Source: Desulfobaccales bacterium | GTDB lineage: Bacteria > Desulfobacterota > Desulfobaccia > Desulfobaccales > 0-14-0-80-60-11 | Length of the DNA: 48,836 nt | Assembly: GCA_041740935.1 (NCBI GenBank) | Contig: JBGSLA010000019.1 | Location: 1-48,836 of the forward strand | Direction: 5' to 3' | Shown here: piece after piece, positions 1 to 48,836 of the stretch | Layout of the letters: each line of letters opens with the position of its first letter | Position numbering within the stretch: the first letter of the stretch is position 1 | Notes under the pieces: model-generated | What the model was told of the DNA's origin: nothing | Databases searched by the model: none | What the model saw: only the letters and a program-made list of their open reading frames with translations | Program-made: the position numbers and the translations under genes

Positions 1-93
1 GCCGCCGGGACCAGGCCGGGGGCGCCGGGAGGTCCTGCGGGAACCGGTCAGGCGGACCCCGGGACGGCCCCGAAAAGCGGCGGTGGCAACGCC

Positions 94-169
94 GGGCGGG
101 TAGCTCAGTTGGGAGAGCATCGGCCTTACAAGCCGGGGGTCACAGGTTCGAGCCCTGTTCCGCCTACCA
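94..169 (+). tRNA. tRNA-Val (anticodon TAC)
   Basis: 76-nt cloverleaf read by eye. Acceptor GGGCGGG/TCCGCCT, D-arm GCTC..GAGC, anticodon loop CTTACAA, T-arm ACAGG-TTCGAGC-CCTGT, encoded CCA. Confidence 0.9.
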
Positions 170-178
170 ATAAAAACC

Positions 179-287
179 AGTCCAAAGTCCCAAGTCCAGG
201 GTCTAGCGGAAAAATTGCCGATGCCCTTGACCCAAAGCCTGGACATCTGATTTAGGACTTTGGACCTTGGACTTTGGACTTTGGACT
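179..287. repeat. Inverted blocks of GTCCAAAG-type octamer repeats between the two tRNAs
   Basis: 179-203 reads AGTCCAAAGTCCCAAGTCCAGGGTC. 255-287 reads GGACTTTGGACCTTGGACTTTGGACTTTGGACT, the reverse-complement unit. The same unit recurs at 23721-23752 and 30041-30070. Confidence 0.8.
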
Positions 288-296
288 AAAATAACC

Positions 297-373
<77 letters not shown>

Positions 374-529
374 GGCATGATACGGGGTGAGGTGGAGCGC
401 CGAACCCCTGGGAAGGAAGGAAAAGGGCCTGCGGGCCCTTTTGGCTTTTGGGGGAAACCTGGCCAAGGCCGGGGCGCGGGGCGGGGGCAGCGGCCGGCCC
501 GGCCGGAGTCAACCCCGGGGGTTTTTCTG

Positions 530-1095
530 TTATGAAAGGTTTGCTTGGTGCAGGGGCAGGCGCCCTCGCCTGCCCGGTTTGGACAGCCGGGGGCGGCTGT
601 CCTCTACACCATAATGGCTTTTCCTGCATTTACGGGTGCGCCGCAGGTCCATGAGGAGCTGTCTTGAAAAGTTCCTCAGGCTGCCATATGTTGGCAGGGC
701 GGCCGTCCCCGGCCGCCCATGGTGCTGACGGGCACTTAAGGCCCGCCCCACCGGATTTTTCCTGTTTTCGGGGGAGCCGCAGGCTCCGGAGCGACTGCTT
801 TAAAAAGTTCAATCGCCTCTATTTCCCCCGACCATACCTGGATCGGTAGGACGGGCTTCCAGCCCGTCCAGGCACAGGTTGAAAACCTGTGCTACCGGAT
901 TTTTTTCGGTTTGAGAGGGCCGGAGGCTCAGGAATGACGGCCTTGAAAAGATCTCTTGAGGTGCAGAGGCGGGCGAGGACGCCAGCGCCACACTTCCCAG
1001 GGTTTCACGGCAACAGTTTGGTCTAAAGAAGGGGAGCCCACGGGCTGGAAGCCCGTGCTACCGGGGCCGCGGGCCCGAGGCCGGCTGGAGGGCCT
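530..1095 (+). repeat. Mosaic array of GC-rich hairpin modules (copy A of a dispersed repeat family)
   Basis: Sub-element 547-672 is also present at 30097-30221 and 45617-45742. Sub-element 673-809 is also present at 45743-45878. GGGCTGGAAGCCCGTGCTACCGGGG at 1036-1065 recurs at 30241-30270. Modules are punctuated by CTGTCyTGAAAAGTT-like linkers. Confidence 0.85.
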
Positions 1096-1099
1096 CAGC

Positions 1100-1516
1100 T
1101 CACCAGGAGCGCTGGGGGAAAATGGTTTGGGTGGGGGGGGAGGCCGGCGGCGCGATGCTGTCACCCCAGGAGCGGTCCACGGCCCGGAGGTAGTCCCTTT
1201 TGCCTTTGCCCACCAGGCGGTTGTTCTGAAAGACCAGGGGGGTATAGCCGCCCCGCACCGTGCCGCTTTCGTCGTAGTCCATGTTGTGGGTGCGGTAGAA
1301 ATATAACACGAAATGTCCCCCCCGAAAATCCCCCTCCTCCAGGACCTGGGGCGGGCCCATGACCCCCTCCACGTCCTGCCGGCTCATGCCCAGCCTCACT
1401 TCCTGGAGACGGAAAAAGGTGGCAAAGATCTGTTTTTGGGGCCATTGGGTGAGGACCTTCTGGGCACAACCGAAGGCCAACCCGACAACAAGGAGCGCCA
1501 GCAAGAGTCTGGACAT
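1100..1516 (-). CDS. BamE/SmpA-OmlA-like lipoprotein
   Basis: ORF-track frame 1100..1534. The internal Met at 1516 gives MSRLLLALLVVGLAFGC, a signal peptide with a lipobox. GMSRQDVEGVMGPP resembles the SmpA/OmlA motif. Confidence 0.7.
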   Translation of the reverse strand: MSRLLLALLVVGLAFGCAQKVLTQWPQKQIFATFFRLQEVRLGMSRQDVEGVMGPPQVLEEGDFRGGHFVLYFYRTHNMDYDESGTVRGGYTPLVFQNNRLVGKGKRDYLRAVDRSWGDSIAPPASPPTQTIFPQRSW

Positions 1517-1839
1517 GCAGTTCTCCCGAATCAATCCTGACAGACACTATACCGGCAGGCCCCAAGAAGGTCAAGAGCAACGACCTGCCCCCGGCCCCCG
1601 GCCCCCCCCCACGAAGAACTTTTCCGCGCCGGACCGGTAAAAAGTTGAGCTCTTCTCGACAATAAGGAAAATTTCGGATAGATTAATACATTACGGTTAA
1701 CAGCCTGGGGGCGGGGGAAATACGGACATCAGGACCGGGTTATCAAGCGAGCCGCACCACACCCTTTTCCCCACCGACATTTTTTCAGGCTGCGGGACTC
1801 GGCCCAAAACTCCAACATGAGCGGTAGGAAAGTCAGCCC

Positions 1840-3294
1840 ATGAAACGCACCCTTTTTCTCAATCCCCCGTCCTTTCAGGATTTCGACGGCGGGGCCGGCT
1901 CCCGCTATCAGGCCACCCGGGAGGTGGTGTCCTTCTGGTATCCCACCTGGCTGTGCTACCCGGCGGGCCTGATTCCCGACAGCCGGGTGGTGGACGCCCC
2001 CCCCGAGAATCTGACGGTGGAGCAGGTGGCGCCCCTGGCCCGGGACTTCGACCTGGCGGTGATTTTCACCTCCAACGCCTCCTTTCACTCCGACCTGGCC
2101 ACCATCACCCGCCTGAAAGAAGAGAATCCCCGGCTGGTGGCCGGTCTGGTGGGTCCCCAGGTGACCATTTTGCCGGAAGAATCGCTGGCCGCCGGCCCCC
2201 AGATGGATTTTGTGGCCCGCCGGGAGTTTGACTACACCATCCTGGAGGTGGCCCAGGGCCGCGCCTTTGCCGACATCCTGGGATTGAGTTTCCGCCAGAA
2301 CGGCCGCATCCGGCACAACCAGGACCGGCCCCTGGTGGAAGACCTGGACGCGCTGCCCTTTGTCACTGACATTTACCACCGGGACCTGCGGATGGAGAAT
2401 TACAAAATTCCCTATCTGCTGTATCCCTATCTGTCCATTTACACCGGGCGGGGCTGCCCGCACCACTGCGTCTATTGCCTGTGGCCCCAGACCTTCACCG
2501 GGCGGCGCTACCGGGTGCGCAGCGTGGGCAACGTGGCGGCCGAGGTGCGCCGGGCCCTGGAGCTTTTCCCCCGGGCCGAGGAAATTTTCTTTGATGACGA
2601 CACCTTCACGGCCAACGGGGAGCGGGCCCGGGACATCGCCCGGGCGTTGGCGCCCCTCAAGTGCACCTGGTCGGCCACCGGCCGGGTGAACACCAGCTAC
2701 GAGACCCTCAAGGCCATGAAGGCGGGGGGTCTGCGCCTGCTGGTGGTGGGCTTTGAGTCGGGGGACCCCCAGGTGTTGGCCAACATCAAAAAGGGCAGCA
2801 CCCTGGAGATGGGCCGCAGATTCATGCGCTGGTGCAAGGAGTTGGGCATCATGGTGCACGGCACCTTCATGGTGGGCCTGCCCGGGGAGAGCCGGGCCTC
2901 CATCGAGGCCTCCATCCGCTTTGCCTGCGAACTCAACCCGGACACCATCCAGGTGTCCCTGGCTTCGCCTTATCCGGGCACGGAATTTTACGATTTTTGC
3001 CGGGAAAAGGGGTATCTGGCGGACCAGAATCTGGTGCATGGGGCCACCGGGTACCAGCAATGCACGGTGGAATACCCGGGGCTGGCGGCCGGGGACATTT
3101 TCAAGGCGGTGTCCCGGTTTTACCGGCGCTTTTATTTCCGGCCCCAAACCCTGGCCCGCATTACCCGGCAGATGGTCAAAGACCCGGTGCAGCGCCGCCG
3201 CTATCTGCAAACCGGACAGGAATTTCTCAGCTTCCTGTTTCGCCGCCGCCAGGGCAAGGATGAGGCCGCCAACCTTGGTCCCGGGTGCTCATGA
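1840..3294 (+). CDS. hpnJ: B12-binding radical SAM protein, HpnJ-like (hopanoid-associated)
   Basis: 484 aa. The N-terminal block LFLNPPSFQDFDGGAGSRYQATREVVSFWYPTWL plus the CPHHCVYC (CxxxCxxC) motif match my recollection of the HpnJ family. A YdjC/HpnK-like gene lies two genes downstream. Confidence 0.7.
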   Translation: MKRTLFLNPPSFQDFDGGAGSRYQATREVVSFWYPTWLCYPAGLIPDSRVVDAPPENLTVEQVAPLARDFDLAVIFTSNASFHSDLATITRLKEENPRLVAGLVGPQVTILPEESLAAGPQMDFVARREFDYTILEVAQGRAFADILGLSFRQNGRIRHNQDRPLVEDLDALPFVTDIYHRDLRMENYKIPYLLYPYLSIYTGRGCPHHCVYCLWPQTFTGRRYRVRSVGNVAAEVRRALELFPRAEEIFFDDDTFTANGERARDIARALAPLKCTWSATGRVNTSYETLKAMKAGGLRLLVVGFESGDPQVLANIKKGSTLEMGRRFMRWCKELGIMVHGTFMVGLPGESRASIEASIRFACELNPDTIQVSLASPYPGTEFYDFCREKGYLADQNLVHGATGYQQCTVEYPGLAAGDIFKAVSRFYRRFYFRPQTLARITRQMVKDPVQRRRYLQTGQEFLSFLFRRRQGKDEAANLGPGCS

Positions 3295-4361
3295 CCTTTC
3301 AGGAAATGGTCAGACTGGCCGTGCAGGGCGGGCCCGGCTTCATCCAGGTGGCGGTCACCAACGCCTGCAACGCCCGGTGCCGCTTCTGCAGCTTTCCCCA
3401 GGTGCCCCCGGACCGGGTGCGTCTGGCCGACCCGGCCCGATTGGTCCGGGGTTTTGAGGCCCTGGCGCGGGCCGGCGTCACGTATATCGCCATAACCGGG
3501 GGGGAACCCCTGCTTTACCCCGACCTGTGCGCCTGCCTGGCCCGGGCCCGGAAGTTGGGGCTGGAGACCCTGGTGGTCACCAACGGCGCCCTCCTGACCC
3601 CGGCGCTCATCCGGACCCTGGGCCGGGCGGCCGTTCACACCCTGATTATTTCCATGGATGCGGCCACAGCCGAGGTTCACGACCGCCACCGGGGCCTGCC
3701 CGGCCTCACCTCGCATATCCGGGACATGCTCCCTCTGCTCCGGCAGGCCGGCATCAGGGCCGCGGCGTCGGTGACCATCAGCCGCCTGTGGGACGACCTG
3801 GACGCCCTGGCGGCCTTCATCGGGAGTCTGGGCTTCACCCGGCTCACCTTTTCCTACCCCCTGACCCGGCTGGACTCCTCTTACCTGGGGTGCGCCGAAA
3901 GCGCGCTGGTGAGTTTTTCTCCGGAAGAACTGGACCGGGTGTTTGCCCGCATCGTGGAGTTCAAGGAGCGCTCTCCCGTCATGATCCTCAATCCCCGGCT
4001 GTCCCTGGAAGAAGTGCGGCGGCAGCTTCAGGGGCGCCCCAGCCGCTTTCCCTGTCTGGCCGGGTTTAAATATTTTTTCGCCGACTGGGATTTGCAGGTG
4101 TATCGCTGCCATTTTTTGGGCGACATTCTGGGGACCCTGGAGGAGATCGACCGGCTCGCCCCCATCCGGGACGGCTGCACCGCGTGCAGCGTGGACTGCT
4201 ATCGGGACCCGAGTGTTTTGCAGTATGCGGCCGTGTCCCTGGCGGACACCCTGACCGCTTGGCGCCGGGGGGCCGTGGTCCAGGGGTTCAGGTCGCTCTT
4301 GAACCGCAACAATGTCCTGTCCCTGGCGGCGCTGCGGGAAGGCCTGCAGTGGGTGCACTGA
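3291..4361 (+). CDS. Radical SAM protein, family not recognised
   Basis: ATG 3291 overlaps the hpnJ stop (ATGA). N-terminal CNARCRFC (CxxxCxxC) motif. C-terminal Cys cluster CTACSVDC. Confidence 0.8.
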   Translation: MTFQEMVRLAVQGGPGFIQVAVTNACNARCRFCSFPQVPPDRVRLADPARLVRGFEALARAGVTYIAITGGEPLLYPDLCACLARARKLGLETLVVTNGALLTPALIRTLGRAAVHTLIISMDAATAEVHDRHRGLPGLTSHIRDMLPLLRQAGIRAAASVTISRLWDDLDALAAFIGSLGFTRLTFSYPLTRLDSSYLGCAESALVSFSPEELDRVFARIVEFKERSPVMILNPRLSLEEVRRQLQGRPSRFPCLAGFKYFFADWDLQVYRCHFLGDILGTLEEIDRLAPIRDGCTACSVDCYRDPSVLQYAAVSLADTLTAWRRGAVVQGFRSLLNRNNVLSLAALREGLQWVH

Positions 4362-5302
4362 ATCACGCGGTTCAGCGCCGGCCCAACCCGGAGCCCCCAA
4401 CCGGCCGGGCTCCCCGCCGGGTCACGTTCACCGCCGACGACTTCGGCCTCTCCCCCTCCCTGAACCGGGCGGTGGCCCTGGCCCATCGACACGGGCTGTT
4501 GGGCAATGCCAGCCTGATGCCGGGTGCGCCTGCGACAACCGAGGCCCTGGCCCTGGCAAAAAATTTCCCCGGCCTGTGCCTCGGGGTGCATCTGACCCTG
4601 ATTCAGGGAAGGGCCGTGCTGCCGCCCCGGGCCCTGCCCCGTTTGGTCGATTCTGAGGGCCGTTTCCCCCATGACCCGGTGCGCACCGGCTGGCGCTATT
4701 TTTTTGATGCGGGCCTCATCCCCGACCTCCGCCGGGAGCTTCGAGCCCAGATCGAGGCGGTGCTTACGGCCGGAGTCGAGGTGTGGCATATCAACGGCCA
4801 CCTCAACCTGCACCTGCACCCGCGCTTGGCGCCCTTGGTGGTGGACCTGGCCCGGGAATATGGCATTCCGGCCCTACGGTCGGCCGCGGAGGACTGGCGC
4901 GCCACCCTGGCCCTGGCCCCGGGCCGCCCCCTTCCCAAGGCGGCCCTGGGGTGCATTTTTGCGGTTCTGTCGCGACGGGCCCGGCGGCTGGCCGAGGCCG
5001 CCGGTCTGGTGCTGAATGACCACCTCTTCGGGCTCACCCACCCCGGCCGGGTTACGGAAAAATATATGTTGGGGCTGATTCCCCTTCTCAGGCCCGGGCT
5101 CACGGAAATTTACAGCCACCCGGCCCTGGGGGGCGATCCGGCGCTGGATCAGGCCGCGCCCGGCTACCTGCGCCAGGAGGAGTTTCAGGCGCTCACCAGC
5201 CCCAGGGTGCGGGAAGCTCTGCAGAGGGGGGGCATCGAGGTCACCACCTTCCGGGAGGCCGTTGGGAGTCGAAGCGGCGGCCCCGGACATTTTTCTCCTT
5301 GA
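4349..5302 (+). CDS. hpnK: YdjC-family deacetylase, HpnK-like
   Basis: VTFTADDFGLSPSLNRAVALAHRHGLL and HINGHLNLHLHP are typical of YdjC/ChbG-like proteins. The ORF-track start 4184 lies inside the upstream gene, so I place the start at GTG 4349; this start is uncertain. Confidence 0.65.
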   Translation: MGALNHAVQRRPNPEPPTGRAPRRVTFTADDFGLSPSLNRAVALAHRHGLLGNASLMPGAPATTEALALAKNFPGLCLGVHLTLIQGRAVLPPRALPRLVDSEGRFPHDPVRTGWRYFFDAGLIPDLRRELRAQIEAVLTAGVEVWHINGHLNLHLHPRLAPLVVDLAREYGIPALRSAAEDWRATLALAPGRPLPKAALGCIFAVLSRRARRLAEAAGLVLNDHLFGLTHPGRVTEKYMLGLIPLLRPGLTEIYSHPALGGDPALDQAAPGYLRQEEFQALTSPRVREALQRGGIEVTTFREAVGSRSGGPGHFSP

Positions 5303-5337
5303 CAACCCCGGCCGGATATTAAAAAATTATGAGACGA

Positions 5338-5412
<75 letters not shown>

Positions 5413-5440
5413 TTTTTGTCCCCACCCAGCTTCCCAGCCA

Positions 5441-5515
5441 GGCGGCATAGCCAAGTGGTAAGGCAACGGTCTGCAAAACCGTTATTCACCGGTTCGAATC
5501 CGGTTGCCGCCTCCA
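5441..5515 (+). tRNA. tRNA-Cys (anticodon GCA)
   Basis: 75-nt cloverleaf. Acceptor GGCGGCA/TGCCGCC, anticodon loop CTGCAAA, T-loop TTCGAAT, encoded CCA. Confidence 0.9.
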
Positions 5516-5592
5516 ATGATTTTAAGCACTTAGCTTCAGTTTCATGAATCCCTCCTTGAGGTCCACGCTATCCCAAAGCAGGAGTCTGGATT

Positions 5593-6570
5593 ATGGATCA
5601 AATTCATTATAAAGACCTGGGGCTGGTCAATACCCGGGAGATGTTTGAGAAGGCCATGGCGGGGCGCTATGCCGTGCCGGCTTACAATTTTAACAACCTG
5701 GAGCAGCTCGAGGCCATCATGATTGGCTGCATCCAGTCAAAATCTCCCGTTATTCTCCAGTGTTCCGGCAGCGCCCGCCAATACATGCACGAGGCCATGG
5801 TGCCCCATCTGGTCAAGGGGGCCGTGGAGATGATGAAGGACCTGGGGAACAGCATCCCCGTCGCCCTGCACCTGGATCACGGCGACACTTTCGAACTGGC
5901 CAGAGCCTGTATCAACTCGGGCTTCTCCTCGGTGATGATTGACGGCTCCCACCATGCTTTCGAGGCAAACATCCGTCTCACCCGCCAGGTGGTGGACTAC
6001 GCCCAGGAGCGGGACGTCACCGTAGAAGGTGAATTGGGGGTGCTGGCCGGGGTTGAGGACGAAGTCTCCGCGGCAGCCTCCCATTACACCCGGCCTCAAG
6101 AGGTGGAAGAATTTGTGAAACAGACGGGGGTGGACTCCCTGGCCATCTCCATCGGCACCTCCCACGGAGCCTTCAAGTTCAAGGTGAAGCCCGGCGAGGA
6201 GCCGCCGCCCCTGAGGTTTGACATCCTGGAAGAAATCGAGCGGCGCCTGCCAGGATTTCCCATTGTGCTGCACGGCGCTTCTTCGGTCATGCCCGAGTAC
6301 GTGGACCTGATCAACCGGTTTGGCGGCAGGATGGAGCAGGCAGTGGGCATCCCCGAAGAGCAGTTGAGAAGGGCGGCCCGCTCGGCGGTCTGTAAAATCA
6401 ACATCGACAGCGACGGCCGCCTGGCCATGACCGCCATGCTCCGGAAAATTTTTGCCGAAAACCCGGGGGAGTTCGACCCGCGCAAATACCTGGGGCCAGC
6501 CCGGGACGAGCTTGTCAAAATGGTCAGATACAAAAACGAGCAGGTCCTGATGAGCGCCGGGAAGGCCTGA
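5593..6570 (+). CDS. fba: Class II fructose-1,6-bisphosphate aldolase
   Basis: 325 aa. Blocks AVPAYNFNNLEQ, ALHLDHG and SIGTSHGAFKF are characteristic of class II aldolases. Confidence 0.9.
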   Translation: MDQIHYKDLGLVNTREMFEKAMAGRYAVPAYNFNNLEQLEAIMIGCIQSKSPVILQCSGSARQYMHEAMVPHLVKGAVEMMKDLGNSIPVALHLDHGDTFELARACINSGFSSVMIDGSHHAFEANIRLTRQVVDYAQERDVTVEGELGVLAGVEDEVSAAASHYTRPQEVEEFVKQTGVDSLAISIGTSHGAFKFKVKPGEEPPPLRFDILEEIERRLPGFPIVLHGASSVMPEYVDLINRFGGRMEQAVGIPEEQLRRAARSAVCKINIDSDGRLAMTAMLRKIFAENPGEFDPRKYLGPARDELVKMVRYKNEQVLMSAGKA

Positions 6571-6606
6571 GATCTTCCCGCAGATGGGCAGCATCAGGGG
6601 AGAACC

Positions 6607-9075
6607 ATGAAACAGCAGCAACAATCTCCGGCCAGAGAAGGCCTTCGCACCGGCGCCAGCCCGGAAACCCTGGCCCAGGCCCTACTGGAGAATCTTTATT
6701 ATGTCCAGGGACGGCCCCCCGAATTGGCCAACCTCAACGACTGGTACATGGCCCTGGCCTACACGGTGCGGGACCGGCTGCTGCAAAACTGGATGCAAAC
6801 CCTCAAGCTCATCCGCCAGGACGTCAAGGTGGTGAGCTGCCTCTCGGCGGAATTTCTGCCCGGGCCGCATTTGGGGAATAGCCTCATTAACCTGGGCCTC
6901 TGGGAGCAGGTCAGGGAAACGGTGGCGCTTCACGGTCTGAAGCTGGAAGAACTTCTGGCACAGGAGGCCGAGCCCGGGCTGGGGAACGGCGGCTTGGGAA
7001 GGCTGGCCGCCTGTTGCCTGGACTCCCTGGCCACCCTGGAAGTTCCGGCCATCGGCTACGGCATCCGTTACGAATTCGGCCTCTTCCGCCAGGAAATCCG
7101 GGATGGCTGGCAGGTAGAGGTCACGGACAAGTGGCTGGCACATGGGAATCCCTGGGAAATCTGCCGGCCGGAGATCGCTTATCAAGTAGGCTGGAAAGGC
7201 TTCACCGAAACCTACCTTGACGTCGCTGGCCATCAACGGAGGCGCTGGGCGCCAGGGAAGGTGGCAAGGGGCGTGGCCCACGACTATCCGGTTCCTGGCT
7301 ACCGGAACCGGGTCACCAATCTCCTGCGCCTGTGGAAGGCGGAAGCGGCGGAGTCCTTTGATTTTGCGGACTTCAAGGTGGGAGACTACTACAGCGCAGT
7401 CCAGGAAAAGGTGCTCTCGGAGAATATCACCAAGGTGCTCTACCCCCATGACGAGCCCGAGGTGGATAAGGTCCTCAGGTTGGGGCAGCAGCACTTTTTC
7501 GTTTCCTGCTCGCTGCAGGATATGATCCGGATTCATCTTCTGAGACAGAAAAGTCTGGACCGCTTCCCTGAGAGCTTCGCTATCCAGCTCAACGGCAGCC
7601 ATCCGGCCATCGCGGTGGCGGAACTGATGCGGCTGCTGGTGGACGAGCATCTCCTCCCCTGGGAGCAGTCCTGGGAGATAACCCGAAAAACCCTGGCCTA
7701 CACCAGCCACACCCTCCTTCCCGGGGCCCTGGAGACCTGGCCGCTGCCCCTCTTTGCGGAACACCTGCCCCGGCACCTGGAAATCATCTATGAAATCAAC
7801 CACCGCTTTTTGGATGAGGTGCGCCTCAAGCATCCTCGGGATGACGACCGCTTGCGTCGACTATCCCTGATCGACGAAGTCGGGGACAAATCCGTGCGCC
7901 TGGCCAATCTGGCCTGCGTCGGCAGTCATGCCGTCAACGGCGTGGCGGTCCCCCACAGCGAGCTTCTGCAGCAGACAGTGCTCAAGGATTTTCATGAGCT
8001 GTGGCCGGAGAAGTTTCTCCGGATCACCAACGGCGTGACTCCCCGGCGCTTTCTGGCTCTGAGCAACCCGGCCTTGAGCGGACTCATCACCCGGAAGATT
8101 GGTGAATCCTGGGTCAAGAATTTAGAGGAACTCAGGCGCCTGGAGGAATTTGCCGACGATATGGGGTTCCACCGGGACTGGCGCCAGGTGAAGCTCACCA
8201 ACAAGCAGGCTCTGGCCGCGGTCATCAAGGCGCGCACCGGGGTCGAGGTCGATCCCCAAAGTCTGTTCGACCTCCAGGTGAAGCGCCTGCACGAATACCA
8301 GCGGCAGCATCTGAACGTGTTGCACATCATCACCCTGTATAATCGCTTAAAAAGCCGCCCGGAGCTGGAGATCACGCCCCGCACCTTCATCTTCGGGGGC
8401 AAGGCGGCGCCCGGCTGCACTATGGCCAAGCGCATCATCAAGCTCATCAACTCGGTGGCTGAGGTGGTGAATCGCGACCCGGACGTCAACGGTCGCCTCA
8501 AGGTGGTTTTTTTTCCGGATTTCAGCGTGAAAAACGGCCACCTGGTTTACCCCGCGGCCGACCTCTCTGAGCAGGTCGCCACCGCCGGCAGGGAGGCCTG
8601 CGGCACCGGCAACCTGAAGTTCGCCATGAACGGCGCCCTCACCATCGGCACCCTGAACGGCACCAACCTGGAAATTCGGCAGGAGGTGGGGCCGGAAAAC
8701 TTCTTCCGGTTCGGACTCACGGCTGCGGAGGCGGCGGACCTGAGGACCCGGAATTACAACCCGATTGGCTACTATGAAAGAGACCGAGAATTGCAGGAAG
8801 TCATGGATCTCATCAGCTCCGGATATCTTTCCCGGGGCGACACCCAGCTCTTCCAACCTGTAGTGGCCTCGCTGCTTTACCGGGACGAATATCTGCTGTT
8901 AGCCGACTATCGGTCTTACGTGGACCGGCAGGATGAAGTCGGCCTCATCTTCCAGGATAAGAAACGCTGGACCCGCATGTCTATCCTCAATACAGCCCGG
9001 ATGGGCAAATTCTCCTCGGACCGGGCCATCCGGGAATATTGCGAGAAGGTCTGGAAAGTCAAATCGTCAGAATGA
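6607..9075 (+). CDS. glgP: Glycogen/alpha-glucan phosphorylase
   Basis: 822 aa. Contains EPGLGNGGLGRLAACCLDS and the PLP-lysine block GTGNLKFAMNGALTIGTLNG. Confidence 0.95.
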   Translation: MKQQQQSPAREGLRTGASPETLAQALLENLYYVQGRPPELANLNDWYMALAYTVRDRLLQNWMQTLKLIRQDVKVVSCLSAEFLPGPHLGNSLINLGLWEQVRETVALHGLKLEELLAQEAEPGLGNGGLGRLAACCLDSLATLEVPAIGYGIRYEFGLFRQEIRDGWQVEVTDKWLAHGNPWEICRPEIAYQVGWKGFTETYLDVAGHQRRRWAPGKVARGVAHDYPVPGYRNRVTNLLRLWKAEAAESFDFADFKVGDYYSAVQEKVLSENITKVLYPHDEPEVDKVLRLGQQHFFVSCSLQDMIRIHLLRQKSLDRFPESFAIQLNGSHPAIAVAELMRLLVDEHLLPWEQSWEITRKTLAYTSHTLLPGALETWPLPLFAEHLPRHLEIIYEINHRFLDEVRLKHPRDDDRLRRLSLIDEVGDKSVRLANLACVGSHAVNGVAVPHSELLQQTVLKDFHELWPEKFLRITNGVTPRRFLALSNPALSGLITRKIGESWVKNLEELRRLEEFADDMGFHRDWRQVKLTNKQALAAVIKARTGVEVDPQSLFDLQVKRLHEYQRQHLNVLHIITLYNRLKSRPELEITPRTFIFGGKAAPGCTMAKRIIKLINSVAEVVNRDPDVNGRLKVVFFPDFSVKNGHLVYPAADLSEQVATAGREACGTGNLKFAMNGALTIGTLNGTNLEIRQEVGPENFFRFGLTAAEAADLRTRNYNPIGYYERDRELQEVMDLISSGYLSRGDTQLFQPVVASLLYRDEYLLLADYRSYVDRQDEVGLIFQDKKRWTRMSILNTARMGKFSSDRAIREYCEKVWKVKSSE

Positions 9076-9194
9076 AGAACTTTCCCCGGTTATTGCAGCC
9101 CCTGCTTTTCGGGGTGGCGGTGCGTCGGCCTCCGGACAATTTTCCCCGTTTTTCGGAGTAATGCCCAGTCGTCATCAAAGTGCATCAATTGCAG

Positions 9195-9407
9195 GGGCTC
9201 GATTGTAGGGACTCGATTCATCGAGCCCTGGAAGGGTGCCAAGATTTGCGCGCCTGCGAAAAATTCCTTTTTCTCATTGAACTGCAACCCACGAAACGCC
9301 CAACATATTGATTATTTTTGTTAATTTTTACCGAAACCATCATGGCCGCAATCGGCCACCCCCGGCAATGAAAATCTTTTGTAGGGGCGGGGTAACCCCG
9401 CCCCTAC
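9195..9407. repeat. REP-like GC-rich palindromic hairpins
   Basis: GGGCTCGAT...ATCGAGCCC at 9195-9228. Near-perfect 27-nt palindrome GTAGGGGCGGGGTAACCCCGCCCCTAC at 9381-9407, flanked by ACCGAAA(A)CCAT repeats. Confidence 0.75.
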
Positions 9408-9514
9408 GGGTGGATTTTCACGGTAAAACCGAAAACCATATGAGCCGCTGCCACCGCCGGTGCAAGGAGAGAGCAGTACCCTGATCCATGGGACTGGGGC
9501 CGACTTGTTGTGCG

Positions 9515-10486
9515 TCAGCCGCCGAGGCTGACCATGGACCGGCCGGCATGGTGGGAAGAGGTCGAGGGAAATCCGGCTTTCATGAGCATGGCTTCCTGGA
9601 ACCGGGAACTCAAGAAGGCCGTATTGCGGCCCTGACGGAGAGGCTCTTTCAGATCGATCTCGGCATCGGTCAGCAGGCAGGGGCGCAACTTTCCGTCCGC
9701 GGTGAGGCGCAGGCGGTTGCAGGTGCGGCACCGGTGCCCGTTCAGGGGGCTGATGAAGCCCAATTCCCCCTGAAACCCCGGCGCCTTAAAAATTCGGGCC
9801 GGACCGGCGCTGGGCTCCCGGGTTGACGGCATAAGGGGCCCCAGCACCGCAAGCCGCCGCCGCACTTCGGACAGGGGCAAAAAATGGCGCTGCCACCATG
9901 CCTGGGACACGGTGGGCATCAGCTCGATGAAGCGCACCTGCCAGGGATGCTCCCGGGCGAGCCTGGCCACATCCAGCAGTTCATCGTCATTGACCCCCCG
10001 CAGGGCCACGCAATTTATTTTGAGCGGGGCAAAACCGAGAGACGTCGCCCGCTTAAGCCCTCTGAGCACCTCCGGCAAGTAATCCCCGCCGGTGATCTGC
10101 CGGTAGCGTTCCCGTCGCAGGGTGTCGAGGCTGACATTGAGATGCCGCAGACCCGTGTGGTAAAGAGCCGGCGCCAGTTCCCGGAGCAGCACGCCGTTGG
10201 TGGTCAGACAGACTTTGGTGATGCCGGGAACCTCATGCAGCTTGCCGAGAAAATCCACCAATGAACGGCGGAGGAGCGGTTCGCCGCCGGTAATCCGGAC
10301 CTTGGCAAGGCCCACCTCCCCGGCCACGGCCGCCAGGCGCAGCATTTCCTCATAACTCAGGAGTTCGCCGGCCGACAGTTTTTGCCAATCACGCCAATAG
10401 GTGCAGTACCGACAGCGCAGATTGCAGCGGTCGGTGACGGACAGGCGCAGGTAATTGATCCTGCGGGGGCCGGCTGCGGTTCCCAT
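9515..10486 (-). CDS. moaA: GTP 3',8-cyclase MoaA (radical SAM)
   Basis: 323 aa. INYLRLSVTDRCNLRCRYC motif and a C-terminal second Cys cluster CRTCNRLRLTADGKLRPCL. Confidence 0.9.
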   Translation of the reverse strand: MGTAAGPRRINYLRLSVTDRCNLRCRYCTYWRDWQKLSAGELLSYEEMLRLAAVAGEVGLAKVRITGGEPLLRRSLVDFLGKLHEVPGITKVCLTTNGVLLRELAPALYHTGLRHLNVSLDTLRRERYRQITGGDYLPEVLRGLKRATSLGFAPLKINCVALRGVNDDELLDVARLAREHPWQVRFIELMPTVSQAWWQRHFLPLSEVRRRLAVLGPLMPSTREPSAGPARIFKAPGFQGELGFISPLNGHRCRTCNRLRLTADGKLRPCLLTDAEIDLKEPLRQGRNTAFLSSRFQEAMLMKAGFPSTSSHHAGRSMVSLGG

Positions 10487-10489
10487 GAT

Positions 10490-11521
10490 TTAGGCGCCTT
10501 TGCCGAAGGGGCAATGGGGGTAAGCGCAATCCGGGCAGTCCCGGCACAGGCCCCCGTGTCCCAGGAGGGCCAGGTCCTTTTTGCCGAGGCGCTCCCCCGC
10601 CAGAATCCGGGGCAGCACCAAATCCAGCACGGTCACCGGATGGTGCAGGGCGCAGGCCGGCACGCCGAGCAGCGGCACCTCCCCCAGGTAGGCCACCAGG
10701 AACATGGCGCCGGGGAGGACCGCGGAGCCGTAATGCATTTCCGTGGCCCCGGCCAGGCGGATGCCGTGGCGGGTGACGTCGTCCGGGTCCACGCTCAGGC
10801 CGCCGGAGAGCAGCAGCAGGTCGCAGCCCTGGGCCAGATGGCTGCGAATGGTCCGGGCGATGGCCTGGGCGTCATCCGGTAAGAAATCCACTGCCGCCAC
10901 CGACGCCCCCAAGTCCTCGACCTTATTGGTGAGAATGGGCACGAAGCGGTCCTGGATGAGGCCGTGATAGATTTCGTTGCCCGTGATGATGAGGCTGGCT
11001 CGAGCCGCCCGCAGTCGCCCGACGGCAAGCAGGCCACCGCCGGCGCCGGCCAGGGCCACGGCCCGTTCAATGGGGGCCCGTTTCATCACCAGCGGGATGG
11101 CCCGGGTGGCCGCGACCTTTTCCCCTTTTTTCACCAGGGTATGGTTGTGCAGGCTGGCGCACATGACTTCATCCACCAGGTTGAAGGCGGCCAGGGCCGG
11201 GACATTCACCCGGAGCAGGCCGTCCCAGGCGGCGTGCAGGTTGATTTTGCCCTCCCGGGGGTTGTTTTCCCAGACCACGCCCTCTCCGGCCAGGGCGCCG
11301 GCCAGGAGCGCGGCGGCCTCATTTTCGTGGATTTCATCCTCCTCCAGATCCAAAACATAGAGGTGGTTCTTGCCCAGGCGCTGCAGACGGCAGAGGTCCT
11401 CTTCACAGAGGTTGTGGCCCTTGAGGAAGGCCGGGCCTTTGAACTCACCCGGGCGGATTTCAGTGATATCGTGGGCCAGGGTGTGCCCCACGGCGTCTTT
11501 GAGTTCGATGACTTTTTTCAT
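10490..11521 (-). CDS. Molybdopterin-binding (MoCF_biosynth-type) protein with Cys-rich C-terminus
   Basis: 343 aa. The central LLLSGGLSVDPDD block is typical of MoaB/MogA/MoeA-type molybdopterin-binding domains. C-terminal CRDCPDCAYPHCPFGKG. Confidence 0.65.
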   Translation of the reverse strand: MKKVIELKDAVGHTLAHDITEIRPGEFKGPAFLKGHNLCEEDLCRLQRLGKNHLYVLDLEEDEIHENEAAALLAGALAGEGVVWENNPREGKINLHAAWDGLLRVNVPALAAFNLVDEVMCASLHNHTLVKKGEKVAATRAIPLVMKRAPIERAVALAGAGGGLLAVGRLRAARASLIITGNEIYHGLIQDRFVPILTNKVEDLGASVAAVDFLPDDAQAIARTIRSHLAQGCDLLLLSGGLSVDPDDVTRHGIRLAGATEMHYGSAVLPGAMFLVAYLGEVPLLGVPACALHHPVTVLDLVLPRILAGERLGKKDLALLGHGGLCRDCPDCAYPHCPFGKGA

Positions 11522-12264
11522 GTCAGGCCTCGTAAGCGTCCCCTCGCCGCCGCCGGCCGGCGAAGGTCCTTAGCTGAAGCGGTTTGCGCCGGTATCCCGG
11601 CATAAGGGGACCAATCCATGTCCGGCCAGGCGATTTCCCGGGGTTTGCGAAAATAGGCCCCGTCGGCGCAGGGGCGGCAACAGGGGCGGCCCTCCACCAT
11701 AATTTCCCGGCCGTCCCGCACCACCTGGCCGCAGGCGGCGCAGGCCACCTGGCGTCGGGTGGGCCCGGGCAGGTCAAACTCGGAGAGATCCACCTCCACC
11801 GCCTGGACCCGGAACAGAGCGGCATCCGGCATAACCTTGTAGGCCAGGGTCTGTTGCCGCCGGCGATCCGGCTCCCCCGGGGCGTAGACCGCGGCCAGCT
11901 CCCGGGACTCCTCGGTGGAAATAATCCGCAAGCCCTGACCGGTCTCCAGGTTCACCAGGGTGGCGGCCATGATGCCGTAGTCCATGAACTTGAGGGAGCG
12001 CCGCCCCAGCTTGACGTTGGTCACATGGGCCACCGCGTCCCCGGTGCAGCGATCCATTTCCACAAACACGATGAGCCGTTTCAGTTGGGGCAAGGTGGGG
12101 GGCGCCTCAAAACCCAGGAGCCGCAGGCCCAACACGGCCAGCCTCACGCCCACCACCTGCCCCGGGCACAGATGACCGTGCGCGGCCACCGAGCCGGCCA
12201 GGAGTTCTTCAAAGTGTTCCGGCGTTATCTGCATGGCTTGCCATCCCTGTTTTGCGGTCCCCAC
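11518..12264 (-). CDS. FmdE-domain protein
   Basis: HGHLCPGQVVGVRLA motif plus a C-terminal zinc-ribbon-like CAACGQ...CCRPC. The start could instead be the Met at 12234. Confidence 0.7.
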   Translation of the reverse strand: MGTAKQGWQAMQITPEHFEELLAGSVAAHGHLCPGQVVGVRLAVLGLRLLGFEAPPTLPQLKRLIVFVEMDRCTGDAVAHVTNVKLGRRSLKFMDYGIMAATLVNLETGQGLRIISTEESRELAAVYAPGEPDRRRQQTLAYKVMPDAALFRVQAVEVDLSEFDLPGPTRRQVACAACGQVVRDGREIMVEGRPCCRPCADGAYFRKPREIAWPDMDWSPYAGIPAQTASAKDLRRPAAARGRLRGLT

Positions 12265-12276
12265 TTCGCCCGCAGA

Positions 12277-15200
12277 TCAAACTTTGACCAATTTGACCTG
12301 GCTTTGATAAAAGACGGCGCTGCCGCCGGTGAGGTCCACCAGTCCGGTGTTCTTGAGCACCGGGTCCACCCGCATGGCGGCGTTGGCGTGGACGCCGGTG
12401 GCCCGCCGGGGGTCTCCGGGAACCAGCACCCCGTCAATGACCACATCGCTGGAGCCGTAAGCCCAGTGGCCGCCCCCCAGGGAAAAGGCGATGACCCCGG
12501 GCCTTATGCCCTCGGTGATGCGGACCTGGCCGATCATGGGCTTCTGGTGGCCGGCGGCGAGATTCCAGGTACCTTCCTCGTTGGAAGGGGAGATTACTTT
12601 TACCCGGTCGCCATCGGCCAGCGCCAACCGCCTTGCGTCTGTGGGGGAAATGTCAATGGTGTTATAGGGGTACACGGCCTTGGTCCAGTAATTCCCCGGT
12701 GTCCGGGATTTGGTCTGGGTGATGTGTTTATAGGTGAGCAGGGTGAGGTCGTACCCCTTGGCCTCGTCATCCAGTTTGCGCCCCAAAACGTCCACCGGCC
12801 CCTCCATGAAGTGGCCATGGCCCACATAGGGCTTGCCGGTCATGGAGTTCTTGGTGGTTACAAAATTTTCCATGTAGATGCCCACCATCTTGCCATATTT
12901 GTTGGTCAGCTGGCCATTCTTGTAGGCTTTCTGGTACTCCTGGAAGCGGCCTCCCCGGTTCAGGACATAGACCACCTGGGGCCACCAGTCGTCGCCCACC
13001 ACCGCCCGCCAGCGCTTGGCGTCATAGACCGTGGGCGGCAGGTGTCGCCTGGCCTGTTCGAGGATTTTCAGTTCTTCGGGACCGGCCGCGGGCACCTTTT
13101 CGGAACCGTCGGGCTTGTCGCCGCAGGCGATGTTAGCCACCATGCGGAGATACATATCCTCTTCCCGCTTCAGATGGAGTCCGGGTCCGAAAGCGTTATC
13201 CCCGAAGCCCGGCAACTTCATCTTTTCGGCGATCCCCAGGACCAGGGACTCGGTGGACAGGGGCATCTTTTCACCGAAGACGGTGACGGTGTCGGTGAGG
13301 GGCGCCGCGGCCGGCTGGCGGAAAGGGGCCACCTTGGGGGTGACCGAAGGGTGCGAGCCGGAGAATTCCCAGCGCTCCAGGTACGTTATATCCGGGAAGA
13401 TATAGTCAGCATACATGGAAGTTTCGCCGATGACGATGTCTGAGGCAAAGATCAGGGGAACTTTCTTGGGATCGGACAAGATTTTTATGAGCTCATGCCC
13501 GGCGGGCAAGGCGTACACCGGCGAGGCCTGGTAGAACATCAGGGCCTTGATCGGGTAAGGATAAGCATCCCCCATGCTGGGGATGACCTCCTGATAAATG
13601 TCGCTGGAGAAGGGATACCAGGGCCGCTTGGCCGGGTAGCCCTTAAACAGGGTGGACTTTTCATACTTCTTGCCATGCCGGATGATGTCCACCCCCCAGG
13701 TCTTGATCTTGCCGGGATGGGTTATTAGGTCAAAAGGTTTGCCTTCTTTGCTGCCGTCGATGTTATAGGTGGTGGCCTTGGCCAGGCCGCCCTGCCAGTC
13801 GTGGTTGCCCAGGAGCACATTCAGGGTCATGAAGATGAGCACATTGTAGAACCCCGAGGTGTGCTGGGAGACGCCCCGGTGGATGTCGGCCACCGCCCTT
13901 TTGCCGTGATTGGTGAATTCCCGGGCCAGGTCGACCAGGTCCCGCTCCTGCACCCCTGCCAGTTGGGTCCATTCGGCCGGTGTTTGGGCGTTGGCGGCCT
14001 CCTTGTAAATCTGCAGGACGCTTTTAACCTTGTGGCCCTTTACTTCTGTATCTACCAGGAGGTCCCCTTCCACGGCGGCGGTTTCGCTGTTGGGGTCAAA
14101 GGGGACGGGCTGGCCGCCTTTCATGACCAGGAAGGGATCGAATTCCCACTCCCCCCCCTCTTTCATGGGACGCTTTTCCTTGGGGAGGCCGATATCCGAA
14201 CCTCTGAGAAAAATCCCAGGGGTGCCGTCCGGGTTGATCTTTACCAGCCAGGCCGTTTGGGTCCAGGTGGGCTCGTTGTCGGCCATGGCCGCGGCCTTGT
14301 TGGCGTTGGCCAGATAGCGGGCGTCGTAGCGCTGGTTCTCGATGATCCATTGCATCAGGCCCATACCCACGGCCGCGACCCCGTTGGACTTGATGGGCAG
14401 CCACCTCCAGGCCCGGGCCGCGGTTTTGGAACAGCGGGGATCCACCACCGCAATGCGCATGGTGCCGTCCACCAGGCCCTCGGTCACCTTCTGGGCCCTG
14501 AGGGGCGGCCCATAATTGGCCTCGTAAGGATTGGCCCCCACAAAGAGGATGAACTCGGGGTTGCCGGTGTCCGCCTGCCAGTAGAACTTGCTGCCTTTGG
14601 TAAACTTCCCTTCCACGAACTGGTCGCTCATGGCCTTGCAGGTGAAGTACAGCGACCCCTGGCAGACAGTGGTGTGGCCGTGGGCGTTCACCGAGCCCAG
14701 GGCCGCCACCAGCCGCTTCAAAATATCAGACCGGCCCCCTTTCAGGCGGCCCCAATTAAAGCAGAACTGATTGTTTTTAGGGCCAAGATCCGGGTGGTCC
14801 GGGTCAATGAGATACTTTAGATTGTCCTGGTGTTTGGCCTTGAACGCGGCCAGTTCCATCTTTTTGGCAGACACCAGCTCGGCGTCTGCCGCCATCTCCT
14901 TGGCTATCTTGCTGTCCCGGAGGAGGCAAATATCCTTCAAGCCCTCCACCTGGCCCTCGCCGAAGAGGTTGCCGCCGTTGACGATCTCGGTAATGGCCTG
15001 GTCGAAGGGAATAGTCTGCCACTTGTTTTCCCCCCGTTTGCCGGCCCGTTTGAGCACCTTGACCAGGCGGTAGGGGTCATACAGGGCCTGGATGCCCGCC
15101 TGGCCCTTGGGGCAGAGGGAGCCTTCCATGGTGGCGGCCTCGGCAATGGGGGTCTTGTAGGGAATCTGCGGCGTCATGGTCCAGGGACTATAGGGGTTGC

Positions 15201-15495
15201 CGTCGATTTTGGCCGCCAGCCCATCCACGAATTTCACCTTGATGCCGCAGTTGGTGTTGCACTGCTGGCAGACCGACAGAATTTGATTTTCCGGGCGGTA
15301 GTGCACATAAGCGTCGCCCACGTCCAGAGCCGTCCAATCGGCGGCGCTCATGGCTTGCGCAGCCCGGGCCAGATAGTGGGACGCAGCCAGTGAGCCCCCC
15401 AGCAAGGCCGAACACTTGAGAAAACCCCGCCGATCTATTTTGGCCTCGATAAGTTCTCTCATCTCCTGAGTGGGGTTGGTATTCGTCTTAGACAT
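12277..15495 (-). CDS. Tat-exported molybdopterin (bis-PGD) oxidoreductase catalytic subunit, TtrA-like
   Basis: 1072 aa. Twin-arginine signal DRRGFLKCSALLGG. FS0 motif CQQCNTNC...C. The blocks KRAGKRGENKWQTIPFDQAITEIVNGGNLFGEGQVEGL and MQWIIENQRYDARYL match my recollection of Salmonella TtrA. Confidence 0.85.
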   Translation of the reverse strand: MSKTNTNPTQEMRELIEAKIDRRGFLKCSALLGGSLAASHYLARAAQAMSAADWTALDVGDAYVHYRPENQILSVCQQCNTNCGIKVKFVDGLAAKIDGNPYSPWTMTPQIPYKTPIAEAATMEGSLCPKGQAGIQALYDPYRLVKVLKRAGKRGENKWQTIPFDQAITEIVNGGNLFGEGQVEGLKDICLLRDSKIAKEMAADAELVSAKKMELAAFKAKHQDNLKYLIDPDHPDLGPKNNQFCFNWGRLKGGRSDILKRLVAALGSVNAHGHTTVCQGSLYFTCKAMSDQFVEGKFTKGSKFYWQADTGNPEFILFVGANPYEANYGPPLRAQKVTEGLVDGTMRIAVVDPRCSKTAARAWRWLPIKSNGVAAVGMGLMQWIIENQRYDARYLANANKAAAMADNEPTWTQTAWLVKINPDGTPGIFLRGSDIGLPKEKRPMKEGGEWEFDPFLVMKGGQPVPFDPNSETAAVEGDLLVDTEVKGHKVKSVLQIYKEAANAQTPAEWTQLAGVQERDLVDLAREFTNHGKRAVADIHRGVSQHTSGFYNVLIFMTLNVLLGNHDWQGGLAKATTYNIDGSKEGKPFDLITHPGKIKTWGVDIIRHGKKYEKSTLFKGYPAKRPWYPFSSDIYQEVIPSMGDAYPYPIKALMFYQASPVYALPAGHELIKILSDPKKVPLIFASDIVIGETSMYADYIFPDITYLERWEFSGSHPSVTPKVAPFRQPAAAPLTDTVTVFGEKMPLSTESLVLGIAEKMKLPGFGDNAFGPGLHLKREEDMYLRMVANIACGDKPDGSEKVPAAGPEELKILEQARRHLPPTVYDAKRWRAVVGDDWWPQVVYVLNRGGRFQEYQKAYKNGQLTNKYGKMVGIYMENFVTTKNSMTGKPYVGHGHFMEGPVDVLGRKLDDEAKGYDLTLLTYKHITQTKSRTPGNYWTKAVYPYNTIDISPTDARRLALADGDRVKVISPSNEEGTWNLAAGHQKPMIGQVRITEGIRPGVIAFSLGGGHWAYGSSDVVIDGVLVPGDPRRATGVHANAAMRVDPVLKNTGLVDLTGGSAVFYQSQVKLVKV

Positions 15496-16723
15496 GCTTC
15501 GCTTCTCCTTTCCCCGCGCTGATCACCGGCAGCCACCGGGAACCCAACAGAAAGGCCAGCAATCCCAGGGAGAAAACCCAGAGGCTGACCAGCCATTCGG
15601 TCAGGTTGGGAAAATACTCCGTGGTGCGCAGGCGGTGATGATAAAAGGTGGCTTCCAGCCCCTCCAGCTTGTACACCGCCTGATCCGGGATGACAAAGTT
15701 CAGGCGCACCGCGATGAAGGTGATGATAATCAGAAAACAGGCCCAGGCCACCACCTTGGCATTTTGATGATGCACCGCCAGGAGGTACAAGGGAATGGCG
15801 CTGCCGATGAGCAGATGGACGATCCAGAACACCCACCAATACGGCCCGAACACGATAATGTCCAGGCTGGCTTTGGTAATGGGAAGCCCGGTGCGGTAGC
15901 CCACAAAAAACTGCAGCAACTGCAAAAAGAGAAAAACCACCAGGAGGAAGCGCACCACGTGCCCCAGGTAATGCACCAGCTCATCGTCAGCCTTAAAGAT
16001 ATAGGTGAGAAAGGTTATGAGGGCCCCACCCGACAGCAGCGCCGTGACAATGAACAACAGGGGCGTGAGGGCGCCGTTCCACAGGGGGCGGTTGAGCAGA
16101 ATGGCGAAAATGGCGCCGTTGATGCCGTAAAAGATCAGCCCCACGGGCAGACTCAGGATGGACAGAAAGCGCACCCGCCTGTGGTCCGCCTCCCGGTCCG
16201 CCTCGGTGAACCCGGTTTTCCCGAAGGACAGGAATCTATAGAGCCCCCTGGCCGGTCGTCCCTCCTCCTGGGACCACTTCACCAGGTCCTCCCGGAGCAG
16301 GAAGTAACACTCCAGCAGATAGATGAGGATCATGGCGTTGGTGAAGACCACCATCCAGAAAATCATGGAATACCAGCCCGGGCTGAGGAGAAAGCGGTAG
16401 GCCCGGAAGAAGTGCCCCAGGTCAAAGCTGATGATGATCACCTCGCAGGAGATGGCCACCAGCACCGTGAAGGCCGATAACGGGCCGATGGGGGCGAAAA
16501 TTTTCACCCGAAAGACATAGGTGAGGATGGTGATGAGAAAGGCTCCGGCGGTCAGGCCCAGGAAAAAGAGATACACCGCCACCCACAATCCCCAGGGGAC
16601 GTAGGACCCCAAGTCGGTGGCCCCTTTTCCGAACCACATGGCCTGAAACACCCCCCAAAAACCTATCACCAGGCCTATGATCGCCAGGGTCAGCAACGTT
16701 TTGTAATAGCGCTCGGTTGGCAT
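15488..16723 (-). CDS. NrfD/PsrC-family integral membrane quinone-interacting subunit (TtrC-like)
   Basis: 411 aa and very hydrophobic, with about 10 predicted helices. It overlaps the catalytic subunit start by 8 nt. Confidence 0.8.
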   Translation of the reverse strand: MPTERYYKTLLTLAIIGLVIGFWGVFQAMWFGKGATDLGSYVPWGLWVAVYLFFLGLTAGAFLITILTYVFRVKIFAPIGPLSAFTVLVAISCEVIIISFDLGHFFRAYRFLLSPGWYSMIFWMVVFTNAMILIYLLECYFLLREDLVKWSQEEGRPARGLYRFLSFGKTGFTEADREADHRRVRFLSILSLPVGLIFYGINGAIFAILLNRPLWNGALTPLLFIVTALLSGGALITFLTYIFKADDELVHYLGHVVRFLLVVFLFLQLLQFFVGYRTGLPITKASLDIIVFGPYWWVFWIVHLLIGSAIPLYLLAVHHQNAKVVAWACFLIIITFIAVRLNFVIPDQAVYKLEGLEATFYHHRLRTTEYFPNLTEWLVSLWVFSLGLLAFLLGSRWLPVISAGKGEAKHV

Positions 16724-16740
16724 ACTTCTTTCCCCTTCCC

Positions 16741-17496
16741 TTATTTCAGGTAAGACACGCTCGGCTGGGTGCCCAATTCTTCCTTGAGCCGAAAAATCCG
16801 GGGGGAACCCATATTCTCAAAAACCAGACTTTGGGGATCGGTGCGGTCCCCGAAAATGGTGGCCCGCCCCACACAACTGGTGACGCAGGCCGGCAGCATG
16901 CCCACCTTCAGACGATGCAGACAGAAGTGGCATTTGCGGGCGTTGCCCATGGGCGAGCTGCCTTTGGCCCGGTTGGGCCATTGCTGGCCGTATTCCGCCG
17001 CGGGGCGCAGTTCATAGCCGTCCCGGGCGGCCTGGCGGCCGAACAGGGTGCCCGGCTCCTCCGGGGTGTCGGCGGTGTACCACTCCCCGAAGTCGGAGGT
17101 GCGGGCCGCGTAGGGGCAGGCCACCAGGCAATACCGGCAGCCGATGCAGCGGTTGTAGTCCACGATCACCGCCCCCTGCTCGGTCTTCCAGGTGGCGGTG
17201 ACCGGGCAGACCTTGGTGCAGGGGGGATTCTGGCAATGGACGCAGGGTCGCGGCGTAAAACGCCGCCGCACCGAGGGGTAATGCCCCACCTCCTCCTCCA
17301 GCACCACCCGGTACACCACCCCCGGGGGCAGTTTGTTCTCCGCCACGCAGCTGATGGTGCAGGCATGACAGCCGATACACTTGGCGAGGTCGATAACCAT
17401 GCCCCATCTGATGTCCTGGGGCTTTTTGTTGAGAGCCCGTTTCAGGTCCCGCTGCATGCGGACTAACAGGTCCTCCTGAGGCAAATCCTTTGACAT
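16741..17496 (-). CDS. Four-cluster 4Fe-4S ferredoxin subunit (TtrB/PsrB/DmsB-like)
   Basis: 251 aa with [31 protein letters not shown] and CHFC...C motifs. Confidence 0.85.
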
Positions 17497-17516
17497 AACG
17501 CTCTCCCTTTCCTGGA

Positions 17517-18371
17517 CTAAACTTTCTCCCCTTCCGGCCTGGCCGCGCGGTCGTTCCCCGATCTCATCAAGCCCAGGGCCCGGGTAAGTTCCAGGGCCAC
17601 GCCCATCCCCGCCTTAACCTCTTTGCCCATCAGGCGGAAAGGCAGGCCCAGGGGGCCCACCGGCCGGGCCGCGTCCAGATCCACCCTGGCCGGCACGTCC
17701 GTCAGCCGGTCCAGAAACTCGATGACCCGGGGGTCGGCGAATTTTTTGACCATGCCGTGCATGCGCACAAAGCCGTCGCCTATGGCCTCGATATCCTCTG
17801 GCTGATACACCGAGGCCAGCTTGGCGTACATATCCACCACAGCCTCCACCGAGCGGAGAACCACAGGGTCGGCGAACTTCTTGACTATGCCGTGCATGCG
17901 CACGAAACCGTCGCCGATTTCGTCGATGTCCTCAGGGGAATAGGCCGACGCGAGCTTGCTGTACATGGTGAGGATGGCCTGGTTGATGCGGAAGATGCCC
18001 TTCTGCTCCAGGTCGTCCAGCTTGTCGATGATATGGGGCACCGCGATCTTCAGGAGGGGCTCCACATCATGCCACCAGTCGATGAGGTTCTCCATCTGCT
18101 CCAGGGACCAGGCGAGGTGCCGGAAGCTCAACAGCAGTCTTTTCAGGAGAACAACGACGTCTTCCAGCTGAAAGCCGGTCTCCACCTCCGCCAAGCCGTC
18201 AGTGAGGAGTTTGGCCCCGGGACCCATGAGGAGGGCAAAATCCCGTCCCAGATCGGACAGGCTTTCCATGGGATCGGCCATCTTGTTCACCTGTGCTTCC
18301 AGGCGGGCCAGACGATCCAATTTCTCCTCTATTCTCGCCAAACGCTCCTGGATCAGGCCTTCGTCGGACAT
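17517..18371 (-). CDS. DUF1641-like protein with an internal tandem duplication
   Basis: Start at ATG 18371 behind an AAGGAG RBS (MSDEGLIQ...). N-terminal coiled-coil. Two 45-aa repeats of the form ...[26 protein letters not shown].... It sits next to an SQR/NDH-2-like flavoprotein, as is typical for DUF1641. Confidence 0.6.
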
Positions 18372-19642
18372 GTCAATCTCCTTTGCCTGAGCGGCAGTTC
18401 CACATCGGGAGACAGGATGCCCCGCACCTTGCCGGCCATGACGAACTGGGATTCCAGGGGCAAATGGCTGCCTTTCAGCATCAGATTGTAATAAACCCAA
18501 CGGAACATCATCTTGCCCATGTAGTTGGTAAAACTCTCTCCCAACAGATCAAAGGGCCCCAGGCCCGGGAAGGGAAACTTCCCCGGCAGGGGTTCAATCT
18601 TAAAATTGAAATCCAGCAGCGACCCTTTTTCGTAGCCGGTGACCACATAGCAGGTGGCGTGACCGTCATATTTCGGCAGCGGCGGGTGCCCCTCGATCTC
18701 CCGCTGGAGATTCTCCGCCACCACATCCGCCTCATAATGGGCCACCGCCCCGGCCTTGGAGGTGGGCAGGTTGGCCGCGTCGCCGATGACATAAATATTT
18801 TCAAAATTTTTGGCCCGCAGGGTATGGTGATCGGTGTCCACATAACCCATGGGATCGCCCATGTCGCTGTCGATGACATATTGGGCCCCGAAATTGGGGG
18901 GGATGGAGATGAGCAGGTCGTAGTTCACCTCCCGGCAGTCATAGCCCACGATCACCTTGCGGTTCGGGTCCACGCTGGCCAACTGGAAATTTGGGGTTAC
19001 CTTAATGTTTTTGGTCTCGCACAGCTGGCCCAAAATCCTGGAAGCCACCGGTTTGGTGAAGACCCCGGGGAGGGGGGTGGCGAGCTCGATTTCCACGTGG
19101 TCCCTGAGGCCATTGACCGAGAAAAACCAGTCCGCCATAAAGATGAATTCCAGGGGCGCCACCGGACACTTGAAGGGCAGTTCGGCGATGTTCAGCACCA
19201 CCCGCCCCTTGTCGAAGTATTTGAGCTTCTCCCGCAGGGCCAGGGCCCCTTCCAGGGTGTAAAAGTTGTGGATGTCCTGCCCCCAGCCCTCCATGAGGCC
19301 TTCCACCTCGGAGGGCACAATGCGGCAGCCCGAGGCGATGACCAGGAAGTCATAGGGAAAGGTGTATTGCTTGGTCTTGACCTGCCTTTTGTCCGGATCC
19401 ACCCCTTCAATTTCATCCAGCACGAAGTTGACCCCGGGCGGCACAAACTTGGTCCTGGGCTTGACGCAATCCTCCCTGTTGTAGATGCCGAAGGGAATGA
19501 ACAGCCAGCCGGGTTGGTAGTGGTGCTCCCAATCCCGGTCAATGACGGTGATGTCCCATTCCCGCTCCGGCAGCTGCTGCCGCATCTTGGTGGCAATGAT
19601 GGTGCCTCCGGTGCCGTGACCCAAAATAACCAACCTTTTCAT
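18353..19642 (-). CDS. FAD-dependent pyridine nucleotide-disulfide oxidoreductase, sulfide:quinone reductase-like
   Basis: 429 aa. N-terminal Rossmann motif RLVILGHGTGG. A second dinucleotide-fold block is present. The overall layout is SQR/NDH-2-like. Confidence 0.7.
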   Translation of the reverse strand: MKRLVILGHGTGGTIIATKMRQQLPEREWDITVIDRDWEHHYQPGWLFIPFGIYNREDCVKPRTKFVPPGVNFVLDEIEGVDPDKRQVKTKQYTFPYDFLVIASGCRIVPSEVEGLMEGWGQDIHNFYTLEGALALREKLKYFDKGRVVLNIAELPFKCPVAPLEFIFMADWFFSVNGLRDHVEIELATPLPGVFTKPVASRILGQLCETKNIKVTPNFQLASVDPNRKVIVGYDCREVNYDLLISIPPNFGAQYVIDSDMGDPMGYVDTDHHTLRAKNFENIYVIGDAANLPTSKAGAVAHYEADVVAENLQREIEGHPPLPKYDGHATCYVVTGYEKGSLLDFNFKIEPLPGKFPFPGLGPFDLLGESFTNYMGKMMFRWVYYNLMLKGSHLPLESQFVMAGKVRGILSPDVELPLRQRRLTCPTKA

Positions 19643-20040
19643 GATCCCACCTCTCTTCCCGTTGGGGATTCGGTTTCAGACAGATTCTCCGCGATGGTTT
19701 TCAGCCAATACCCCAGTTCTTCCGTGTCCAACGGCTTCACCAAACAGGCATAAAGGGAGCCGATGACGTCTTCCCGTCCCGGGTGGTAGGCCAGACTGGA
19801 TATTCCCAATATATGCAGCCGGGGATGGCTCCTCCGCAGGGTCCGGAAAAACTGCTTGTCGGCCGCTATGGTGTCCAGGTCCAGGATGACCGCGACGTCT
19901 GAGGCCTCCTGAAGGGTGACCTGCAAGTCCTCCAGGGAGGTCAGCAGCCTGGCGGCATAGCGCCTGGCGCCCAGGAGTCCGCACAATTGTTTGCCGTCCT
20001 GCCGATCTCCAGTCACCATAAGCACGAGAGGCTTGCGCAT
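19639..20040 (-). CDS. Stand-alone receiver (REC)-like domain protein
   Basis: 133 aa from ATG 20040. VILDLD (candidate phospho-Asp), ILGISS and LVKPL follow the receiver layout, but the N-terminal acidic pair is TGD rather than DD. ATGA overlap with the next gene. Confidence 0.55.
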   Translation of the reverse strand: MRKPLVLMVTGDRQDGKQLCGLLGARRYAARLLTSLEDLQVTLQEASDVAVILDLDTIAADKQFFRTLRRSHPRLHILGISSLAYHPGREDVIGSLYACLVKPLDTEELGYWLKTIAENLSETESPTGREVGS

Positions 20041-20091
20041 ATTGATCCCTGGTCCTCGTTGCAAATCTTAATATCTTGCAAAAAAGGTAAG

Positions 20092-20106
20092 GCAATTTCT
20101 GTGCCT
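20092..20106 (-). promoter_or_regulatory. Sigma54-type -24/-12 promoter
   Basis: The minus strand reads AGGCAC-AGAAA-TTGCC, with the consensus GG-N10-GC spacing. It lies about 50-65 nt upstream of ATG 20040, and a sigma54 activator gene is adjacent. Confidence 0.55.
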
Positions 20107-20382
20107 ATTAGGTCAACACATTGAAATATCATGTAAAATAGTTTTTAACAGATTGAGATCAGGAAGAGCTGCGGTCTTAGGAGAGCCGATTACAGGCTGG
20201 AAAAAGATTAACTTATTGATTTAACAAGATATATTATTGTTATTTTTGTGAACCGCCTCTCCCCCGGCTGCGGACATCCTTAAGACACATCATCACGATA
20301 TTTAAGAATTTTAAAGAGATAGCCATGTCCGAAATATGGACACGGCAACAAAGCAGGCGCACACAGCGGGTGGAGTGAGGCT

Positions 20383-22575
20383 TTAATGGGTGGTGGGGTC
20401 GGAATTGGGGACCTTGTGCCGCTTCAAGATGGCGTACACCGTGCTGCGGCTTATACCTAAGCGCTTGGCGGTGAGCTTTTTATTGCCCCCGGTTTCTTTG
20501 AGGATTTCCAGCAGAGTCTGCAACTCCCGTTCTTCCATGGTGGGGGGCGACATGGGCGCCTGCTGCCGCAGGGCCGCAGGGAAATCCCAGGCCTCCAGTT
20601 GGCTGCCCTTGGCCAGGACCACGGCATGTTCCAGGGAATTCTCCAGCTCCCGGACATTTCCGGGCCAGGGATATTCCAGGAGGAGGCGCATGGCCTCGGA
20701 GCTTATATCGGTGATGTCTTTGCGCTGTTCTGCGGCGAAGCGGCGCAAAAAGTGGAGGGCCAGCAGGGGGATGTCGTTTTTGCGCTCCCGGAGCGACGGC
20801 AGCTGCACGGGGATGACCTTGAGGCGATACAGGAGGTCCTCCCGAAAATTGCCCCGCTCCACTTCCTGCAACAGGTCTTTGTGGGTGGCGGCCAGGAGGC
20901 GCACGTCCACGCTCAGCGTCTTTTCGCCCCCCACCCGCTCAAACTTGCGGCTCTGCAAGACCCTGAGGAGCTTAATCTGGGCGGTGGGCGGCATTTCCCC
21001 CACTTCATCCAAGAAAACGGTGCCTCCCTGGGCCAATTCGAAGCGCCCCGGCTTCTGGCGGATGGCCCCGGTGAAGGCGCCCTTCTCATGTCCGAAAAGT
21101 TCACTCTCCAACAGCGCGGCGGGATAGGCCGAACAATTAATGACCATGAAAGGTTTGTCCTGTCGGGGACTGAACCGGTGGATGGCCCTGGCCACCAACT
21201 CCTTACCGGTGCCGCTCTCCCCTTGAATCAGGACGGTGGCGTCGGTGGGCGCCACGTCCTCGATGAGTTTGTATATGGTTTGCATCTTGGGGTCTCTGCC
21301 GATGAGCTCACCAAACCCGGCCGCGGCTTCCACCCGGCCCCTGAGACCGCCCACCTCCTCCTCGTGGACCATGGCCCGCCCCAGAGCCCCGGCATTCTGA
21401 TTCAGGATGAGCCCCAGCCACTGTATTTTCTCGGGATGGCAGTCGCAATTCCCCGGACAGGCGACCACCGCAGCGCCCACAATCTGGCCGTCAGTAAAGG
21501 GAATGTGGGCCTGACGTTCCATGGCGGGGAAACTTTCCGGGACCAGGGGTGATCTCAGGAGATTCTTCCGGGTAAAACCCGGTTTGGTCAGCCTCTCCAA
21601 AGTTGCCTGGGCGTTTTTGATCGTCTCGGGATCTCTCAAAGAAACCAGGCCGTGGTCCGAGATGATAAAAAGGGTATCCCGGGCGGCATTGAAGGCCAAA
21701 AAAGATACATGGGAGCAGGGCACCTGGTCTTTGAGCTTTTCCAAGAGAAAGGCGCCCATTTCCTTCAAGGTCCCCAGGGCGCTGATTTCCCGGACAATCT
21801 GGCAGGCGGCCCGGGCCTGTCCATAAGCCCGCTCCAACTCCTGGGTCTGCTCCTCCAGGCGACGGGTGTAATCTTCCTGGCGGGCCACCATCTGGTTGAA
21901 AGAGCCGGCCAACCGGGCTATTTCAGCCTGTCCTTGCACGGGCACCCGCACCTCCGTCATCCCCTGGTCTATTTGCCGGGTGGCCTCCACCAGGGTGGCC
22001 AGGGGTCGGGTGATGCGCCTCACAAAGAAAAGGCCGCCCACCATGGCAGCCAGGAGAATGCCCAGGGTAAGCAGGCCGATCTGCAGCCACAGGGACAGCA
22101 CCTGCCGCCGGTAATAGGATTCCGAGAAACCGACCCGCAGGACTCCGGCTTTGCCCTCGAATATCGGCCAGGCCGCGTCCAGAAAAGGTTCTCCGCCTTT
22201 GGAGGCGATGGCTCGAAGTTCAGGCTTCTCCACCGAACCGGGTTGACTGGCCGCCACCAGACCGGCCGGCACCCCTTTTTTAAAGGTGTGGGCCAGGATG
22301 CGGCCTTCCCTGACCACAAACAGGTAGCCCAGGCCCGGATTGCTATGCATTTGCTGATCCAGCAGCTTTTGGAGACCCACCCTGTCGTTGATGAGAATCC
22401 GGTCGGCGGCCTCCAGGGCCACGGCATGGGCCAGGTTTTCCGCCTGGCTCGACAGGGTGGCCTGCAAGGCAGCGCTGTAACGTTGGGTGACCAGGAAGGC
22501 GATGGCCAGACCGCTGAACACCACCAAAAAGGCGATGGCCGCCAAGAGACTACTCTTGAGGGTGCGAAACCCCAT
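20383..22575 (-). CDS. Membrane-bound sigma54-dependent transcriptional activator (periplasmic domain-HAMP-GAF-like-AAA+-Fis HTH), no receiver domain
   Basis: 730 aa. Two TM segments bracket a periplasmic domain of about 150 aa. HAMP-like segment follows. [15 protein letters not shown] (Walker A), [15 protein letters not shown] (GAFTGA motif), and C-terminal [19 protein letters not shown]. Confidence 0.9.
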
Positions 22576-23503
22576 GACTCTCTTCCTTGATCCGGGCCAG
22601 CCCCTGATATTTCAACCGGATGGCCTCATACCACGCCTCCTGGAGGGGGACAAAGCGGTCGATGAATAGTTCCTGGAGAATTTTCTCCCCTTCCGGGTCC
22701 TGGTGCATGCTGAAAAGCACCTGTTGCAGGCGCTCATGATCGTCCGGCGGCAGCCGGCCGGAGGTGACCAGGGGAGGGATGCCGAAGGGCTGGGACTTTC
22801 TGATTATTTTGGTGCGGGCGGTGAACTCCGGCTTTTTTTCCTGATAATATTCATAGATCAGACTATCCACCGCGGCGCCATCCACCAATTCCCGGGAGAC
22901 CGCCAGGATGGCGTTGTCGTGACTATAGGTATAGATGGTCTGGCTGAAAAAGGTTTCCGGTCGCTCCTGCAGGTCGGCCAGCCAGGCGGTGGGGATGAGC
23001 TTGCCGGTATTGGAATGGGGATCAGTGAAGGCAAAGGTGCGCCCTCGCAGATCTTCCAGCCTGTTGTAGGGACTGTCCTTATTGACGATGAGGAGGGAGT
23101 GGTAGGAAGGGCTGCCGTGGACCACCGGCACGGCCAGGGGCTTAAAGCCAAGGGCCTCCCGGGCGGTGGCGTAAGGGCCGGCGCAGATAAAGGCCACATC
23201 GATGTCGCCCCGCCGGAGGAGTTCATTGATTTCAGCGTAGGTTTGGCGCTGGATGAATTCCAGGTCTTTTCCGGCCCGGCGGCTTAAATATTCCAGGAGT
23301 CGGCGGTACTGGTCGAAGGTTTCCTTGGGGGAAATCATGGCCGCCACCGCCACCCGCAGGGTCGGCTGCCGGGAAGGCTGCTCTTCGGATTGGGCCGCGG
23401 GCACAATCTTGTCGAAATCCACCACCAGCCGGTCCCCATCCCCCCCGCACCCGGCGGCGATGAGCACCCCGACCATGATCAGCATTAACCCAGATATTCT
23501 CAT
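22550..23503 (-). CDS. PhnD-type (phosphonate-binding-like) periplasmic solute-binding protein
   Basis: 317 aa. Signal peptide with lipobox-like [29 protein letters not shown]...[10 protein letters not shown] is typical of the PhnD/Phosphonate-bd family. Overlaps the activator gene by 26 nt. Confidence 0.7.
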
Positions 23504-23564
23504 GGCTATAAAGGGAAATTCCGGCTCCTGGTGGATTCCTTGAACCCTGAAAACACTTTGTACT

Positions 23565-23592
23565 ATTGTAAGAATTTCCCAGGATATTTCAA
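23565..23592 (-). promoter_or_regulatory. Sigma70-type promoter candidate for the binding-protein/activator pair
   Basis: The minus strand reads TTGAAA-16 nt-TACAAT, about 60 nt upstream of ATG 23503. Confidence 0.4.
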
Positions 23593-23720
23593 GCCGCCCG
23601 GTGCACTTTGCGGCTCATCGGCCGGGGGAATGTCCCTTGATCAGGAAAAGGGATTCTTAAGAGAGCAATCCCTCATGGGCCTTCGGCCCACCCGCAAAGC
23701 ATGAAAAGACCGGCTTTTTT

Positions 23721-23752
23721 GACTTTGGACCCTGGACCCTGGACTTTGGACT
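23721..23752. repeat. GGACTTTG octamer repeat block
   Basis: GACTTTGGACCCTGGACCCTGGACTTTGGACT, the same unit as at 255-287 and 30041-70. Confidence 0.8.
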
Positions 23753-23811
23753 TTTCATAACAGGGGAAAGGGGGTTCCCCCTTCCACTCCCCACACTCCT
23801 GTGCAGCCCGG

Positions 23812-24204
23812 TTAAGCTTCGGGATGGTTCGCCGTCTTTTTCTCCTGATAGTTTTGAATGGCCAGGGCCAGGGCGTCGGCTCCCAGGTTGGAGCAGTGCA
23901 TTTTTTGGGGAGGCAGGCCGCCCAGGGCCTCGGCCACCGCCTTTTTGGTGATTTTCCGGGCTTCGGCCAGGGTCTTGCCCTTGGCCAGAGCGCTTACCAG
24001 GTCGGAGACCGCGATGGCCGCCACGCAGCCAAAGGTCTGGAACTTGACGTCCTGAATGATGTCGTCTTTGACCTTGATATAAAAGGTCATCATGTCGCCG
24101 CAGGTGGGGTTGCCCACTTCACCGACGCCGTCGGCGTCCTCGATGACCCCGGCGTGCTGCGGATTGTTGAAATGGTCCATGACGATATTAGAATACATGG
24201 TCAA
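23812..24204 (-). CDS. nifU: Fe-S cluster scaffold protein, NifU N-terminal/IscU type
   Basis: 130 aa. Contains NPTCGDMMTFYIKV, FQTFGCVAAIA and HCSNLGADAL, the three conserved Cys motifs. Confidence 0.9.
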   Translation of the reverse strand: MTMYSNIVMDHFNNPQHAGVIEDADGVGEVGNPTCGDMMTFYIKVKDDIIQDVKFQTFGCVAAIAVSDLVSALAKGKTLAEARKITKKAVAEALGGLPPQKMHCSNLGADALALAIQNYQEKKTANHPEA

Positions 24205-24628
24205 ACTCCTTGCTGTTCATGGCCTGGGCTTTGTTGACCAGGTCAGCCAGGGTGATGGCCTGCAGCCGCTCGAACATGGCTTCCGAAGCTTCCTTCCAGA
24301 TGAGGCGGGTGGGGCAGCTGTCGGCCCGTTGGCAAACCCCGGCGTGGTCACTGCATTCCACCAGGCTGGTGCCCTCTTCCAGGAGCGCCACGATTTCCCC
24401 CAGGGTAATCTCCCCGGGCGGCCTGGTTAAAATGTGCCCGCCTTTGGGTCCCCGCACACTCTCGATATAGCGGGCCTTTTTCAAAGGGATGATTATCTGC
24501 TCCAGGTATTTCACCGAGACGTCCTGGCGTTTGGCAATGTCCCCCAGTTGGATGGGGCCCTGATTGTAATGCTGGGCCATGTCCAACATCAATCGCGTGC
24601 CGTAGCGGCTGCGGGTGGACAGCTTCAT
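24188..24628 (-). CDS. Rrf2-family (IscR-like) transcriptional regulator
   Basis: Start at ATG 24628 (MKLSTRSRYGTRLMLDMA...). wHTH region plus a C-terminal CSDHAGVCQRADSCP Cys cluster. Confidence 0.85.
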   Translation of the reverse strand: MKLSTRSRYGTRLMLDMAQHYNQGPIQLGDIAKRQDVSVKYLEQIIIPLKKARYIESVRGPKGGHILTRPPGEITLGEIVALLEEGTSLVECSDHAGVCQRADSCPTRLIWKEASEAMFERLQAITLADLVNKAQAMNSKEFDHVF

Positions 24629-24630
24629 GC

Positions 24631-25818
24631 TCAACCTCCTGAGACCGCGGCCATTTTTTTGCGCCACACCGGGGAGAAGGAGCGCAGTTTCTCCACCGCC
24701 GGGGGCAGTTTTTCCAGGACATAATCCACTTCGTCTTCCCGGTTGGCGGCGTCCAGGGTAAAAACCAGGGAGCCCTGGGCGATCTCCGGGGAAATTCCCA
24801 TGGCGCACAGGGTGGGGGAAACTTTGAGGGCCTTGCTGGCGCAGGCCGAACCGGTGTTGGCGAAAATCCCCTGGCTGTTGAGCAGAAAAATCAGGGCCTC
24901 CCCTTCGATGCCCTCGAAGCAGAAGCTGGCGTGGCCCGGCAGGCGCTCCTCCGGATGGCCGGTGAAGAGGACATCGGCGACCCCGCGGTTGATGCCCGCC
25001 GCCAGGCGGTCCCGCAAGGCGCGCAGATAAGAAATTTTCTCCGGCAATTCCCGGTGGACCAGTTCGGCGGCCGCGCCCAGACCGACGATGCCGGGGACGT
25101 TTTCGGTGCCGCCCCGCCGGCCGTTCTCCTGGATGCCGCTGTGAATCTGGGGCACCAGGCGCAGGCCCCGGCGGAAGTAGAGGGCGCCGATGCCCTTGGG
25201 TCCGCCCAGAGCCGGACCGGAGAGGGTCAGGAGGTCAACCCCCAGTTCCTTGACGTCAACGGGCACCTGCCCGGCGGTGGCCACCGCGTCGGTATGGAAA
25301 AGAATACCCTGCTCCCGGCAGATGGCCGACAGCTCGGGGAAGCGCTGAATGGTGCCCATCTCGTTGCTGGCATGTTGAATGGACACCAGGACGGTGGCCG
25401 GGGTCAGGGCCTTTTGCAGCCGCTCCGGCTCCACCTGCCCGAATCTGTTGACCGGCAGAAAGGTGACTTCGAAATCGTGGAATTTTTCAAGATAACGGGC
25501 CGAATTCAGCACCGAATGATGTTCAATGGCGGAGACGATGACATGCCTGCCTTTTTTCAGATGGGCCAGGGAGGCCCCCTTGACGGCCAGATTGTTGGCC
25601 TCGGCGCCGCACGAGGTAAAAATGATCTGCTCCTCGGGAGCGCCGAGGAGCCGGGCCACCTTGGCCCGCTCCGCCTCAATCACCTCTTTGATTTCTGATC
25701 CCAGACTATAAACCGCGGACGGATTGCCGAAACGCTCGGTAAAATACGGCAACATGGCGGTGAGCACTTCCGGCCGCACCGGAGTGGCCGCGGCGTGGTC
25801 GAGATAAACCGTTTTCAT
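24631..25818 (-). CDS. nifS: Cysteine desulfurase (NifS-type)
   Basis: 395 aa. Begins VYLDHAAATP. Contains a class V aminotransferase fold and the active-site loop NTGSACASK. Confidence 0.9.
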   Translation of the reverse strand: MKTVYLDHAAATPVRPEVLTAMLPYFTERFGNPSAVYSLGSEIKEVIEAERAKVARLLGAPEEQIIFTSCGAEANNLAVKGASLAHLKKGRHVIVSAIEHHSVLNSARYLEKFHDFEVTFLPVNRFGQVEPERLQKALTPATVLVSIQHASNEMGTIQRFPELSAICREQGILFHTDAVATAGQVPVDVKELGVDLLTLSGPALGGPKGIGALYFRRGLRLVPQIHSGIQENGRRGGTENVPGIVGLGAAAELVHRELPEKISYLRALRDRLAAGINRGVADVLFTGHPEERLPGHASFCFEGIEGEALIFLLNSQGIFANTGSACASKALKVSPTLCAMGISPEIAQGSLVFTLDAANREDEVDYVLEKLPPAVEKLRSFSPVWRKKMAAVSGG

Positions 25819-25827
25819 GATTTTGCC

Positions 25828-26085
25828 TCAATGAACCTTTTTGATATAGAGTTTATAAAGGTCCTCGTCCTCCTGGTCCTCACAGATACCCACGAATTCC
25901 TGACCATGCTTGGCGCACCAGGCCGGGATGTCCTCCAGGGCGCCGTCGTAGTCGGTGACAATTTCCAACACCTGCCCTGTATGCAGATCCTTGAGGAATT
26001 CAGCGGGTTCCAGGAGGTGCATGGGACACACCCGGTACACCAGATCAGCCGTGGCGTCGGCCTTGCACTCATGCAGAAACCTCAT
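25828..26085 (-). CDS. TusA/SirA-like sulfur carrier protein
   Basis: 85 aa. CPMHLLEP corresponds to the TusA CPxP active-site motif. DIPAWCAKHGQEF resembles the conserved C-terminal block. Confidence 0.7.
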   Translation of the reverse strand: MRFLHECKADATADLVYRVCPMHLLEPAEFLKDLHTGQVLEIVTDYDGALEDIPAWCAKHGQEFVGICEDQEDEDLYKLYIKKVH

Positions 26086-26215
26086 GGTCTTATCTCCATT
26101 TTTGTATTATATATTATTTAAATATAGAATAAAGCCGATAAAAAATTTGTCAAGGGAGCCTCCGGAAAATTATGCCTTTTCAAGGGGAAATCCCTTGAGA
26201 TGGCCGGAGGCGCCT

Positions 26216-26626
26216 TCAATCGAACCGGATCTCCATGGCCTCGTAGGGGCAGACCTTGAGACATTTCTCGCAGGCGATGCAGCGCTCCCGGTCGAAGGCC
26301 ACCGTCATGCTGGGCCGGTCCACCACATAAAGGGCCTTGGTGGGACAGGGGGCCACGCAGGCGGTGCAGTGGACGCAGCGCTCTTCGTGCCACAGCACCT
26401 CCCGGGCCAGAGGCTCCACCCCCACCCCGGCCTGGGCCAGAAAGTTCATGGCGTCCTGCCAGCGGCCGCCGTCCTCGGCCAGTTCCACCACCATGCTGCC
26501 CCACTCCCTGGGGGTGATGCGGGCCCGCAGGATATTGACCACCAGGCCGAAGTCCTTGATCAGGCGATAGGTGAGGGGCTGGTCGATGAGATGGGGCGGA
26601 ATGTTCAAAACCATTTTTTTCGGCAT
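26216..26626 (-). CDS. NIL-domain / 2x[4Fe-4S] ferredoxin protein
   Basis: 136 aa. N-terminal NIL-like domain followed by CVHCTACVAPCP and CIACEKCLKVCP. Confidence 0.8.
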   Translation of the reverse strand: MPKKMVLNIPPHLIDQPLTYRLIKDFGLVVNILRARITPREWGSMVVELAEDGGRWQDAMNFLAQAGVGVEPLAREVLWHEERCVHCTACVAPCPTKALYVVDRPSMTVAFDRERCIACEKCLKVCPYEAMEIRFD

Positions 26627-26673
26627 GGTGCAGTCCTCTTTTTTAAAAAGCTCCAGGTAACCGCGGTTTTTTT

Positions 26674-27882
26674 TTAAGAAACCGGCGGCCGCTCGACCAG
26701 GGGCTTAAAGGCGTAACCCGAATCCGGACCGGGAAGCGGGGCCAGGGGTTCGGCCAGGAGGAAGGAGCCGGCGGCAATCCAGTCCTTGAGGATCCCGGCC
26801 ACTTCCCGGGCCCGGGCATAGGAAGACAGGCCGGAAGTGGCAATCTTTTTGCCGTTGACCGTGATTTCCCCGGACTTGAGTTCAGCCACCGTGACCTCCG
26901 CCAAAATTTCCGCTTTGCCGTTGGGATAGGCCTCGCTGTAATCCACCACCGAACCCACGATGTCGGCGTCGCTGACCGAGGCGTAATGGAGCATCTCCTC
27001 ATCCAGGATGGGGATGGGGAGGCCCAGGCCCACCGCCAGGGTGACGCCGTAGCCCGTGAATGAGGCGCCTCGGAGCCAGCGGGGGCTCATCTGCTTCAGG
27101 TCCCCGGTGACGGCCAGGGTGCCGGCGCCCACCCGGGGCAGACCCCTGTCGGTGCGCTTCACCCCGGGGTTGTGCTGGGTGCCCTGGCTCACCACATAGC
27201 CCACGCCGCCTCCCAGGAAGATGCGGGTCCCCACCCCGATGGTGCGGTAGAGAGGGTCATTGAGCAAGGGGCTCAACTGGCCGGCGGTGCAGTAATTGGC
27301 GTTGCGCAGCCGGGGCTGGAGCACTCCCATGTAGGTATAGAGCACCCGATCCGACAGGTTCACGGCCACGTTATAGTTCTGATAGGCGTTGCGCATATTG
27401 AAGAGCACCGCTTCGTTTAAGTCCGCCAAACGGGTCAAGGTGTCCAGGGCCTTGCGGGGGTAGCAGTCGGTGCCGTAGCCGGCGGCTGTCAGGCGCACGT
27501 CCTTTCCCGCCACCAACTCCTCGATGACATGCCCGCCCCCATAGGGAAACTCGCCGGGAAAGACCTTGTTGCGGGGGTCGTCGTCCGGAATGGCGGTGGC
27601 CCCCAGAACAATATCCACCGCGGCGAAACCGGCATAGGCCGGGACGTGGTTCAGGGTGACCCGGCCGCCCCCGATCTTCATACGCGGCTTGGTGTGCCCC
27701 AGATTAAAATAAGCCCCGGAGGAACACATGGGCGCAAAGGTGCCGGTGGTGACCACGTCCACCTGGGCCGCTGCCTGCTTGGGGCCTTTTTCTTTGACCA
27801 CCGCCAAAATCTCCTCCGCGGTGACCACCACGGCCCGCCCGGCTTTAATCTTTTCGTTTATTTCCTGAATCGTTTTGCCCAT
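26674..27882 (-). CDS. COG1900/DUF39 homocysteine biosynthesis protein
   Basis: ATG 27882 sits 6 nt after AAGGAG; the ORF-track start 27900 is a TTG. The blocks VDVVTTGTFAPMCSSGAYFN and GGGHVIEELVAGK match the DUF39 family. It is paired with a NIL-ferredoxin, as in methanogens. Confidence 0.75.
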   Translation of the reverse strand: MGKTIQEINEKIKAGRAVVVTAEEILAVVKEKGPKQAAAQVDVVTTGTFAPMCSSGAYFNLGHTKPRMKIGGGRVTLNHVPAYAGFAAVDIVLGATAIPDDDPRNKVFPGEFPYGGGHVIEELVAGKDVRLTAAGYGTDCYPRKALDTLTRLADLNEAVLFNMRNAYQNYNVAVNLSDRVLYTYMGVLQPRLRNANYCTAGQLSPLLNDPLYRTIGVGTRIFLGGGVGYVVSQGTQHNPGVKRTDRGLPRVGAGTLAVTGDLKQMSPRWLRGASFTGYGVTLAVGLGLPIPILDEEMLHYASVSDADIVGSVVDYSEAYPNGKAEILAEVTVAELKSGEITVNGKKIATSGLSSYARAREVAGILKDWIAAGSFLLAEPLAPLPGPDSGYAFKPLVERPPVS

Positions 27883-28111
27883 CGGTTTCTCCTTCCGCAA
27901 TTTTCGCCATCACCGGTAATCCTGTGGATATTCAGGCTGTTGGGATCTGCCAGCCCTGTGGTAAAATAAATCCAAAATTTTGCGTTATTCATATTGATTT
28001 ATTCTATATAATATTGATATATATTAAACAACAAAAAAAGAAGCTGTAAACCGTAAGAAACCGGCCCTGCCGAAAGTTTTTTTGACCCGGGGGCCAAGGA
28101 GGACGGGGAAA

Positions 28112-29107
<996 letters not shown>

Positions 29108-29112
29108 CCTCC

Positions 29113-30038
29113 ATGGCTGCCGATTATCCCCGCATTTTTGACGCAGTGGGAGGCACCCCCCTGGTGCGCCTTATGGCCCTCACCCGGGGGCTGGGGGCCA
29201 CGGTGCTGGCCAAGCTCGAGTCCATGAATCCTCTGGGCAGCGTCAAGGACAGGATCGGCGCGGCCATGGTAAGGGCGGCCGAGGCTCAGGGGCTCATCCG
29301 CCCCGGGGGCCTGATGGTGGAGCCCACCAGCGGCAACACCGGCATCGCCCTGGCCTTTGTCTGCGCCGCCCGGGGCTACCGCCTGATCCTGACCATGCCC
29401 GAAACCATGAGCCTGGAGCGGCGCAAGCTCTTAAAACATCTGGGGGCCGAGGTGATCCTGACCCCGGCCGGCCAGGGGATGACCGGGGCCATAAACCGGG
29501 CCCGGCAGATCGCGGCTGAGCATCCCGGGGCCTATCTGCCGGACCAGTTCAACAATCCGGCCAATCCCGACATCCACCGGCGCACCACCGCAGCGGAAAT
29601 CTGGCGGGACACCAAAGGGGCGGTGGACATCCTGGTGGCCGGGGTGGGCACCGGCGGCACCATCACCGGGGTGGCGGAGGCCATCAAAGCCCGCAGCCCT
29701 CGTTTCGGGCCGTGGCAGTGGAGCCGGCCGCGTCAGCGGTGCTCTCCGGCGGCGCGGCCGGACCCCATAAAATCCAGGGGATCGGCGCGGGATTCGTGCC
29801 CGGCGTGCTGAATCGGGACATTCTGGATGAAATTATCACCGTGAGCGATGAGGAAGCTTTCGAGACCGCCCGGCAGGTGGCCCGGCAGGAAGGCATTCTG
29901 TGCGGCATCTCCTCGGGCGCGGCCGTCTGGGCCGCGTTGCAGGTGGCCCGCCGCCCGGAGAGTCAGGGAAAAATTATCGTGGCCATGCTCCCCAGCACCG
30001 GGGAGCGCTACCTGAGCACTGAGCTTTTTCTGTCCTGA
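29113..30038 (+). pseudogene. cysK: Cysteine synthase A (O-acetylserine sulfhydrylase) interrupted by a -1 frameshift near 29701
   Basis: Frame 1 (29113..) reads ...[20 protein letters not shown], then diverges. The conserved continuation [17 protein letters not shown]...[13 protein letters not shown] is in the frame of ORF 29712..30038. Only 2 nt (CG, 29701-02) separate the last good codon from the first good codon. Confidence 0.8.
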
Positions 30039-30040
30039 AA

Positions 30041-30520
30041 AGTCCAAAGTCCAGGGTCCACAGTCCAAAGTTTTTTCTATCCTGAAAAGTTTGTAGCGTG
30101 TAGGGGCAGGCGACCTCGCCTGCCCTCAATGGACAGCCGGGGGCGGCTGTCCCTGCACCAGAAAATCTTTTCATGCTCTGCGGGTGGGCCGCCGGACCAT
30201 GAGGAGCTGTCCTGAAAAGTTCGATCCGGGAAAGGGGGGTGCCCACGGGCTGGAAGCCCGTGCTACCGGGGCCAGCGGGCCCCTGCCCCCTCCCCCAACC
30301 CCTTTACGCTCTTTATTCTGGTTCCCAAGCTCCCGCTTGGGAACCCACTTGCCCGCCAAGCTCTGCTTGGCCCCGCTTCCGGCACAATAAGAGCGGCGGG
30401 CGGTACCCGCTCAACGCGGCTTTTCATGCCTTACGGGTGAACCGCCGGCCCCTCAGGAACTGTTGGGATAAAGTTACTTCGACCCACCCAGGCCAGATAT
30501 TTCGGCAGCTACCCGTCTAG
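30041..30520 (+). repeat. Mosaic hairpin repeat array (copy B)
   Basis: Octamer block at 30041-30070. The ~125-nt element at 30097-30221 is shared with 547-672 and 45617-45742. GGGCTGGAAGCCCGTGCTACC at 30241-30270. Further GC hairpins extend to about 30520. Confidence 0.85.
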
Positions 30521-30572
30521 CCTGAGCAGTTTTTCTCCCCATCAGTAATGCGATAATTTTATTGACATATAA

Positions 30573-30586
30573 TCGAATATCCGGTT
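30573..30586. promoter_or_regulatory. Operator-like box TCGAATATCCGGTT downstream of a TTGACA -35 (30562-67)
   Basis: One of six or more copies of CCG-WWTAW-CCGGTT found in promoter regions between 30.5 and 41.4 kb. Confidence 0.5.
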
Positions 30587-30684
30587 AAAAACATCTAAGC
30601 GGAAACGGTTGGCAAGACTCCAGGCTCCCTTATCCGGCGCCGGGGTCTAAACCGGAGTGAATTTTTTACCAGGAGGTTTTTTTC

Positions 30685-31119
30685 ATGTCAGAGGAATGTT
30701 GCGGCTCCACTGTTCCCATCATGATTTTGGCTTGCGCGGGGGGCTCCAACGTCGGGCAGCTCTCTAATCAGGCCGCGGTGGAACTCACCCAGGAGGGTTT
30801 CGGCAGATTATTTTGCCTGGCGGGCATCGGCGCCCAGCTGATCGGCTTCATCCAATCCGCCCGGGATATTCCCCAGTTAGTGGTGATCGACGGCTGTGAG
30901 GTGGCCTGCGCCAAGGGGGTCCTGGAGCAGGCCGGAGTGCCGGTGCGGGGCTATTTGTTGATCACCGACCTCGGTATTGAGAAAAATAAAGATCTTTCCC
31001 CGGCCCCGGCGGAGGTGAACCGGGTCAAACAGGCGATCCGGGACCTGTGCGGTTCGTCTGCTGCGGGAGGGACCGCGGCCTCGGGGGGTGGCTGCGGCTG
31101 CAGTTGCACGCTCAAATAA
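30685..31119 (+). CDS. DGC-domain putative zinc/metal-binding protein
   Basis: 144 aa. The VVIDGCEVAC core is the DGC motif. Cys-rich termini MSEECCGS and GGGCGCSCTLK. Confidence 0.7.
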   Translation: MSEECCGSTVPIMILACAGGSNVGQLSNQAAVELTQEGFGRLFCLAGIGAQLIGFIQSARDIPQLVVIDGCEVACAKGVLEQAGVPVRGYLLITDLGIEKNKDLSPAPAEVNRVKQAIRDLCGSSAAGGTAASGGGCGCSCTLK

Positions 31120-31269
31120 GCCCTCCGGGCTTCGCCGGACAGGGCGCGTTTGGCAAAACCGGCTTGGCTGAGCGCCCGGCAAGCAAGGCTGTCTGTGGGG
31201 CCTCAAGGGCTGGTGGTCTCCCCGCGTCGGCAACGATTCACCCCATCTCTGAAGATGGAGGGTTTTACC

Positions 31270-31479
31270 ATGCTGAAAGAAAAAACCGTCATCACTCTTC
31301 ATCCGGAGGATATTTTCCGACTCGATGCCATCCTGCTGGACGAAGACAAGGACGCGGCCCTGGATTTCCTGGCCACCCTCAAGAAAAAGGCGGATGCCGC
31401 CAGCAAGCCTCATTGCCGCCCGGTTTTTGAACTGGAACGGGGCAAAACGCCGGAATTTATCACCAAGCGGCTCGATTGA
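31270..31479 (+). CDS. Small protein of unknown function (69 aa), paralog of 32392..32553
   Basis: ATG follows a GGAGGG RBS. KTVITLHPEDIFRLDAILLDEDKDAALDFLATLKKK aligns with the 53-aa ORF about 1.1 kb downstream. Confidence 0.55.
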   Translation: MLKEKTVITLHPEDIFRLDAILLDEDKDAALDFLATLKKKADAASKPHCRPVFELERGKTPEFITKRLD

Positions 31480-31491
31480 AAGGAGAGTAAC

Positions 31492-31554
31492 ATGTTGAAA
31501 AAATTAGGCTTATGCCTGTGTATCGGCGGACTTTGCTTCGTTTACGGCTGCTGA
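31492..31554 (+). CDS. Cys-rich 20-codon mini-ORF MLKKLGLCLCIGGLCFVYGC (signal-peptide/lipobox-like) ending at TGA
   Basis: Strong AAGGAGAG RBS 5 nt upstream. Five Cys in 20 residues. The same frame stays open for 37 more codons after the TGA, as far as TAA 31666-68. Confidence 0.3.
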   Translation: MLKKLGLCLCIGGLCFVYGC

Positions 31555-31702
31555 GGCGGAGCCCAGGGACTGCGGTCCAGCAGCCCCCAATTACCGGTTC
31601 CGGCGGATTCGCAGGTGGACCACGGGGTCTCCGGCTTGCGGATGTGCTCCCAGAAAATTGCCGGCTAACATGAGAGGATTTTGCAAAAGGGGTTCATGCT
31701 GG

Positions 31703-31770
31703 CATCCTGAACGAAGTGAAGGATCTCAAACCTTTGAAAATACGAGATTCTTCGCTATGCTCAGAATGAC
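31703..31770. repeat. Long imperfect hairpin repeat (CATCCTGAACGAAGTGAAGGATCTC ... GAGATTCTTCGCTATGCTCAGAATGAC)
   Basis: The arms at 31703-31727 and 31744-31770 pair at about 22 of 25 positions if G-U pairs are allowed. This sequence type is seen widely as an intergenic repeat. Confidence 0.7.
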
Positions 31771-31874
31771 AACTCTCGCCATACCAAGTTTGGCAAACGG
31801 CTCATGAGATTGGAGTTCATCAACGACCGGCCCGCCGCGGACCAGGGTTGATGAAATTCTTCAAGGGGATCGCC

Positions 31875-32345
31875 ATGATTCGCACCATTCTGTGGCCTAC
31901 CGATTTATCCAGGAATTCGCTGAAAGCTGCCAGGCAGGTGGTTTCCCTGGCGGAAAAGTATCAGGCCAAAATCATCATGCTGTATGTGGGCACGGATTTG
32001 ACGGCATTTTGGGGCGGCTATGCCCATGAACCCGGCGAACATCATTTGAAGCATTTTCAGGAGTGGGAGTTGAAGCGGGCGCAAGATAAAATGAAGACCA
32101 TCTGTGAAAACGACCTGAAAGCCTGCCCCGACCTGGACATTAAGCTGGTTCAGGGCGACGCCGCCGTTGAAATTCTTAAGGCGATAGAAACCGAGAAGGC
32201 CGACCTGGTGGTGATCACCACCCATGGGCGCGGCCACGAGGAAATCGATCAGAAAGGCGCGGTTTTCGGGAGCGTGGCCGAGAAGGTCATTCGCACCTCG
32301 CCGGTGCCGGTCCACCTGGTGAATCCCTATAAAGTGGAAAAATAA
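31875..32345 (+). CDS. Universal stress protein (UspA family)
   Basis: MIRTILWPTDLS... and VVITTHGRG...GSVAEKVIRTSPVPVHLV are typical USP blocks. I prefer the ATG at 31875 over the TTG at 31848. Confidence 0.8.
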   Translation: MIRTILWPTDLSRNSLKAARQVVSLAEKYQAKIIMLYVGTDLTAFWGGYAHEPGEHHLKHFQEWELKRAQDKMKTICENDLKACPDLDIKLVQGDAAVEILKAIETEKADLVVITTHGRGHEEIDQKGAVFGSVAEKVIRTSPVPVHLVNPYKVEK

Positions 32346-32391
32346 TGCCGGCAAACGCCAGCCGGCGCAGAATCACCCATGAGTTTCCCTT

Positions 32392-32553
32392 ATGAGCAAA
32401 ACCATTGTATTGACCATCACCCAGGAAGACTGGCTGCGGATCAAGGCCGCGGTAATGGACCGGGATGGAGAGGAGGCCCTGCGGCTCTTGAAGCAGATGG
32501 TCAAACGCCTCGAACAACAGGAAGCCAAAGGGCTTAAATCCCACCTGGGCTGA
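32392..32553 (+). CDS. Small protein of unknown function (53 aa), paralog of 31270..31479
   Basis: Not in the ORF track because it is under 60 aa. Reads MSKTIVLTITQEDWLRIKAAVMDRDGEEALRLLKQMVKRLEQQEAKGLKSHLG. It shares the ED..R...A...D.D...AL..L pattern with the 69-aa ORF. Confidence 0.5.
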   Translation: MSKTIVLTITQEDWLRIKAAVMDRDGEEALRLLKQMVKRLEQQEAKGLKSHLG

Positions 32554-32700
32554 CCGGCACGGGATTACCCCCCTTTTCCTGGCCGGTCAGGCCCTCCCGC
32601 CCGTTCACCCTGGCGGCTGCTCCGAGGAGGAGGACGTCCTCCAGGACGGCCGCCCAACCCGCCTGCCGATGGTGCAAAAAATCCCCCCGGCTGACTTCCA

Positions 32701-33477
32701 TCAAATTTTTATCCCGAAATAGATCAAGATGTATTTCAGGGAGACATACAAAAACAACAGCCCGAACAGGGCCTTGAGGATATGGGGTTTGATTTTGGCC
32801 ACCAGTTTGGCCCCGAAGATGGCGCCGATCAGGGCTCCCACCCCCAGGACGGCGGCCGCCGGCACATCCACCACCTGCTCGTAAAACTTGAAAATCGCTC
32901 CCACCAGGGCCATCCAGACAAACGCGGCCATGGAGGTGCCGATGACCAGTTTGACGGGCGCCTTGAAAAAATAAATGTACGAGGGCACCAGGGCGTAGCC
33001 CCCGCCCAGGCCGATGATGCCGGTGAGCGCGCCGATGGCCGAACCCAGGACCGTTTTGGACAAGGGCTTGCCGGGAATCCCGGCGCCCGCGGCGGTCGGC
33101 GGTCCCTTCACCAGCAAACCTTCATAGAGCATCCGCAGGGACACCACGATGAAGGCCAGGCCGATGATGAGGTCGATGAGCGCGCCATAGGGCATCAGGT
33201 AGTGGAAGACAATGGACCCGATAATCACCCCCAGGATGCCGCTGTAGCCGGTGAGCAGGGCGGTGTCCGTATCCACGTTTTTCATGCGCCAATGCTGAAA
33301 GGCCCCCGAGGCGGCAGTGAAGACCACCGCGGTGAGGGTGGTGCCCACCGCCAGGGCGGGGTTGAAGTCGAAGCCGAAGCGAATGACCGGCATCATCAGG
33401 GCACAGCCGCCGGTGCCTAACAACCCTCCCACCACCCCGGCCAGGAGGCCGGTGATAAAATATATGGCGTATAACAT
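32701..33477 (-). CDS. TauE/SafE-family sulfite/anion exporter-like membrane protein
   Basis: 258 aa with about 8 TM segments. Contains GLLAGVVGGLLGTGGCALMMP and a repeated GIIGLGGG motif. Confidence 0.8.
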   Translation of the reverse strand: MLYAIYFITGLLAGVVGGLLGTGGCALMMPVIRFGFDFNPALAVGTTLTAVVFTAASGAFQHWRMKNVDTDTALLTGYSGILGVIIGSIVFHYLMPYGALIDLIIGLAFIVVSLRMLYEGLLVKGPPTAAGAGIPGKPLSKTVLGSAIGALTGIIGLGGGYALVPSYIYFFKAPVKLVIGTSMAAFVWMALVGAIFKFYEQVVDVPAAAVLGVGALIGAIFGAKLVAKIKPHILKALFGLLFLYVSLKYILIYFGIKI

Positions 33478-33528
33478 AGGGCCAAAGCTCCTTATGATTT
33501 AAATTGAACTTATGATTACAATTTAAAT

Positions 33529-33542
33529 CCGAATAACCGGTT
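33529..33542. promoter_or_regulatory. Operator-like box CCGAATAACCGGTT within the TauE promoter spacer
   Basis: The minus strand reads TTGAAA-AACCGGTTATTCGGATT-TAAATT, upstream of ATG 33477. Confidence 0.5.
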
Positions 33543-33608
33543 TTTCAAGTATCATTTTTTCATTTTTTTCCTTTGCCTGGTAAGGGCCAGGCACCTGTCA
33601 TCAAAGCT

Positions 33609-36600
33609 TTACCTTCCTTTCAGGTAAGCCGAGATGCCCCCCGCCGAGACCTTGGGATAACCCCCAGGCTTTCCGGAGCGGGTGAACATCACATAGAGAA
33701 TGGGGCAGAGATACAATGCTACAAAGATCCCCAGGGCCAGGCCGCCGATGGCCGAGGCAGCCATGGGCTGAAGCATCTCGCCCCCTTCCTCCAGGTTGAG
33801 GGCCAGGGGGATGAAGCCGAAAATCACCGCCAGGGCGATCATCAGCCGGGGGCGCAAACGGATTTTGGCAGCTTCGATGACGGCGTCCAGGGGGGACAAA
33901 TGCCGCTCCCGGCGCAAATCCTCCGCAAAGGTGATGAGGAGCACCCCTTCGTTGACTTTGGCGGCCACCACGATGAGCACCCCGATGATCACCGTGGCCC
34001 CCAGAGGCAAATTGGTGATATACAGGGCATACACCATACCCGCCAGACAGAAGGGCACACAGGACAGGATGACCGCGGGCAGGCGCAGGCTGTTGAACTG
34101 CACCGCCAGCACCACGAAGGCAAAGAACAGCGCAAAGCCCAGGATAAAGATCACCGAGCGCTGCATCTCCGCCATCATCTGGGCCTGGCCGCCATAGGAG
34201 ATTTCGTAGCCCACCGGCAGAGTCATCTTGCCCACGGCCGCTTTCAGTTCGCCCAGAGCCTGGCCCACGCTCACGCCACTGGCGTCCCCCCGGACGATGA
34301 CCTCTTTCACCTGATCCTCCCGGGCGATTTCCACCGGACCCACCGCCGGGATCACCCGGGCCACGTCCTTGAGGCGCAGGTAGCCTCCCTGATTGCAGTT
34401 CAGCACCAGGTTTTCCACTTCCTGTTTGGAAGTAAAATGCTGTTCCGGGATCATTACCCGGATGTTGTAAAAATAGTCGCCGTCCCGATAGCGGGTGGCC
34501 ACCTGGCCGCTGATCAGGGAGCGCACCGAGGAGGTCACATCCACCACAGAAATCCCCAGGTCCGCGGCCCGGACCCGGTCCACCTCCACCCGGTACTCGG
34601 GTTTGGTCATGTCCATGGACACGTAGATATTGGCGAAGTGGGCCAGCCTGCTCATGGACTCGGAGGTCTGGCGGGCCAGATCGAAGAGTTGGCTTAACTC
34701 CTGTCCTTTGATCTTGACCTCGATGTCCGCCTCTCCCAGTTTGCGGATGCCCTTCATCGGCGCCTGCATGACCATGGGCTTGGCCCCGGGCCCGGCGAGG
34801 GGAGCCAGGGTCTTTTTCAGTTGCGCGACATATTCCCTGGTGCCGATCTTCCGGACGTGGCGCGGCGCCAACTGGATGTCCACCTGGCCCTCGTTGGCGA
34901 TTTCATAGGTGGCCAGCCCCCAGACCTTGCCGCCCGCCATGGTGACATAGCTTTCCACCAGGGGGTCGCCCTGGAGTTTTTTCTCCACCTGGGCCAGAAT
35001 CTGGTTGGTTTCGGTGAGGGCCGCGCCGGTGGGCAGTTTGACCTTCACCATGATCCGACCGTCATCCATGCGGGGCAAAAACTCGCTCCCCAGCCAGGGG
35101 AAGAGGGCGACGGCGCCCAAAAGAATGAGGACAAAGCCCCCGAATACCAGTTTCCGACGGTAAAGGCTCACCTTGAGGAAACTTACATACCATTCCGTCA
35201 CCTGACGTAACAGCCGGGCAAAGCGACCCTCCCCGTGGTGGCCGCCGCCCTCGCGGCCCACGATGATGGCGGTGAGCATGGGGGTGAGGGTGACGGCCAG
35301 GGCCAGGCTCACCAACACCACCCCGGCGATCACCAGGATAAGCTCCCGGAAAAGCAGGCTGGTCAGGCCCGGCACCAGGAGGAAGGGCAAAAACAGGGCC
35401 AGGAAGGAGAGGGTGGCGGCCAGGATGGCCGGCCCCACCTCCCGGGTGCCCCGTTCCGCCAGGGAAACGCCGTCCTCCTGGGGATGCAGTTGGCGCAGCC
35501 GGGTGATATTTTCCAGCACCACGATGGAGTTGTCCAACACCACCCCGATGGCCACCACCAGGCCGCCCAGGGAAAAGATGTTCAGGGAGAAGTCTCCCAG
35601 CTTCATGAGGGAGAAGTTAATGATGAGGGTGATGGGCAGGGCCAGCAGGAGCACCCAGACATGGCGCCAACTTCCCAGGAAGAGGTAAATGATCAGGATC
35701 ACCAGCACCGCGGCCTCCACCGCGGCGTTGCGCACCCCGTTCAAGGCGGCGGAGACATAGTCCGCCTGGTTTTCCACCATACCCAGCTTGACGCCGGCGG
35801 GTATGGAGGGCATGAGTTGATCGATTCTTTTGGTCACCGCCCGGGCCACTTCCACGGTGTTGGCGTCCGCCTGCTTAAGGACGCTCAACTTGACCGCGGG
35901 TTTCCCACCCAGGTTGGTGATGACCCGCACCTCCTCGTGGGCGTCCTCCACCTGAGCCACGTCTTTGAGATAAATCTTGCCGGGGCCGCCGTTGGCCAGG
36001 ACCACCTTGCGGATGTCATCCAGGCTGCGGTACTCCCCCATGGTGCGGGCGATGACTTCCCGGCGGCCCACCGTCAGCCGGCCGCCGAATTGTTCGAGTT
36101 TTTCTTCCGAAAGCCTTTTCATCACCGCCGGCAGGGTGAGGCCGTATTTTTCCACGGCATTGGGGTCCAGATGCACCCGGATTTCCCGTTTGAGGCCGCC
36201 GACGATGTCAGTGCCCGCCACCCCGGGAACCGCCTGCAATTGATACTGCAGCCAGTTCTCCGTCCAGGTGCGCAATTTGGTCAAATCCCAACTGTCCGAG
36301 CTGATGGTGAGCTGCACCACCGGCAACTGCGATGGGTCGGCCTTGAAGATCACCGGCGGGTCGATGTCCTTGGGGAGCTTGCGGGCCACCCGGGCCATAG
36401 CCGCCAGGGCATCCTGATAGGCCACGTCCACGTTGACCCCATATTTGAAATTGGCCAGGAGGGTATACATACCTTCAATGGAGGAGGATTCCAGATAATC
36501 CAGGTTGTCCACCATGGCCATCTGCTGCTCCAAGGGGTCGGCAATGTTGGTGCTGATCTCCTCCGGGGTGGCGCCCCGCCACCAAACGTGCACCTTGATC

Positions 36601-36731
36601 AGGGGATAGGTGATGTCCGGGAGAAAATTTACCGGCAGAAGCATAAAGCTGTAGATTCCCAGGACCACCAAAGCGATGGTGATGACCCAGGTGGCAATGC
36701 GCTGCCGCACGGCATACGTGGTTATCCTCAT
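33609..36731 (-). CDS. RND-family efflux transporter permease (AcrB/CzcA superfamily)
   Basis: 1040 aa. The 12-TM, two-large-loop layout and the N-terminal block IATWVITIALVVLGIYSFMLLPVNFLPDITYP are typical of this family. Confidence 0.9.
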   Translation of the reverse strand: MRITTYAVRQRIATWVITIALVVLGIYSFMLLPVNFLPDITYPLIKVHVWWRGATPEEISTNIADPLEQQMAMVDNLDYLESSSIEGMYTLLANFKYGVNVDVAYQDALAAMARVARKLPKDIDPPVIFKADPSQLPVVQLTISSDSWDLTKLRTWTENWLQYQLQAVPGVAGTDIVGGLKREIRVHLDPNAVEKYGLTLPAVMKRLSEEKLEQFGGRLTVGRREVIARTMGEYRSLDDIRKVVLANGGPGKIYLKDVAQVEDAHEEVRVITNLGGKPAVKLSVLKQADANTVEVARAVTKRIDQLMPSIPAGVKLGMVENQADYVSAALNGVRNAAVEAAVLVILIIYLFLGSWRHVWVLLLALPITLIINFSLMKLGDFSLNIFSLGGLVVAIGVVLDNSIVVLENITRLRQLHPQEDGVSLAERGTREVGPAILAATLSFLALFLPFLLVPGLTSLLFRELILVIAGVVLVSLALAVTLTPMLTAIIVGREGGGHHGEGRFARLLRQVTEWYVSFLKVSLYRRKLVFGGFVLILLGAVALFPWLGSEFLPRMDDGRIMVKVKLPTGAALTETNQILAQVEKKLQGDPLVESYVTMAGGKVWGLATYEIANEGQVDIQLAPRHVRKIGTREYVAQLKKTLAPLAGPGAKPMVMQAPMKGIRKLGEADIEVKIKGQELSQLFDLARQTSESMSRLAHFANIYVSMDMTKPEYRVEVDRVRAADLGISVVDVTSSVRSLISGQVATRYRDGDYFYNIRVMIPEQHFTSKQEVENLVLNCNQGGYLRLKDVARVIPAVGPVEIAREDQVKEVIVRGDASGVSVGQALGELKAAVGKMTLPVGYEISYGGQAQMMAEMQRSVIFILGFALFFAFVVLAVQFNSLRLPAVILSCVPFCLAGMVYALYITNLPLGATVIIGVLIVVAAKVNEGVLLITFAEDLRRERHLSPLDAVIEAAKIRLRPRLMIALAVIFGFIPLALNLEEGGEMLQPMAASAIGGLALGIFVALYLCPILYVMFTRSGKPGGYPKVSAGGISAYLKGR

Positions 36732-37768
36732 TTGCCTTCTCCTTGGACCCTCACTTCCATGCCCTCTTGCAGTTTTTCATTGCCGGCGGTGACCACCGTT
36801 TCCCCCGGCTGAATGCCGGAGATGATCTGCACCCGGCCTTCGGCCTCCAGGCCGGTTTGCACCACCCGGCGCTGAACTTTGCCGTCTTGAAGGATATACG
36901 CCAGCTTCTCACCGTTAGGCATCACCAGCACCGCATCGCCTGGGACGGTCAGCGCCTCGGCTTGGCCCGGCAAAGTTAACTTGAGGCGGGCGAACATCCC
37001 GGGAATCAGGGCCACCGGCGCCTTCAAGGTTACTTCCGTAGTGCGGGTGCGCATGCGGGTATCCAGGTCCGGGTACACCAGGCTGACTTTGCCCTCAAAG
37101 GTCTTGTCCGGATAGGCGTCCAGTTGGACTGTGACAGGGGTGCCTTTGAGGACCTCGATAGCCTGGGCCTCAGGCACGGCCAGACGGATTACCAGGCTGT
37201 GGGGATCGTACATTTCCACCAGGGGGGCTCTCGGCGCCACAAAGTCGCCATCTTTAACCAGGACCTTGGAGACTACCCCATTCCAGGGAGCTTTCACTTC
37301 ATAGTCGCCGGCCAATTCCCGGGCCTTGGCCAGCAGGGCCCGGGCGCCCTGGTATCTGGCCTTGGCGGTGTCGAGCTGGGAGCCCGGCACGGCCCCGTTC
37401 TGCACCAGGATTTTTATGCGATTCAGTTCGGCTTCCTGTTCCTTCACCGACTCCGCCGCGGCGGTGACCTGGGCCGCGGCCGCGCCGGAGCGGCCGATGG
37501 CGATGAGACAATCGCCCTTTTTGACCAGATCACCTTCCCGGATTTTGCAGGGATGGACAGGTCCCTCACCTGGGGAGGCCAGGCGCGCCTGGCGGGTGGG
37601 GGTGGCGGTGCCCGTCAGGTCCAACGTTCGGAAGAGAGGCGCCATCTGAACCTGTTGTACGGCCACCACGGGGAGGGCCTTAGCTCCCTCCGGCGGTTTT
37701 CCCTGGGCATGGATCTGGCTGGCTCCGAGAGATGCTATCCCGAAGGCCAGCAGGCTGGTCAGAACCAT
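36728..37768 (-). CDS. RND efflux periplasmic adaptor (MFP/HlyD family)
   Basis: Signal peptide MVLTSLLAFGIASLGASQIHAQ from ATG 37768; the ORF-track start 37789 is a TTG. Contains lipoyl/barrel motifs. ATGA overlap with the RND gene. Confidence 0.85.
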   Translation of the reverse strand: MVLTSLLAFGIASLGASQIHAQGKPPEGAKALPVVAVQQVQMAPLFRTLDLTGTATPTRQARLASPGEGPVHPCKIREGDLVKKGDCLIAIGRSGAAAAQVTAAAESVKEQEAELNRIKILVQNGAVPGSQLDTAKARYQGARALLAKARELAGDYEVKAPWNGVVSKVLVKDGDFVAPRAPLVEMYDPHSLVIRLAVPEAQAIEVLKGTPVTVQLDAYPDKTFEGKVSLVYPDLDTRMRTRTTEVTLKAPVALIPGMFARLKLTLPGQAEALTVPGDAVLVMPNGEKLAYILQDGKVQRRVVQTGLEAEGRVQIISGIQPGETVVTAGNEKLQEGMEVRVQGEGK

Positions 37769-37992
37769 CCGGATTTTTCTGCAGGGCAATCTCCAGGGCC
37801 CGCTCCAGACCCAAAGCTCCGGGAAGAGCCTCGGCCTTGGTCGGAGCGGGTTGCGACGGGGCCGGTGGGGTTATGCCGGTGGCCTTGGCCGCGGGGACCG
37901 GTTGGAAAGGTGCGGTGGGTTGCACCAGGGCGCAAACCCGACAGCAAGAACAGGGTGACTGAGGCGAGGAATGTGAGACGAACAACCTTCAC
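37766..37992 (-). pseudogene. Remnant of a NodT/TolC-type outer-membrane factor lipoprotein gene (frameshifted, then truncated)
   Basis: GTG 37992 follows GGAAAGGAG and gives MKVVRLTFLASVTLFLLSG. Removing one T from GGTTTGCGC restores LLSGC (lipobox)-ALVQPTAPF...LGLERALEIALQKNPD, the canonical OMF N-terminus. That reading then runs straight into the MFP start. Confidence 0.6.
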
Positions 37993-38083
37993 GCGCGATG
38001 TTCTCCTTTCCTAAAAATTGACCTGGACTTCTTACGGATAGTCCGGCACACAGTCAGGCGGTTACTTTTCTGGGGGGGCATAT

Positions 38084-38644
38084 TCATCTGGTACCACCGC
38101 GCCAGCTTCGACCCTCTTTCGGGGCCATGAATTCCCCTCTTCTCTCGGGCTCTCCAAGTAGCCGCTGCTCCAACAGCTTCAGGTAAACTACTCTCTGCCC
38201 GGCTTGGAGATCCTTTTGGAACTCGAGGCAGAGGTGCACTGACTCCTCTTCCATTTTTGTTTGGAGGAAACTGACTTCCTGGATTTTCTTTTGAATATCC
38301 GGCCAGGAGGGAGAATCCTGTTTGAGAAGTTCCCAAAGTGCCCTCTGTCCCCGGGCCAGTTCCACCCGAAGGTCCTGCCGCCGCTTCTGGTGTTCGGGCA
38401 TCAGGCTCCGCAATTGTCGGCACTGCTCGGGTTTAAGGGGCAAGGCCCGGCAAAGCTCCTGCAGCGTCAGGGGCGGCCCGGCTGATCGATGGTCGGCGCC
38501 GCTATAGTCTTGCCGGCGAAAGTAAGCCAGGGCGCCGAAGCTCGCCAGATCGAGGGCGAAGGAAAAGACCAGGAGATAGAACAGCCAGGAGCGTTTTCCG
38601 GGCTGGTCTCCTCCGGTCAAATTTTCAAGGTCTAAATTCCCCAC
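38084..38644 (-). CDS. Membrane-anchored periplasmic heavy-metal-sensor-like protein (Metal_resist/CpxP-Spy superfamily)
   Basis: 186 aa. One N-terminal TM segment (WLFYLLVFSFALDLASFGALAYF). LKPEQCRQLRSLMPEHQKRRQDLRVELARGQRALWELL resembles the LTxEQ helical repeats of this family. Confidence 0.6.
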   Translation of the reverse strand: MGNLDLENLTGGDQPGKRSWLFYLLVFSFALDLASFGALAYFRRQDYSGADHRSAGPPLTLQELCRALPLKPEQCRQLRSLMPEHQKRRQDLRVELARGQRALWELLKQDSPSWPDIQKKIQEVSFLQTKMEEESVHLCLEFQKDLQAGQRVVYLKLLEQRLLGEPERRGEFMAPKEGRSWRGGTR

Positions 38645-38692
38645 TTGCCGCCACCACCTGAAAAAATGCCCCTCAGGAATAGAGTTGTTGCT

Positions 38693-39187
38693 TCATGAGC
38701 GCGTCAACCAACGGTTAGCCGTTATGAGTGGAAGTTGTTCTGCACCTGCACTTGCAACTGTCGGCCCGATGTCTCTCTGAACGCCAGAGCGCCGTCCCTC
38801 GCCGGCGCCGGCGTCTTCCACCCTGGGACTGACGAGGAAGGGAAAGAGGAGGAGAACTGCGGCTACCACCGCATAAATAAGCGCGATCTTCCATCTTTCC
38901 CTGGAATTGGCGACCAGCCGGGCGAATAACCCCGGAATCATATTCCAGTGCAGCACGATATGCAGCACCAACAGGGCCAGCAACAGGAATCCCAGATACA
39001 GATGGACGGCGCCCCAATCATGGCGGTCCAGGCCGAGAAAGGAGAGATCCACCCGGCGGCCATATTTAATGGTGCTTTCCCGGCCGGGCAGCAGGACGTA
39101 CTTCATCAGGAAGCCCATCCCGGCGATGGCCGCCATGCAGAGAAACATCAGGGCGTCAATGGCAAAATTGAGTTTGGCTTTATTCAT
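38693..39187 (-). CDS. DUF4405-like membrane protein (cytochrome b-like)
   Basis: 164 aa. LNFAIDALMFLCMAAIAGMGFLMKYVL...HDWGAVHLYLGFLLLALLVLHIVLHW is typical of DUF4405. Confidence 0.65.
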   Translation of the reverse strand: MNKAKLNFAIDALMFLCMAAIAGMGFLMKYVLLPGRESTIKYGRRVDLSFLGLDRHDWGAVHLYLGFLLLALLVLHIVLHWNMIPGLFARLVANSRERWKIALIYAVVAAVLLLFPFLVSPRVEDAGAGEGRRSGVQRDIGPTVASAGAEQLPLITANRWLTRS

Positions 39188-39211
39188 GAAATTTCCCTTA
39201 TGGTTTTATAT

Positions 39212-39225
39212 GTGAATAACCGAAT
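39212..39225. promoter_or_regulatory. Operator-like box GTGAATAACCGAAT (degenerate copy) in the DUF4405 promoter
   Basis: The minus strand reads TTCAGT-AATTCGGTTATTCACAT-ATAAAA, upstream of ATG 39187. Confidence 0.4.
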
Positions 39226-39374
39226 TACTGAATATATAACAACGCAAATTTGCTAAATCGGCGGTCTTGAGTCAACATTTTTGAAATTTCATTGTACTTA
39301 GCGCCTTACCCTGCACCGGCAACCTGTTGTTTAACCCCCGTGGTCCCAAAAACGGTGCCTAATGTGGACTTTTG

Positions 39375-39406
39375 ATAAAAGGGTCGGCCACTACCCCGGC
39401 CGACCC
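39375..39406 (-). terminator. Rho-independent terminator after the 39443..39904 gene
   Basis: The minus strand reads GGGTCGGCC-GGGGTAGT-GGCCGACCC followed by TTTTATCAAAAG. Confidence 0.7.
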
Positions 39407-39442
39407 TGATGCCGCGCCTATTTCATTAAGTTGTTAGACCGA

Positions 39443-39904
39443 TTATCGTTGACCCTGGCCGGCCCAGGCCGGCGCCCCGTTGGTGTCCCGCAGCTTTAGG
39501 TCTTGGCCGCCTTTCTTCACTGCCGCGGCAATGATGGTAGGTTTACCCTCATAGGTAATCCGGGAGCCGGTAACCTCTACCTTATCGCCGGAGGCGATGG
39601 TCACGGCTTGTTTTTCCACATACCAGCTGGGGCCTAAATGGACCGGGATGGTCTCTTTGTCGGTCTTGAGGGTGAAATGCACCCCGTAAGACATTTTCTT
39701 TTCGGGGGTGAATTTCTCCAGGCTTACTACTGCGCCGCTCAGGGTTTCCACGGTTTTCGGATTGTACATCCGGCTGTAGGGATCGCCGGCGCCCCAGCCG
39801 GCGCCCTGTCCGCCTCCCGGCCCCATGCCGGGCTGGGCCCAGATACCGTTTGCCAGGATCAGGCCGAGAAGGCCTACCAAAGCCACCATGACGAGTTTTT
39901 TCAT
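39443..39904 (-). CDS. Secreted protein of unknown function (Gly-rich N-region, beta-rich OB-like C-domain)
   Basis: 153 aa. Signal peptide MKKLVMVALVGLLGLILANGIWA, then GMGPGGGQGAGWGAG, then VHLGPSWYVEKQAVTIASGDKVEVTGS. It has its own terminator. Confidence 0.7.
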   Translation of the reverse strand: MKKLVMVALVGLLGLILANGIWAQPGMGPGGGQGAGWGAGDPYSRMYNPKTVETLSGAVVSLEKFTPEKKMSYGVHFTLKTDKETIPVHLGPSWYVEKQAVTIASGDKVEVTGSRITYEGKPTIIAAAVKKGGQDLKLRDTNGAPAWAGQGQR

Positions 39905-40056
39905 GTTAGTTCCTCCATTGGTTGGGTTAATGAAAGGATGCTGCCGATCTGCCCAAACCCCTTAGGCCCCCTCCCAGCCCCGGCGGTGGGGCTGGGAGAG
40001 GCAGGGGGAGGGGGTTGAGGAAAGCCATACGGGGGGCTTAAACCCCCTCTGCAAGG

Positions 40057-40506
40057 TTACCAGCCGCGGCGTCCGCCCATGGCCAGGCCCCGGCCCTTGC
40101 CGCAGCCGGCGCCGCGCCCCAGGCCCATGCCGGCTTGGGGGCAGAGCTTTTGGACCTGAGACTGCAACGCGGTGCGCTTGCCCTGGAGCTGATCTCTCAA
40201 GGCGTTGACTTCTTGCTGTTTGGCCTGAAGCTGATTTTGATCAGGGGTCCCGGACCGCCACAAGGCCGCTAACTCGGTCCTCTTGACCATCATCTGTTTG
40301 CGCAGCTCGGCGGTGTCGTTGGCAAACTTCTGTTTGAGATCAAAGACCTGGCCGGCCTGCTCCGGGGTGAGATTAGCGCCGGCGCCCCGGTTGCCGCCCC
40401 GGCCCATGGGTCCGGCCCAGGCTGAATCGGCCGTCAGCAGTCCGAGCCCCACGATGGCCAGCAGCGCCAGGAGCAAACCGTTTCTGAGAATTACCTTGCC
40501 AATCAT
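40057..40506 (-). CDS. Periplasmic Spy/CpxP/ZraP-family protein
   Basis: ATG 40506 lies 7 nt after GGAGG. Signal peptide ...ADSAWA. LTPEQAGQVFDLKQKF...TELAALW...QLQAKQQEVNALRDQL helical repeats. Gly/Arg-rich tail. Confidence 0.7.
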   Translation of the reverse strand: MIGKVILRNGLLLALLAIVGLGLLTADSAWAGPMGRGGNRGAGANLTPEQAGQVFDLKQKFANDTAELRKQMMVKRTELAALWRSGTPDQNQLQAKQQEVNALRDQLQGKRTALQSQVQKLCPQAGMGLGRGAGCGKGRGLAMGGRRGW

Positions 40507-40535
40507 GTCTGAATCCTCCATTTCATTTTATATTA

Positions 40536-40549
40536 CCGTTTATCCGGTT
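40536..40549. promoter_or_regulatory. Operator-like box CCGTTTATCCGGTT in the Spy-like gene promoter spacer
   Basis: The minus strand reads TTGAAA-CCGGATAAACGGTAATA-TAAAAT. The 14-mer is identical to the one in the arsR-1 promoter. Confidence 0.55.
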
Positions 40550-40602
40550 TCAAGAATATAAACCCCAGATAATTCCAAATCCGGCGCAAGATATTGCTTC
40601 GC

Positions 40603-41187
40603 TCAAATCTTTTTTAAAGAAGCGGCATACCCACAGAGGCCGTTTTCAAAGGCTTCCCGCCCCCACTTATAGCGCCGATAATGGGGCTGGAAGTCCAGTT
40701 CGTAGGATTCTCCTTCTTGCAAAGTCACATCCACTTCCTTAAAGTATTGATCTCCCGGAAGGCCCAGGAAAATCTTGTGACGACCGGCCTTAAGCCGGAA
40801 ATTCCGGTCAAGGACATATTGCATACCCACGCCTTTTTCAGATGAGGTGCGGCCCTGGTCATAAACGGCCGGGCCATCTTCCCGCCTGCCTTGAACCTCA
40901 TAGGTTGTGGCTTGCCCGTCAATATTGACCACAAAGGTGTAGGTGGGTTGGCCGTGCGGCGAACTTTTGGCCTCCACCAGGTAATAGCCCGGGAGATGGG
41001 TTTTGAGGGAGGATTTCACCACCAGATCAGCGTACCCGGCGGGCGGCTGGCTTGTGCCCTTGACCTCCTGGAAGATATGGCTCGCCTGGCTCTGGGATTT
41101 ACTCCTGATCATCTCCATATTGGCCCCGCAACCGGCCAGGAGTATGGCTGGTAACAAACCTGACAGCAGTCTGAAGATGGTTTTCAT
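40603..41187 (-). CDS. Lipoprotein of unknown function
   Basis: ATG 41187 follows AGGAGG. MKTIFRLLSGLLPAILLAGC contains a lipobox. Beta-rich, with no family recognised. Confidence 0.7.
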   Translation of the reverse strand: MKTIFRLLSGLLPAILLAGCGANMEMIRSKSQSQASHIFQEVKGTSQPPAGYADLVVKSSLKTHLPGYYLVEAKSSPHGQPTYTFVVNIDGQATTYEVQGRREDGPAVYDQGRTSSEKGVGMQYVLDRNFRLKAGRHKIFLGLPGDQYFKEVDVTLQEGESYELDFQPHYRRYKWGREAFENGLCGYAASLKKI

Positions 41188-41253
41188 GTCGGCCTCCTTT
41201 CCTTTAAAAGGGAAAATCTCCACGGGAGAAAAAATGTGAAAATATTTTTGTAT

Positions 41254-41267
41254 GCGGTTATCCGGTT
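41254..41267. promoter_or_regulatory. Operator-like box GCGGTTATCCGGTT upstream of the lipoprotein gene
   Basis: Lies in the divergent 41188-41370 intergenic region, followed by AATATAAAC as at 40553-40561. Confidence 0.5.
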
Positions 41268-41335
41268 TTACTAATATAAACACCGCGACCCCCTGACTAC
41301 GGCGCGAGTCCGGTAATTTTTCCGAAAAAACCATC

Positions 41336-41364
41336 TTGACAATATCCGTTTATCCGGTTATAAA
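41336..41364 (+). promoter_or_regulatory. arsR-1 promoter TTGACA-17 nt-TATAAA with operator box CCGTTTATCCGGTT (41346-41359) in the spacer
   Basis: The -10 ends 7 nt before ATG 41371 and there is no Shine-Dalgarno sequence, so the transcript is predicted to be leaderless. Confidence 0.55.
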
Positions 41365-41370
41365 ATATCC

Positions 41371-41760
41371 ATGAAAAACGAAGCCCGACTCTTTAAGTCA
41401 CTGGGGGACGAGACCCGCCTGAGGATCCTCTGGCTCCTGATGCAAAAAGAGGAGTTATGCGTCTGCGATATCATGGGGGTCCTGGGGATCACCCAATCCA
41501 AGGCCTCCCGCCACCTGCGCTATCTCTTCCACCTGGGCTGGGTCACGGACCGACGGGACGGCTTGTGGATGAATTACCGCATCTCGGTGGCCCCGGGGAG
41601 CCAGCAGGATCGGCAACTGCGGTTGCTGGGCGAGTTTTTCCAGGACCACCCCGAAGCCCGATCCCTCAAAGAAAAGTTGGAAAAATGGATGGCGGCCAAG
41701 GAGTTGTCCGGTCAGAAGGCGGGGGGCACAGACGGAGAAATCCGCTGTTCTTGCAACTGA
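41371..41760 (+). CDS. arsR: ArsR/SmtB-family metalloregulator (ELCVCD type)
   Basis: 129 aa. LFKSLGDETRLRILWLLMQKEELCVCDIMGVLGITQSKASRHLRYL, plus an extra C-terminal CSC. Confidence 0.9.
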   Translation: MKNEARLFKSLGDETRLRILWLLMQKEELCVCDIMGVLGITQSKASRHLRYLFHLGWVTDRRDGLWMNYRISVAPGSQQDRQLRLLGEFFQDHPEARSLKEKLEKWMAAKELSGQKAGGTDGEIRCSCN

Positions 41761-41817
41761 CCGAAGCGCGGTTACTCCTGAGCCTCTGAGCACCCGTACG
41801 TCAGGGAAATTTATTGC

Positions 41818-41846
41818 TTGACTTTATTTGTTTAAACGATTATTAG
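41818..41846 (+). promoter_or_regulatory. arsR-2 promoter candidate TTGACT-17 nt-TATTAG
   Basis: The -10 ends about 7 nt before ATG 41854 and there is no SD, so this transcript is also predicted to be leaderless. Confidence 0.4.
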
Positions 41847-41853
41847 AATATCT

Positions 41854-42240
41854 ATGAGGCACGAGGCCAGAGTCTTTCGCTCCCTGGCGGATGAAACCCG
41901 CCTGAGCATGTTGTGTCTGCTGATGCAGCACGAAGAACTCTGCGTCTGCGATTTCATGGAGGTTTTGGAGATCACCCAGTCCAAGGCCTCCCGCCACCTG
42001 CGCTATTTGTATAACGCCGGCTGGGTTCATGACCGGCGGGAGGGCCTCAAGATGAAATATCGGTTGGGCGTCCCCCCCGGCCTTATGGGAGAAAAGCCCC
42101 TCCACCTGCTGTCGGAGATCATGACCTCTCACCCGGAAGCCCAGGCTTTAAGAGGTAAGCTCACCCGCTGGTTGGAGAACAAACCCCCAAGCAAGGGCCA
42201 GAAACAAGAGGTCAGGCCGGCAATGCGGGCCGGGGCCTGA
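41854..42240 (+). CDS. arsR: ArsR/SmtB-family metalloregulator, tandem paralog
   Basis: 128 aa. VFRSLADETRLSMLCLLMQHEELCVCDFMEVLEITQSKASRHLRYL. Confidence 0.9.
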   Translation: MRHEARVFRSLADETRLSMLCLLMQHEELCVCDFMEVLEITQSKASRHLRYLYNAGWVHDRREGLKMKYRLGVPPGLMGEKPLHLLSEIMTSHPEAQALRGKLTRWLENKPPSKGQKQEVRPAMRAGA

Positions 42241-42318
42241 TATATTTTTTACAAAGGTTTAATTGTTAAAACGAATATACGAATAATTATAAGAATATAT
42301 TTCAATTAGGGAATCACT

Positions 42319-43440
42319 ATGGCCACCGTTGCCAGGCGTTTGGGGTTCATCGAACGGTTTCTTACCCTGTGGATTTTTTTGACCATGGCGGGAGGGGTGG
42401 CCCTGGGGTATTTCTGGCCTGCCTTCACCCAGGTGTTGACCTCCTTTCAGGTGGGCACCACCAATATTCCCATCGCCATCGGCCTGATCCTGATGATGTA
42501 TCCGCCCCTGGCCAAGGTGCGCTATGAGGAGCTGCCCCGGGTTTTCAGGAATTTTAAGGTCCTGGGCCTGTCCCTGATCCAAAACTGGGTCATCGGCCCC
42601 ATCCTCATGTTCCTGCTGGCCATCATTTTTCTCCGGGGCTATCCGGAATACATGGTGGGGCTGATCATCATCGGCCTGGCCCGCTGCATCGCCATGGTCA
42701 TCGTCTGGAACGACCTGGCACAGGGCGACACGGAATACTGCGCGGGGCTCGTGGCCTTCAACTCCATCTTCCAGATGCTGTTTTTTTCCATTTACGCCTA
42801 TATTTTCGTCACCATCCTGCCCGCCTGGCTGGGCATCGCCGAAGGGCTGAGCGTCCAGGTGACCATCTGGCAGGTGGCCGAAAGTGTGCTCATTTATCTG
42901 GGAATCCCCTTTTTCGCCGGCATGTTCACCCGCTTTTTCCTGGTCAAACGCCGGGGGGTTCAGTGGTATGAAACCAAATTCATGCCCAAAATCAGCCCCA
43001 TCACCCTGATTGCGCTCTTGTTCACCATTGTGGTGATGTTCTCCCTCAAGGGGGAGTACATCGTGGAGCTGCCCCTGGACGTGGTGCGGATTGCCGTGCC
43101 CCTCGTGATTTATTTTTTGTTGATGTTTTTCATCACCTTTTACATGTCGGCCAAGGCGGGCGCGGGCTACCGCATCTCCACCACCCTGTCCTTCACCGCG
43201 GCCAGCAACAATTTCGAGCTGGCCATCGCCGTGGCCGTGGCCGTGTTCGGCCTCCAGTCGGGCGAGGCCTTCGCCGCGGTCATCGGCCCCCTGGTGGAAG
43301 TGCCGGTGCTCATCGGTTTGGTCAACGTGGCCCTGCGCTTCCAACAAAAATATTTCCCGCCCACGGTCTGCGCCCCTTGCAGCCTGGGGGGTGAGGTGGA
43401 ATTCCGGCCGGAGCCGACCTCGACTCCTGAACAAAACTGA
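42319..43440 (+). CDS. acr3: ACR3-family arsenite efflux transporter
   Basis: 373 aa. [27 protein letters not shown] and the 10-TM BART-superfamily layout. Confidence 0.9.
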
Positions 43441-43473
43441 CCGCCGCCGGCCGTCCGCAGAAGGAAAAGTTTT

Positions 43474-44349
43474 ATGTTCAAAAAAATGGTGCTGGCCACC
43501 GACCTCTCCCCCGACTGGGACGAAATTATCGCCTGCGCCGGGGAGTTCAAGGTCCTGGGAGTCAACGAGATAATCCTGACCCACGTCATCACCGTCAAAT
43601 TTTTGGCGGGGGTCGAGGAAAAACTCCGGATGGAAGCCGAGCCCCATGTCCGGGCGCAGGCGGAGAGCCTGGCGGCCCAGGGGTTTCAGGTGTACACCGA
43701 GATCCTGGAGGGCATGCCGGGGTATGCCATCAACGACGCGGCCCGGCGCCATTGCGCCGACCTCATGGTGGTGGGGCCCCAGAAGGCCTCCCGCTGGCAG
43801 GAGCGCATCCTGGGTTCGGTGGCCGGGGCAGTGCTGCAGCGGGCCGAACTGCCGGTGCTGTTTTTGAAAACCGGCATTAAGGAAGGGCTGGCCCAGGGCG
43901 CCTGCCGTCTCCAGGCCACCGAGTTGCTGCGCCAGGTCCTGTTTCCCACGGATTTTTCCCCCATCGCCGAGGGGGCCTGCACCTATGTGGAAAGCCTGGG
44001 TCCCCTGGGGGCCTCCCAGGTGACGCTGCTGCACGCCCTGGACGTGCCCGGGGGCGAGGCCTATCCGCCGGTCTTCCAGGAAATGGCGGTGGCCCAGGCC
44101 CAGGCTTCCCTGGCGGCCTGGCGGCAGCGGCTCCTCACCGCCGGCCTTCCCCAGGTCCAGGCGATTTTTGACCCGGGGCACCCCCTGCCGGCTATTTTAA
44201 AGGTCTTGCAATCCCAGGACATCACCCTCATCGTCATGGGTGCCCAGGGCAAGGGCTTCATCAAGGAGCTTTTCCTGGGGAGCGTGGCCCACAATGTTGC
44301 CCGCCTGGCGCTGTGTCCGGTGCTCTTGATCCCTCCGAGCTCTCGATAA
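43474..44349 (+). CDS. Tandem-domain universal stress protein
   Basis: 291 aa. Two USP halves, each ending in a G..GS(V)A..V....CPVL(F)L-type block. Confidence 0.8.
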   Translation: MFKKMVLATDLSPDWDEIIACAGEFKVLGVNEIILTHVITVKFLAGVEEKLRMEAEPHVRAQAESLAAQGFQVYTEILEGMPGYAINDAARRHCADLMVVGPQKASRWQERILGSVAGAVLQRAELPVLFLKTGIKEGLAQGACRLQATELLRQVLFPTDFSPIAEGACTYVESLGPLGASQVTLLHALDVPGGEAYPPVFQEMAVAQAQASLAAWRQRLLTAGLPQVQAIFDPGHPLPAILKVLQSQDITLIVMGAQGKGFIKELFLGSVAHNVARLALCPVLLIPPSSR

Positions 44350-44460
44350 GGCACGCCCGGTGCGGTGAAGAATAAAAAGGCGGCGACGGTGCGCCGGCGA
44401 ATCCCCCCTGAAATGGGGTTTTATAAAGAGAAAAATCAAACAGGTTGAAAGGAAGAACGC

Positions 44461-44847
44461 ATGCACATAAAACCAGGAACGATCATCGGGATGCTGGGGC
44501 TGCTGCTGGGAATTATCCTGCTCATTCAGCCGCTGGGCGCCGAGACCAAAAGCCCGTCCTCCCCCGCGGGCCGCCCGGCCGTGTATGAATTCGGGGCCAA
44601 GTACTGCGCCCCCTGTATCGAAATGCAAAAGGTTATGGCGGAATTGCAGGCCAGCCACGGCAGCCAGGTGGAATTTCGCATGGTTTACAGCGATGAACAC
44701 AAGGACCTCTTTCCCCAACACCAGATCATGCTGATCCCCACCCAGGTGTTTTTCGACGCCTCCGGCAAAGAGGTGGACCGGCATATCGGCGCGCTGAGCA
44801 AAGAAGAATTGCTCAAAAAACTTAAGGAATTAAAGCTCATCAACTAA
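44461..44847 (+). CDS. Exported/anchored thioredoxin-fold protein (CAPC active site)
   Basis: 128 aa. N-terminal hydrophobic segment. VYEFGAKYCAPCIEMQKV and the cis-Pro block MLIPTQVFFDASGKEV. Confidence 0.8.
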   Translation: MHIKPGTIIGMLGLLLGIILLIQPLGAETKSPSSPAGRPAVYEFGAKYCAPCIEMQKVMAELQASHGSQVEFRMVYSDEHKDLFPQHQIMLIPTQVFFDASGKEVDRHIGALSKEELLKKLKELKLIN

Positions 44848-44859
44848 GGGGAGGAAAGA

Positions 44860-45555
44860 ATGGGCTTAAGTGAAACGCTGGGTCAGGTCATGCAAAGCCG
44901 GCCCATTTTGGCCTACGGGGCCTCGTATCTGGGGGGGGTGATCGCCACCGCCAGCCCCTGTATTTTGGCCAGCATTCCCCTGGTTATCGGCTACGTGGGG
45001 GGCTATGCCGGGGACAGCCGGAAGCAGGCCTTTGTCTATTCCCTCACCTTTGTGGTGGGTCTGGCCCTGGTGATGAGTGCGCTGGGGGCCGTGGCCGCGC
45101 TCATGGGCACCATGTTCGGGGACGTGGGCGCCTACTGGTATATCATCGTGGCGGTAATCCTCATGGTCATGGGGCTGCAGTTGGCCGGGCTTATCAAGCT
45201 CAACCTGGGGGGCAATACCCAAAAATTTTTGCCCAAGCAGACGGGCCTGTTGGGGGCCCTGATCCTGGGCATGCTCTTCGGGTTGGTGCTCTCCCCCTGC
45301 GCCAGCCCGGTGTTGGCGGTGATCCTCACCCTGGCTGCGGTGCAGGGCCATGTGGTGTACGGCAGCACCCTGCTGTTCGCCTACGCCCTGGGCCAGGGCA
45401 CCCTTATTTTGCTGGCCGGCACCTTCACCGGCTTGATCAACAATTTCCTGCAATCCAGGGGGGCCAGGACCGGCGCGGTGCTGCAGCAGGTGGCGGGCTG
45501 CCTGCTCTTCTTCGCCGGGGCCTATATCTTTTTCCAGGGGGTCCGGAGCTGGTGA
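44860..45555 (+). CDS. ccdA: CcdA/DsbD-family transmembrane thiol-disulfide electron transporter
   Basis: 231 aa with 6 TM segments. The conserved Cys-containing helices ATASPCILASIPLVIGY and LVLSPCASPVLAVIL are present. Confidence 0.85.
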   Translation: MGLSETLGQVMQSRPILAYGASYLGGVIATASPCILASIPLVIGYVGGYAGDSRKQAFVYSLTFVVGLALVMSALGAVAALMGTMFGDVGAYWYIIVAVILMVMGLQLAGLIKLNLGGNTQKFLPKQTGLLGALILGMLFGLVLSPCASPVLAVILTLAAVQGHVVYGSTLLFAYALGQGTLILLAGTFTGLINNFLQSRGARTGAVLQQVAGCLLFFAGAYIFFQGVRSW

Positions 45556-45589
45556 GCTCTCGCGCCAAGACCCCAAGGCGCAACAGGGC

Positions 45590-45950
45590 CAAGTCCCTGT
45601 TTTGAAAAGTTGGTATGGTGTAGGGGCAGGCGCCCTCGCCTGCCCTCACTGGACAGCCGGGGGCGGCTGTCCCTGCACCAGAAAAGGCTTTTCATTATTT
45701 GCGGTCGGGCCGCAGGCTCATGAGGAACTGTTAGGAAAAGTTCCTTCAGGCAGCCATATTGGGGTAGGGCGGCCGTCCCTGGCCGCATAGTGCTCCGGCG
45801 GGCACGGAGGCCCGCCCCACCGATTTTTAATGGTTTTGATCGACCCAAGGGCTCATGAGAAACTGTCCTGAAAAATTTCCCGTAGGGCGCGTCTTAGGCG
45901 CCGAAAAATGGTGCGTGAGACGCACCCTACAGAGCTGTAAGGGAGGAAGA
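45590..45950 (+). repeat. Mosaic hairpin repeat array (copy C)
   Basis: 45617-45742 matches 547-672 and 30097-30221. 45743-45878 matches 673-809. A long hairpin GTAGGGCGCGTCT...AGACGCACCCTAC lies at about 45882-45940. Confidence 0.85.
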
Positions 45951-45954
45951 TAGG

Positions 45955-46341
45955 GTGAGAGGCAGAAAACCCTTGATGGTCGGGCTCCTTTTGGGAATCT
46001 GGCTCCTGGCCTGGGGAGGACCGGAGCTGGCCGCGGCGCCCACCAGTCTCAACCAGGTGGTTTACATCACCGTGAGCAAGGCCTGCGGCTGCATCCTGGA
46101 TCGCTGCCAGGTCGGAGACTGGATAATGGACAAGGTGTTCGTGGGGGAAAGACAGGCGTTGCTCAAGCGCCTGGACTATTCCACCAACAAAGACGCGGCC
46201 CGGGAATACATCAAAAAATATAAACTCAGCCTTCCCCCGTCGCTCCTGTTTCTGGACGCCCAGGGAAATCTGATCTGGCGGGCCGACGGCGAGTTTGATT
46301 ATGACCTGGTGGTGGCCAAACTGAAGGAGTTTGGGGCCTGA
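45955..46341 (+). CDS. Secreted thioredoxin-fold-like protein with CGC...C motif in place of CxxC
   Basis: GTG start follows GGGAGGAAG. Signal peptide ...ELAAAP. VYITVSKACGCILDRC and LPPSLLFLDAQGNLIWR parallel the motifs of the 44461 protein. Confidence 0.6.
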   Translation: MRGRKPLMVGLLLGIWLLAWGGPELAAAPTSLNQVVYITVSKACGCILDRCQVGDWIMDKVFVGERQALLKRLDYSTNKDAAREYIKKYKLSLPPSLLFLDAQGNLIWRADGEFDYDLVVAKLKEFGA

Positions 46342-46380
46342 GGCTACCCTTGATTTGGTGGAAAAAGGAGTTTGCCGTTA

Positions 46381-47784
46381 ATGGATAACAACCCTGGAAA
46401 AGTCCTGGCGGGGGAGGCGCCCCCGCCGGAATCATACTGGATCACCGCCTGGAAGAACGGCCGGGACTGGCTGGTGGGCCGGGAAGGGAAGATCTTTCTC
46501 CTGTTTGCGGGGATTTTCCTGTTCGCCTACTACCTGCCCCTGGGCAGCCCCAAGGTGCAGGAGGCCCTCCTGGAGGCCTTCATGATGCTCCAGGCCTACG
46601 CCCGCAACCACACCCTGACCTGCGTGGGGCCGGCCCTGTTCATCGCCGGGGCCATCATCACCTTTTTGTCCCAGGCCTCGGTGATGCGCTATCTGGGGCC
46701 CACGGCCAACAAGTTTGTGGCCTACACCGTGGCCTCGGTGTCCGGCACCGTCCTGGCGGTGTGCTCCTGCTCGGTGCTGCCCATGTTCGCCGGCATCTAC
46801 ACCATGGGCGCCGGGTTGGGCCCGGCTTCGGCCTTTTTGTACAGCGGCCCGGGCATCAACATCCTGGCCATCTTTCTGACGGCTCGGGTTTTGGGGTTTG
46901 AACTGGGGCTGGCCCGGGTCATCGGCGCGGTGGGCTTCGCCTTCCTGGTGGGCCTGGCCATGGCCTTCGTTTTTCGGAAGGAAGAGAAGGCCAAAGTCGC
47001 CGCAGCCATGGCCCTGCCGCCCCCCGAGGCCCCCCGGCGGCCTTTTTGGCAGACCTGTGTGTTTTTCTTCAGCCTGATATTTTTTCTCATCTTCGCCGCC
47101 TGGGTGACCCCCCGGGAGGTCACCATTCACCTGAAAGACGGCCAAAAGGTTCAAGCCGTGGTTCTGGAGGAGCGCTCCGACGACATGATTTTCCAGCTCG
47201 CCCAGGACTGGGACGGCAAAAAGCCCGAGGACCAGGTAATCCTCCCCAAGGAGCGCCTGGAGCGCCTGGAGCGGGAGCAGAGCCTCACCATGTCCATCGC
47301 CCAGGTCAAGTTTTATATCGCCGGGGCCATCCTGCTCTTGATCCTGCTCATGCTCTGGCGCTGGTTCACCCGGCCGGAAATCGACGAGTGGCTGCATAAC
47401 ACCTGGGATTTCACCAAACTGCTGGCGCCGCTCCTCTACGGCGGGGTGCTGGCGGTGGGCTTTGTTTCGGCGCTGATCCCGCCCCAGTACGTGGCCTCCC
47501 TGGTGGGGGACAATAGCCTCGGTTCCAACTTCACCGCCGCCCTCATCGGGGCCTTCTGGTATTTCGCCACCCTGACGGAAATTCCCATCACCCAGGCCTT
47601 GATGAAGATGGGCATGGACCAGGGCCCGGCTTTGGCGCTGCTTTTGGCCGGCCCGGCCCTGTCGCTCCCCAACATGATCGTCATCGGCCGGGTCATGGGC
47701 TGGAAAAGGACCGCGGTGTTCGTCAGCACCATTGTCATCGTCGCTACCTTTGTCGGCCTGGGCTTCGGCTGGCTGGTGGGGTGA
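46381..47784 (+). CDS. YraQ/ArsP-type (DUF318) permease with a central insertion
   Basis: VLAVCSCSVLPMF motif in the first half and LTEIPITQALMKMG in the second. About 120 extra residues lie between the halves. I prefer the ATG at 46381 over the TTG at 46372. Confidence 0.75.
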   Translation: MDNNPGKVLAGEAPPPESYWITAWKNGRDWLVGREGKIFLLFAGIFLFAYYLPLGSPKVQEALLEAFMMLQAYARNHTLTCVGPALFIAGAIITFLSQASVMRYLGPTANKFVAYTVASVSGTVLAVCSCSVLPMFAGIYTMGAGLGPASAFLYSGPGINILAIFLTARVLGFELGLARVIGAVGFAFLVGLAMAFVFRKEEKAKVAAAMALPPPEAPRRPFWQTCVFFFSLIFFLIFAAWVTPREVTIHLKDGQKVQAVVLEERSDDMIFQLAQDWDGKKPEDQVILPKERLERLEREQSLTMSIAQVKFYIAGAILLLILLMLWRWFTRPEIDEWLHNTWDFTKLLAPLLYGGVLAVGFVSALIPPQYVASLVGDNSLGSNFTAALIGAFWYFATLTEIPITQALMKMGMDQGPALALLLAGPALSLPNMIVIGRVMGWKRTAVFVSTIVIVATFVGLGFGWLVG

Positions 47785-47961
47785 TGATTAAGAGTTGCGG
47801 GGAGAGGGCCAGGGAGCGCGGCTCCCTGCCCTTTCCCCACACCCCCCTCCCAACCCTTTACCGGTAGCCCGGGCTACCAATTACTCGGGATGGGGTATGA
47901 ATGGCTGAGGGCCGTAAGCCCTTAGTCCCCTTCCCCGAAACCGAACCACAGGAGAAACCAC

Positions 47962-48195
47962 ATGAAAAAGTTGCAGGTGTTGGGGCCGGGGTGCCCCAAA
48001 TGCGAAGAGTTGGCCAAACGCACCGAAGAGGCCGCCAAGGCCCTGGGCGTGGACTATGAAATGGAAAAAATCAAGGACCTGAATCAGATGATGGCCCTGG
48101 GGGTGTTCATGACCCCGGCTTTGGTGGTGGACGGCCAGGTCAAGTCGGTGGGCAAGGTCCCCAGCCAGGAGGAGCTCAAGCAGATGATTTCCTGA
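47962..48195 (+). CDS. Small thioredoxin-family protein (redox-active disulfide protein 2 type)
   Basis: 77 aa. MKKLQVLGPGCPKCEEL and TPALVVDGQVKSVGKVPS. Confidence 0.85.
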   Translation: MKKLQVLGPGCPKCEELAKRTEEAAKALGVDYEMEKIKDLNQMMALGVFMTPALVVDGQVKSVGKVPSQEELKQMIS

Positions 48196-48317
48196 GCCCG
48201 GGTTAAGCCCTGGTAAGCCTTATGGCTGCGGCTCATCAAAGGCCAATGTTCTCCACATCAAACGCTCATCTTTTTGTGAGAAAAAGTGAACAAAATCAGG
48301 AGAACGAGGTCACCAGC

Positions 48318-48767
48318 ATGGAAAAACCCAAGGTTTTGATCCTCTGCACCGAAAACGCCTGCCGCAGCCAGATGGCCGAGGGCCTGGTGAACCACGACCT
48401 GGCCGGGCAGGTGCGGGCCTTTTCCGCCGGGGTGCGGCCCAAGGTGGTCAATCCCCGGGCCATCCAGGTCATGGGCGAAATCGGCATCGATCTTGGCGGG
48501 CAGCGCTCCAAATCGGTGGACGACCTGGCCGGGGAGCATTTTGACCTGGTGATCACGGTGTGCGACCGGGCCGCGCAGGAGTGCCCGATGTTTCCCGGGG
48601 ACACCGAAGTCATGCATGTGGGTTTTCCCGACCCGGCCCAGGCCACGGGCACGGAGGAGGACATCCTCGCCGAGTTCCGCCGGGTGCGGGATGACCTGCG
48701 GGCGCAACTGATTCCCCTGCTCCGGGAGAAACTGGCGGCCCGCCGGGCGGCAGGAGCCGAGAAATAG
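48318..48767 (+). CDS. arsC: Arsenate reductase, LMW-PTPase (thioredoxin-coupled) type
   Basis: ATG 48318. The P-loop VLILCTENACRSQMAEG (CX5R) and the downstream Cys pair in VCDRAAQECP. Confidence 0.85.
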   Translation: MEKPKVLILCTENACRSQMAEGLVNHDLAGQVRAFSAGVRPKVVNPRAIQVMGEIGIDLGGQRSKSVDDLAGEHFDLVITVCDRAAQECPMFPGDTEVMHVGFPDPAQATGTEEDILAEFRRVRDDLRAQLIPLLREKLAARRAAGAEK

Positions 48768-48802
48768 GACCGTGCTTCCTATATGGTTCTCATCCGAAAA
48801 CT

Positions 48803-48826
48803 CCCCCTCCCCTTGGCGGGAGGGGG
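48803..48826. repeat. GC hairpin CCCCCTCCC-CTTGGC-GGGAGGGGG (REP/terminator-like)
   Basis: 9-bp stem just downstream of arsC. Related GGGAGGGGGTTG sequences occur at about 40005-40020, 47850-47865 and 30285-30300. Confidence 0.6.
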
Positions 48827-48836
48827 TTGGGGGGAG

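Follow-up and report, generated by a model that had tools for sequence, protein, structure and literature searches.

A sigma-54-driven operon in a Desulfobaccales genome encodes a candidate Ttr-type arsenate reductase and a sulfide:quinone oxidoreductase–DUF1641 pair

The 48,836-nucleotide stretch of a Desulfobaccales genome analysed here (the window) carries a nine-gene operon built around a TtrA-family molybdoenzyme. We propose, with moderate confidence and on the strength of sequence comparisons, that this locus specifies an arsenate-induced, Ttr-type respiratory arsenate reductase that would be fed by sulfide through menaquinone. The first-pass annotation had left the substrate open among tetrathionate, selenate and polysulfide. 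An ArrX/AioX-family sensor encoded upstream, together with the Acr3/ArsC-rich neighbourhoods of related loci, changes that assessment and makes arsenate the leading candidate.

The operon consists of nine tightly packed genes on the minus strand (9515–20040), all present as open reading frames in the order first described: a receiver-fold protein, a sulfide:quinone oxidoreductase (SQR), a DUF1641-family protein, a ferredoxin subunit, an NrfD-family anchor, the catalytic subunit, and FmdE-domain, MoCF-domain and MoaA proteins. Every junction is an overlap (4, 19, 8 and 4 nt, from the coordinates) or a gap (20, 17, 12 and 3 nt) of 20 nt or less, again as first described. A sigma-54 −24/−12 promoter element, AGGCACAGAAATTGCC, can be read directly from the minus strand at 20106–20091, 52 nt upstream of the receiver start codon. 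In 24 of 30 related loci, an equivalent GG-N10-GC element separates the activator gene from the gene that opens the operon (the receiver gene, or the ferredoxin gene wherever no receiver was detected), against a chance expectation of approximately 0.03 per locus. The boundary between the regulatory genes and the structural operon is marked by a terminator-like hairpin 3′ of the sigma-54 activator gene, whose nine-pair stem runs into a T-rich tail (20346–20322, minus strand). At the opposite end, a GC-rich 15-bp palindrome (9378–9410) lies 3′ of the MoaA gene, where this gene and that for glycogen phosphorylase converge, and is a probable bidirectional terminator. The conserved promoter, short junctions and palindromic terminator thus support, at the level of sequence, the proposed single sigma-54-driven transcription unit. 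The complete nine-gene layout was seen again in metagenomes (loci L087, L102 and L107).

The second gene (18353–19642, minus strand) encodes a type III SQR that matches the NCBIfam model NF049943 (‘type III SQR, selenoprotein subtype’) over its full length at 662 bits, passing the cut-off of 525; it also matches human SQOR (E = 1e-48), and neither a signal peptide nor a TM segment was detected. The position of the HxxU motif listed for this subtype (PMC13188914) is conserved. Unlike the selenoprotein form, however, the window copy is a Cys variant, with Cys331 (HATC) at the selenocysteine position, where 32 of 39 related loci show an in-frame stop. The adjoining gene (17517–18371, minus strand) encodes an all-helical protein of 284 residues with an internal duplication of approximately 45 residues. 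Its own match to PF07849 (E = 0.011) lies below threshold (16 bits, gathering score 21), and 25 of its 30 close homologues match the family, the best at 6e-8; an AlphaFold model of the monomer is of low quality (pLDDT 42). The earlier call of a flavoprotein from the SQR family, partnered by DUF1641, is upheld. DUF1641 proteins serve as menaquinone carriers or scaffolds for soluble enzymes (PMC13524794, PMC8808070), and from its family membership and by analogy the window protein is probably a menaquinone-carrying tube or scaffold for the SQR. As in Ndh-Ncp (YjlC), ForCE and Huc (HucM), the gene for a soluble quinone-reducing enzyme sits immediately beside a DUF1641 gene (PMC13524794), and SQR is the sister of NDH-2 in the two-dinucleotide-binding-domain flavoprotein superfamily. 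The partner here is instead a type III SQR, not an NDH-2, formate dehydrogenase or hydrogenase, and the DUF1641 protein is longer and internally duplicated. Moreover, the hosts are Gram-negative anaerobes, whereas Ndh-Ncp is reported only in Bacillota.

The SQR gene lies directly upstream of the DUF1641 gene in 46 of 46 loci, and the genomic distribution of the pair indicates that it is a portable two-gene module, inserted in one sub-lineage. The physical coupling to the molybdoenzyme highlighted by the first-pass annotation holds as gene linkage, but the same pair also occurs alone and the nine-gene layout recurs. The pair might be an independent sulfide-detoxifying passenger behind a strong inducible promoter, whatever the molybdoenzyme substrate, a reading to which we give a minor but appreciable share of probability. 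The pair is self-contained, is found alone in unrelated contexts (L084, L085, L127–L165), and is missing from the majority of reductase operons that are closely related. Against this, its junctions with Ttr-family operons take at least three different forms and involve two enzyme clades, and among the 23 loci of the DUF1641 sub-lineage with at least 60% identity to the window copy, 16 continue into reductase genes. The short junctions likewise suggest that expression of the pair is coupled to that of the reductase. Elsewhere, the pair stands beside ArsR, Acr3 and ArsC genes (L083 and L039).

The catalytic subunit (12277–15495, minus strand) is a Mo/W-bisPGD protein of 1072 residues in which the Tat motif DRRGFLK and a CxxCxxxC motif are readable. 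Its best NCBIfam match is TtrA at 463 bits, far under the equivalog cut-off of 1750, followed by PhsA (181) and ArrA (111), and it aligns collinearly with E. coli plasmid TtrA over residues 70–1059 at 30% identity, with the Cys ligand aligned. In a neighbour-joining tree it falls outside the canonical TtrA clade, within a separate multi-phylum clade that is not a biochemically characterised one. The first-pass annotation had named the opposite result, nesting in a biochemically characterised clade whose members routinely carry the same nine-gene context, as the one that would rob the locus of its interest. The subunit is thus, by sequence, a TtrA-family member of a clade distinct from that of canonical TtrA. 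Its partners are a four-cluster ferredoxin subunit resembling TtrB, DsrO and ArrB (16741–17496, minus strand; Pfam Fer4_11), which scores 174, 176 and 150 bits against the respective NCBIfam models, all under cut-off, and shows no Tat motif of its own, and an NrfD-family membrane quinol-oxidising anchor (15488–16723, minus strand; Pfam NrfD, 117 bits) with approximately ten hydrophobic segments in a hydropathy scan. With Salmonella and E. coli TtrBCA the enzyme shares the 4Fe-4S motif at the N-terminus, the Cys ligand, its export by Tat and the B-C-A order of its genes. A Tat-exported, B-C-A TtrA-family molybdoenzyme is accordingly supported. Pfam and NCBIfam searches bear out the domain calls for MoaA, MoCF, FmdE, NrfD, the Fer4 clusters and the three molybdopterin domains, the DUF1641 and receiver-fold assignments being the weakest two.

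Just upstream lies a pair of regulatory genes (20383–23503) that the first-pass annotation does not mention. The distal gene (22550–23503, minus strand) overlaps the 5′ start of the activator gene, as whose direct upstream neighbour it recurs in approximately 29 related loci. It encodes a lipoprotein (signal LIAAGC) of 317 residues, a periplasmic binding protein that belongs to the ArrX/AioX/ArxX family of arsenic-oxyanion sensors (Pfam Phosphonate-bd, 234 bits). Compared with PDB sequences, it matches ArrX from Chrysiogenes arsenatis (E = 5e-63, 42.6% identity over 249 residues, 216 bits) ahead of AioX (1e-40, 140 bits), PtxB (3e-19) and PhnD (1e-14). Of the seven residues that contact the ligand in AioX/ArrX, as listed in PMC5908839, six are identical, the seventh shows a conservative change from Ser to Thr, and the family-specific Cys is kept. 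In vitro, ArrX binds arsenate, binds phosphate weakly, and does not bind tetrathionate, thiosulfate or selenate; AioX and ArxX are arsenite sensors, and none of the three binds antimonite (PMC5908839). Within the AioX family, conserved ligand residues alone did not settle specificity for arsenite versus arsenate (PMC5908839). Furthermore, a published case places regulators of the ArrXSR kind upstream of a MopB enzyme with the annotation sulfur reductase, SreABC (PMC13444090); membership of the sensor family is therefore no proof of ligand.

The proximal gene (20383–22575, minus strand) encodes a membrane-bound one-component sigma-54 activator, assigned by Pfam, with the architecture TM, periplasmic sCache_3_2, TM, HAMP, a stretch of approximately 190 residues, sigma-54 AAA+ and HTH_8. 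The Cache domain is bordered by two hydrophobic segments, and no Pfam family matched residues 233–423. This arrangement shares with AioXSR, ArxXSR and ArrXSR an AioX/ArrX-family periplasmic protein as first component, a sigma-54-dependent output, and genes that adjoin the molybdoenzyme they control (PMC5908839). It differs from them in lacking a histidine kinase, in fusing sCache_3_2-HAMP to the AAA+ activator, and in having its receiver as a separate small protein whose gene heads the regulated operon. In locus L077 the same sCache_3_2-HAMP module is carried by a histidine kinase adjoining the same kind of binding protein. A relative from the Chloroflexota has, after the binding protein, a histidine kinase with sCache_3_2-HAMP and then a response regulator, which suggests that the sensor stays with the enzyme while the output module is exchanged.

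Of 39 close relatives, 27 encode the ArrX-like binding protein upstream of the enzyme, against a single one of 13 clade members that are more distant (<63% identity); in the Ignavibacteriales locus L080 it was not found within 10 kb. In 13 of 80 loci, genes for Acr3 and/or LMWP-type ArsC lie no more than 10 kb away, and these loci include 8 of the 12 close relatives without the binding protein. The window itself holds DsbD-like, ArsP_1 and ArsC-like genes at 44.8–48.8 kb. Comparable enzymes are on record: the Ttr-type PAE1265 of Pyrobaculum aerophilum is induced by arsenate, as is MROS_1076 of Melioribacter roseus, which is preceded by ArrTSR and arsRPCB genes (PMC5492636), and the family has already been named TtrA/SrdA/alternative arsenate reductase (PMC10100899, PMC7331816). 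Like these two, the window enzyme combines a catalytic subunit of the TtrA rather than the ArrA family (PMC5492636) with FeS and membrane subunits, is preceded by a gene for a PhnD-like periplasmic sensor, and belongs to a clade in which arsenic-resistance genes occur near the enzyme. The arsenate role of PAE1265 and MROS_1076 is based on induction of their transcripts. As regulators these two have a classical kinase and response regulator, in contrast to the Cache-HAMP–sigma-54 ATPase fusion and separate receiver of the window, and neither SQR–DUF1641 nor FmdE/MoCF/MoaA genes are described for them.

An unlikely alternative to arsenate is that the enzyme reduces tetrathionate, thiosulfate or polysulfide, that the sensor binds a sulfur oxyanion, and that SQR–DUF1641 recycles sulfide and sulfur. 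TtrA is the top-scoring curated model and aligns collinearly, an SQR is natural for sulfur chemistry, the hosts are sulfate reducers and syntrophs, and the SreABC case places ArrXSR-like genes beside an enzyme annotated for sulfur reduction (PMC13444090). However, the TtrA score and the tree both set the subunit apart from canonical TtrA. The tetrathionate sensor TtrS also has a PhnD-like periplasmic domain, but the binding protein shares only 24% identity with it and is far nearer ArrX, keeping the arsenic-family Cys and ligand residues; the window encodes neither TtrS nor TtrR. Moreover, the failure of ArrX to bind tetrathionate or thiosulfate (PMC5908839) argues against this reading, which also leaves the Acr3/ArsC neighbours unexplained.

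We consider it quite improbable that the enzyme is an SrdBCA-type respiratory reductase of selenate or selenite (or of antimonate or tellurate), even though it shares the B-C-A order and broad family with SrdA (PMC10100899) and the TtrA/SrdA family is catalytically versatile. ArrX does not bind selenate, nor do ArrX, AioX or ArxX bind antimonite (PMC5908839). The sensor does match TIGR04553 (‘putative selenate ABC transporter’), but weakly (77 bits, cut-off 250) and much less strongly than ArrX, and the recurrent neighbours are arsenic-resistance rather than selenium genes. The SQR does belong to a selenoprotein subtype, but selenocysteine in such an SQR is a mark of hosts rich in selenoproteins, and Cys takes its place in the window copy. 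The least probable reading is an Arx-like anaerobic arsenite oxidase with both arsenite and sulfide as electron donors, against which count the stronger match of the sensor to ArrX than to AioX, the absence of an oxidant-side partner from the operon, and the menaquinone that the hosts are expected to use, which arsenite does not favourably reduce. Although AioX and ArxX respond to arsenite (PMC5908839), the members of the TtrA-family lineage so far characterised are all reductases (PMC7331816).

The remaining genes would serve regulation and cofactor supply. The first (19639–20040, minus strand) encodes a stand-alone protein of 133 residues with no sequence match in Pfam, NCBIfam or the PDB. 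Its AlphaFold model (pLDDT 89.5) has a (βα)5 fold, and nearly all of its best 50 Foldseek matches are receiver domains (query-normalised TM 0.60–0.78). Its sequence is divergent, with Asp54/Asp56, Ser81 and Lys102-Pro103 retained. The predicted structure thus supports a receiver-fold protein; no kinase lies nearby. At the other end of the operon, the FmdE-domain protein (11518–12264, minus strand; Pfam FmdE, 95 bits) has a C-terminal CxxC...CxxC zinc-ribbon-like tail, matches PDB 2gvi (E = 1e-4) and no NCBIfam model, and possibly functions in cofactor or metal handling. The MoCF_biosynth-domain protein (10490–11521, minus strand; 343 residues; Pfam, 72 bits) was rejected as a MoeA/MogA equivalog, its NCBIfam matches all lying far under cut-off, and found just weak matches in the PDB, to CinA and Mog. 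MoaA (9515–10486, minus strand), the GTP 3′,8-cyclase of the first molybdopterin-synthesis step, exceeds the TIGR02666 cut-off (323 bits versus 284). Of the private cofactor-maturation set that had been proposed, only MoaA is thus identified by a curated cut-off as a Moco-synthesis enzyme, the other two being domain-level calls. The orphan receiver and the co-located trio, both previously considered unusual, are present but routine for the enzyme clade: among close relatives with enough flank, the receiver occurs in 24 of 39, and FmdE, MoCF and MoaA in 23, 28 and 12 of 42. At the coverage thresholds applied, the sigma-54 activator is likewise present in all but one of the receiver-bearing close relatives.

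For the favoured arsenate reductase, these components suggest the following scheme. The periplasmic ArrX-type lipoprotein would bind arsenate and signal to the sCache_3_2 domain of the activator, which would fire the conserved promoter at 20091–20106 to yield one transcript of approximately 10.6 kb ending at the 9378–9410 palindrome. The receiver protein, resembling a detached NtrC-type receiver, would probably act as a feedback modulator of the activator, and MoaA with the MoCF- and FmdE-domain proteins may raise or specialise cofactor supply on induction. The TtrA-family subunit, four-cluster ferredoxin and NrfD anchor (~10 TM) are predicted to form a periplasm-facing menaquinol:acceptor oxidoreductase, most likely reducing arsenate to arsenite, and would in that case correspond, in bacteria, to the ‘alternative’ arsenate reductase of the Ttr type. 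On the donor side, the observed gene pairing and the analogy with Ndh-Ncp, ForCE and Huc suggest that the cytoplasmic type III SQR oxidises sulfide and reduces menaquinone brought by its DUF1641 partner. If this is correct, the operon encodes both ends of a short sulfide → menaquinone → arsenate chain, which could serve as a proton-motive redox loop.

Nine successive genes occupy the minus strand from 20040 to 9515, encoding a receiver-like protein (REC), an SQR-like flavoprotein, a DUF1641 protein, a four-cluster ferredoxin (FeS), an NrfD membrane anchor, the 1072-aa catalytic subunit, and FmdE, MoCF and MoaA proteins. Adjacent genes either overlap, by 4, 19, 8 and 4 nt, or are separated by 20, 17, 12 and 3 nt. 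Pfam and NCBIfam models support the MoaA, MoCF_biosynth, FmdE, NrfD anchor and four-cluster ferredoxin calls, and assign Fe4S4, Molybdopterin and Molydop_binding domains to the 1072-aa molybdopterin subunit. A sigma-54 promoter element, AGGCACAGAAATTGCC (20106-20091, minus strand), lies 52 nt upstream of the first start codon; it has the form GG-N10-GC with TGGCAC/TTGC character, and a sigma-54 activator gene adjoins it. The unit is bounded by a hairpin with a T tail at the 3' end of this upstream activator gene (20346-20322, minus strand), and by a 15-bp GC-rich palindrome between MoaA and a convergent glycogen phosphorylase gene (9378-9410). The open reading frames, domain matches, promoter and boundaries thus bear out the nine-gene, sigma-54-driven operon proposed in the first-pass annotation. 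Moreover, in 24 of 30 related loci a GG-N10-GC counterpart is found in the interval from the activator gene to the first gene of the operon, which is REC or, at loci where REC is undetected, FeS; as this pattern is expected by chance about once per 16 kb, its recurrence is not a coincidence. Elsewhere in the window, a sulfur amino-acid cluster (24188-33477) comprises an Rrf2 regulator, a class-V, cysteine desulfurase-like aminotransferase, an HcyBio homocysteine-synthesis protein, a PALP enzyme and a TauE/SafE sulfite exporter. It is followed by what looks like a metal or envelope-stress island (33609-40521), with an AcrB-type RND efflux pump of 1040 aa, an HlyD-type adaptor, two Metal_resist (CpxP/Spy-like) proteins and a DUF4405 membrane protein.

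The first-pass annotation described the operon itself but missed a regulatory pair just upstream on the same strand, which contains the most informative element of the locus: an ArrX-like sensor. This binding protein (22550-23503, minus strand) is a lipoprotein with a PhnD-like fold. Against PDB sequences, it matches ArrX, the arsenate sensor of Chrysiogenes arsenatis, at E=5e-63 (216 bits, 42.6% identity over 249 residues), followed by the arsenite sensor AioX (E=1e-40, 140 bits), PtxB (E=3e-19, 73 bits) and PhnD (E=1e-14, 58 bits); by bit score, ArrX and AioX are nearer than the transport-type PhnD and PtxB. A HMMER alignment to AioX chains was used to assess the ligand pocket, which in AioX numbering comprises Tyr88, Cys106, Tyr131, Ser161, Ser163, His192 and Asp210 (PMC5908839). 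Six of these seven residues are identical in the window protein, the family-specific Cys included, with Thr replacing Ser163. No ABC transporter genes lie near the binding protein in the window. We also considered a TtrS-like identity, pointing to tetrathionate, which was dropped: the protein is 24% identical to the periplasmic domain of a plasmid TtrS, and ArrX and AioX are far better matches. Previous binding assays found that ArrX bound arsenate with a Kd of 1 uM and phosphate weakly, and bound neither tetrathionate, thiosulfate, selenate nor the remaining ions assayed; each sensor studied bound the substrate of its neighboring molybdoenzyme (PMC5908839).

The binding protein gene overlaps the start of the activator gene (20383-22575, minus strand), an arrangement kept in approximately 29 loci. 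The activator is a protein of 730 aa with a TMH, an sCache_3_2 domain, a second TMH and a HAMP domain, followed by a stretch of about 190 residues, then AAA+ and HTH_8 domains. No Pfam family matches this stretch (residues 233-423), which features a Cys-rich patch, CPGNCDC, and may be a GAF/PAS-like domain or the remnant of a degenerate kinase domain. A repeat search of the promoter region for activator binding sites returned nothing convincing. The 133-aa product of the first operon gene has no sequence-level match among Pfam, NCBIfam or PDB sequences, with PF00072 absent even at E<=10. Its AlphaFold model, built from 37 homologs, is nevertheless CheY-like, with a pLDDT of 89.5 and a (beta-alpha)5 order, and almost all of its top 50 Foldseek matches are receiver domains (query-normalized TM 0.60-0.78). 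Conserved residues comprise Asp54/Asp56, Ser81 and Lys102-Pro103, while the N-terminal acidic pair has shrunk to a single variable Asp; JGI annotates homologs as NtrC-family. The combination of a Cache-HAMP sigma-54 activator without a kinase and a receiver encoded on its own is an undescribed feature. In a Caldilineales relative (locus L077), a histidine kinase with sCache_3_2-HAMP and a LuxR-type regulator come after the ArrX-like protein; one sensor pair thus accompanies the enzyme in different phyla, joined to different output modules. ArrXSR-like genes have also been found upstream of an enzyme annotated as SreABC on a Methanoperedens element, which calls for caution (PMC13444090).

The catalytic subunit is best matched by the NCBIfam TtrA model (NF011567), at 463 bits, which is far below the 1750-bit equivalog cut-off. 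PhsA (181 bits), ArrA (NF041714; 111 bits against a cut-off of 1600) and DmsA all fall well behind, and Shewanella ArrA from the PDB aligns over 120 residues only (E=2.5e-18). The subunit is 30% identical to, and collinear with, a PGAP-named TtrA from an E. coli plasmid over residues 70-1059, with its Mo-ligand Cys aligned to that of TtrA, and its translation features the twin-arginine motif DRRGFLK and a CxxCxxxC cluster motif. The ttrBCA gene order, Tat signal, Cys ligand and N-terminal 4Fe-4S motif are all shared with TtrA, whereas the plasmid ttr locus is adjoined by a TtrS/TtrR two-component regulator in place of an ArrX-like protein and sigma-54 activator. The earlier assignment to the TtrA family is therefore upheld by the best model, the collinear alignment and the aligned Cys. 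This family has already been named 'TtrA/SrdA/alternative arsenate reductase' (PMC10100899, PMC7331816), and by sequence the subunit belongs to this broad lineage of Wells et al., its nearest MopB family being TtrA-type, Cys-liganded and periplasmic. Two precedents link such enzymes to arsenic: in Pyrobaculum aerophilum a Ttr-type enzyme is a candidate for the arsenate-induced reductase, and in Melioribacter roseus arsenate induces a Ttr-type gene that lies behind arsRPCB and an ArrTSR system of binding protein, kinase and regulator (PMC5492636). The known counterpart of the window arrangement is a Ttr-type alternative arsenate reductase with control of the XSR type. At an Ignavibacteriales locus (L080), no ArrX-like gene was found within 10 kb; the link to Melioribacter is drawn from published work.

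Close homologs of the subunit number in the hundreds (55-87% identity) and are mostly from uncultured Thermodesulfobacteriota, comprising Syntrophobacterales, Desulfobaccales, Desulfobacterales, Desulfovibrionales and Desulfarculus, with others in NC10, Rokubacteria, Chloroflexota, Bipolaricaulota and Ignavibacteriales. We placed close relatives and 50%-cluster representatives in a rough NJ distance tree without support values, alongside the E. coli plasmid TtrA, an enzyme from a Citrobacter arsenatis plasmid ars island and a second Ttr-family enzyme. Within this partial tree, which does not include SrdA, PAE1265 (Pyrobaculum) or MROS_1076 (Melioribacter), the multi-phylum clade containing the window subunit is coherent and sits apart from the TtrA of the E. 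coli plasmid and from the representatives 44-51% identical to it. The plasmid collection yielded as references only the canonical TtrA, the Citrobacter ars-island enzyme, and haloarchaeal and Azospirillum relatives. The Citrobacter cluster (L081; NZ_CP037863, 28794-33598) is a B-C-A Ttr-family cluster situated between arsRDABC and further arsC and phosphatase genes; it is found there and on similar enterobacterial plasmids, which are conjugative and of the IncFII type. For the catalytic subunit the sole annotation is 'molybdopterin-dependent oxidoreductase', and the FeS subunit is labeled DsrO; the cluster looks like it encodes another unrecognized arsenic-linked Ttr-type enzyme, from a clade other than that of the window. 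At locus L025 (15747-19805), from a groundwater MAG, a second, paralogous FeS and Ttr-like pair (50% identical to the window enzyme) was detected 3 kb downstream of the first copy.

Across 80 genome loci, the recurrent layout comprises binding protein, activator, promoter, REC, FeS, NrfD in one or two copies, catalytic subunit, FmdE, MoCF and MoaA. Among relatives of at least 63% identity with sufficient flanking sequence, the binding protein and the activator are each present in 27/39 loci, REC in 24/39, FmdE in 23/42, MoCF in 28/42 and MoaA in 12/42. The receiver and cofactor genes are therefore typical of the clade and not peculiar to the window. The first-pass annotation had listed both an orphan receiver and an embedded FmdE/MoCF/MoaA trio as unusual; the receiver fold and the presence of the trio stand, and their rarity does not. 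MoaA is a secure call (TIGR02666, 323 bits against a cut-off of 284), whereas all MoeA/MogA-type models fall far below cut-off for the MoCF-domain protein, its best domain model scoring 55 bits against 85. We found no paper, in the literature searched, that describes FmdE with a tetrathionate reductase. Seven loci (L003, L005, L007, L015, L055, L102, L107) feature two tandem NrfD-type genes before the catalytic subunit, each approximately 60-65% identical to the single NrfD of the window.

The flavoprotein is identified by NF049943, a model of the selenoprotein subtype of type III SQR, at 662 bits against a cut-off of 525, spanning profile positions 1-405 of 406. Where the model has the HxxU selenocysteine, the window protein has HATC, with Cys331 encoded at 18650-18652. 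At this position 7/39 relatives are of the Cys type and 32/39 have an in-frame stop, which fits the selenocysteine of NF049943; gene callers split such relatives (L003, L015, L019, L083-L085 and most of L086-L165) into products of 330 and 93 aa. The adjacent DUF1641 protein (17517-18371; 284 aa, start at 18371) falls just under the PF07849 threshold (16 bits against a gathering score of 21, E=0.011). Of 30 aligned homologs 59-79% identical to the window copy, however, 25 match PF07849 at E<=0.01 (best 6e-8), and homologs at 70-80% identity are annotated DUF1641/YjgD. An AlphaFold monomer from the 30-sequence alignment was too poor for a fold search (pLDDT 42), and sequence and profile searches of the PDB matched designed coiled-coil proteins only, and not HucM, ForE or Ncp. 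The protein contains an internal tandem duplication (residues ~135-168 and 180-213), a region with a weak DUF7528 match in 30/30 homologs, and homologs of about 330 aa may contain a third copy. Neither SQR nor DUF1641 has a signal peptide or TM segment, and both are predicted to be cytoplasmic by analogy with the known DUF1641 complexes.

The first-pass annotation also singled out the coupling of these two genes to the reductase. REC and FeS flank the pair in only three of the genome loci, L003, L015 and L019; in L039 and L058 SQR comes after the catalytic subunit, and in L038 it is encoded upstream on the opposite strand. Scanning metagenomes with the DUF1641 alignment as seed added 80 further loci. 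SQR is directly upstream of DUF1641 in all 46 loci with enough sequence, and the reductase FeS gene follows DUF1641 in 19/45: 16/23 where DUF1641 is at least 60% identical to that of the window, against 3/22 otherwise. The full layout with its regulators reappears in L087, L102 and L107. Elsewhere the pair is solitary (L084, L085) or, in L083, accompanied by ArsR, Acr3, thioredoxin, DsbD, ArsP and methyltransferase genes. In L094 (1235-9451) and L105 it precedes a different Ttr-family enzyme of 954 aa (39% identical; TtrA model 549 bits), which has a TorD-like chaperone besides FeS and membrane subunits of its own; next comes the same FmdE-MoCF-MoaA trio at 63-78% identity, which suggests a common operon chassis in which the reductase was swapped. 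These varied contexts indicate a portable module, repeatedly joined to Ttr-family quinol oxidases. The coupling recurs within a sub-lineage. That the pair is an independent passenger cassette is a minority prospect, consistent with its solitary occurrences and set against its frequent position before FeS where DUF1641 is most similar; this alternative concerns the role of the SQR only, and is compatible with any reading of the substrate. According to published work, the DUF1641 proteins HucM, ForE and Ncp/YjlC are tube-forming scaffolds for soluble enzymes, to which they bring menaquinone out of the membrane; Ndh-Ncp was reported only from Bacillota (PMC13524794, PMC8808070). We found no paper on SQR with DUF1641 in the literature searched. 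Both the pairing of a type III SQR (Sec or Cys) with a DUF1641 scaffold and the fusion of this donor module to a reductase operon are undescribed features.

Acr3 and/or LMWP-type ArsC genes are strikingly common neighbors, occurring within 10 kb of the operon in 13/80 loci, among them 8 of the 12 close relatives in which the binding protein is missing. With one or two ars operons per genome, we estimate that chance would account for well under one locus in 80. The window itself encodes DsbD-like, ArsP_1 and ArsC-like genes at 44860-48767, approximately 25 kb from the operon: the DsbD-like membrane protein has a weak ArsG match, and the ArsC-like protein is of the low-molecular-weight phosphatase type (TIGR02691, 127 bits against a cut-off of 174). 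This is possibly an arsenic-resistance cluster, with the window ending inside or just past it. Tetrathionate, selenate and polysulfide had been offered as candidate substrates; the ArrX-like sensor and ars neighbors favor arsenate instead, and the substrate is probably an arsenic compound. A sulfur-compound reductase would account for the resemblance to TtrA and the SQR within the operon, but is opposed by the identity of the sensor, the ligand profile of ArrX and the ars neighbors, and we regard it as unlikely. A selenate-type reductase, to which the SrdA membership of the lineage could point, is considerably less probable given the same ligand profile, and arsenite oxidation, for which the second-ranked AioX match might speak, is the least probable of all beside the stronger match to ArrX.

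We lean slightly towards an arsenate-sensed, Ttr-type arsenate reductase fed by sulfide through SQR-DUF1641, as judged from homology and synteny. Arsenate held by the lipoprotein would switch on the Cache-HAMP sigma-54 activator, which the detached NtrC-family-like receiver may tune. The enzyme, exported by Tat and acting together with its ferredoxin and NrfD anchor, would oxidize menaquinol and reduce arsenate in the periplasm, while MoaA and the FmdE and MoCF domain proteins would contribute to cofactor supply. Sulfide would be the electron donor, reducing menaquinone via the SQR on its DUF1641 scaffold; the sulfide and arsenate half-reactions would thus lie on opposite sides of the membrane, forming a possible redox loop. 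More tentatively, the operon could be a complete, self-contained sulfide:arsenate chain, in which a type III SQR (Sec/Cys) in the cytoplasm, mounted on DUF1641 as its menaquinone tube, supplies a periplasmic Ttr-type arsenate reductase controlled by an ArrX-type sensor, a kinase-less Cache-HAMP sigma-54 activator and a detached receiver; we regard this fullest version as less likely than not.

Arsenic mobilization in aquifers and sediments is commonly followed via arrA, and sulfide-driven arsenate reduction is known physiologically but poorly explained. If the window clade reduces arsenate, arrA surveys overlook a major group of arsenate respirers, and public 'tetrathionate reductase' annotations are wrong: many such genes of sulfate reducers and syntrophs would be unrecognized arsenate reductases. 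The regulatory layout would show how a three-component arsenic sensor has been rewired in nature into a sigma-54 activator that needs no kinase, and the linkage of SQR to the reductase suggests how sulfide-driven arsenate reduction may be genetically encoded. If the proposal is correct, SQR-DUF1641 would add a fourth class to the DUF1641 complexes, with no precedent among them for an SQR or for a host outside the Gram-positive and aerobic groups, and would carry the newly described principle of the quinone-carrying scaffold to sulfide oxidation in Gram-negative anaerobes.

Follow-up and report, generated by a model that had tools for sequence, protein, structure and literature searches.

The closest described relatives of the locus analyzed here are the AioXSR, ArxXSR and ArrXSR systems, each composed of a binding protein X, a histidine kinase S and a response regulator R (Badilla et al. 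2018, PMC5908839). The AioX/ArxX/ArrX subfamily is documented to sense rather than transport and to lack a transporter, and the conservation of its pocket does not predict ligand specificity (PMC5908839). TtrSR and ThsSR are two-component systems for tetrathionate and thiosulfate (Daeffler et al. 2017, PMC5408782); that TtrS has a PhnD-like periplasmic domain, as an earlier note on this DNA had stated, is borne out by the same paper. TorT-TorS and LuxP-LuxQ, both cited in PMC5908839, are further cases of a periplasmic binding protein that serves a membrane transducer and not a transporter. We compare these systems with a gene pair in a 48,836-nt stretch of DNA from a Desulfobaccales bacterium (hereafter, the window), which encodes a periplasmic binding protein and a membrane-spanning sigma-54 activator. 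To our knowledge, the sigma-54 activators in the literature are soluble and driven by a receiver or a cytoplasmic sensor, and periplasmic signals arrive at them via a kinase. Membrane-bound one-component transcription activators are represented by ToxR, CadC and TcpP. The features of the locus are collected in Table 1.

Table 1. Features of the locus, in window coordinates, from the sensor genes to the end of the downstream gene string.
Feature	Position	Strand	Details and evidence
Binding-protein gene	22550..23503	-	317 aa; PF12974 (Phosphonate-bd), ArrX/AioX sensor clade, probable lipoprotein
Membrane-spanning sigma-54 activator gene	20383..22575	-	730 aa
TM1 (residues 11-29) and periplasmic sCache_3_2 (35-160)	22096..22545	-	Hydropathy; PF17203
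TM2 (residues 166-184) and HAMP (183-232)	21880..22080	-	Hydropathy; Pfam; aligns with AioS TM2-HAMP
Predicted GAF-fold domain (~266-417) with Cys287, C373-x3-C377-x-C379	21325..21780	-	AF2 model, PDB fold search
Sigma-54 AAA+ (424-590), AAA lid (596-677), Fis-type HTH (680-719)	20419..21306	-	Pfam
17-bp palindrome TGTCCATATTTCGGACA, candidate enhancer (putative activator site)	20326..20342		Conserved across loci
Sigma-54 promoter element, -24/-12, GGCACAGAAATTGC, GGCAC-N5-TTGC	20092..20105	-	Conserved across loci
Stand-alone receiver-like protein, first gene behind the sigma-54 promoter	19639..20040	-	133 aa; family profile evidence
Type III sulfide:quinone reductase, Cys form	18353..19642	-	429 aa; NF049943, 661.6 bits vs cut-off 525
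Conserved ORF	17517..18500	-	Actual start codon probably lies downstream of 18353; found together with the sulfide:quinone reductase gene in related loci
Molybdoenzyme genes, B-C-A order	12277..17496	-	Pfam, NCBIfam
4Fe-4S subunit (B)	16741-17496	-	TtrB 174 bits vs cut-off 416; DsrO marginally higher, 175.8 bits
NrfD-type membrane subunit (C)	15488-16723	-	Pfam
TtrA-like bis-MGD catalytic subunit (A), 1072 aa	12277-15495	-	Pfam, NCBIfam
FmdE-like, MoeA-like and MoaA genes (molybdenum cofactor supply)	9515..12264	-	Pfam; last genes of this string

The first gene of the pair encodes a protein that matches the Phosphonate-bd family (PF12974) in Pfam with an E-value of 1.5e-69, in agreement with the earlier proposal of a separately encoded PhnD-type protein, and its ORF shares 26 nt with the activator ORF, also as proposed. 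The label 'PhnD-like' is correct at the level of this family but not below it: in a PDB search, the top matches were ArrX (6x6b; E 5e-63, 216 bits) and AioX (E 1e-39, 140 bits), with PtxB (73 bits) and PhnD (57 bits) well below them. Six residues of the AioX pocket (Y88, C106, Y131, S161, H192 and D210, AioX numbering) are identical in the binding protein, while S163 is replaced by threonine, and these six identical columns are invariant in an alignment of the window protein, six homologues, AioX and ArrX. The retained residues include the pocket cysteine, C106, which PhnD lacks. By sequence, the protein is therefore a member of the ArrX/AioX sensing subfamily rather than of the PhnD type. Its N-terminus has a hydrophobic stretch followed by a cysteine that is kept across the aligned full-length homologues, and it is probably a lipoprotein. 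Its identity to ArrX is flat, from 38 to 45%, whichever enzyme follows the sensor genes; consequently, the specificity is not readable from the binding-protein sequence.

The activator polypeptide has the layout that had been claimed for it, TM-periplasmic-TM-HAMP-GAF-AAA+ (GAFTGA)-HTH, according to Pfam, hydropathy and a fold search with an AF2 model. Hydropathy places two transmembrane helices, flanked on the cytoplasmic side by basic residues, and Pfam finds a HAMP domain at residues 183-232 (51.7 bits). The periplasmic region matches sCache_3_2 (PF17203) at residues 35-160, marginally so, since its 30.9 bits only just exceed the gathering score of 28.4, and the same family is matched by 71 of 75 next-tier relatives of the activator's sensor half. 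In the AF2 model this region begins as a long helix and continues as an alpha/beta domain; it contains two family-invariant motifs, LAHTF..G.P and D.AWPIF.GKAGVLR.G.SE; together with HAMP, it is the most conserved part of the activator outside AAA+. The output half consists of a Sigma54_activat domain (PF00158, residues 424-590, E 5.5e-72), a match to AAA_lid_14 and an HTH_8 domain (residues 680-719, E 7.5e-9), with a Walker A motif at 452-459 (GESGTGK from residue 452) and a GAFTGA loop at 499-504 that is retained in 76 of 79 relatives. The fold matches of this half are ZraR, NtrC1, FleQ and FlrC.

The segment that joins HAMP to AAA+, residues 236-425, has no Pfam match, GAF included. Its AF2 model (pLDDT 82, pTM 0.72) has top PDB fold matches that are all GAF domains (PDE2A with a TMq of 0.65, PDE5A, PtsP and Lcd1; TMq up to 0.66, E ~2e-4), and residues ~266-417 are thus predicted to adopt a GAF fold; the model of the full-length activator is of moderate confidence (pLDDT 75, pTM 0.39). 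The motif CPGNCDCH occupies residues 373-380 (nt 21439-21459). The four cysteines C287, C373, C377 and C379 occur together in 49 of the 79 family members; for C373 the count is 77, while one subclade is without C377 and C379 and retains all other features.

The two halves of the activator resemble different known proteins. From TM1 to the end of HAMP it aligns with AioS (hhalign probability 87%, E 4e-6), which is a moderate score obtained with AioS as the only sequence compared, and 66 of the 75 next-tier relatives of this half carry HATPase_c, i.e. are histidine kinases. No sigma-54 activator appeared among these 75 relatives within the 25 families listed, and GAF domains occur in ~20-22 of them. 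The sensor half, judged from its sequence, is homologous to kinase sensors, including that of AioS; the output half, at residues 431-725, is 41% identical to AioR. At the level of sequence, the best reading of these two genes is an X-S-R system in which the sensor of S has been joined to the output part of R. It had been suggested that a TtrS/TtrR-type system was replaced at this locus. The kinship of the binding protein with ArrX/AioX and the alignment with AioS point instead to AioXSR/ArrXSR.

Downstream of the activator gene lies the operon that this pair may control. The GG-N10-GC promoter postulated for it is present; its GG lies 65 nt before the following ATG. Within the window alone, the sigma-54 motif is not above chance (2 matches vs 1.6 expected), and the promoter owes its credibility to conservation: 48 of 60 homologous intergenic regions contain the motif, mostly 50-100 nt before the next gene. 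The palindrome, ~220 nt upstream of the promoter, occurs once in the window against a chance expectation of 0.14, and its pattern, TGT[CA]-N9-[GT]ACA, recurs in 41 of 57 homologous intergenic regions compared with 1.8 in shuffled controls. We infer that it is the binding site of the activator.

The first gene behind the promoter encodes a receiver-like protein, a homologue of which is found downstream of the activator gene in most related loci. Among 56 members of this family, Pfam detects Response_reg (PF00072) in 51 (best 7e-11), FleQ in 28 and VpsR in 13, and the family profile matches the NtrC4 and NtrC1 receivers in the PDB (E ~5e-6). The family consensus keeps the D-x-D of beta1, the acceptor aspartate (LDLD), an invariant serine and Lys-Pro. 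The window copy has no Pfam match of its own and reads TGD in beta1 where the family has DAD, and an hhalign comparison with the AioR receiver alone is weak (3% probability). The statement that there is neither receiver nor kinase is correct for the activator polypeptide, where Pfam finds no match to Response_reg, at the N-terminus or elsewhere, or to HisKA or HATPase_c, but as regards the receiver it goes too far for the locus, given the receiver-like protein at 20040..19639. A profile of 75 related kinases found no histidine kinase in the 48.8-kb window, and just ~5 of 80 loci have a kinase within 10 kb, with a position that is never fixed. Most likely, the receiver-like protein modulates the system that induces it, either through feedback or by bringing in the input of a distant kinase.

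The remaining genes of the operon are those of a respiratory molybdoenzyme and its accompanying functions. Cys331 of the sulfide:quinone reductase is aligned with TGA in eight related loci. The ORF that follows has no Pfam or NCBIfam match. The best NCBIfam match of the catalytic subunit is TtrA, at 463 bits over residues 225-1062 only; with a score far under the equivalog cut-off of 1750 it does not qualify as the TtrA of a TtrBCA tetrathionate reductase, and we therefore call the enzyme TtrA-like and assign no substrate. The cofactor supply genes are syntenic in many related loci. An isc-type gene cluster adjoins the locus.

The gene pair is widespread and its linkage is strict. It has at least 191 matches in a collection with one genome per species, mostly in Thermodesulfobacteriota, and the activator architecture is shared by more than 100 protein clusters of ~728 aa. 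In 79 of 80 related loci, the gene immediately before that of the activator is a binding-protein gene or a remnant of one, which marks the binding protein as a dedicated partner, and the two ORFs overlap by 17-26 nt in 45 of 76 loci. Relatives of the cassette precede several types of CISM molybdoenzyme operons, including TtrA-like, ArrA-like and others, and some of the ArrA-like enzymes are near full score (1315-1331 bits). The cassette has no single partner enzyme, and this variety of targets parallels AioXSR, ArxXSR and ArrXSR.

The cassette and the AioXSR type both have a free binding protein of one subfamily with a conserved pocket that includes the cysteine, a homologous TM-periplasmic-TM-HAMP sensor, a related sigma-54 AAA+/Fis-HTH output, a target operon for a DMSO-reductase-family molybdoenzyme behind a sigma-54 promoter, and a pairing with different enzymes across genomes, some relatives of the present cassette lying before ArrA-like genes. 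Here, however, S and R are one polypeptide without HisKA/HATPase or receiver, a predicted GAF-fold domain joins HAMP to AAA+, the receiver-like domain is a separate small protein within the target operon, and the enzyme in the window is TtrA-like rather than an Aio, Arx or Arr enzyme. A further difference is that the binding protein appears lipoprotein-like, while the translation of NT-26 AioX has a Tat-like signal with RR at its start.

The other systems share fewer features. TtrSR and ThsSR detect a sulfur oxyanion with a PhnD-like periplasmic module and control an adjacent molybdoenzyme operon (ttrBCA), which has the same B-C-A gene order and a catalytic subunit that the window enzyme resembles; however, the PhnD-like domain of TtrS is fused to the kinase, while here it is a free protein far nearer to ArrX/AioX, and phosphotransfer is required in those systems. 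TtrR belongs to the LuxR/NarL type of regulators and is not known to use sigma-54. TorT-TorS and LuxP-LuxQ have the same logic of a binding protein signaling to a membrane transducer, but their binding proteins are from unrelated families, and they use hybrid kinases with a phosphorelay and no sigma-54 outputs. NifA, FhlA, NorR and OrpR have a GAF-type domain directly before AAA+, no receiver, and possibly a Cys-based cofactor (OrpR, NifA), but they are soluble and respond to cytoplasmic signals, in contrast to the two TM helices, periplasmic Cache, HAMP and extracytoplasmic partner found here. In ToxR, CadC and TcpP, too, a single membrane protein links periplasmic sensing directly to DNA binding and no phosphotransfer is involved; in contrast, each of them crosses the membrane once, bears an OmpR-type winged helix at its N-terminus and acts at sigma-70 promoters, with no AAA+ motor or HAMP and no need of a hexamer.

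Our main reading, with a probability of about 0.62, is that the locus encodes a kinase-less derivative of an AioXSR/ArrXSR-type oxyanion-sensing system, with no phosphotransfer between sensing and activation. The lipid-anchored binding protein would capture an oxyanion in the periplasm, most likely the one that the TtrA-like reductase encoded downstream acts on, or one chemically close to it, and we infer that the loaded protein would then dock onto the activator's single-Cache domain. The signal would pass through TM2 and HAMP, then a coiled coil, into the cytoplasmic GAF-fold domain, which would free the sigma-54 AAA+ domain to form an active oligomer independently of phosphorylation; the GAF cysteine cluster may add a cytoplasmic redox or metal input. 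With its Fis-type HTH bound to the palindrome just downstream of its own gene, the activator would remodel sigma-54 RNA polymerase at the GGCAC-N5-TTGC promoter and turn on the operon, from the receiver-like protein, the sulfide:quinone reductase and the ORF at 17517..18500 to the B, C and A molybdoenzyme subunits and the cofactor genes. A more specific form of this mechanism is tentative, and we hold it at somewhat less than even odds: a ligand-loaded ArrX-type protein switches a membrane HAMP-AAA+ activator by a kinase-free route, for example with three membrane dimers making one hexamer, the enhancer and promoter are drawn to the membrane, and the self-induced, split-off receiver provides feedback, which together would define a new class of extracytoplasmic-sensing one-component system. 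How a membrane-tethered AAA+ protein assembles a hexamer and gains access to DNA is not obvious.

The receiver-like protein raises the alternative that a phosphorelay is kept but rearranged, such that the receiver has merely been split off the AAA+ protein and receives its phosphoryl group from an unlinked histidine kinase or from acetyl phosphate, and is needed to activate or repress the activator. Its gene follows the activator gene in most loci, the phosphorylation residues are retained in the family consensus, and its best matches are the NtrC-family, FleQ and VpsR receivers, types that normally reside on sigma-54 activators. However, FleQ- and VpsR-type receivers function without phosphorylation, the window copy departs from the consensus at the beta1 aspartate and has no Pfam match of its own, and no kinase is present in the window or conserved near the cassette in 80 loci. 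The gene also lies behind the sigma-54 promoter, so that its protein is made only upon activation and is dispensable for the first round. We consider this alternative unlikely.

In kinases and chemoreceptors, single-Cache domains often bind small ligands themselves. The activator's Cache domain might thus sense the ligand itself, leaving the binding protein dispensable or only modulatory, as a co-transcribed scavenger, transporter component or modulator, and the family-invariant periplasmic motifs could form the pocket. This is improbable in view of the gene linkage, which holds in 79 of 80 loci and in most cases includes an overlap of the reading frames, the documented sensing role of the ArrX/AioX clade without a transporter (PMC5908839), and the scan for ABC transporters, a membership that the earlier note had asked about, which found no permease or ATPase genes among the window neighbors scanned, with the remainder of the window scanned in part. 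Slightly less probable still is a cytoplasmic main input, in which the GAF cysteine cluster holds an Fe-S center or metal and senses redox or oxygen, and the membrane part mainly localizes the protein. The frequency of the four cysteines (49 of 79), the near-invariance of C373 and the isc-type genes next to the locus are consistent with it, as is the precedent of OrpR, a sigma-54 activator of a sulfate reducer with Fe-S based redox sensing (PMC8359166). But the subclade that lost C377 and C379 is otherwise unchanged, conservation outside AAA+ is highest in the periplasmic domain and HAMP, and the obligate binding-protein partner would be left without explanation.

The kinase-less derivative of AioXSR/ArrXSR would mean that, in ~190 species-level genomes, kinase and receiver are absent from the signaling chain while the kinase-type sensor and its dedicated binding protein are kept. 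If true, the output of a HAMP domain drives an AAA+ transcription motor directly, which raises the structural question of how a dimeric membrane receiver can give rise to a hexameric ATPase on DNA. The ArrX/AioX sensor family would extend past arsenic enzymes to TtrA-like and other molybdoenzymes of sulfur-cycling anaerobes. A two-gene sensor with one promoter would also be a compact oxyanion biosensor, more portable than three-gene systems, though it needs the host's sigma-54. For the organisms themselves, an extracellular signal could turn on a respiratory molybdoenzyme operon without phosphotransfer, by means of a gene pair that is common in relatives of sulfate reducers.

The binding protein and the activator are encoded on the minus strand by two ORFs that overlap by 26 nt, as the earlier note had read them (see table). 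Pfam divides the activator into five domains, and found neither a receiver nor a kinase domain within its 730 residues. Two transmembrane (TM) segments are apparent from hydropathy, and their basic flanks (MGFRTLK ahead of TM1, RRITRP behind TM2) fit a predicted topology with both termini inside and the intervening loop outside. Residues 236-425 had no Pfam match. As the full-length model had no fold matches other than AAA+ ones, the middle domain was re-modelled alone using AlphaFold2 (pLDDT 82, pTM 0.72); its top PDB fold matches were all GAF domains (PDE2A, PDE5A, PtsP and Lcd1), which supports, at the level of a predicted structure, the GAF-like domain proposed in the earlier note. The activator's extreme C-terminus reads ..PTTH, and KPTTH in most of the relatives inspected; a conserved tail beyond the HTH is unusual. 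A subset of activator homologues carries a precomputed Pfam assignment, PF26769.

Features of the cassette, its regulatory DNA and neighbouring genes (window coordinates, or residues of the activator)
Feature	Position	Strand	Remark
Binding protein ORF	23503..22550	(-)	317 aa
Activator ORF	22575..20383	(-)	730 aa
TM1	residues 11-29	(-)	hydropathy
sCache_3_2	residues 35-160	(-)	Pfam, 30.9 bits vs gathering score 28.4
TM2	residues 166-184	(-)	hydropathy
HAMP	residues 183-232	(-)	Pfam
CPGNCDC motif	residues 373-379	(-)	
Sigma54_activat	residues 424-590	(-)	Pfam, E 5.5e-72
AAA_lid_14		(-)	Pfam, in activator
HTH_8	residues 680-719	(-)	Pfam
C-terminal PTTH end	20383-20400	(-)	
17-bp palindrome TGTCCATATTTCGGACA	20326-20342		unique in window, 0.14 expected by chance
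Sigma-54 promoter motif GGCACAGAAATTGC	20092-20105	(-)	GG 65 nt ahead of next ATG
Receiver-like protein	20040..19639	(-)	133 aa
GGCAC-N5-TTGC match	19593-19606	(-)	
Sulfide:quinone reductase	18353-19642	(-)	
NifS-Rrf2-IscU cluster	23812-25818	(-)	isc-type
ArsP_1-family permease	46372-47784	(+)	PF03773, E 1.9e-71

We compared both halves of the activator with the AioXSR system, using AioX, AioS and AioR of strain NT-26 as reference sequences. The AAA+/HTH half shares 41% identity with AioR. The N-terminal half aligns with the kinase AioS at 25% identity over 216 residues (BLASTP), across TM1, the periplasmic domain, TM2 and HAMP, and a family profile matched AioS by hhalign with a probability of 87% (E 4e-6; activator 14-275 to AioS 20-294). 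A HMMER search of 1.84 billion representative proteins with residues 1-235 returned 4814 relatives, only 28 of them at or below 1e-30, namely the activator family and its fragments. Among 75 sampled proteins of the next tier, at about 30% identity, 66 contain HATPase_c and are histidine kinases; sCache_3_2 was present in 71, HAMP in 74 and GAF domains in about 20-22, two were chemoreceptors and two diguanylate cyclases, and Sigma54_activat was absent from the 25 families listed for them. In a close relative (P0106) the same sensor, at 58% identity, is coupled to a PAS-kinase output. The homology to AioS, the mostly kinase relatives and P0106 together indicate that the activator, as judged from sequence, combines a sensor of the kinase type with a sigma-54 output.

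The binding protein belongs to the Phosphonate-bd family (E 1.5e-69). A Cys ends its N-terminal hydrophobic stretch and is kept in aligned full-length homologues, which suggests a lipoprotein. Among PDB sequences it most resembles ArrX from Chrysiogenes arsenatis (216 bits, E 5e-63), followed by AioX (140 bits, E about 1e-39), whereas PtxB (73 bits) and PhnD (57 bits), which transport phosphite and phosphonate, trail far behind. AioX, ArxX and ArrX form a subfamily for sensing rather than transport; each partners a kinase (S) and a regulator (R) in inducing arsenic-metabolising molybdoenzymes, and the R of the Aio and Arx systems, like that of some Arr systems, is a sigma-54 activator (Badilla et al. 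2018, PMC5908839). Of the seven pocket residues of the AioX subfamily (Y88, C106, Y131, S161, S163, H192 and D210; PMC5908839), six are identical in the window's protein and in six homologues, including C106, which PhnD lacks, and S163 is replaced by T. Binding proteins beside ArrA-like operons are no closer to ArrX than those beside TtrA-like operons; under this crude grouping by enzyme type, identity is flat at 38-45%, and therefore says nothing of the ligand.

Conserved sensor-half peptides were searched for in one genome from each of 185,579 species, with 191 hits. The best 80 loci come almost all from Thermodesulfobacteriota MAGs, including Desulfobaccales, Syntrophobacterales, Desulfomonilaceae and Desulfobacterales, and a protein search added a partial activator homologue labelled Nitrospirota. 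Within these 80, tblastn with the window's proteins located a binding-protein gene directly upstream of the activator in 73; six more hold remnants of one (frameshifted, N-masked, truncated or cut by a contig end), and one begins inside the activator gene. The linkage is therefore complete wherever it can be assessed among the best 80 of 191 loci, and in 45 of 76 loci the two frames share 17-26 nt (exactly 26 nt in 19). Such linkage argues strongly against the alternative that the binding protein serves a transporter encoded elsewhere, and no ABC-transporter gene was found among the window neighbours scanned. A 642-aa protein with HAMP and PF12974 (P0068) resembles a natural fusion of the two partners, but its sequence begins in the middle of the binding protein, continues across the gene overlap and finishes with an out-of-frame tail; it was rejected as a probable product of a frameshift or of misassembly. 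Two paralogous cassettes occur together in some MAGs (L005 and L011 in VGSW01, L035 and L044 in isolate JTS-AC162, L039 and L048 in JABMQM01), which implies that the copies in one cell differ in specificity or in promoter.

The operon behind the cassette encodes, in order, the 133-aa protein, a type III sulfide:quinone reductase (NF049943, 661.6 bits, over the cut-off), an ORF without assigned function, a 4Fe-4S protein, an NrfD-type membrane protein and a 1072-aa bis-MGD catalytic subunit, and ends with FmdE-like, MoeA-like and MoaA genes. The catalytic subunit best matches TtrA, with 463 bits, far under the equivalog cut-off of 1750, and the operon shares its B-C-A subunit order with ttrBCA. 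At other loci the cassette precedes TtrA-like paralogues (36-87% identity to the window's subunit), ArrA-like enzymes (full-length scores of 1315-1331 bits, cut-off 1600) or, once, a PhsA/DmsA-like enzyme. The XSR regulatory module likewise moves between molybdoenzymes (Badilla et al., PMC5908839), and this cassette shows the same pattern of attachment to differing enzymes.

Within this operon, Cys331 of the sulfide:quinone reductase (DGHAT-C-YVVTGYEKG) is replaced by an in-frame TGA (DGHAT-U-MVVTGYEKG) in eight loci (L002, L004, L008, L013, L016, L018, L019 and L029), so the window's copy is the Cys version of a predicted selenoprotein. Six of the eight have another TGA at about codon 425, aligned with the window's Cys425 (RRLT-C-PTKA), which could be a second Sec instead of a stop codon. 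The NrfD-type gene, single in the window, is tandemly duplicated between the 4Fe-4S and catalytic genes in L002, L004, L005 and L009. An ArsP_1-family permease gene lies about 23 kb from the cassette.

The 342-nt intergenic region downstream of the activator gene contains two conserved elements. In the window alone the sigma-54 motif is not significant (2 matches vs 1.6 expected), but 48 of 60 homologous intergenic regions carry GGYWY-N5-TYGC, for the most part 50-100 nt ahead of the next gene. The window's second match, GGCAC-N5-TTGC, falls in the start of the sulfide:quinone reductase gene, over DNA encoding GxGxxG, and is most likely due to chance. The palindrome, as TGT[CA]-N9-[GT]ACA, recurs in 41 of 57 homologous regions vs 1.8 in shuffled controls, roughly 200-350 nt ahead of the next gene in most loci, and is a good candidate enhancer.

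The earlier note had seen no receiver; the first gene of the operon nevertheless encodes a receiver-like protein. Pfam had no match to the window's own copy. In most loci a homologue follows the activator gene, and the aligned family (n = 56) matches Response_reg in 51 members (best 7e-11), the FleQ N-terminal domain in 28 and the VpsR domain in 13; its profile also matches the NtrC4 and NtrC1 receivers in the PDB. The assignment rests on these Pfam and PDB profile matches, since an hhalign probability of 3% against the single AioR receiver sequence, a one-sequence target, is uninformative. The family consensus has D-x-D in beta1 (TGD in the window's copy), LDLD with the acceptor Asp, an invariant Ser, Lys-Pro and an invariant His-Pro in the alpha4 region. 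The main rival explanation is thus a phosphorylation input that acts on the system in trans. No kinase was detectable in the window, and only about 5 of 80 loci have one within 10 kb, never in a fixed position; therefore, the activator most likely switches without phosphorylation. The receiver-like protein is most likely a self-induced modulator.

The GAF-fold domain may receive a signal of its own through its Cys cluster. Of 79 relatives, 49 have all four Cys, namely C287 and the three of the CPGNCDC motif. C377 and C379 have been lost from one activator subclade. The cluster is thus not universal, and it more likely supplies an additional input than acts as the core switch. The binding-protein gene is immediately preceded by an isc-type NifS-Rrf2-IscU gene cluster, which is syntenic in several related loci (L002, L016, L019, L029, L042 and L050); the proximity of these genes could matter if the GAF Cys cluster binds Fe-S.

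The cassette is most simply described as an X-S-R system that joins the sensor part of S to the output part of R and omits the kinase and the receiver. Its domain anatomy and homologies, the linkage of its genes and the conservation of its DNA elements are seen directly in the sequences; from them we infer that a ligand-loaded binding protein would dock on the activator and signal to its Cache domain, that the signal would pass through TM2/HAMP and a coiled coil to the GAF domain, and that the GAF domain would then release the AAA+ domain, freeing the activator to bind the enhancer and to drive sigma-54 open-complex formation. All of the parts are already known, as is the AioXSR logic of a binding protein that reports to a membrane transducer controlling a sigma-54 molybdoenzyme operon. 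No account of a sigma-54 activator that is membrane-bound, spans the membrane or contains HAMP turned up in our search of the open-access literature, an incomplete subset, which is a weak sign of novelty, and database names for the family are generic ('sigma 54-interacting transcriptional regulator', 'response regulator HydG'). The activator family is widespread and uncharacterised. What is new is its wiring: AioXSR has a kinase and a receiver in the chain, whereas here the chain runs without either, a HAMP-GAF unit would drive an AAA+ activator from within the membrane, and a split-off receiver-like protein is sited inside the target operon.

Follow-up and report, generated by a model that had tools for sequence, protein, structure and literature searches.

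As(III) attacks thiols and causes protein misfolding. The textbook operator of the repressor family that senses it, ArsR/SmtB, has the form 12-2-12. In the Cd/Pb/Zn sensor CadC, an N-terminal Cys arm completes the metal site. DGC and TauE genes are already known from ars clusters elsewhere; in P. mercurii ND132, an arsR5-arsP-arsE operon was reported with a DGC gene (bioRxiv 10.1101/2022.10.17.512643). In sulfide-detoxification operons, TauE is also regarded as a putative exporter of sulfite or thiosulfate (PMC7315123).

We analysed a 48.8-kb stretch of Desulfobaccales DNA (the window). In our best model, predicted from sequence, a classical ars operon, a syntenic envelope arm and a TauE/DGC module would belong to one regulon. 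The island's right half reads arsR-acr3-usp-trx-dsbD-arsP-arsC, an entirely classical operon, and the gene order of its ars arm is the same in L001, L002, L008, L011, L012, L029, L030 and L032.

41371..41760, plus strand: arsR1, ArsR/SmtB repressor (Pfam HTH_5, 49 bits; NCBIfam HTH_metalloreg, 82.5 bits)
41854..42240, plus strand: arsR2 (Pfam HTH_5, 53 bits)
42319..48767, plus strand: ars arm, acr3-usp-trx-dsbD-arsP-arsC genes (Pfam)
42319-43440, plus strand: acr3
43474-44349, plus strand: tandem Usp
44461-44847, plus strand: secreted thioredoxin
44860-45555, plus strand: DsbD/CcdA
45955-46341, plus strand: secreted protein, 128 aa
46372-47784, plus strand: arsP
48222-48767, plus strand: LMW-PTP arsC

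The remaining genes of the island form the envelope arm and the TauE/DGC module.

40603..41187, minus strand: lipoprotein, 194 aa, lipobox LLAGC
40057..40506, minus strand: Spy/CpxP/ZraP-like periplasmic protein (Metal_resist; Pfam PF13801, 47 bits)
39443..39904, minus strand: secreted MamS/MamX-domain protein (precomputed PF26390 for the exact protein)
33609..39187, minus strand: gene string 3' of the DUF4405 operator (Pfam)
38693-39187, minus strand: DUF4405
38084-38644, minus strand: membrane-anchored Metal_resist
about 37767-37934, minus strand: OMF remnant
36728-37789, minus strand: MFP
33609-36731, minus strand: RND
32701..33477, minus strand: TauE/SafE-family anion exporter (Pfam PF01925, 153 bits)
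30685..32553, plus strand: DGC string (Pfam)
30685-31119, plus strand: DGC-domain Cys-rich protein
31270-31479, plus strand: small1
31848-32345, plus strand: Usp of the DGC string
32392-32553, plus strand: small2, paralogous to small1 (E = 1e-6)

The initial annotation had seen no described ars layout here. This holds for the envelope arm, which alone is truly outside described layouts, but not for the right half or for DGC and TauE. The lipoprotein has no match in Pfam, NCBIfam or PDB and belongs to no family there; its orthologs co-travel with MamS/MamX, OMF and RND genes (L018-L020). The Spy-like protein (149 aa in the database gene call, start at 40506 preceded by GGAGGA) scores 52 bits against the NCBIfam ZraP model, with a cut-off of 200. 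The secreted protein, previously described as Gly-rich, does have a Gly-rich, disordered N-terminal region and is refined to a MamS/MamX-domain protein, with a predicted OB fold following (core AlphaFold pLDDT 86-95; Foldseek matches are OB-fold). The OMF remnant matches the L032 OEP at 63% identity over the latter's first 60 aligned residues, while L037 retains the intact order DUF4405-Metal_resist-OEP-MFP-RND. In the window the RND system has lost its OMF gene by deletion, so some of the envelope arm is possibly non-functional here.

A repeated box in the island is, as we judge quite probable from its sequence and placement, the operator for the ArsR/SmtB repressors encoded in the island itself, in a predicted multi-operon, As(III)-released regulon. 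A 20-bp PWM was trained on 30 unique arsR and acr3 promoter sites, all from 13 related Desulfobaccales metagenome loci with the window excluded; the organisms behind these loci are uncultured MAGs. Scanning of the window with this PWM gives eight promoter sites, and no further site above 6 bits in the rest of the 48.8 kb.

41342..41361, plus strand: arsR1 operator, ATATCCGTTTATCCGGTTAT, 32.4 bits
41824..41843, plus strand: arsR2 operator, TTATTTGTTTAAACGATTAT, 15.9 bits
42267..42286, plus strand: acr3 operator, TAAAACGAATATACGAATAA, 10.4 bits
41250..41269, minus strand: lipoprotein operator, gene strand AAAACCGGATAACCGCATAC, 22.8 bits
40532..40551, minus strand: Spy/ZraP-like operator, gene strand GAAACCGGATAAACGGTAAT, 17.3 bits
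39208..39235, minus strand: DUF4405 operator, gene strand ATATTCAGTAATTCGGTTATTCACATAT, 17.3 and 17.1 bits
33525..33544, minus strand: TauE operator, gene strand AAAACCGGTTATTCGGATTT, 20.0 bits
30569..30588, plus strand: DGC operator, ATAATCGAATATCCGGTTAA, 25.1 bits

The six strong 14-mers listed in the initial annotation all lie where it placed them and are all scored by the PWM, and its weaker relative before acr3 is recovered as well. The set was incomplete, with the arsR2 site missed, and a site proposed at about 38045-58 before the OMF/RND string is not real, as no PWM site is found there.

The operator is an 8-4-8 palindrome of 20 bp with the consensus ATAACCGG-TTAT-CCGGTTAT, and does not match the textbook ArsR/SmtB form. 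The 14-mer is its right two-thirds. Because the unit is a palindrome, the uniform plus-strand orientation formerly ascribed to the copies is an artefact of reading one half-site. The invariant skeleton consists of A3, C6 G7, T10 A11, C14 G15 and T18 A19, and the invariant positions of the non-ars sites are the same as those of the arsR sites. The 8-4-8 operator has an internal periodicity of 8 bp and can be read about equally well as two tandem copies of CCGNTTAT (mean 5.5/8 positions) or as the palindrome (mean 4.9/8). At DUF4405, two overlapping registers lie 8 bp apart, preceded by TTGTTATATAT.

The arsR1 operator runs from directly after the −35 TTGACA (41336-41) into the −10 TATAAA (41359-64); the ATG (41371) is 7 nt past the −10, a leaderless geometry. 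The arsR2 operator is a variant form whose left half is degenerate; the −35 TTGACT (41818-23) precedes it, with the −10 TATTAG at 41841-46 and the ATG at 41854. The acr3 operator, the weakest copy in the window, is flanked by TTGTTA and ATTATA hexamers. The Spy-like and TauE operators lie inside TTGAAA (40553-48) -17- TAAAAT (40530-25) and TTGAAA (33548-43) -17- TAAATT (33525-20), respectively, both of them independent calls of a promoter scanner. The DGC operator begins one nt past the −35 TTGACA (30562-67). At all six promoters, the operator starts at the 3' edge of the −35 and ends within the −10, so a bound dimer would exclude RNA polymerase. The earlier placement of the box in the −35/−10 spacer is right for arsR1, TauE and Spy-like genes, and the DGC site, set apart as an exception, is none, since TTGACA precedes it as well. 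The placement is less clear for the lipoprotein (operator 63 nt upstream of the ATG) and DUF4405. Their operators are just 3' of a TATAT-rich element and the promoter hexamers are ambiguous; the repressor may act across the transcription start there instead.

ArsR1 contains ELCVCD and a C-terminal CSC, and its recognition helix reads TQSKASRHLRYL. ArsR2 is 61% identical to ArsR1 (BLASTP E = 4e-50); it shares ELCVCD and the helix but lacks the C-terminal CxC. The helix is near-invariant across orthologs (one Y-to-H change). The operator-binding protein is predicted to be ArsR1 and/or ArsR2; because their recognition helices are identical, the sites cannot be tied to one regulator. Autoregulated ArsR control, proposed earlier, probably operates: the arsR1 promoter has the box in 15/15 Desulfobaccales-type orthologous loci, in a fixed register after TTGACA, and the arsR2 and acr3 promoters of related loci have it likewise. 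Specifically, acr3 promoters of orthologs carry 22-31-bit boxes in the same place as in the window, and the arsR2 variant is kept at arsR2-type promoters of L005, L028, L029 and L037.

Arsenite or antimonite would act on the Cys pair of ELCVCD and release the repressor, and the conserved C-terminal CxC of ArsR1 may join in sensing. Derepressed together would be the arsR genes themselves; the acr3-usp-trx-dsbD-arsP-arsC detoxification operon; the envelope arm, with the lipoprotein, the ZraP/Spy-like chaperone and secreted OB-fold MamS/MamX protein, DUF4405 and Metal_resist, then MFP and RND; and the TauE exporter with the DGC/small-protein string. Given thiol attack and misfolding by As(III), such a regulon would provide for efflux, for thiol-redox repair in the periplasm and for periplasmic chaperone or binding proteins. 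By virtue of the shared operator, uncharacterised cell-envelope genes are predicted to switch on with arsenite efflux.

It is possible, although unlikely, that the same operator and an ArsR-family repressor answer to a signal that is not primarily arsenite, namely Sb(III), Cd, Zn, Pb, reactive sulfur or thio-arsenic, with the envelope arm being a metal or sulfur-stress system and a mere neighbour of the ars operon. Cation-metal stress is typical for Metal_resist/ZraP-like proteins and RND/MFP pumps, and the role of TauE in sulfide-detoxification operons points to sulfur, as do the rhodanese and MauE that adjoin TauE in L027. The closest solved structure to ArsR1 is CadC (1u2w), with identical ELCVCD, and four Cys are conserved among ArsR1 orthologs, two in the CVC pair and two in the C-terminal CxC. 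However, CadC enters the alignment only from its residue 33, and ArsR1 lacks the CadC-type N-terminal arm, with no Cys in residues 1-29. The BigR model reaches 23.7 bits versus a cut-off of 155, and acr3, arsP and arsC are in cis with the regulators in every locus, which argues against this reading.

The predicted As(III)-responsive regulon is consistent with the related loci. A two-armed layout, in which [arsP-dsbD-trx-usp-acr3-arsR] is divergent from [Spy-like - MamS/MamX - DUF4405 - Metal_resist - OEP - MFP - RND - TauE], is found again in L028, L029, L030, L032 and L037/L023; the island layout is lineage-wide and no peculiarity of one genome. The box is kept upstream of the 72%-identical lipoprotein ortholog in L018 (17.9 bits), Spy-like orthologs (L037, 31.2; L029, 20.4; L032, 12.8 bits), TauE orthologs in three different neighbourhoods (L023, 14.3; L025, 16.2; L027, 19.0 bits), MamS/MamX genes (L001, L005, L028, L032, L037), DGC in L001 (22.5 bits) and a DGC-containing string of L037, and trx (L004, L032, L037), which suggests that several operons are indeed under one operator.

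TauE has more than 800 close homologs and is within arsR-led operons in L012 and L034, in L034 together with DGC inside an arsR-arsP-...-acr3 string. DGC, small1, small2 and TauE also occur together in L025 and L027. No arsR is present in the 12 kb covered in L023 and L025, where the putative link of the boxes to ArsR is by motif similarity alone. L027 has its TauE box, yet the sole ArsR-family gene seen there has a different recognition helix. The same is true of the ArsR gene of L034; both genes are more distant, no box is found at the promoter of either, and none at all in L034.

An improbable explanation is that function is confined to the arsR and acr3 sites, and that the other boxes are non-functional, bound by an unlinked factor, or duplicated promoter modules. 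Non-ars sites score 17-25 bits compared with 30-35 bits for arsR1 sites, Spy-like boxes are weak or indel-containing in L028 and L030, and a 30-nt stretch that reaches past the operator is 83% identical between the Spy-like and lipoprotein promoters, which could reflect duplication. However, the boxes persist at orthologous promoters whose flanks have diverged and whose genomic contexts differ, their register to the −35 hexamer is constant, their invariant positions are those of the arsR sites, and a repeat finder shows neither a mobile element nor any larger repeat.

That an AT-rich word built on a CCGG core recurs by chance in intergenic AT-rich DNA, where every site does lie and TA-rich words are common, is effectively refuted by a PWM derived from other genomes and a null matched to AT-rich patches, with 0.13 matching patches expected versus 7 observed and the remaining 42 AT-rich patches of the window empty. 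A whole-window Markov null gives 0.17 expected matches above 10 bits. With at most one mismatch, CGNWTAWCCGGTT has 6 matches in the window versus 0.5 expected from shuffles, a count reached in 0/100 shuffles; the sixth match, at 7281, is within a long ORF and has no score with the full matrix. The same intergenic preference is seen in 401 kb of related sequence, where 75/77 site clusters of at least 12 bits are within AT-rich promoter patches.

The island from 30.5 to 48.8 kb contains a classical ars arm, an envelope arm running from the lipoprotein gene to the RND gene, and a TauE/DGC module. Its gene content was assigned with Pfam and NCBIfam.

Genes of the island (window coordinates; minus strand indicated)
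30685-31119, DGC
31270-31479, small1
31848-32345, Usp
32392-32553, small2
32701-33477, minus, TauE
33609-36731, minus, RND
36728-37789, minus, MFP
38084-38644, minus, membrane-anchored Metal_resist protein
38693-39187, minus, DUF4405 protein
39443-39904, minus, secreted 'Gly-rich' protein
40057-40506, minus, Spy/ZraP-like Metal_resist protein
40603-41187, minus, lipoprotein
41371-41760, arsR1
41854-42240, arsR2
42319-43440, acr3 (SBF, 214 bits)
43474-44349, tandem Usp
44461-44847, secreted thioredoxin
44860-45555, DsbD/CcdA
45955-46341, 128-aa secreted protein
46372-47784, arsP (241 bits)
48222-48767, arsC, LMW-PTP (67 bits)

Judged from this gene content, a classical ars operon makes up the right half of the island. 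The initial annotation had described the region as not a known ars operon layout, which does not apply to the right half, whereas the coupling of that operon to the envelope arm and the TauE/DGC module is indeed new.

The 'Gly-rich' protein (39443-39904, minus strand) belongs to MamS_MamX (PF26390, precomputed family), and a high-confidence prediction gives its core an OB fold. In some sources its homologs are labelled 'DNA-binding protein' or 'alanine racemase', names that seem spurious given that the protein is secreted. The Spy-like protein (149 aa, secreted) is a member of the Metal_resist family with ZraP-like Gly-rich ends. Only the family-level Metal_resist match passes (47 bits), and the protein is not a ZraP equivalog (NF008584, 52.3 bits versus a cut-off of 200). 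RND and MFP are intact in the window, and relatives keep OEP-MFP-RND intact. The OMF is present as a remnant (37767-37934, minus strand) of ~60 N-terminal residues, 63% identical to the OEP of the related locus L032, and the remainder is deleted. Therefore, the RND pump is without a cognate OMF, and the three components of the tripartite system are not all intact in the window. Small1 and small2 are paralogous, with conserved C-terminal motifs KPHCRPVFE..RGK and GLKSHLG. Wherever genes of this type occur (window 31270-31479 and 32392-32553; L025 6948-7440; L027 2923-3406), TauE accompanies them, and in most cases DGC or ArsA-like ATPase genes do as well. Small1, small2, the lipoprotein, and the 128-aa protein have no match by sequence in PDB, NCBIfam, or Pfam.

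A few minor features lie among or near these genes. The Spy-like and MamS/MamX genes are separated by a GC-rich inverted repeat, cccagccccggcggtggggctggg (window 39965-40015), which is conserved in L019 (820-870) and may be an intra-operon attenuator or RNA stability element. A 20-codon ORF, MLKKLGLCLCIGGLCFVYGC, directly follows small1 (31493-31555, plus strand) behind a GGAG and resembles a signal peptide with a lipobox. A cysK-like PALP gene (29113-30038, plus strand) is split by a frameshift or sequencing error into two overlapping frames, 29113-29811 (Pfam positions 1-184) and 29712-30038 (positions 189-294).

Both ArsR1 and ArsR2 contain an HTH_5-type winged helix-turn-helix (PF01022, 49 and 53 bits versus a cut-off of 22), and the ArsR/SmtB repressor model NF033788 is matched with 82.5 bits (cut-off 55). 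The two proteins are 61% identical and have the same recognition helix, TQSKASRHLRYL, which is invariant among orthologs save one Y-to-H change. The segment EELCVCD, common to both paralogs and all orthologs, aligns with Cys58/Cys60 of CadC; neither paralog has a counterpart of Cys37, the third Cys in R773 ArsR. ArsR1 orthologs carry a C-terminal CxC (CSCN, CSCS, CQCS; window 41743-41757) beside the alpha3 CVC, which may be a second or alternative metalloid site, and ArsR2 is without it. ArsR1 and ArsR2 may differ in inducer or affinity.

A signal other than arsenic, for example soft metals or sulfur species, is unlikely. In its favor, the closest solved structure of ArsR1 is CadC, with an identical EELCVCDI segment. 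The fold is common to the SmtB/CadC/CzrA sensors, which are likewise dimeric repressors that bind an inverted repeat over the promoter, as predicted here. Against it, the ArsR1 alignment begins at CadC residue 33, and therefore the N-terminal Cys arm defining Cd/Pb sensing, which is needed for the CadC alpha3N site, is absent; ArsR1 has no Cys in residues 1-29. At a first look, ArsR1 is putatively also without the alpha5 His/Asp site, and the equivalog model for BigR/SqrR, with their alpha2/alpha5 dithiol pair, gives only 23.7 bits (NF040642, cut-off 155). The operator differs from those of SmtB/CadC/CzrA (12-2-12) in sequence and half-site spacing, and the cis genes are ars rather than cadA/czc. 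Specifically, acr3, arsP, and LMW-PTP arsC lie downstream of arsR in the window and likewise in all related loci.

The initial annotation had reported a 14-mer shared by six promoters, all copies read on the plus strand. Each copy was found in place in the window, and the degenerate word CGNWTAWCCGGTT with at most one mismatch gives 6 matches in the window versus 0.5 expected (0 of 100 shuffles reach 6). One of these 6, at 7281-93, was set aside as chance, being within a long ORF (6607-9075) and giving no score with the 20-bp matrix. The recurrence stands; the 14-mer, on the other hand, is not the full unit but the right-hand two-thirds of a 20-bp 8-4-8 palindrome. The consensus of this operator, derived from 30 unique sites in arsR and acr3 promoters of relatives, is ATAACCGG-TTAT-CCGGTTAT with the invariant skeleton A..CG..TA..CG..TA, and it is unchanged with 61 unique sites from all loci. 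The plus-strand-only pattern is apparent and is explained by the palindrome, as the best-scoring strand of the weight matrix varies between sites. Two tandem 8-bp units describe the operator formally as well as the palindrome does. The operator is inverted-repeat-like with 8-bp periodicity, and in its 8-4-8 reading appears to depart from the types described for classical ars operons, the imperfect 12-2-12 repeat of the Busenlehner model (as quoted in PMC7965956) or TCAT-N7-TTTG. A repeat finder recovered the box independently as families D5 and D8 of the window. Because its output is limited to these short box families and the arsR1/arsR2 paralogy (D1), a mobile element or MITE was rejected. 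Neither the consensus ATAACCGGTTATCCGGTTAT nor operator words were found in the literature searched, and a literature search for an ArsR regulon in delta-proteobacteria gave no match.

A weight matrix (PWM) trained on relatives only was scanned across the window and identified eight candidate operators; beyond these, no site scores above 6 bits. This includes the weak site proposed at ~38045 before the decayed OMF/RND string, where the OMF remnant is present and no such score is reached.

Predicted operators of the window and their promoters
30569-88, DGC, 25.1 bits; TTGACA, one nt, operator
33525-44, TauE, 20.0 bits; TTGAAA-17-TAAATT around operator
39208-35, DUF4405, two registers, 17.3 bits
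40532-51, Spy-like, 17.3 bits; sigma-70-like TTGAAA-17-TAAAAT with ArsR box
41250-69, lipoprotein, 22.8 bits
41342-61, arsR1, 32.4 bits; TTGACA, operator, TATAAA
41824-43, arsR2, 15.9 bits; TTGACT, operator, TATTAG
42267-86, acr3, 10.4 bits; TTGTTA, operator, ATTATA

At six promoters, the operator begins 0-2 nt from the 3' end of the -35-like hexamer and ends within the -10, and its register relative to the -35 is kept at the TauE orthologs of L023, L025, and L027. From such a site between -35 and -10, a bound repressor would classically keep RNA polymerase out by steric hindrance. A conserved GTTTATATT or TTGTTATATAT element is located directly 5' of the operator at the Spy-like, lipoprotein, DUF4405, and second MamS/MamX promoters (window 40552-40563, 41270-41281, and 39236-39246; L018 1078-1089; L028 3815-3827; L032 6889-6901) and is missing from the arsR and acr3 promoters. 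This element may be an extended -10, which would place the operator over the transcription start of the lipoprotein, DUF4405, and second MamS/MamX genes. Both readings, spacer or start site, imply repression.

The arsR1 and arsR2 genes have their ATG 7 nt past the -10 and no Shine-Dalgarno (window 41359-41373 and 41841-41856), and at arsR1 this arrangement is kept in all orthologous loci (L001-L015), which suggests that the arsR mRNAs are leaderless. Intact arsR2-type promoters contain a conserved variant box, TTRWTTGYTTAAACGRWTAT (TT(A/R)WTTGYTTAAACGRWTAT), with a degenerate left half-site (window 41824-41843; L005 10425; L028 452; L029 4298; L037 5975). Through this variant box, the set-point of the second repressor could be a different one.

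When 185,579 species genomes were scanned with ArsR1, the matches were 15 MAG loci of Desulfobaccales type (66-83% identity) and two more distant loci. In 15 of 15 loci, the arsR promoter reads TTGACA, (A/C)ATAWYCGNTTATCCGGTTAT, A/T-rich sequence, ATG; a second box precedes arsR2 or a decayed arsR2 remnant, and a third precedes acr3. With the arsR1 spacer filled and the register kept in these 15 loci, ArsR is predicted to autoregulate through an operator in its own promoter.

For each non-classical gene, independent homolog contexts were fetched. The co-occurrence of box and gene set in related genomes, which the initial annotation had proposed as a check, was borne out by boxes at orthologous non-ars promoters and by syntenic two-arm islands. 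TauE orthologs (82-89% identity) have the box in the promoter spacer in three neighbourhoods (L023/24, L025/26, and L027), two of which contain no arsR within 12 kb. The lipoprotein ortholog of L018 (72%) has a box of 17.9 bits, with a MamS/MamX gene and then an OMF downstream. The Spy-like gene is always followed by the MamS/MamX gene and is divergent from arsR-acr3-usp-trx-dsbD-arsP (L028, L029, L030, L032, and L037), with a promoter box of 31.2 bits in L037, 20.4 in L029, 12.8 in L032, and a weak one in L028. In L030, this promoter (4950-4990) reads AAACCGGTTACCGG, with the spacing of the CCGG cores reduced by one bp relative to the consensus, and is therefore missed by the PWM; it may be a decayed or altered-spacing operator. 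Boxes are also found at MamS/MamX genes (L001, L005, L028, L032, and L037), at DGC in L001, at the head of a DGC-containing string in L037, and at trx in L004, L032, and L037. There are 7 boxes in 10 kb of L032 and 8 in 11 kb of L037, and islands with several operators are thus the norm in the lineage. L037 and L023 are one contig, in which arsR-acr3... is divergent from Spy-like - MamS/MamX - DUF4405 - Metal_resist - OEP - MFP - RND - LGT - TauE. The window from 32.7 to 48.8 kb is a syntenic, slightly rearranged copy of this layout, with the lipoprotein gene inserted, the OEP deleted, and the DGC string beside TauE.

That the operators function only at arsR and acr3 is quite improbable. Against it stand the boxes kept at orthologous TauE, lipoprotein, Spy-like, MamS/MamX, and DGC promoters. 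The other lineages L034 and L035 share the gene content and have no box; the string of L034 is arsR-arsP-TauE-Trx3-DGC-...-acr3, and therefore TauE and DGC are ars-cluster genes independently of the operator. The distant ArsR genes of L027 and L034 have a different helix and no box at their own promoters, and the complete absence of the box from L034 is consistent with the different helix of its ArsR. In L003-L015, Metal_resist homologs located 2-3 kb upstream of arsR were discarded as candidates; they lie in an ECF-type sigma/anti-sigma-like string, judged from ORF translations of L008, and have no box.

Recurrence of the box by chance is hardly credible, as a whole-window Markov null gives 0.17 expected matches above 10 bits, and an AT-rich-matched null gives 0.13 patches with a match versus 7 observed, the other 42 AT-rich patches of the window having none. 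The initial annotation had made its model depend on enrichment of the box in intergenic sequence. Related, non-redundant sequence totalling 401 kb contains 77 site clusters that reach 12 bits, and 75 of them fall in AT-rich promoter patches. The intergenic or coding call was made by local GC and a Pfam-supported gene map; a stop-to-stop coding mask was discarded as misleading because open frames run through promoters.

In the proposed mechanism, ArsR dimers would occupy the palindromes in metalloid-free cells and block initiation at ~7 transcription units, and As(III) or Sb(III) on the alpha3 Cys pair would release them. The output would comprise Acr3 and ArsP efflux with ArsC reduction, a periplasmic thiol-redox relay (secreted Trx with CcdA/DsbD), a periplasmic ZraP/Spy-like chaperone with OB-fold partner proteins, the RND pump, the TauE anion exporter, and the Cys-rich DGC and small proteins. 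These outputs are coherent with arsenite chemistry, because arsenite attacks thiols and misfolds proteins. Tentatively, the arsenite sensor ArsR of Desulfobaccales may govern, besides efflux from the cytoplasm, a conserved envelope pathway, an undescribed periplasm-to-outside handling of arsenic or thio-arsenic in sulfidic anaerobes. Its possible members, equally tentative, are the ZraP-like chaperone, the secreted OB-fold MamS/MamX proteins, the DUF4405 cytochrome-b-like membrane protein, the membrane-anchored Metal_resist protein, the lipoprotein, the OMF-MFP-RND pump, the TauE exporter, and DGC with the small Cys-bearing proteins. These families have no assigned role in metalloid biology.

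The periplasmic stress chaperones Spy, CpxP, and ZraP are under two-component control (CpxAR, BaeSR, ZraSR). In contrast, a cytoplasmic ArsR repressor would take the place of an envelope-sensing two-component system at the Spy-like gene here, which is always paired with the gene of a secreted MamS/MamX-domain protein with an OB fold. Neither a sensor kinase gene nor one for a response regulator was found in the island (30.5-48.8 kb), and the window has its sole sigma-54 activator at 20383-22575.

That ArsR represses ars operons is textbook knowledge. Classical ars operons (E. coli R773 and chromosomal arsRBC; arsR-acr3-arsC types) likewise have an autoregulated ArsR/SmtB winged-helix repressor with an ELCVC metalloid box, an operator over its own promoter (predicted here), and an arsenite pump, arsenate reductase, and arsP in cis. 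Derepression by As(III) is the established model (summarised in PMC7965956). Unlike classical ars operons, the island has two paralogous repressors whose recognition helices are identical, arsR genes with leaderless geometry, and eight predicted operators in ~12 kb, which would drive seven or more transcription units located on both strands. The system is an ArsR/SmtB repressor-operator with an ars operon, the membership features tested being present, with an operator that is inverted-repeat-like but reads as 8-4-8 rather than clearly as the canonical 12-2-12. New here are the defined operator and the finding that, across the lineage, the ars operon is coupled to an envelope arm and to a TauE/DGC module of uncharacterised families.

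In Agrobacterium tumefaciens 5A, which likewise has several ArsR paralogs in its genome, the control exerted by ArsR proteins reaches far past the ars operon, to pho/pst/phn and many other genes by RNA-seq (Rawle et al. 2021, PMC7965956). The motifs proposed there are degenerate, mostly 100-150 nt upstream, and do not fit an inverted repeat (PMC7965956), whereas the targets predicted here, read from the DNA itself, are envelope proteins, TauE, and DGC, with a conserved palindrome inside the core promoter. In sulfate-reducer ars clusters with DGC-domain, thioredoxin-like, and ArsP genes, DGC (PF08859) is linked to arsR and arsP, as in the arsR5-arsP-arsE-DGC operon of P. mercurii ND132 (bioRxiv 10.1101/2022.10.17.512643) and in L034. 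In the window, by contrast, DGC and TauE form transcription units of their own, lie 8-11 kb away from arsR, and are connected to it by the operator alone.

For an order of sulfate reducers and syntrophs that is uncultured but abundant in the environment, the analysis provides an operator with a sharp definition and phylogenetic support. It also gives a regulatory context, and hence a testable function, to MamS/MamX OB-fold proteins, DUF4405, DGC (PF08859), the two small proteins, the lipoprotein, and one TauE clade. Judged from the gene set, these Gram-negative anaerobes may defend themselves against arsenic not by Acr3 alone but also by protection or export at the envelope, through a chaperone, a thiol-redox relay, and an RND pump. 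The predicted operator and repressor pair could be a compact arsenite-responsive switch for anaerobes.

With Rfam, no RNA family or riboswitch was found in the island. The only Rfam features are four tRNA genes far from it (window 94-370, 243-296, and 5338-5512), with a short tandem repeat, ggactttggac, between the first two.
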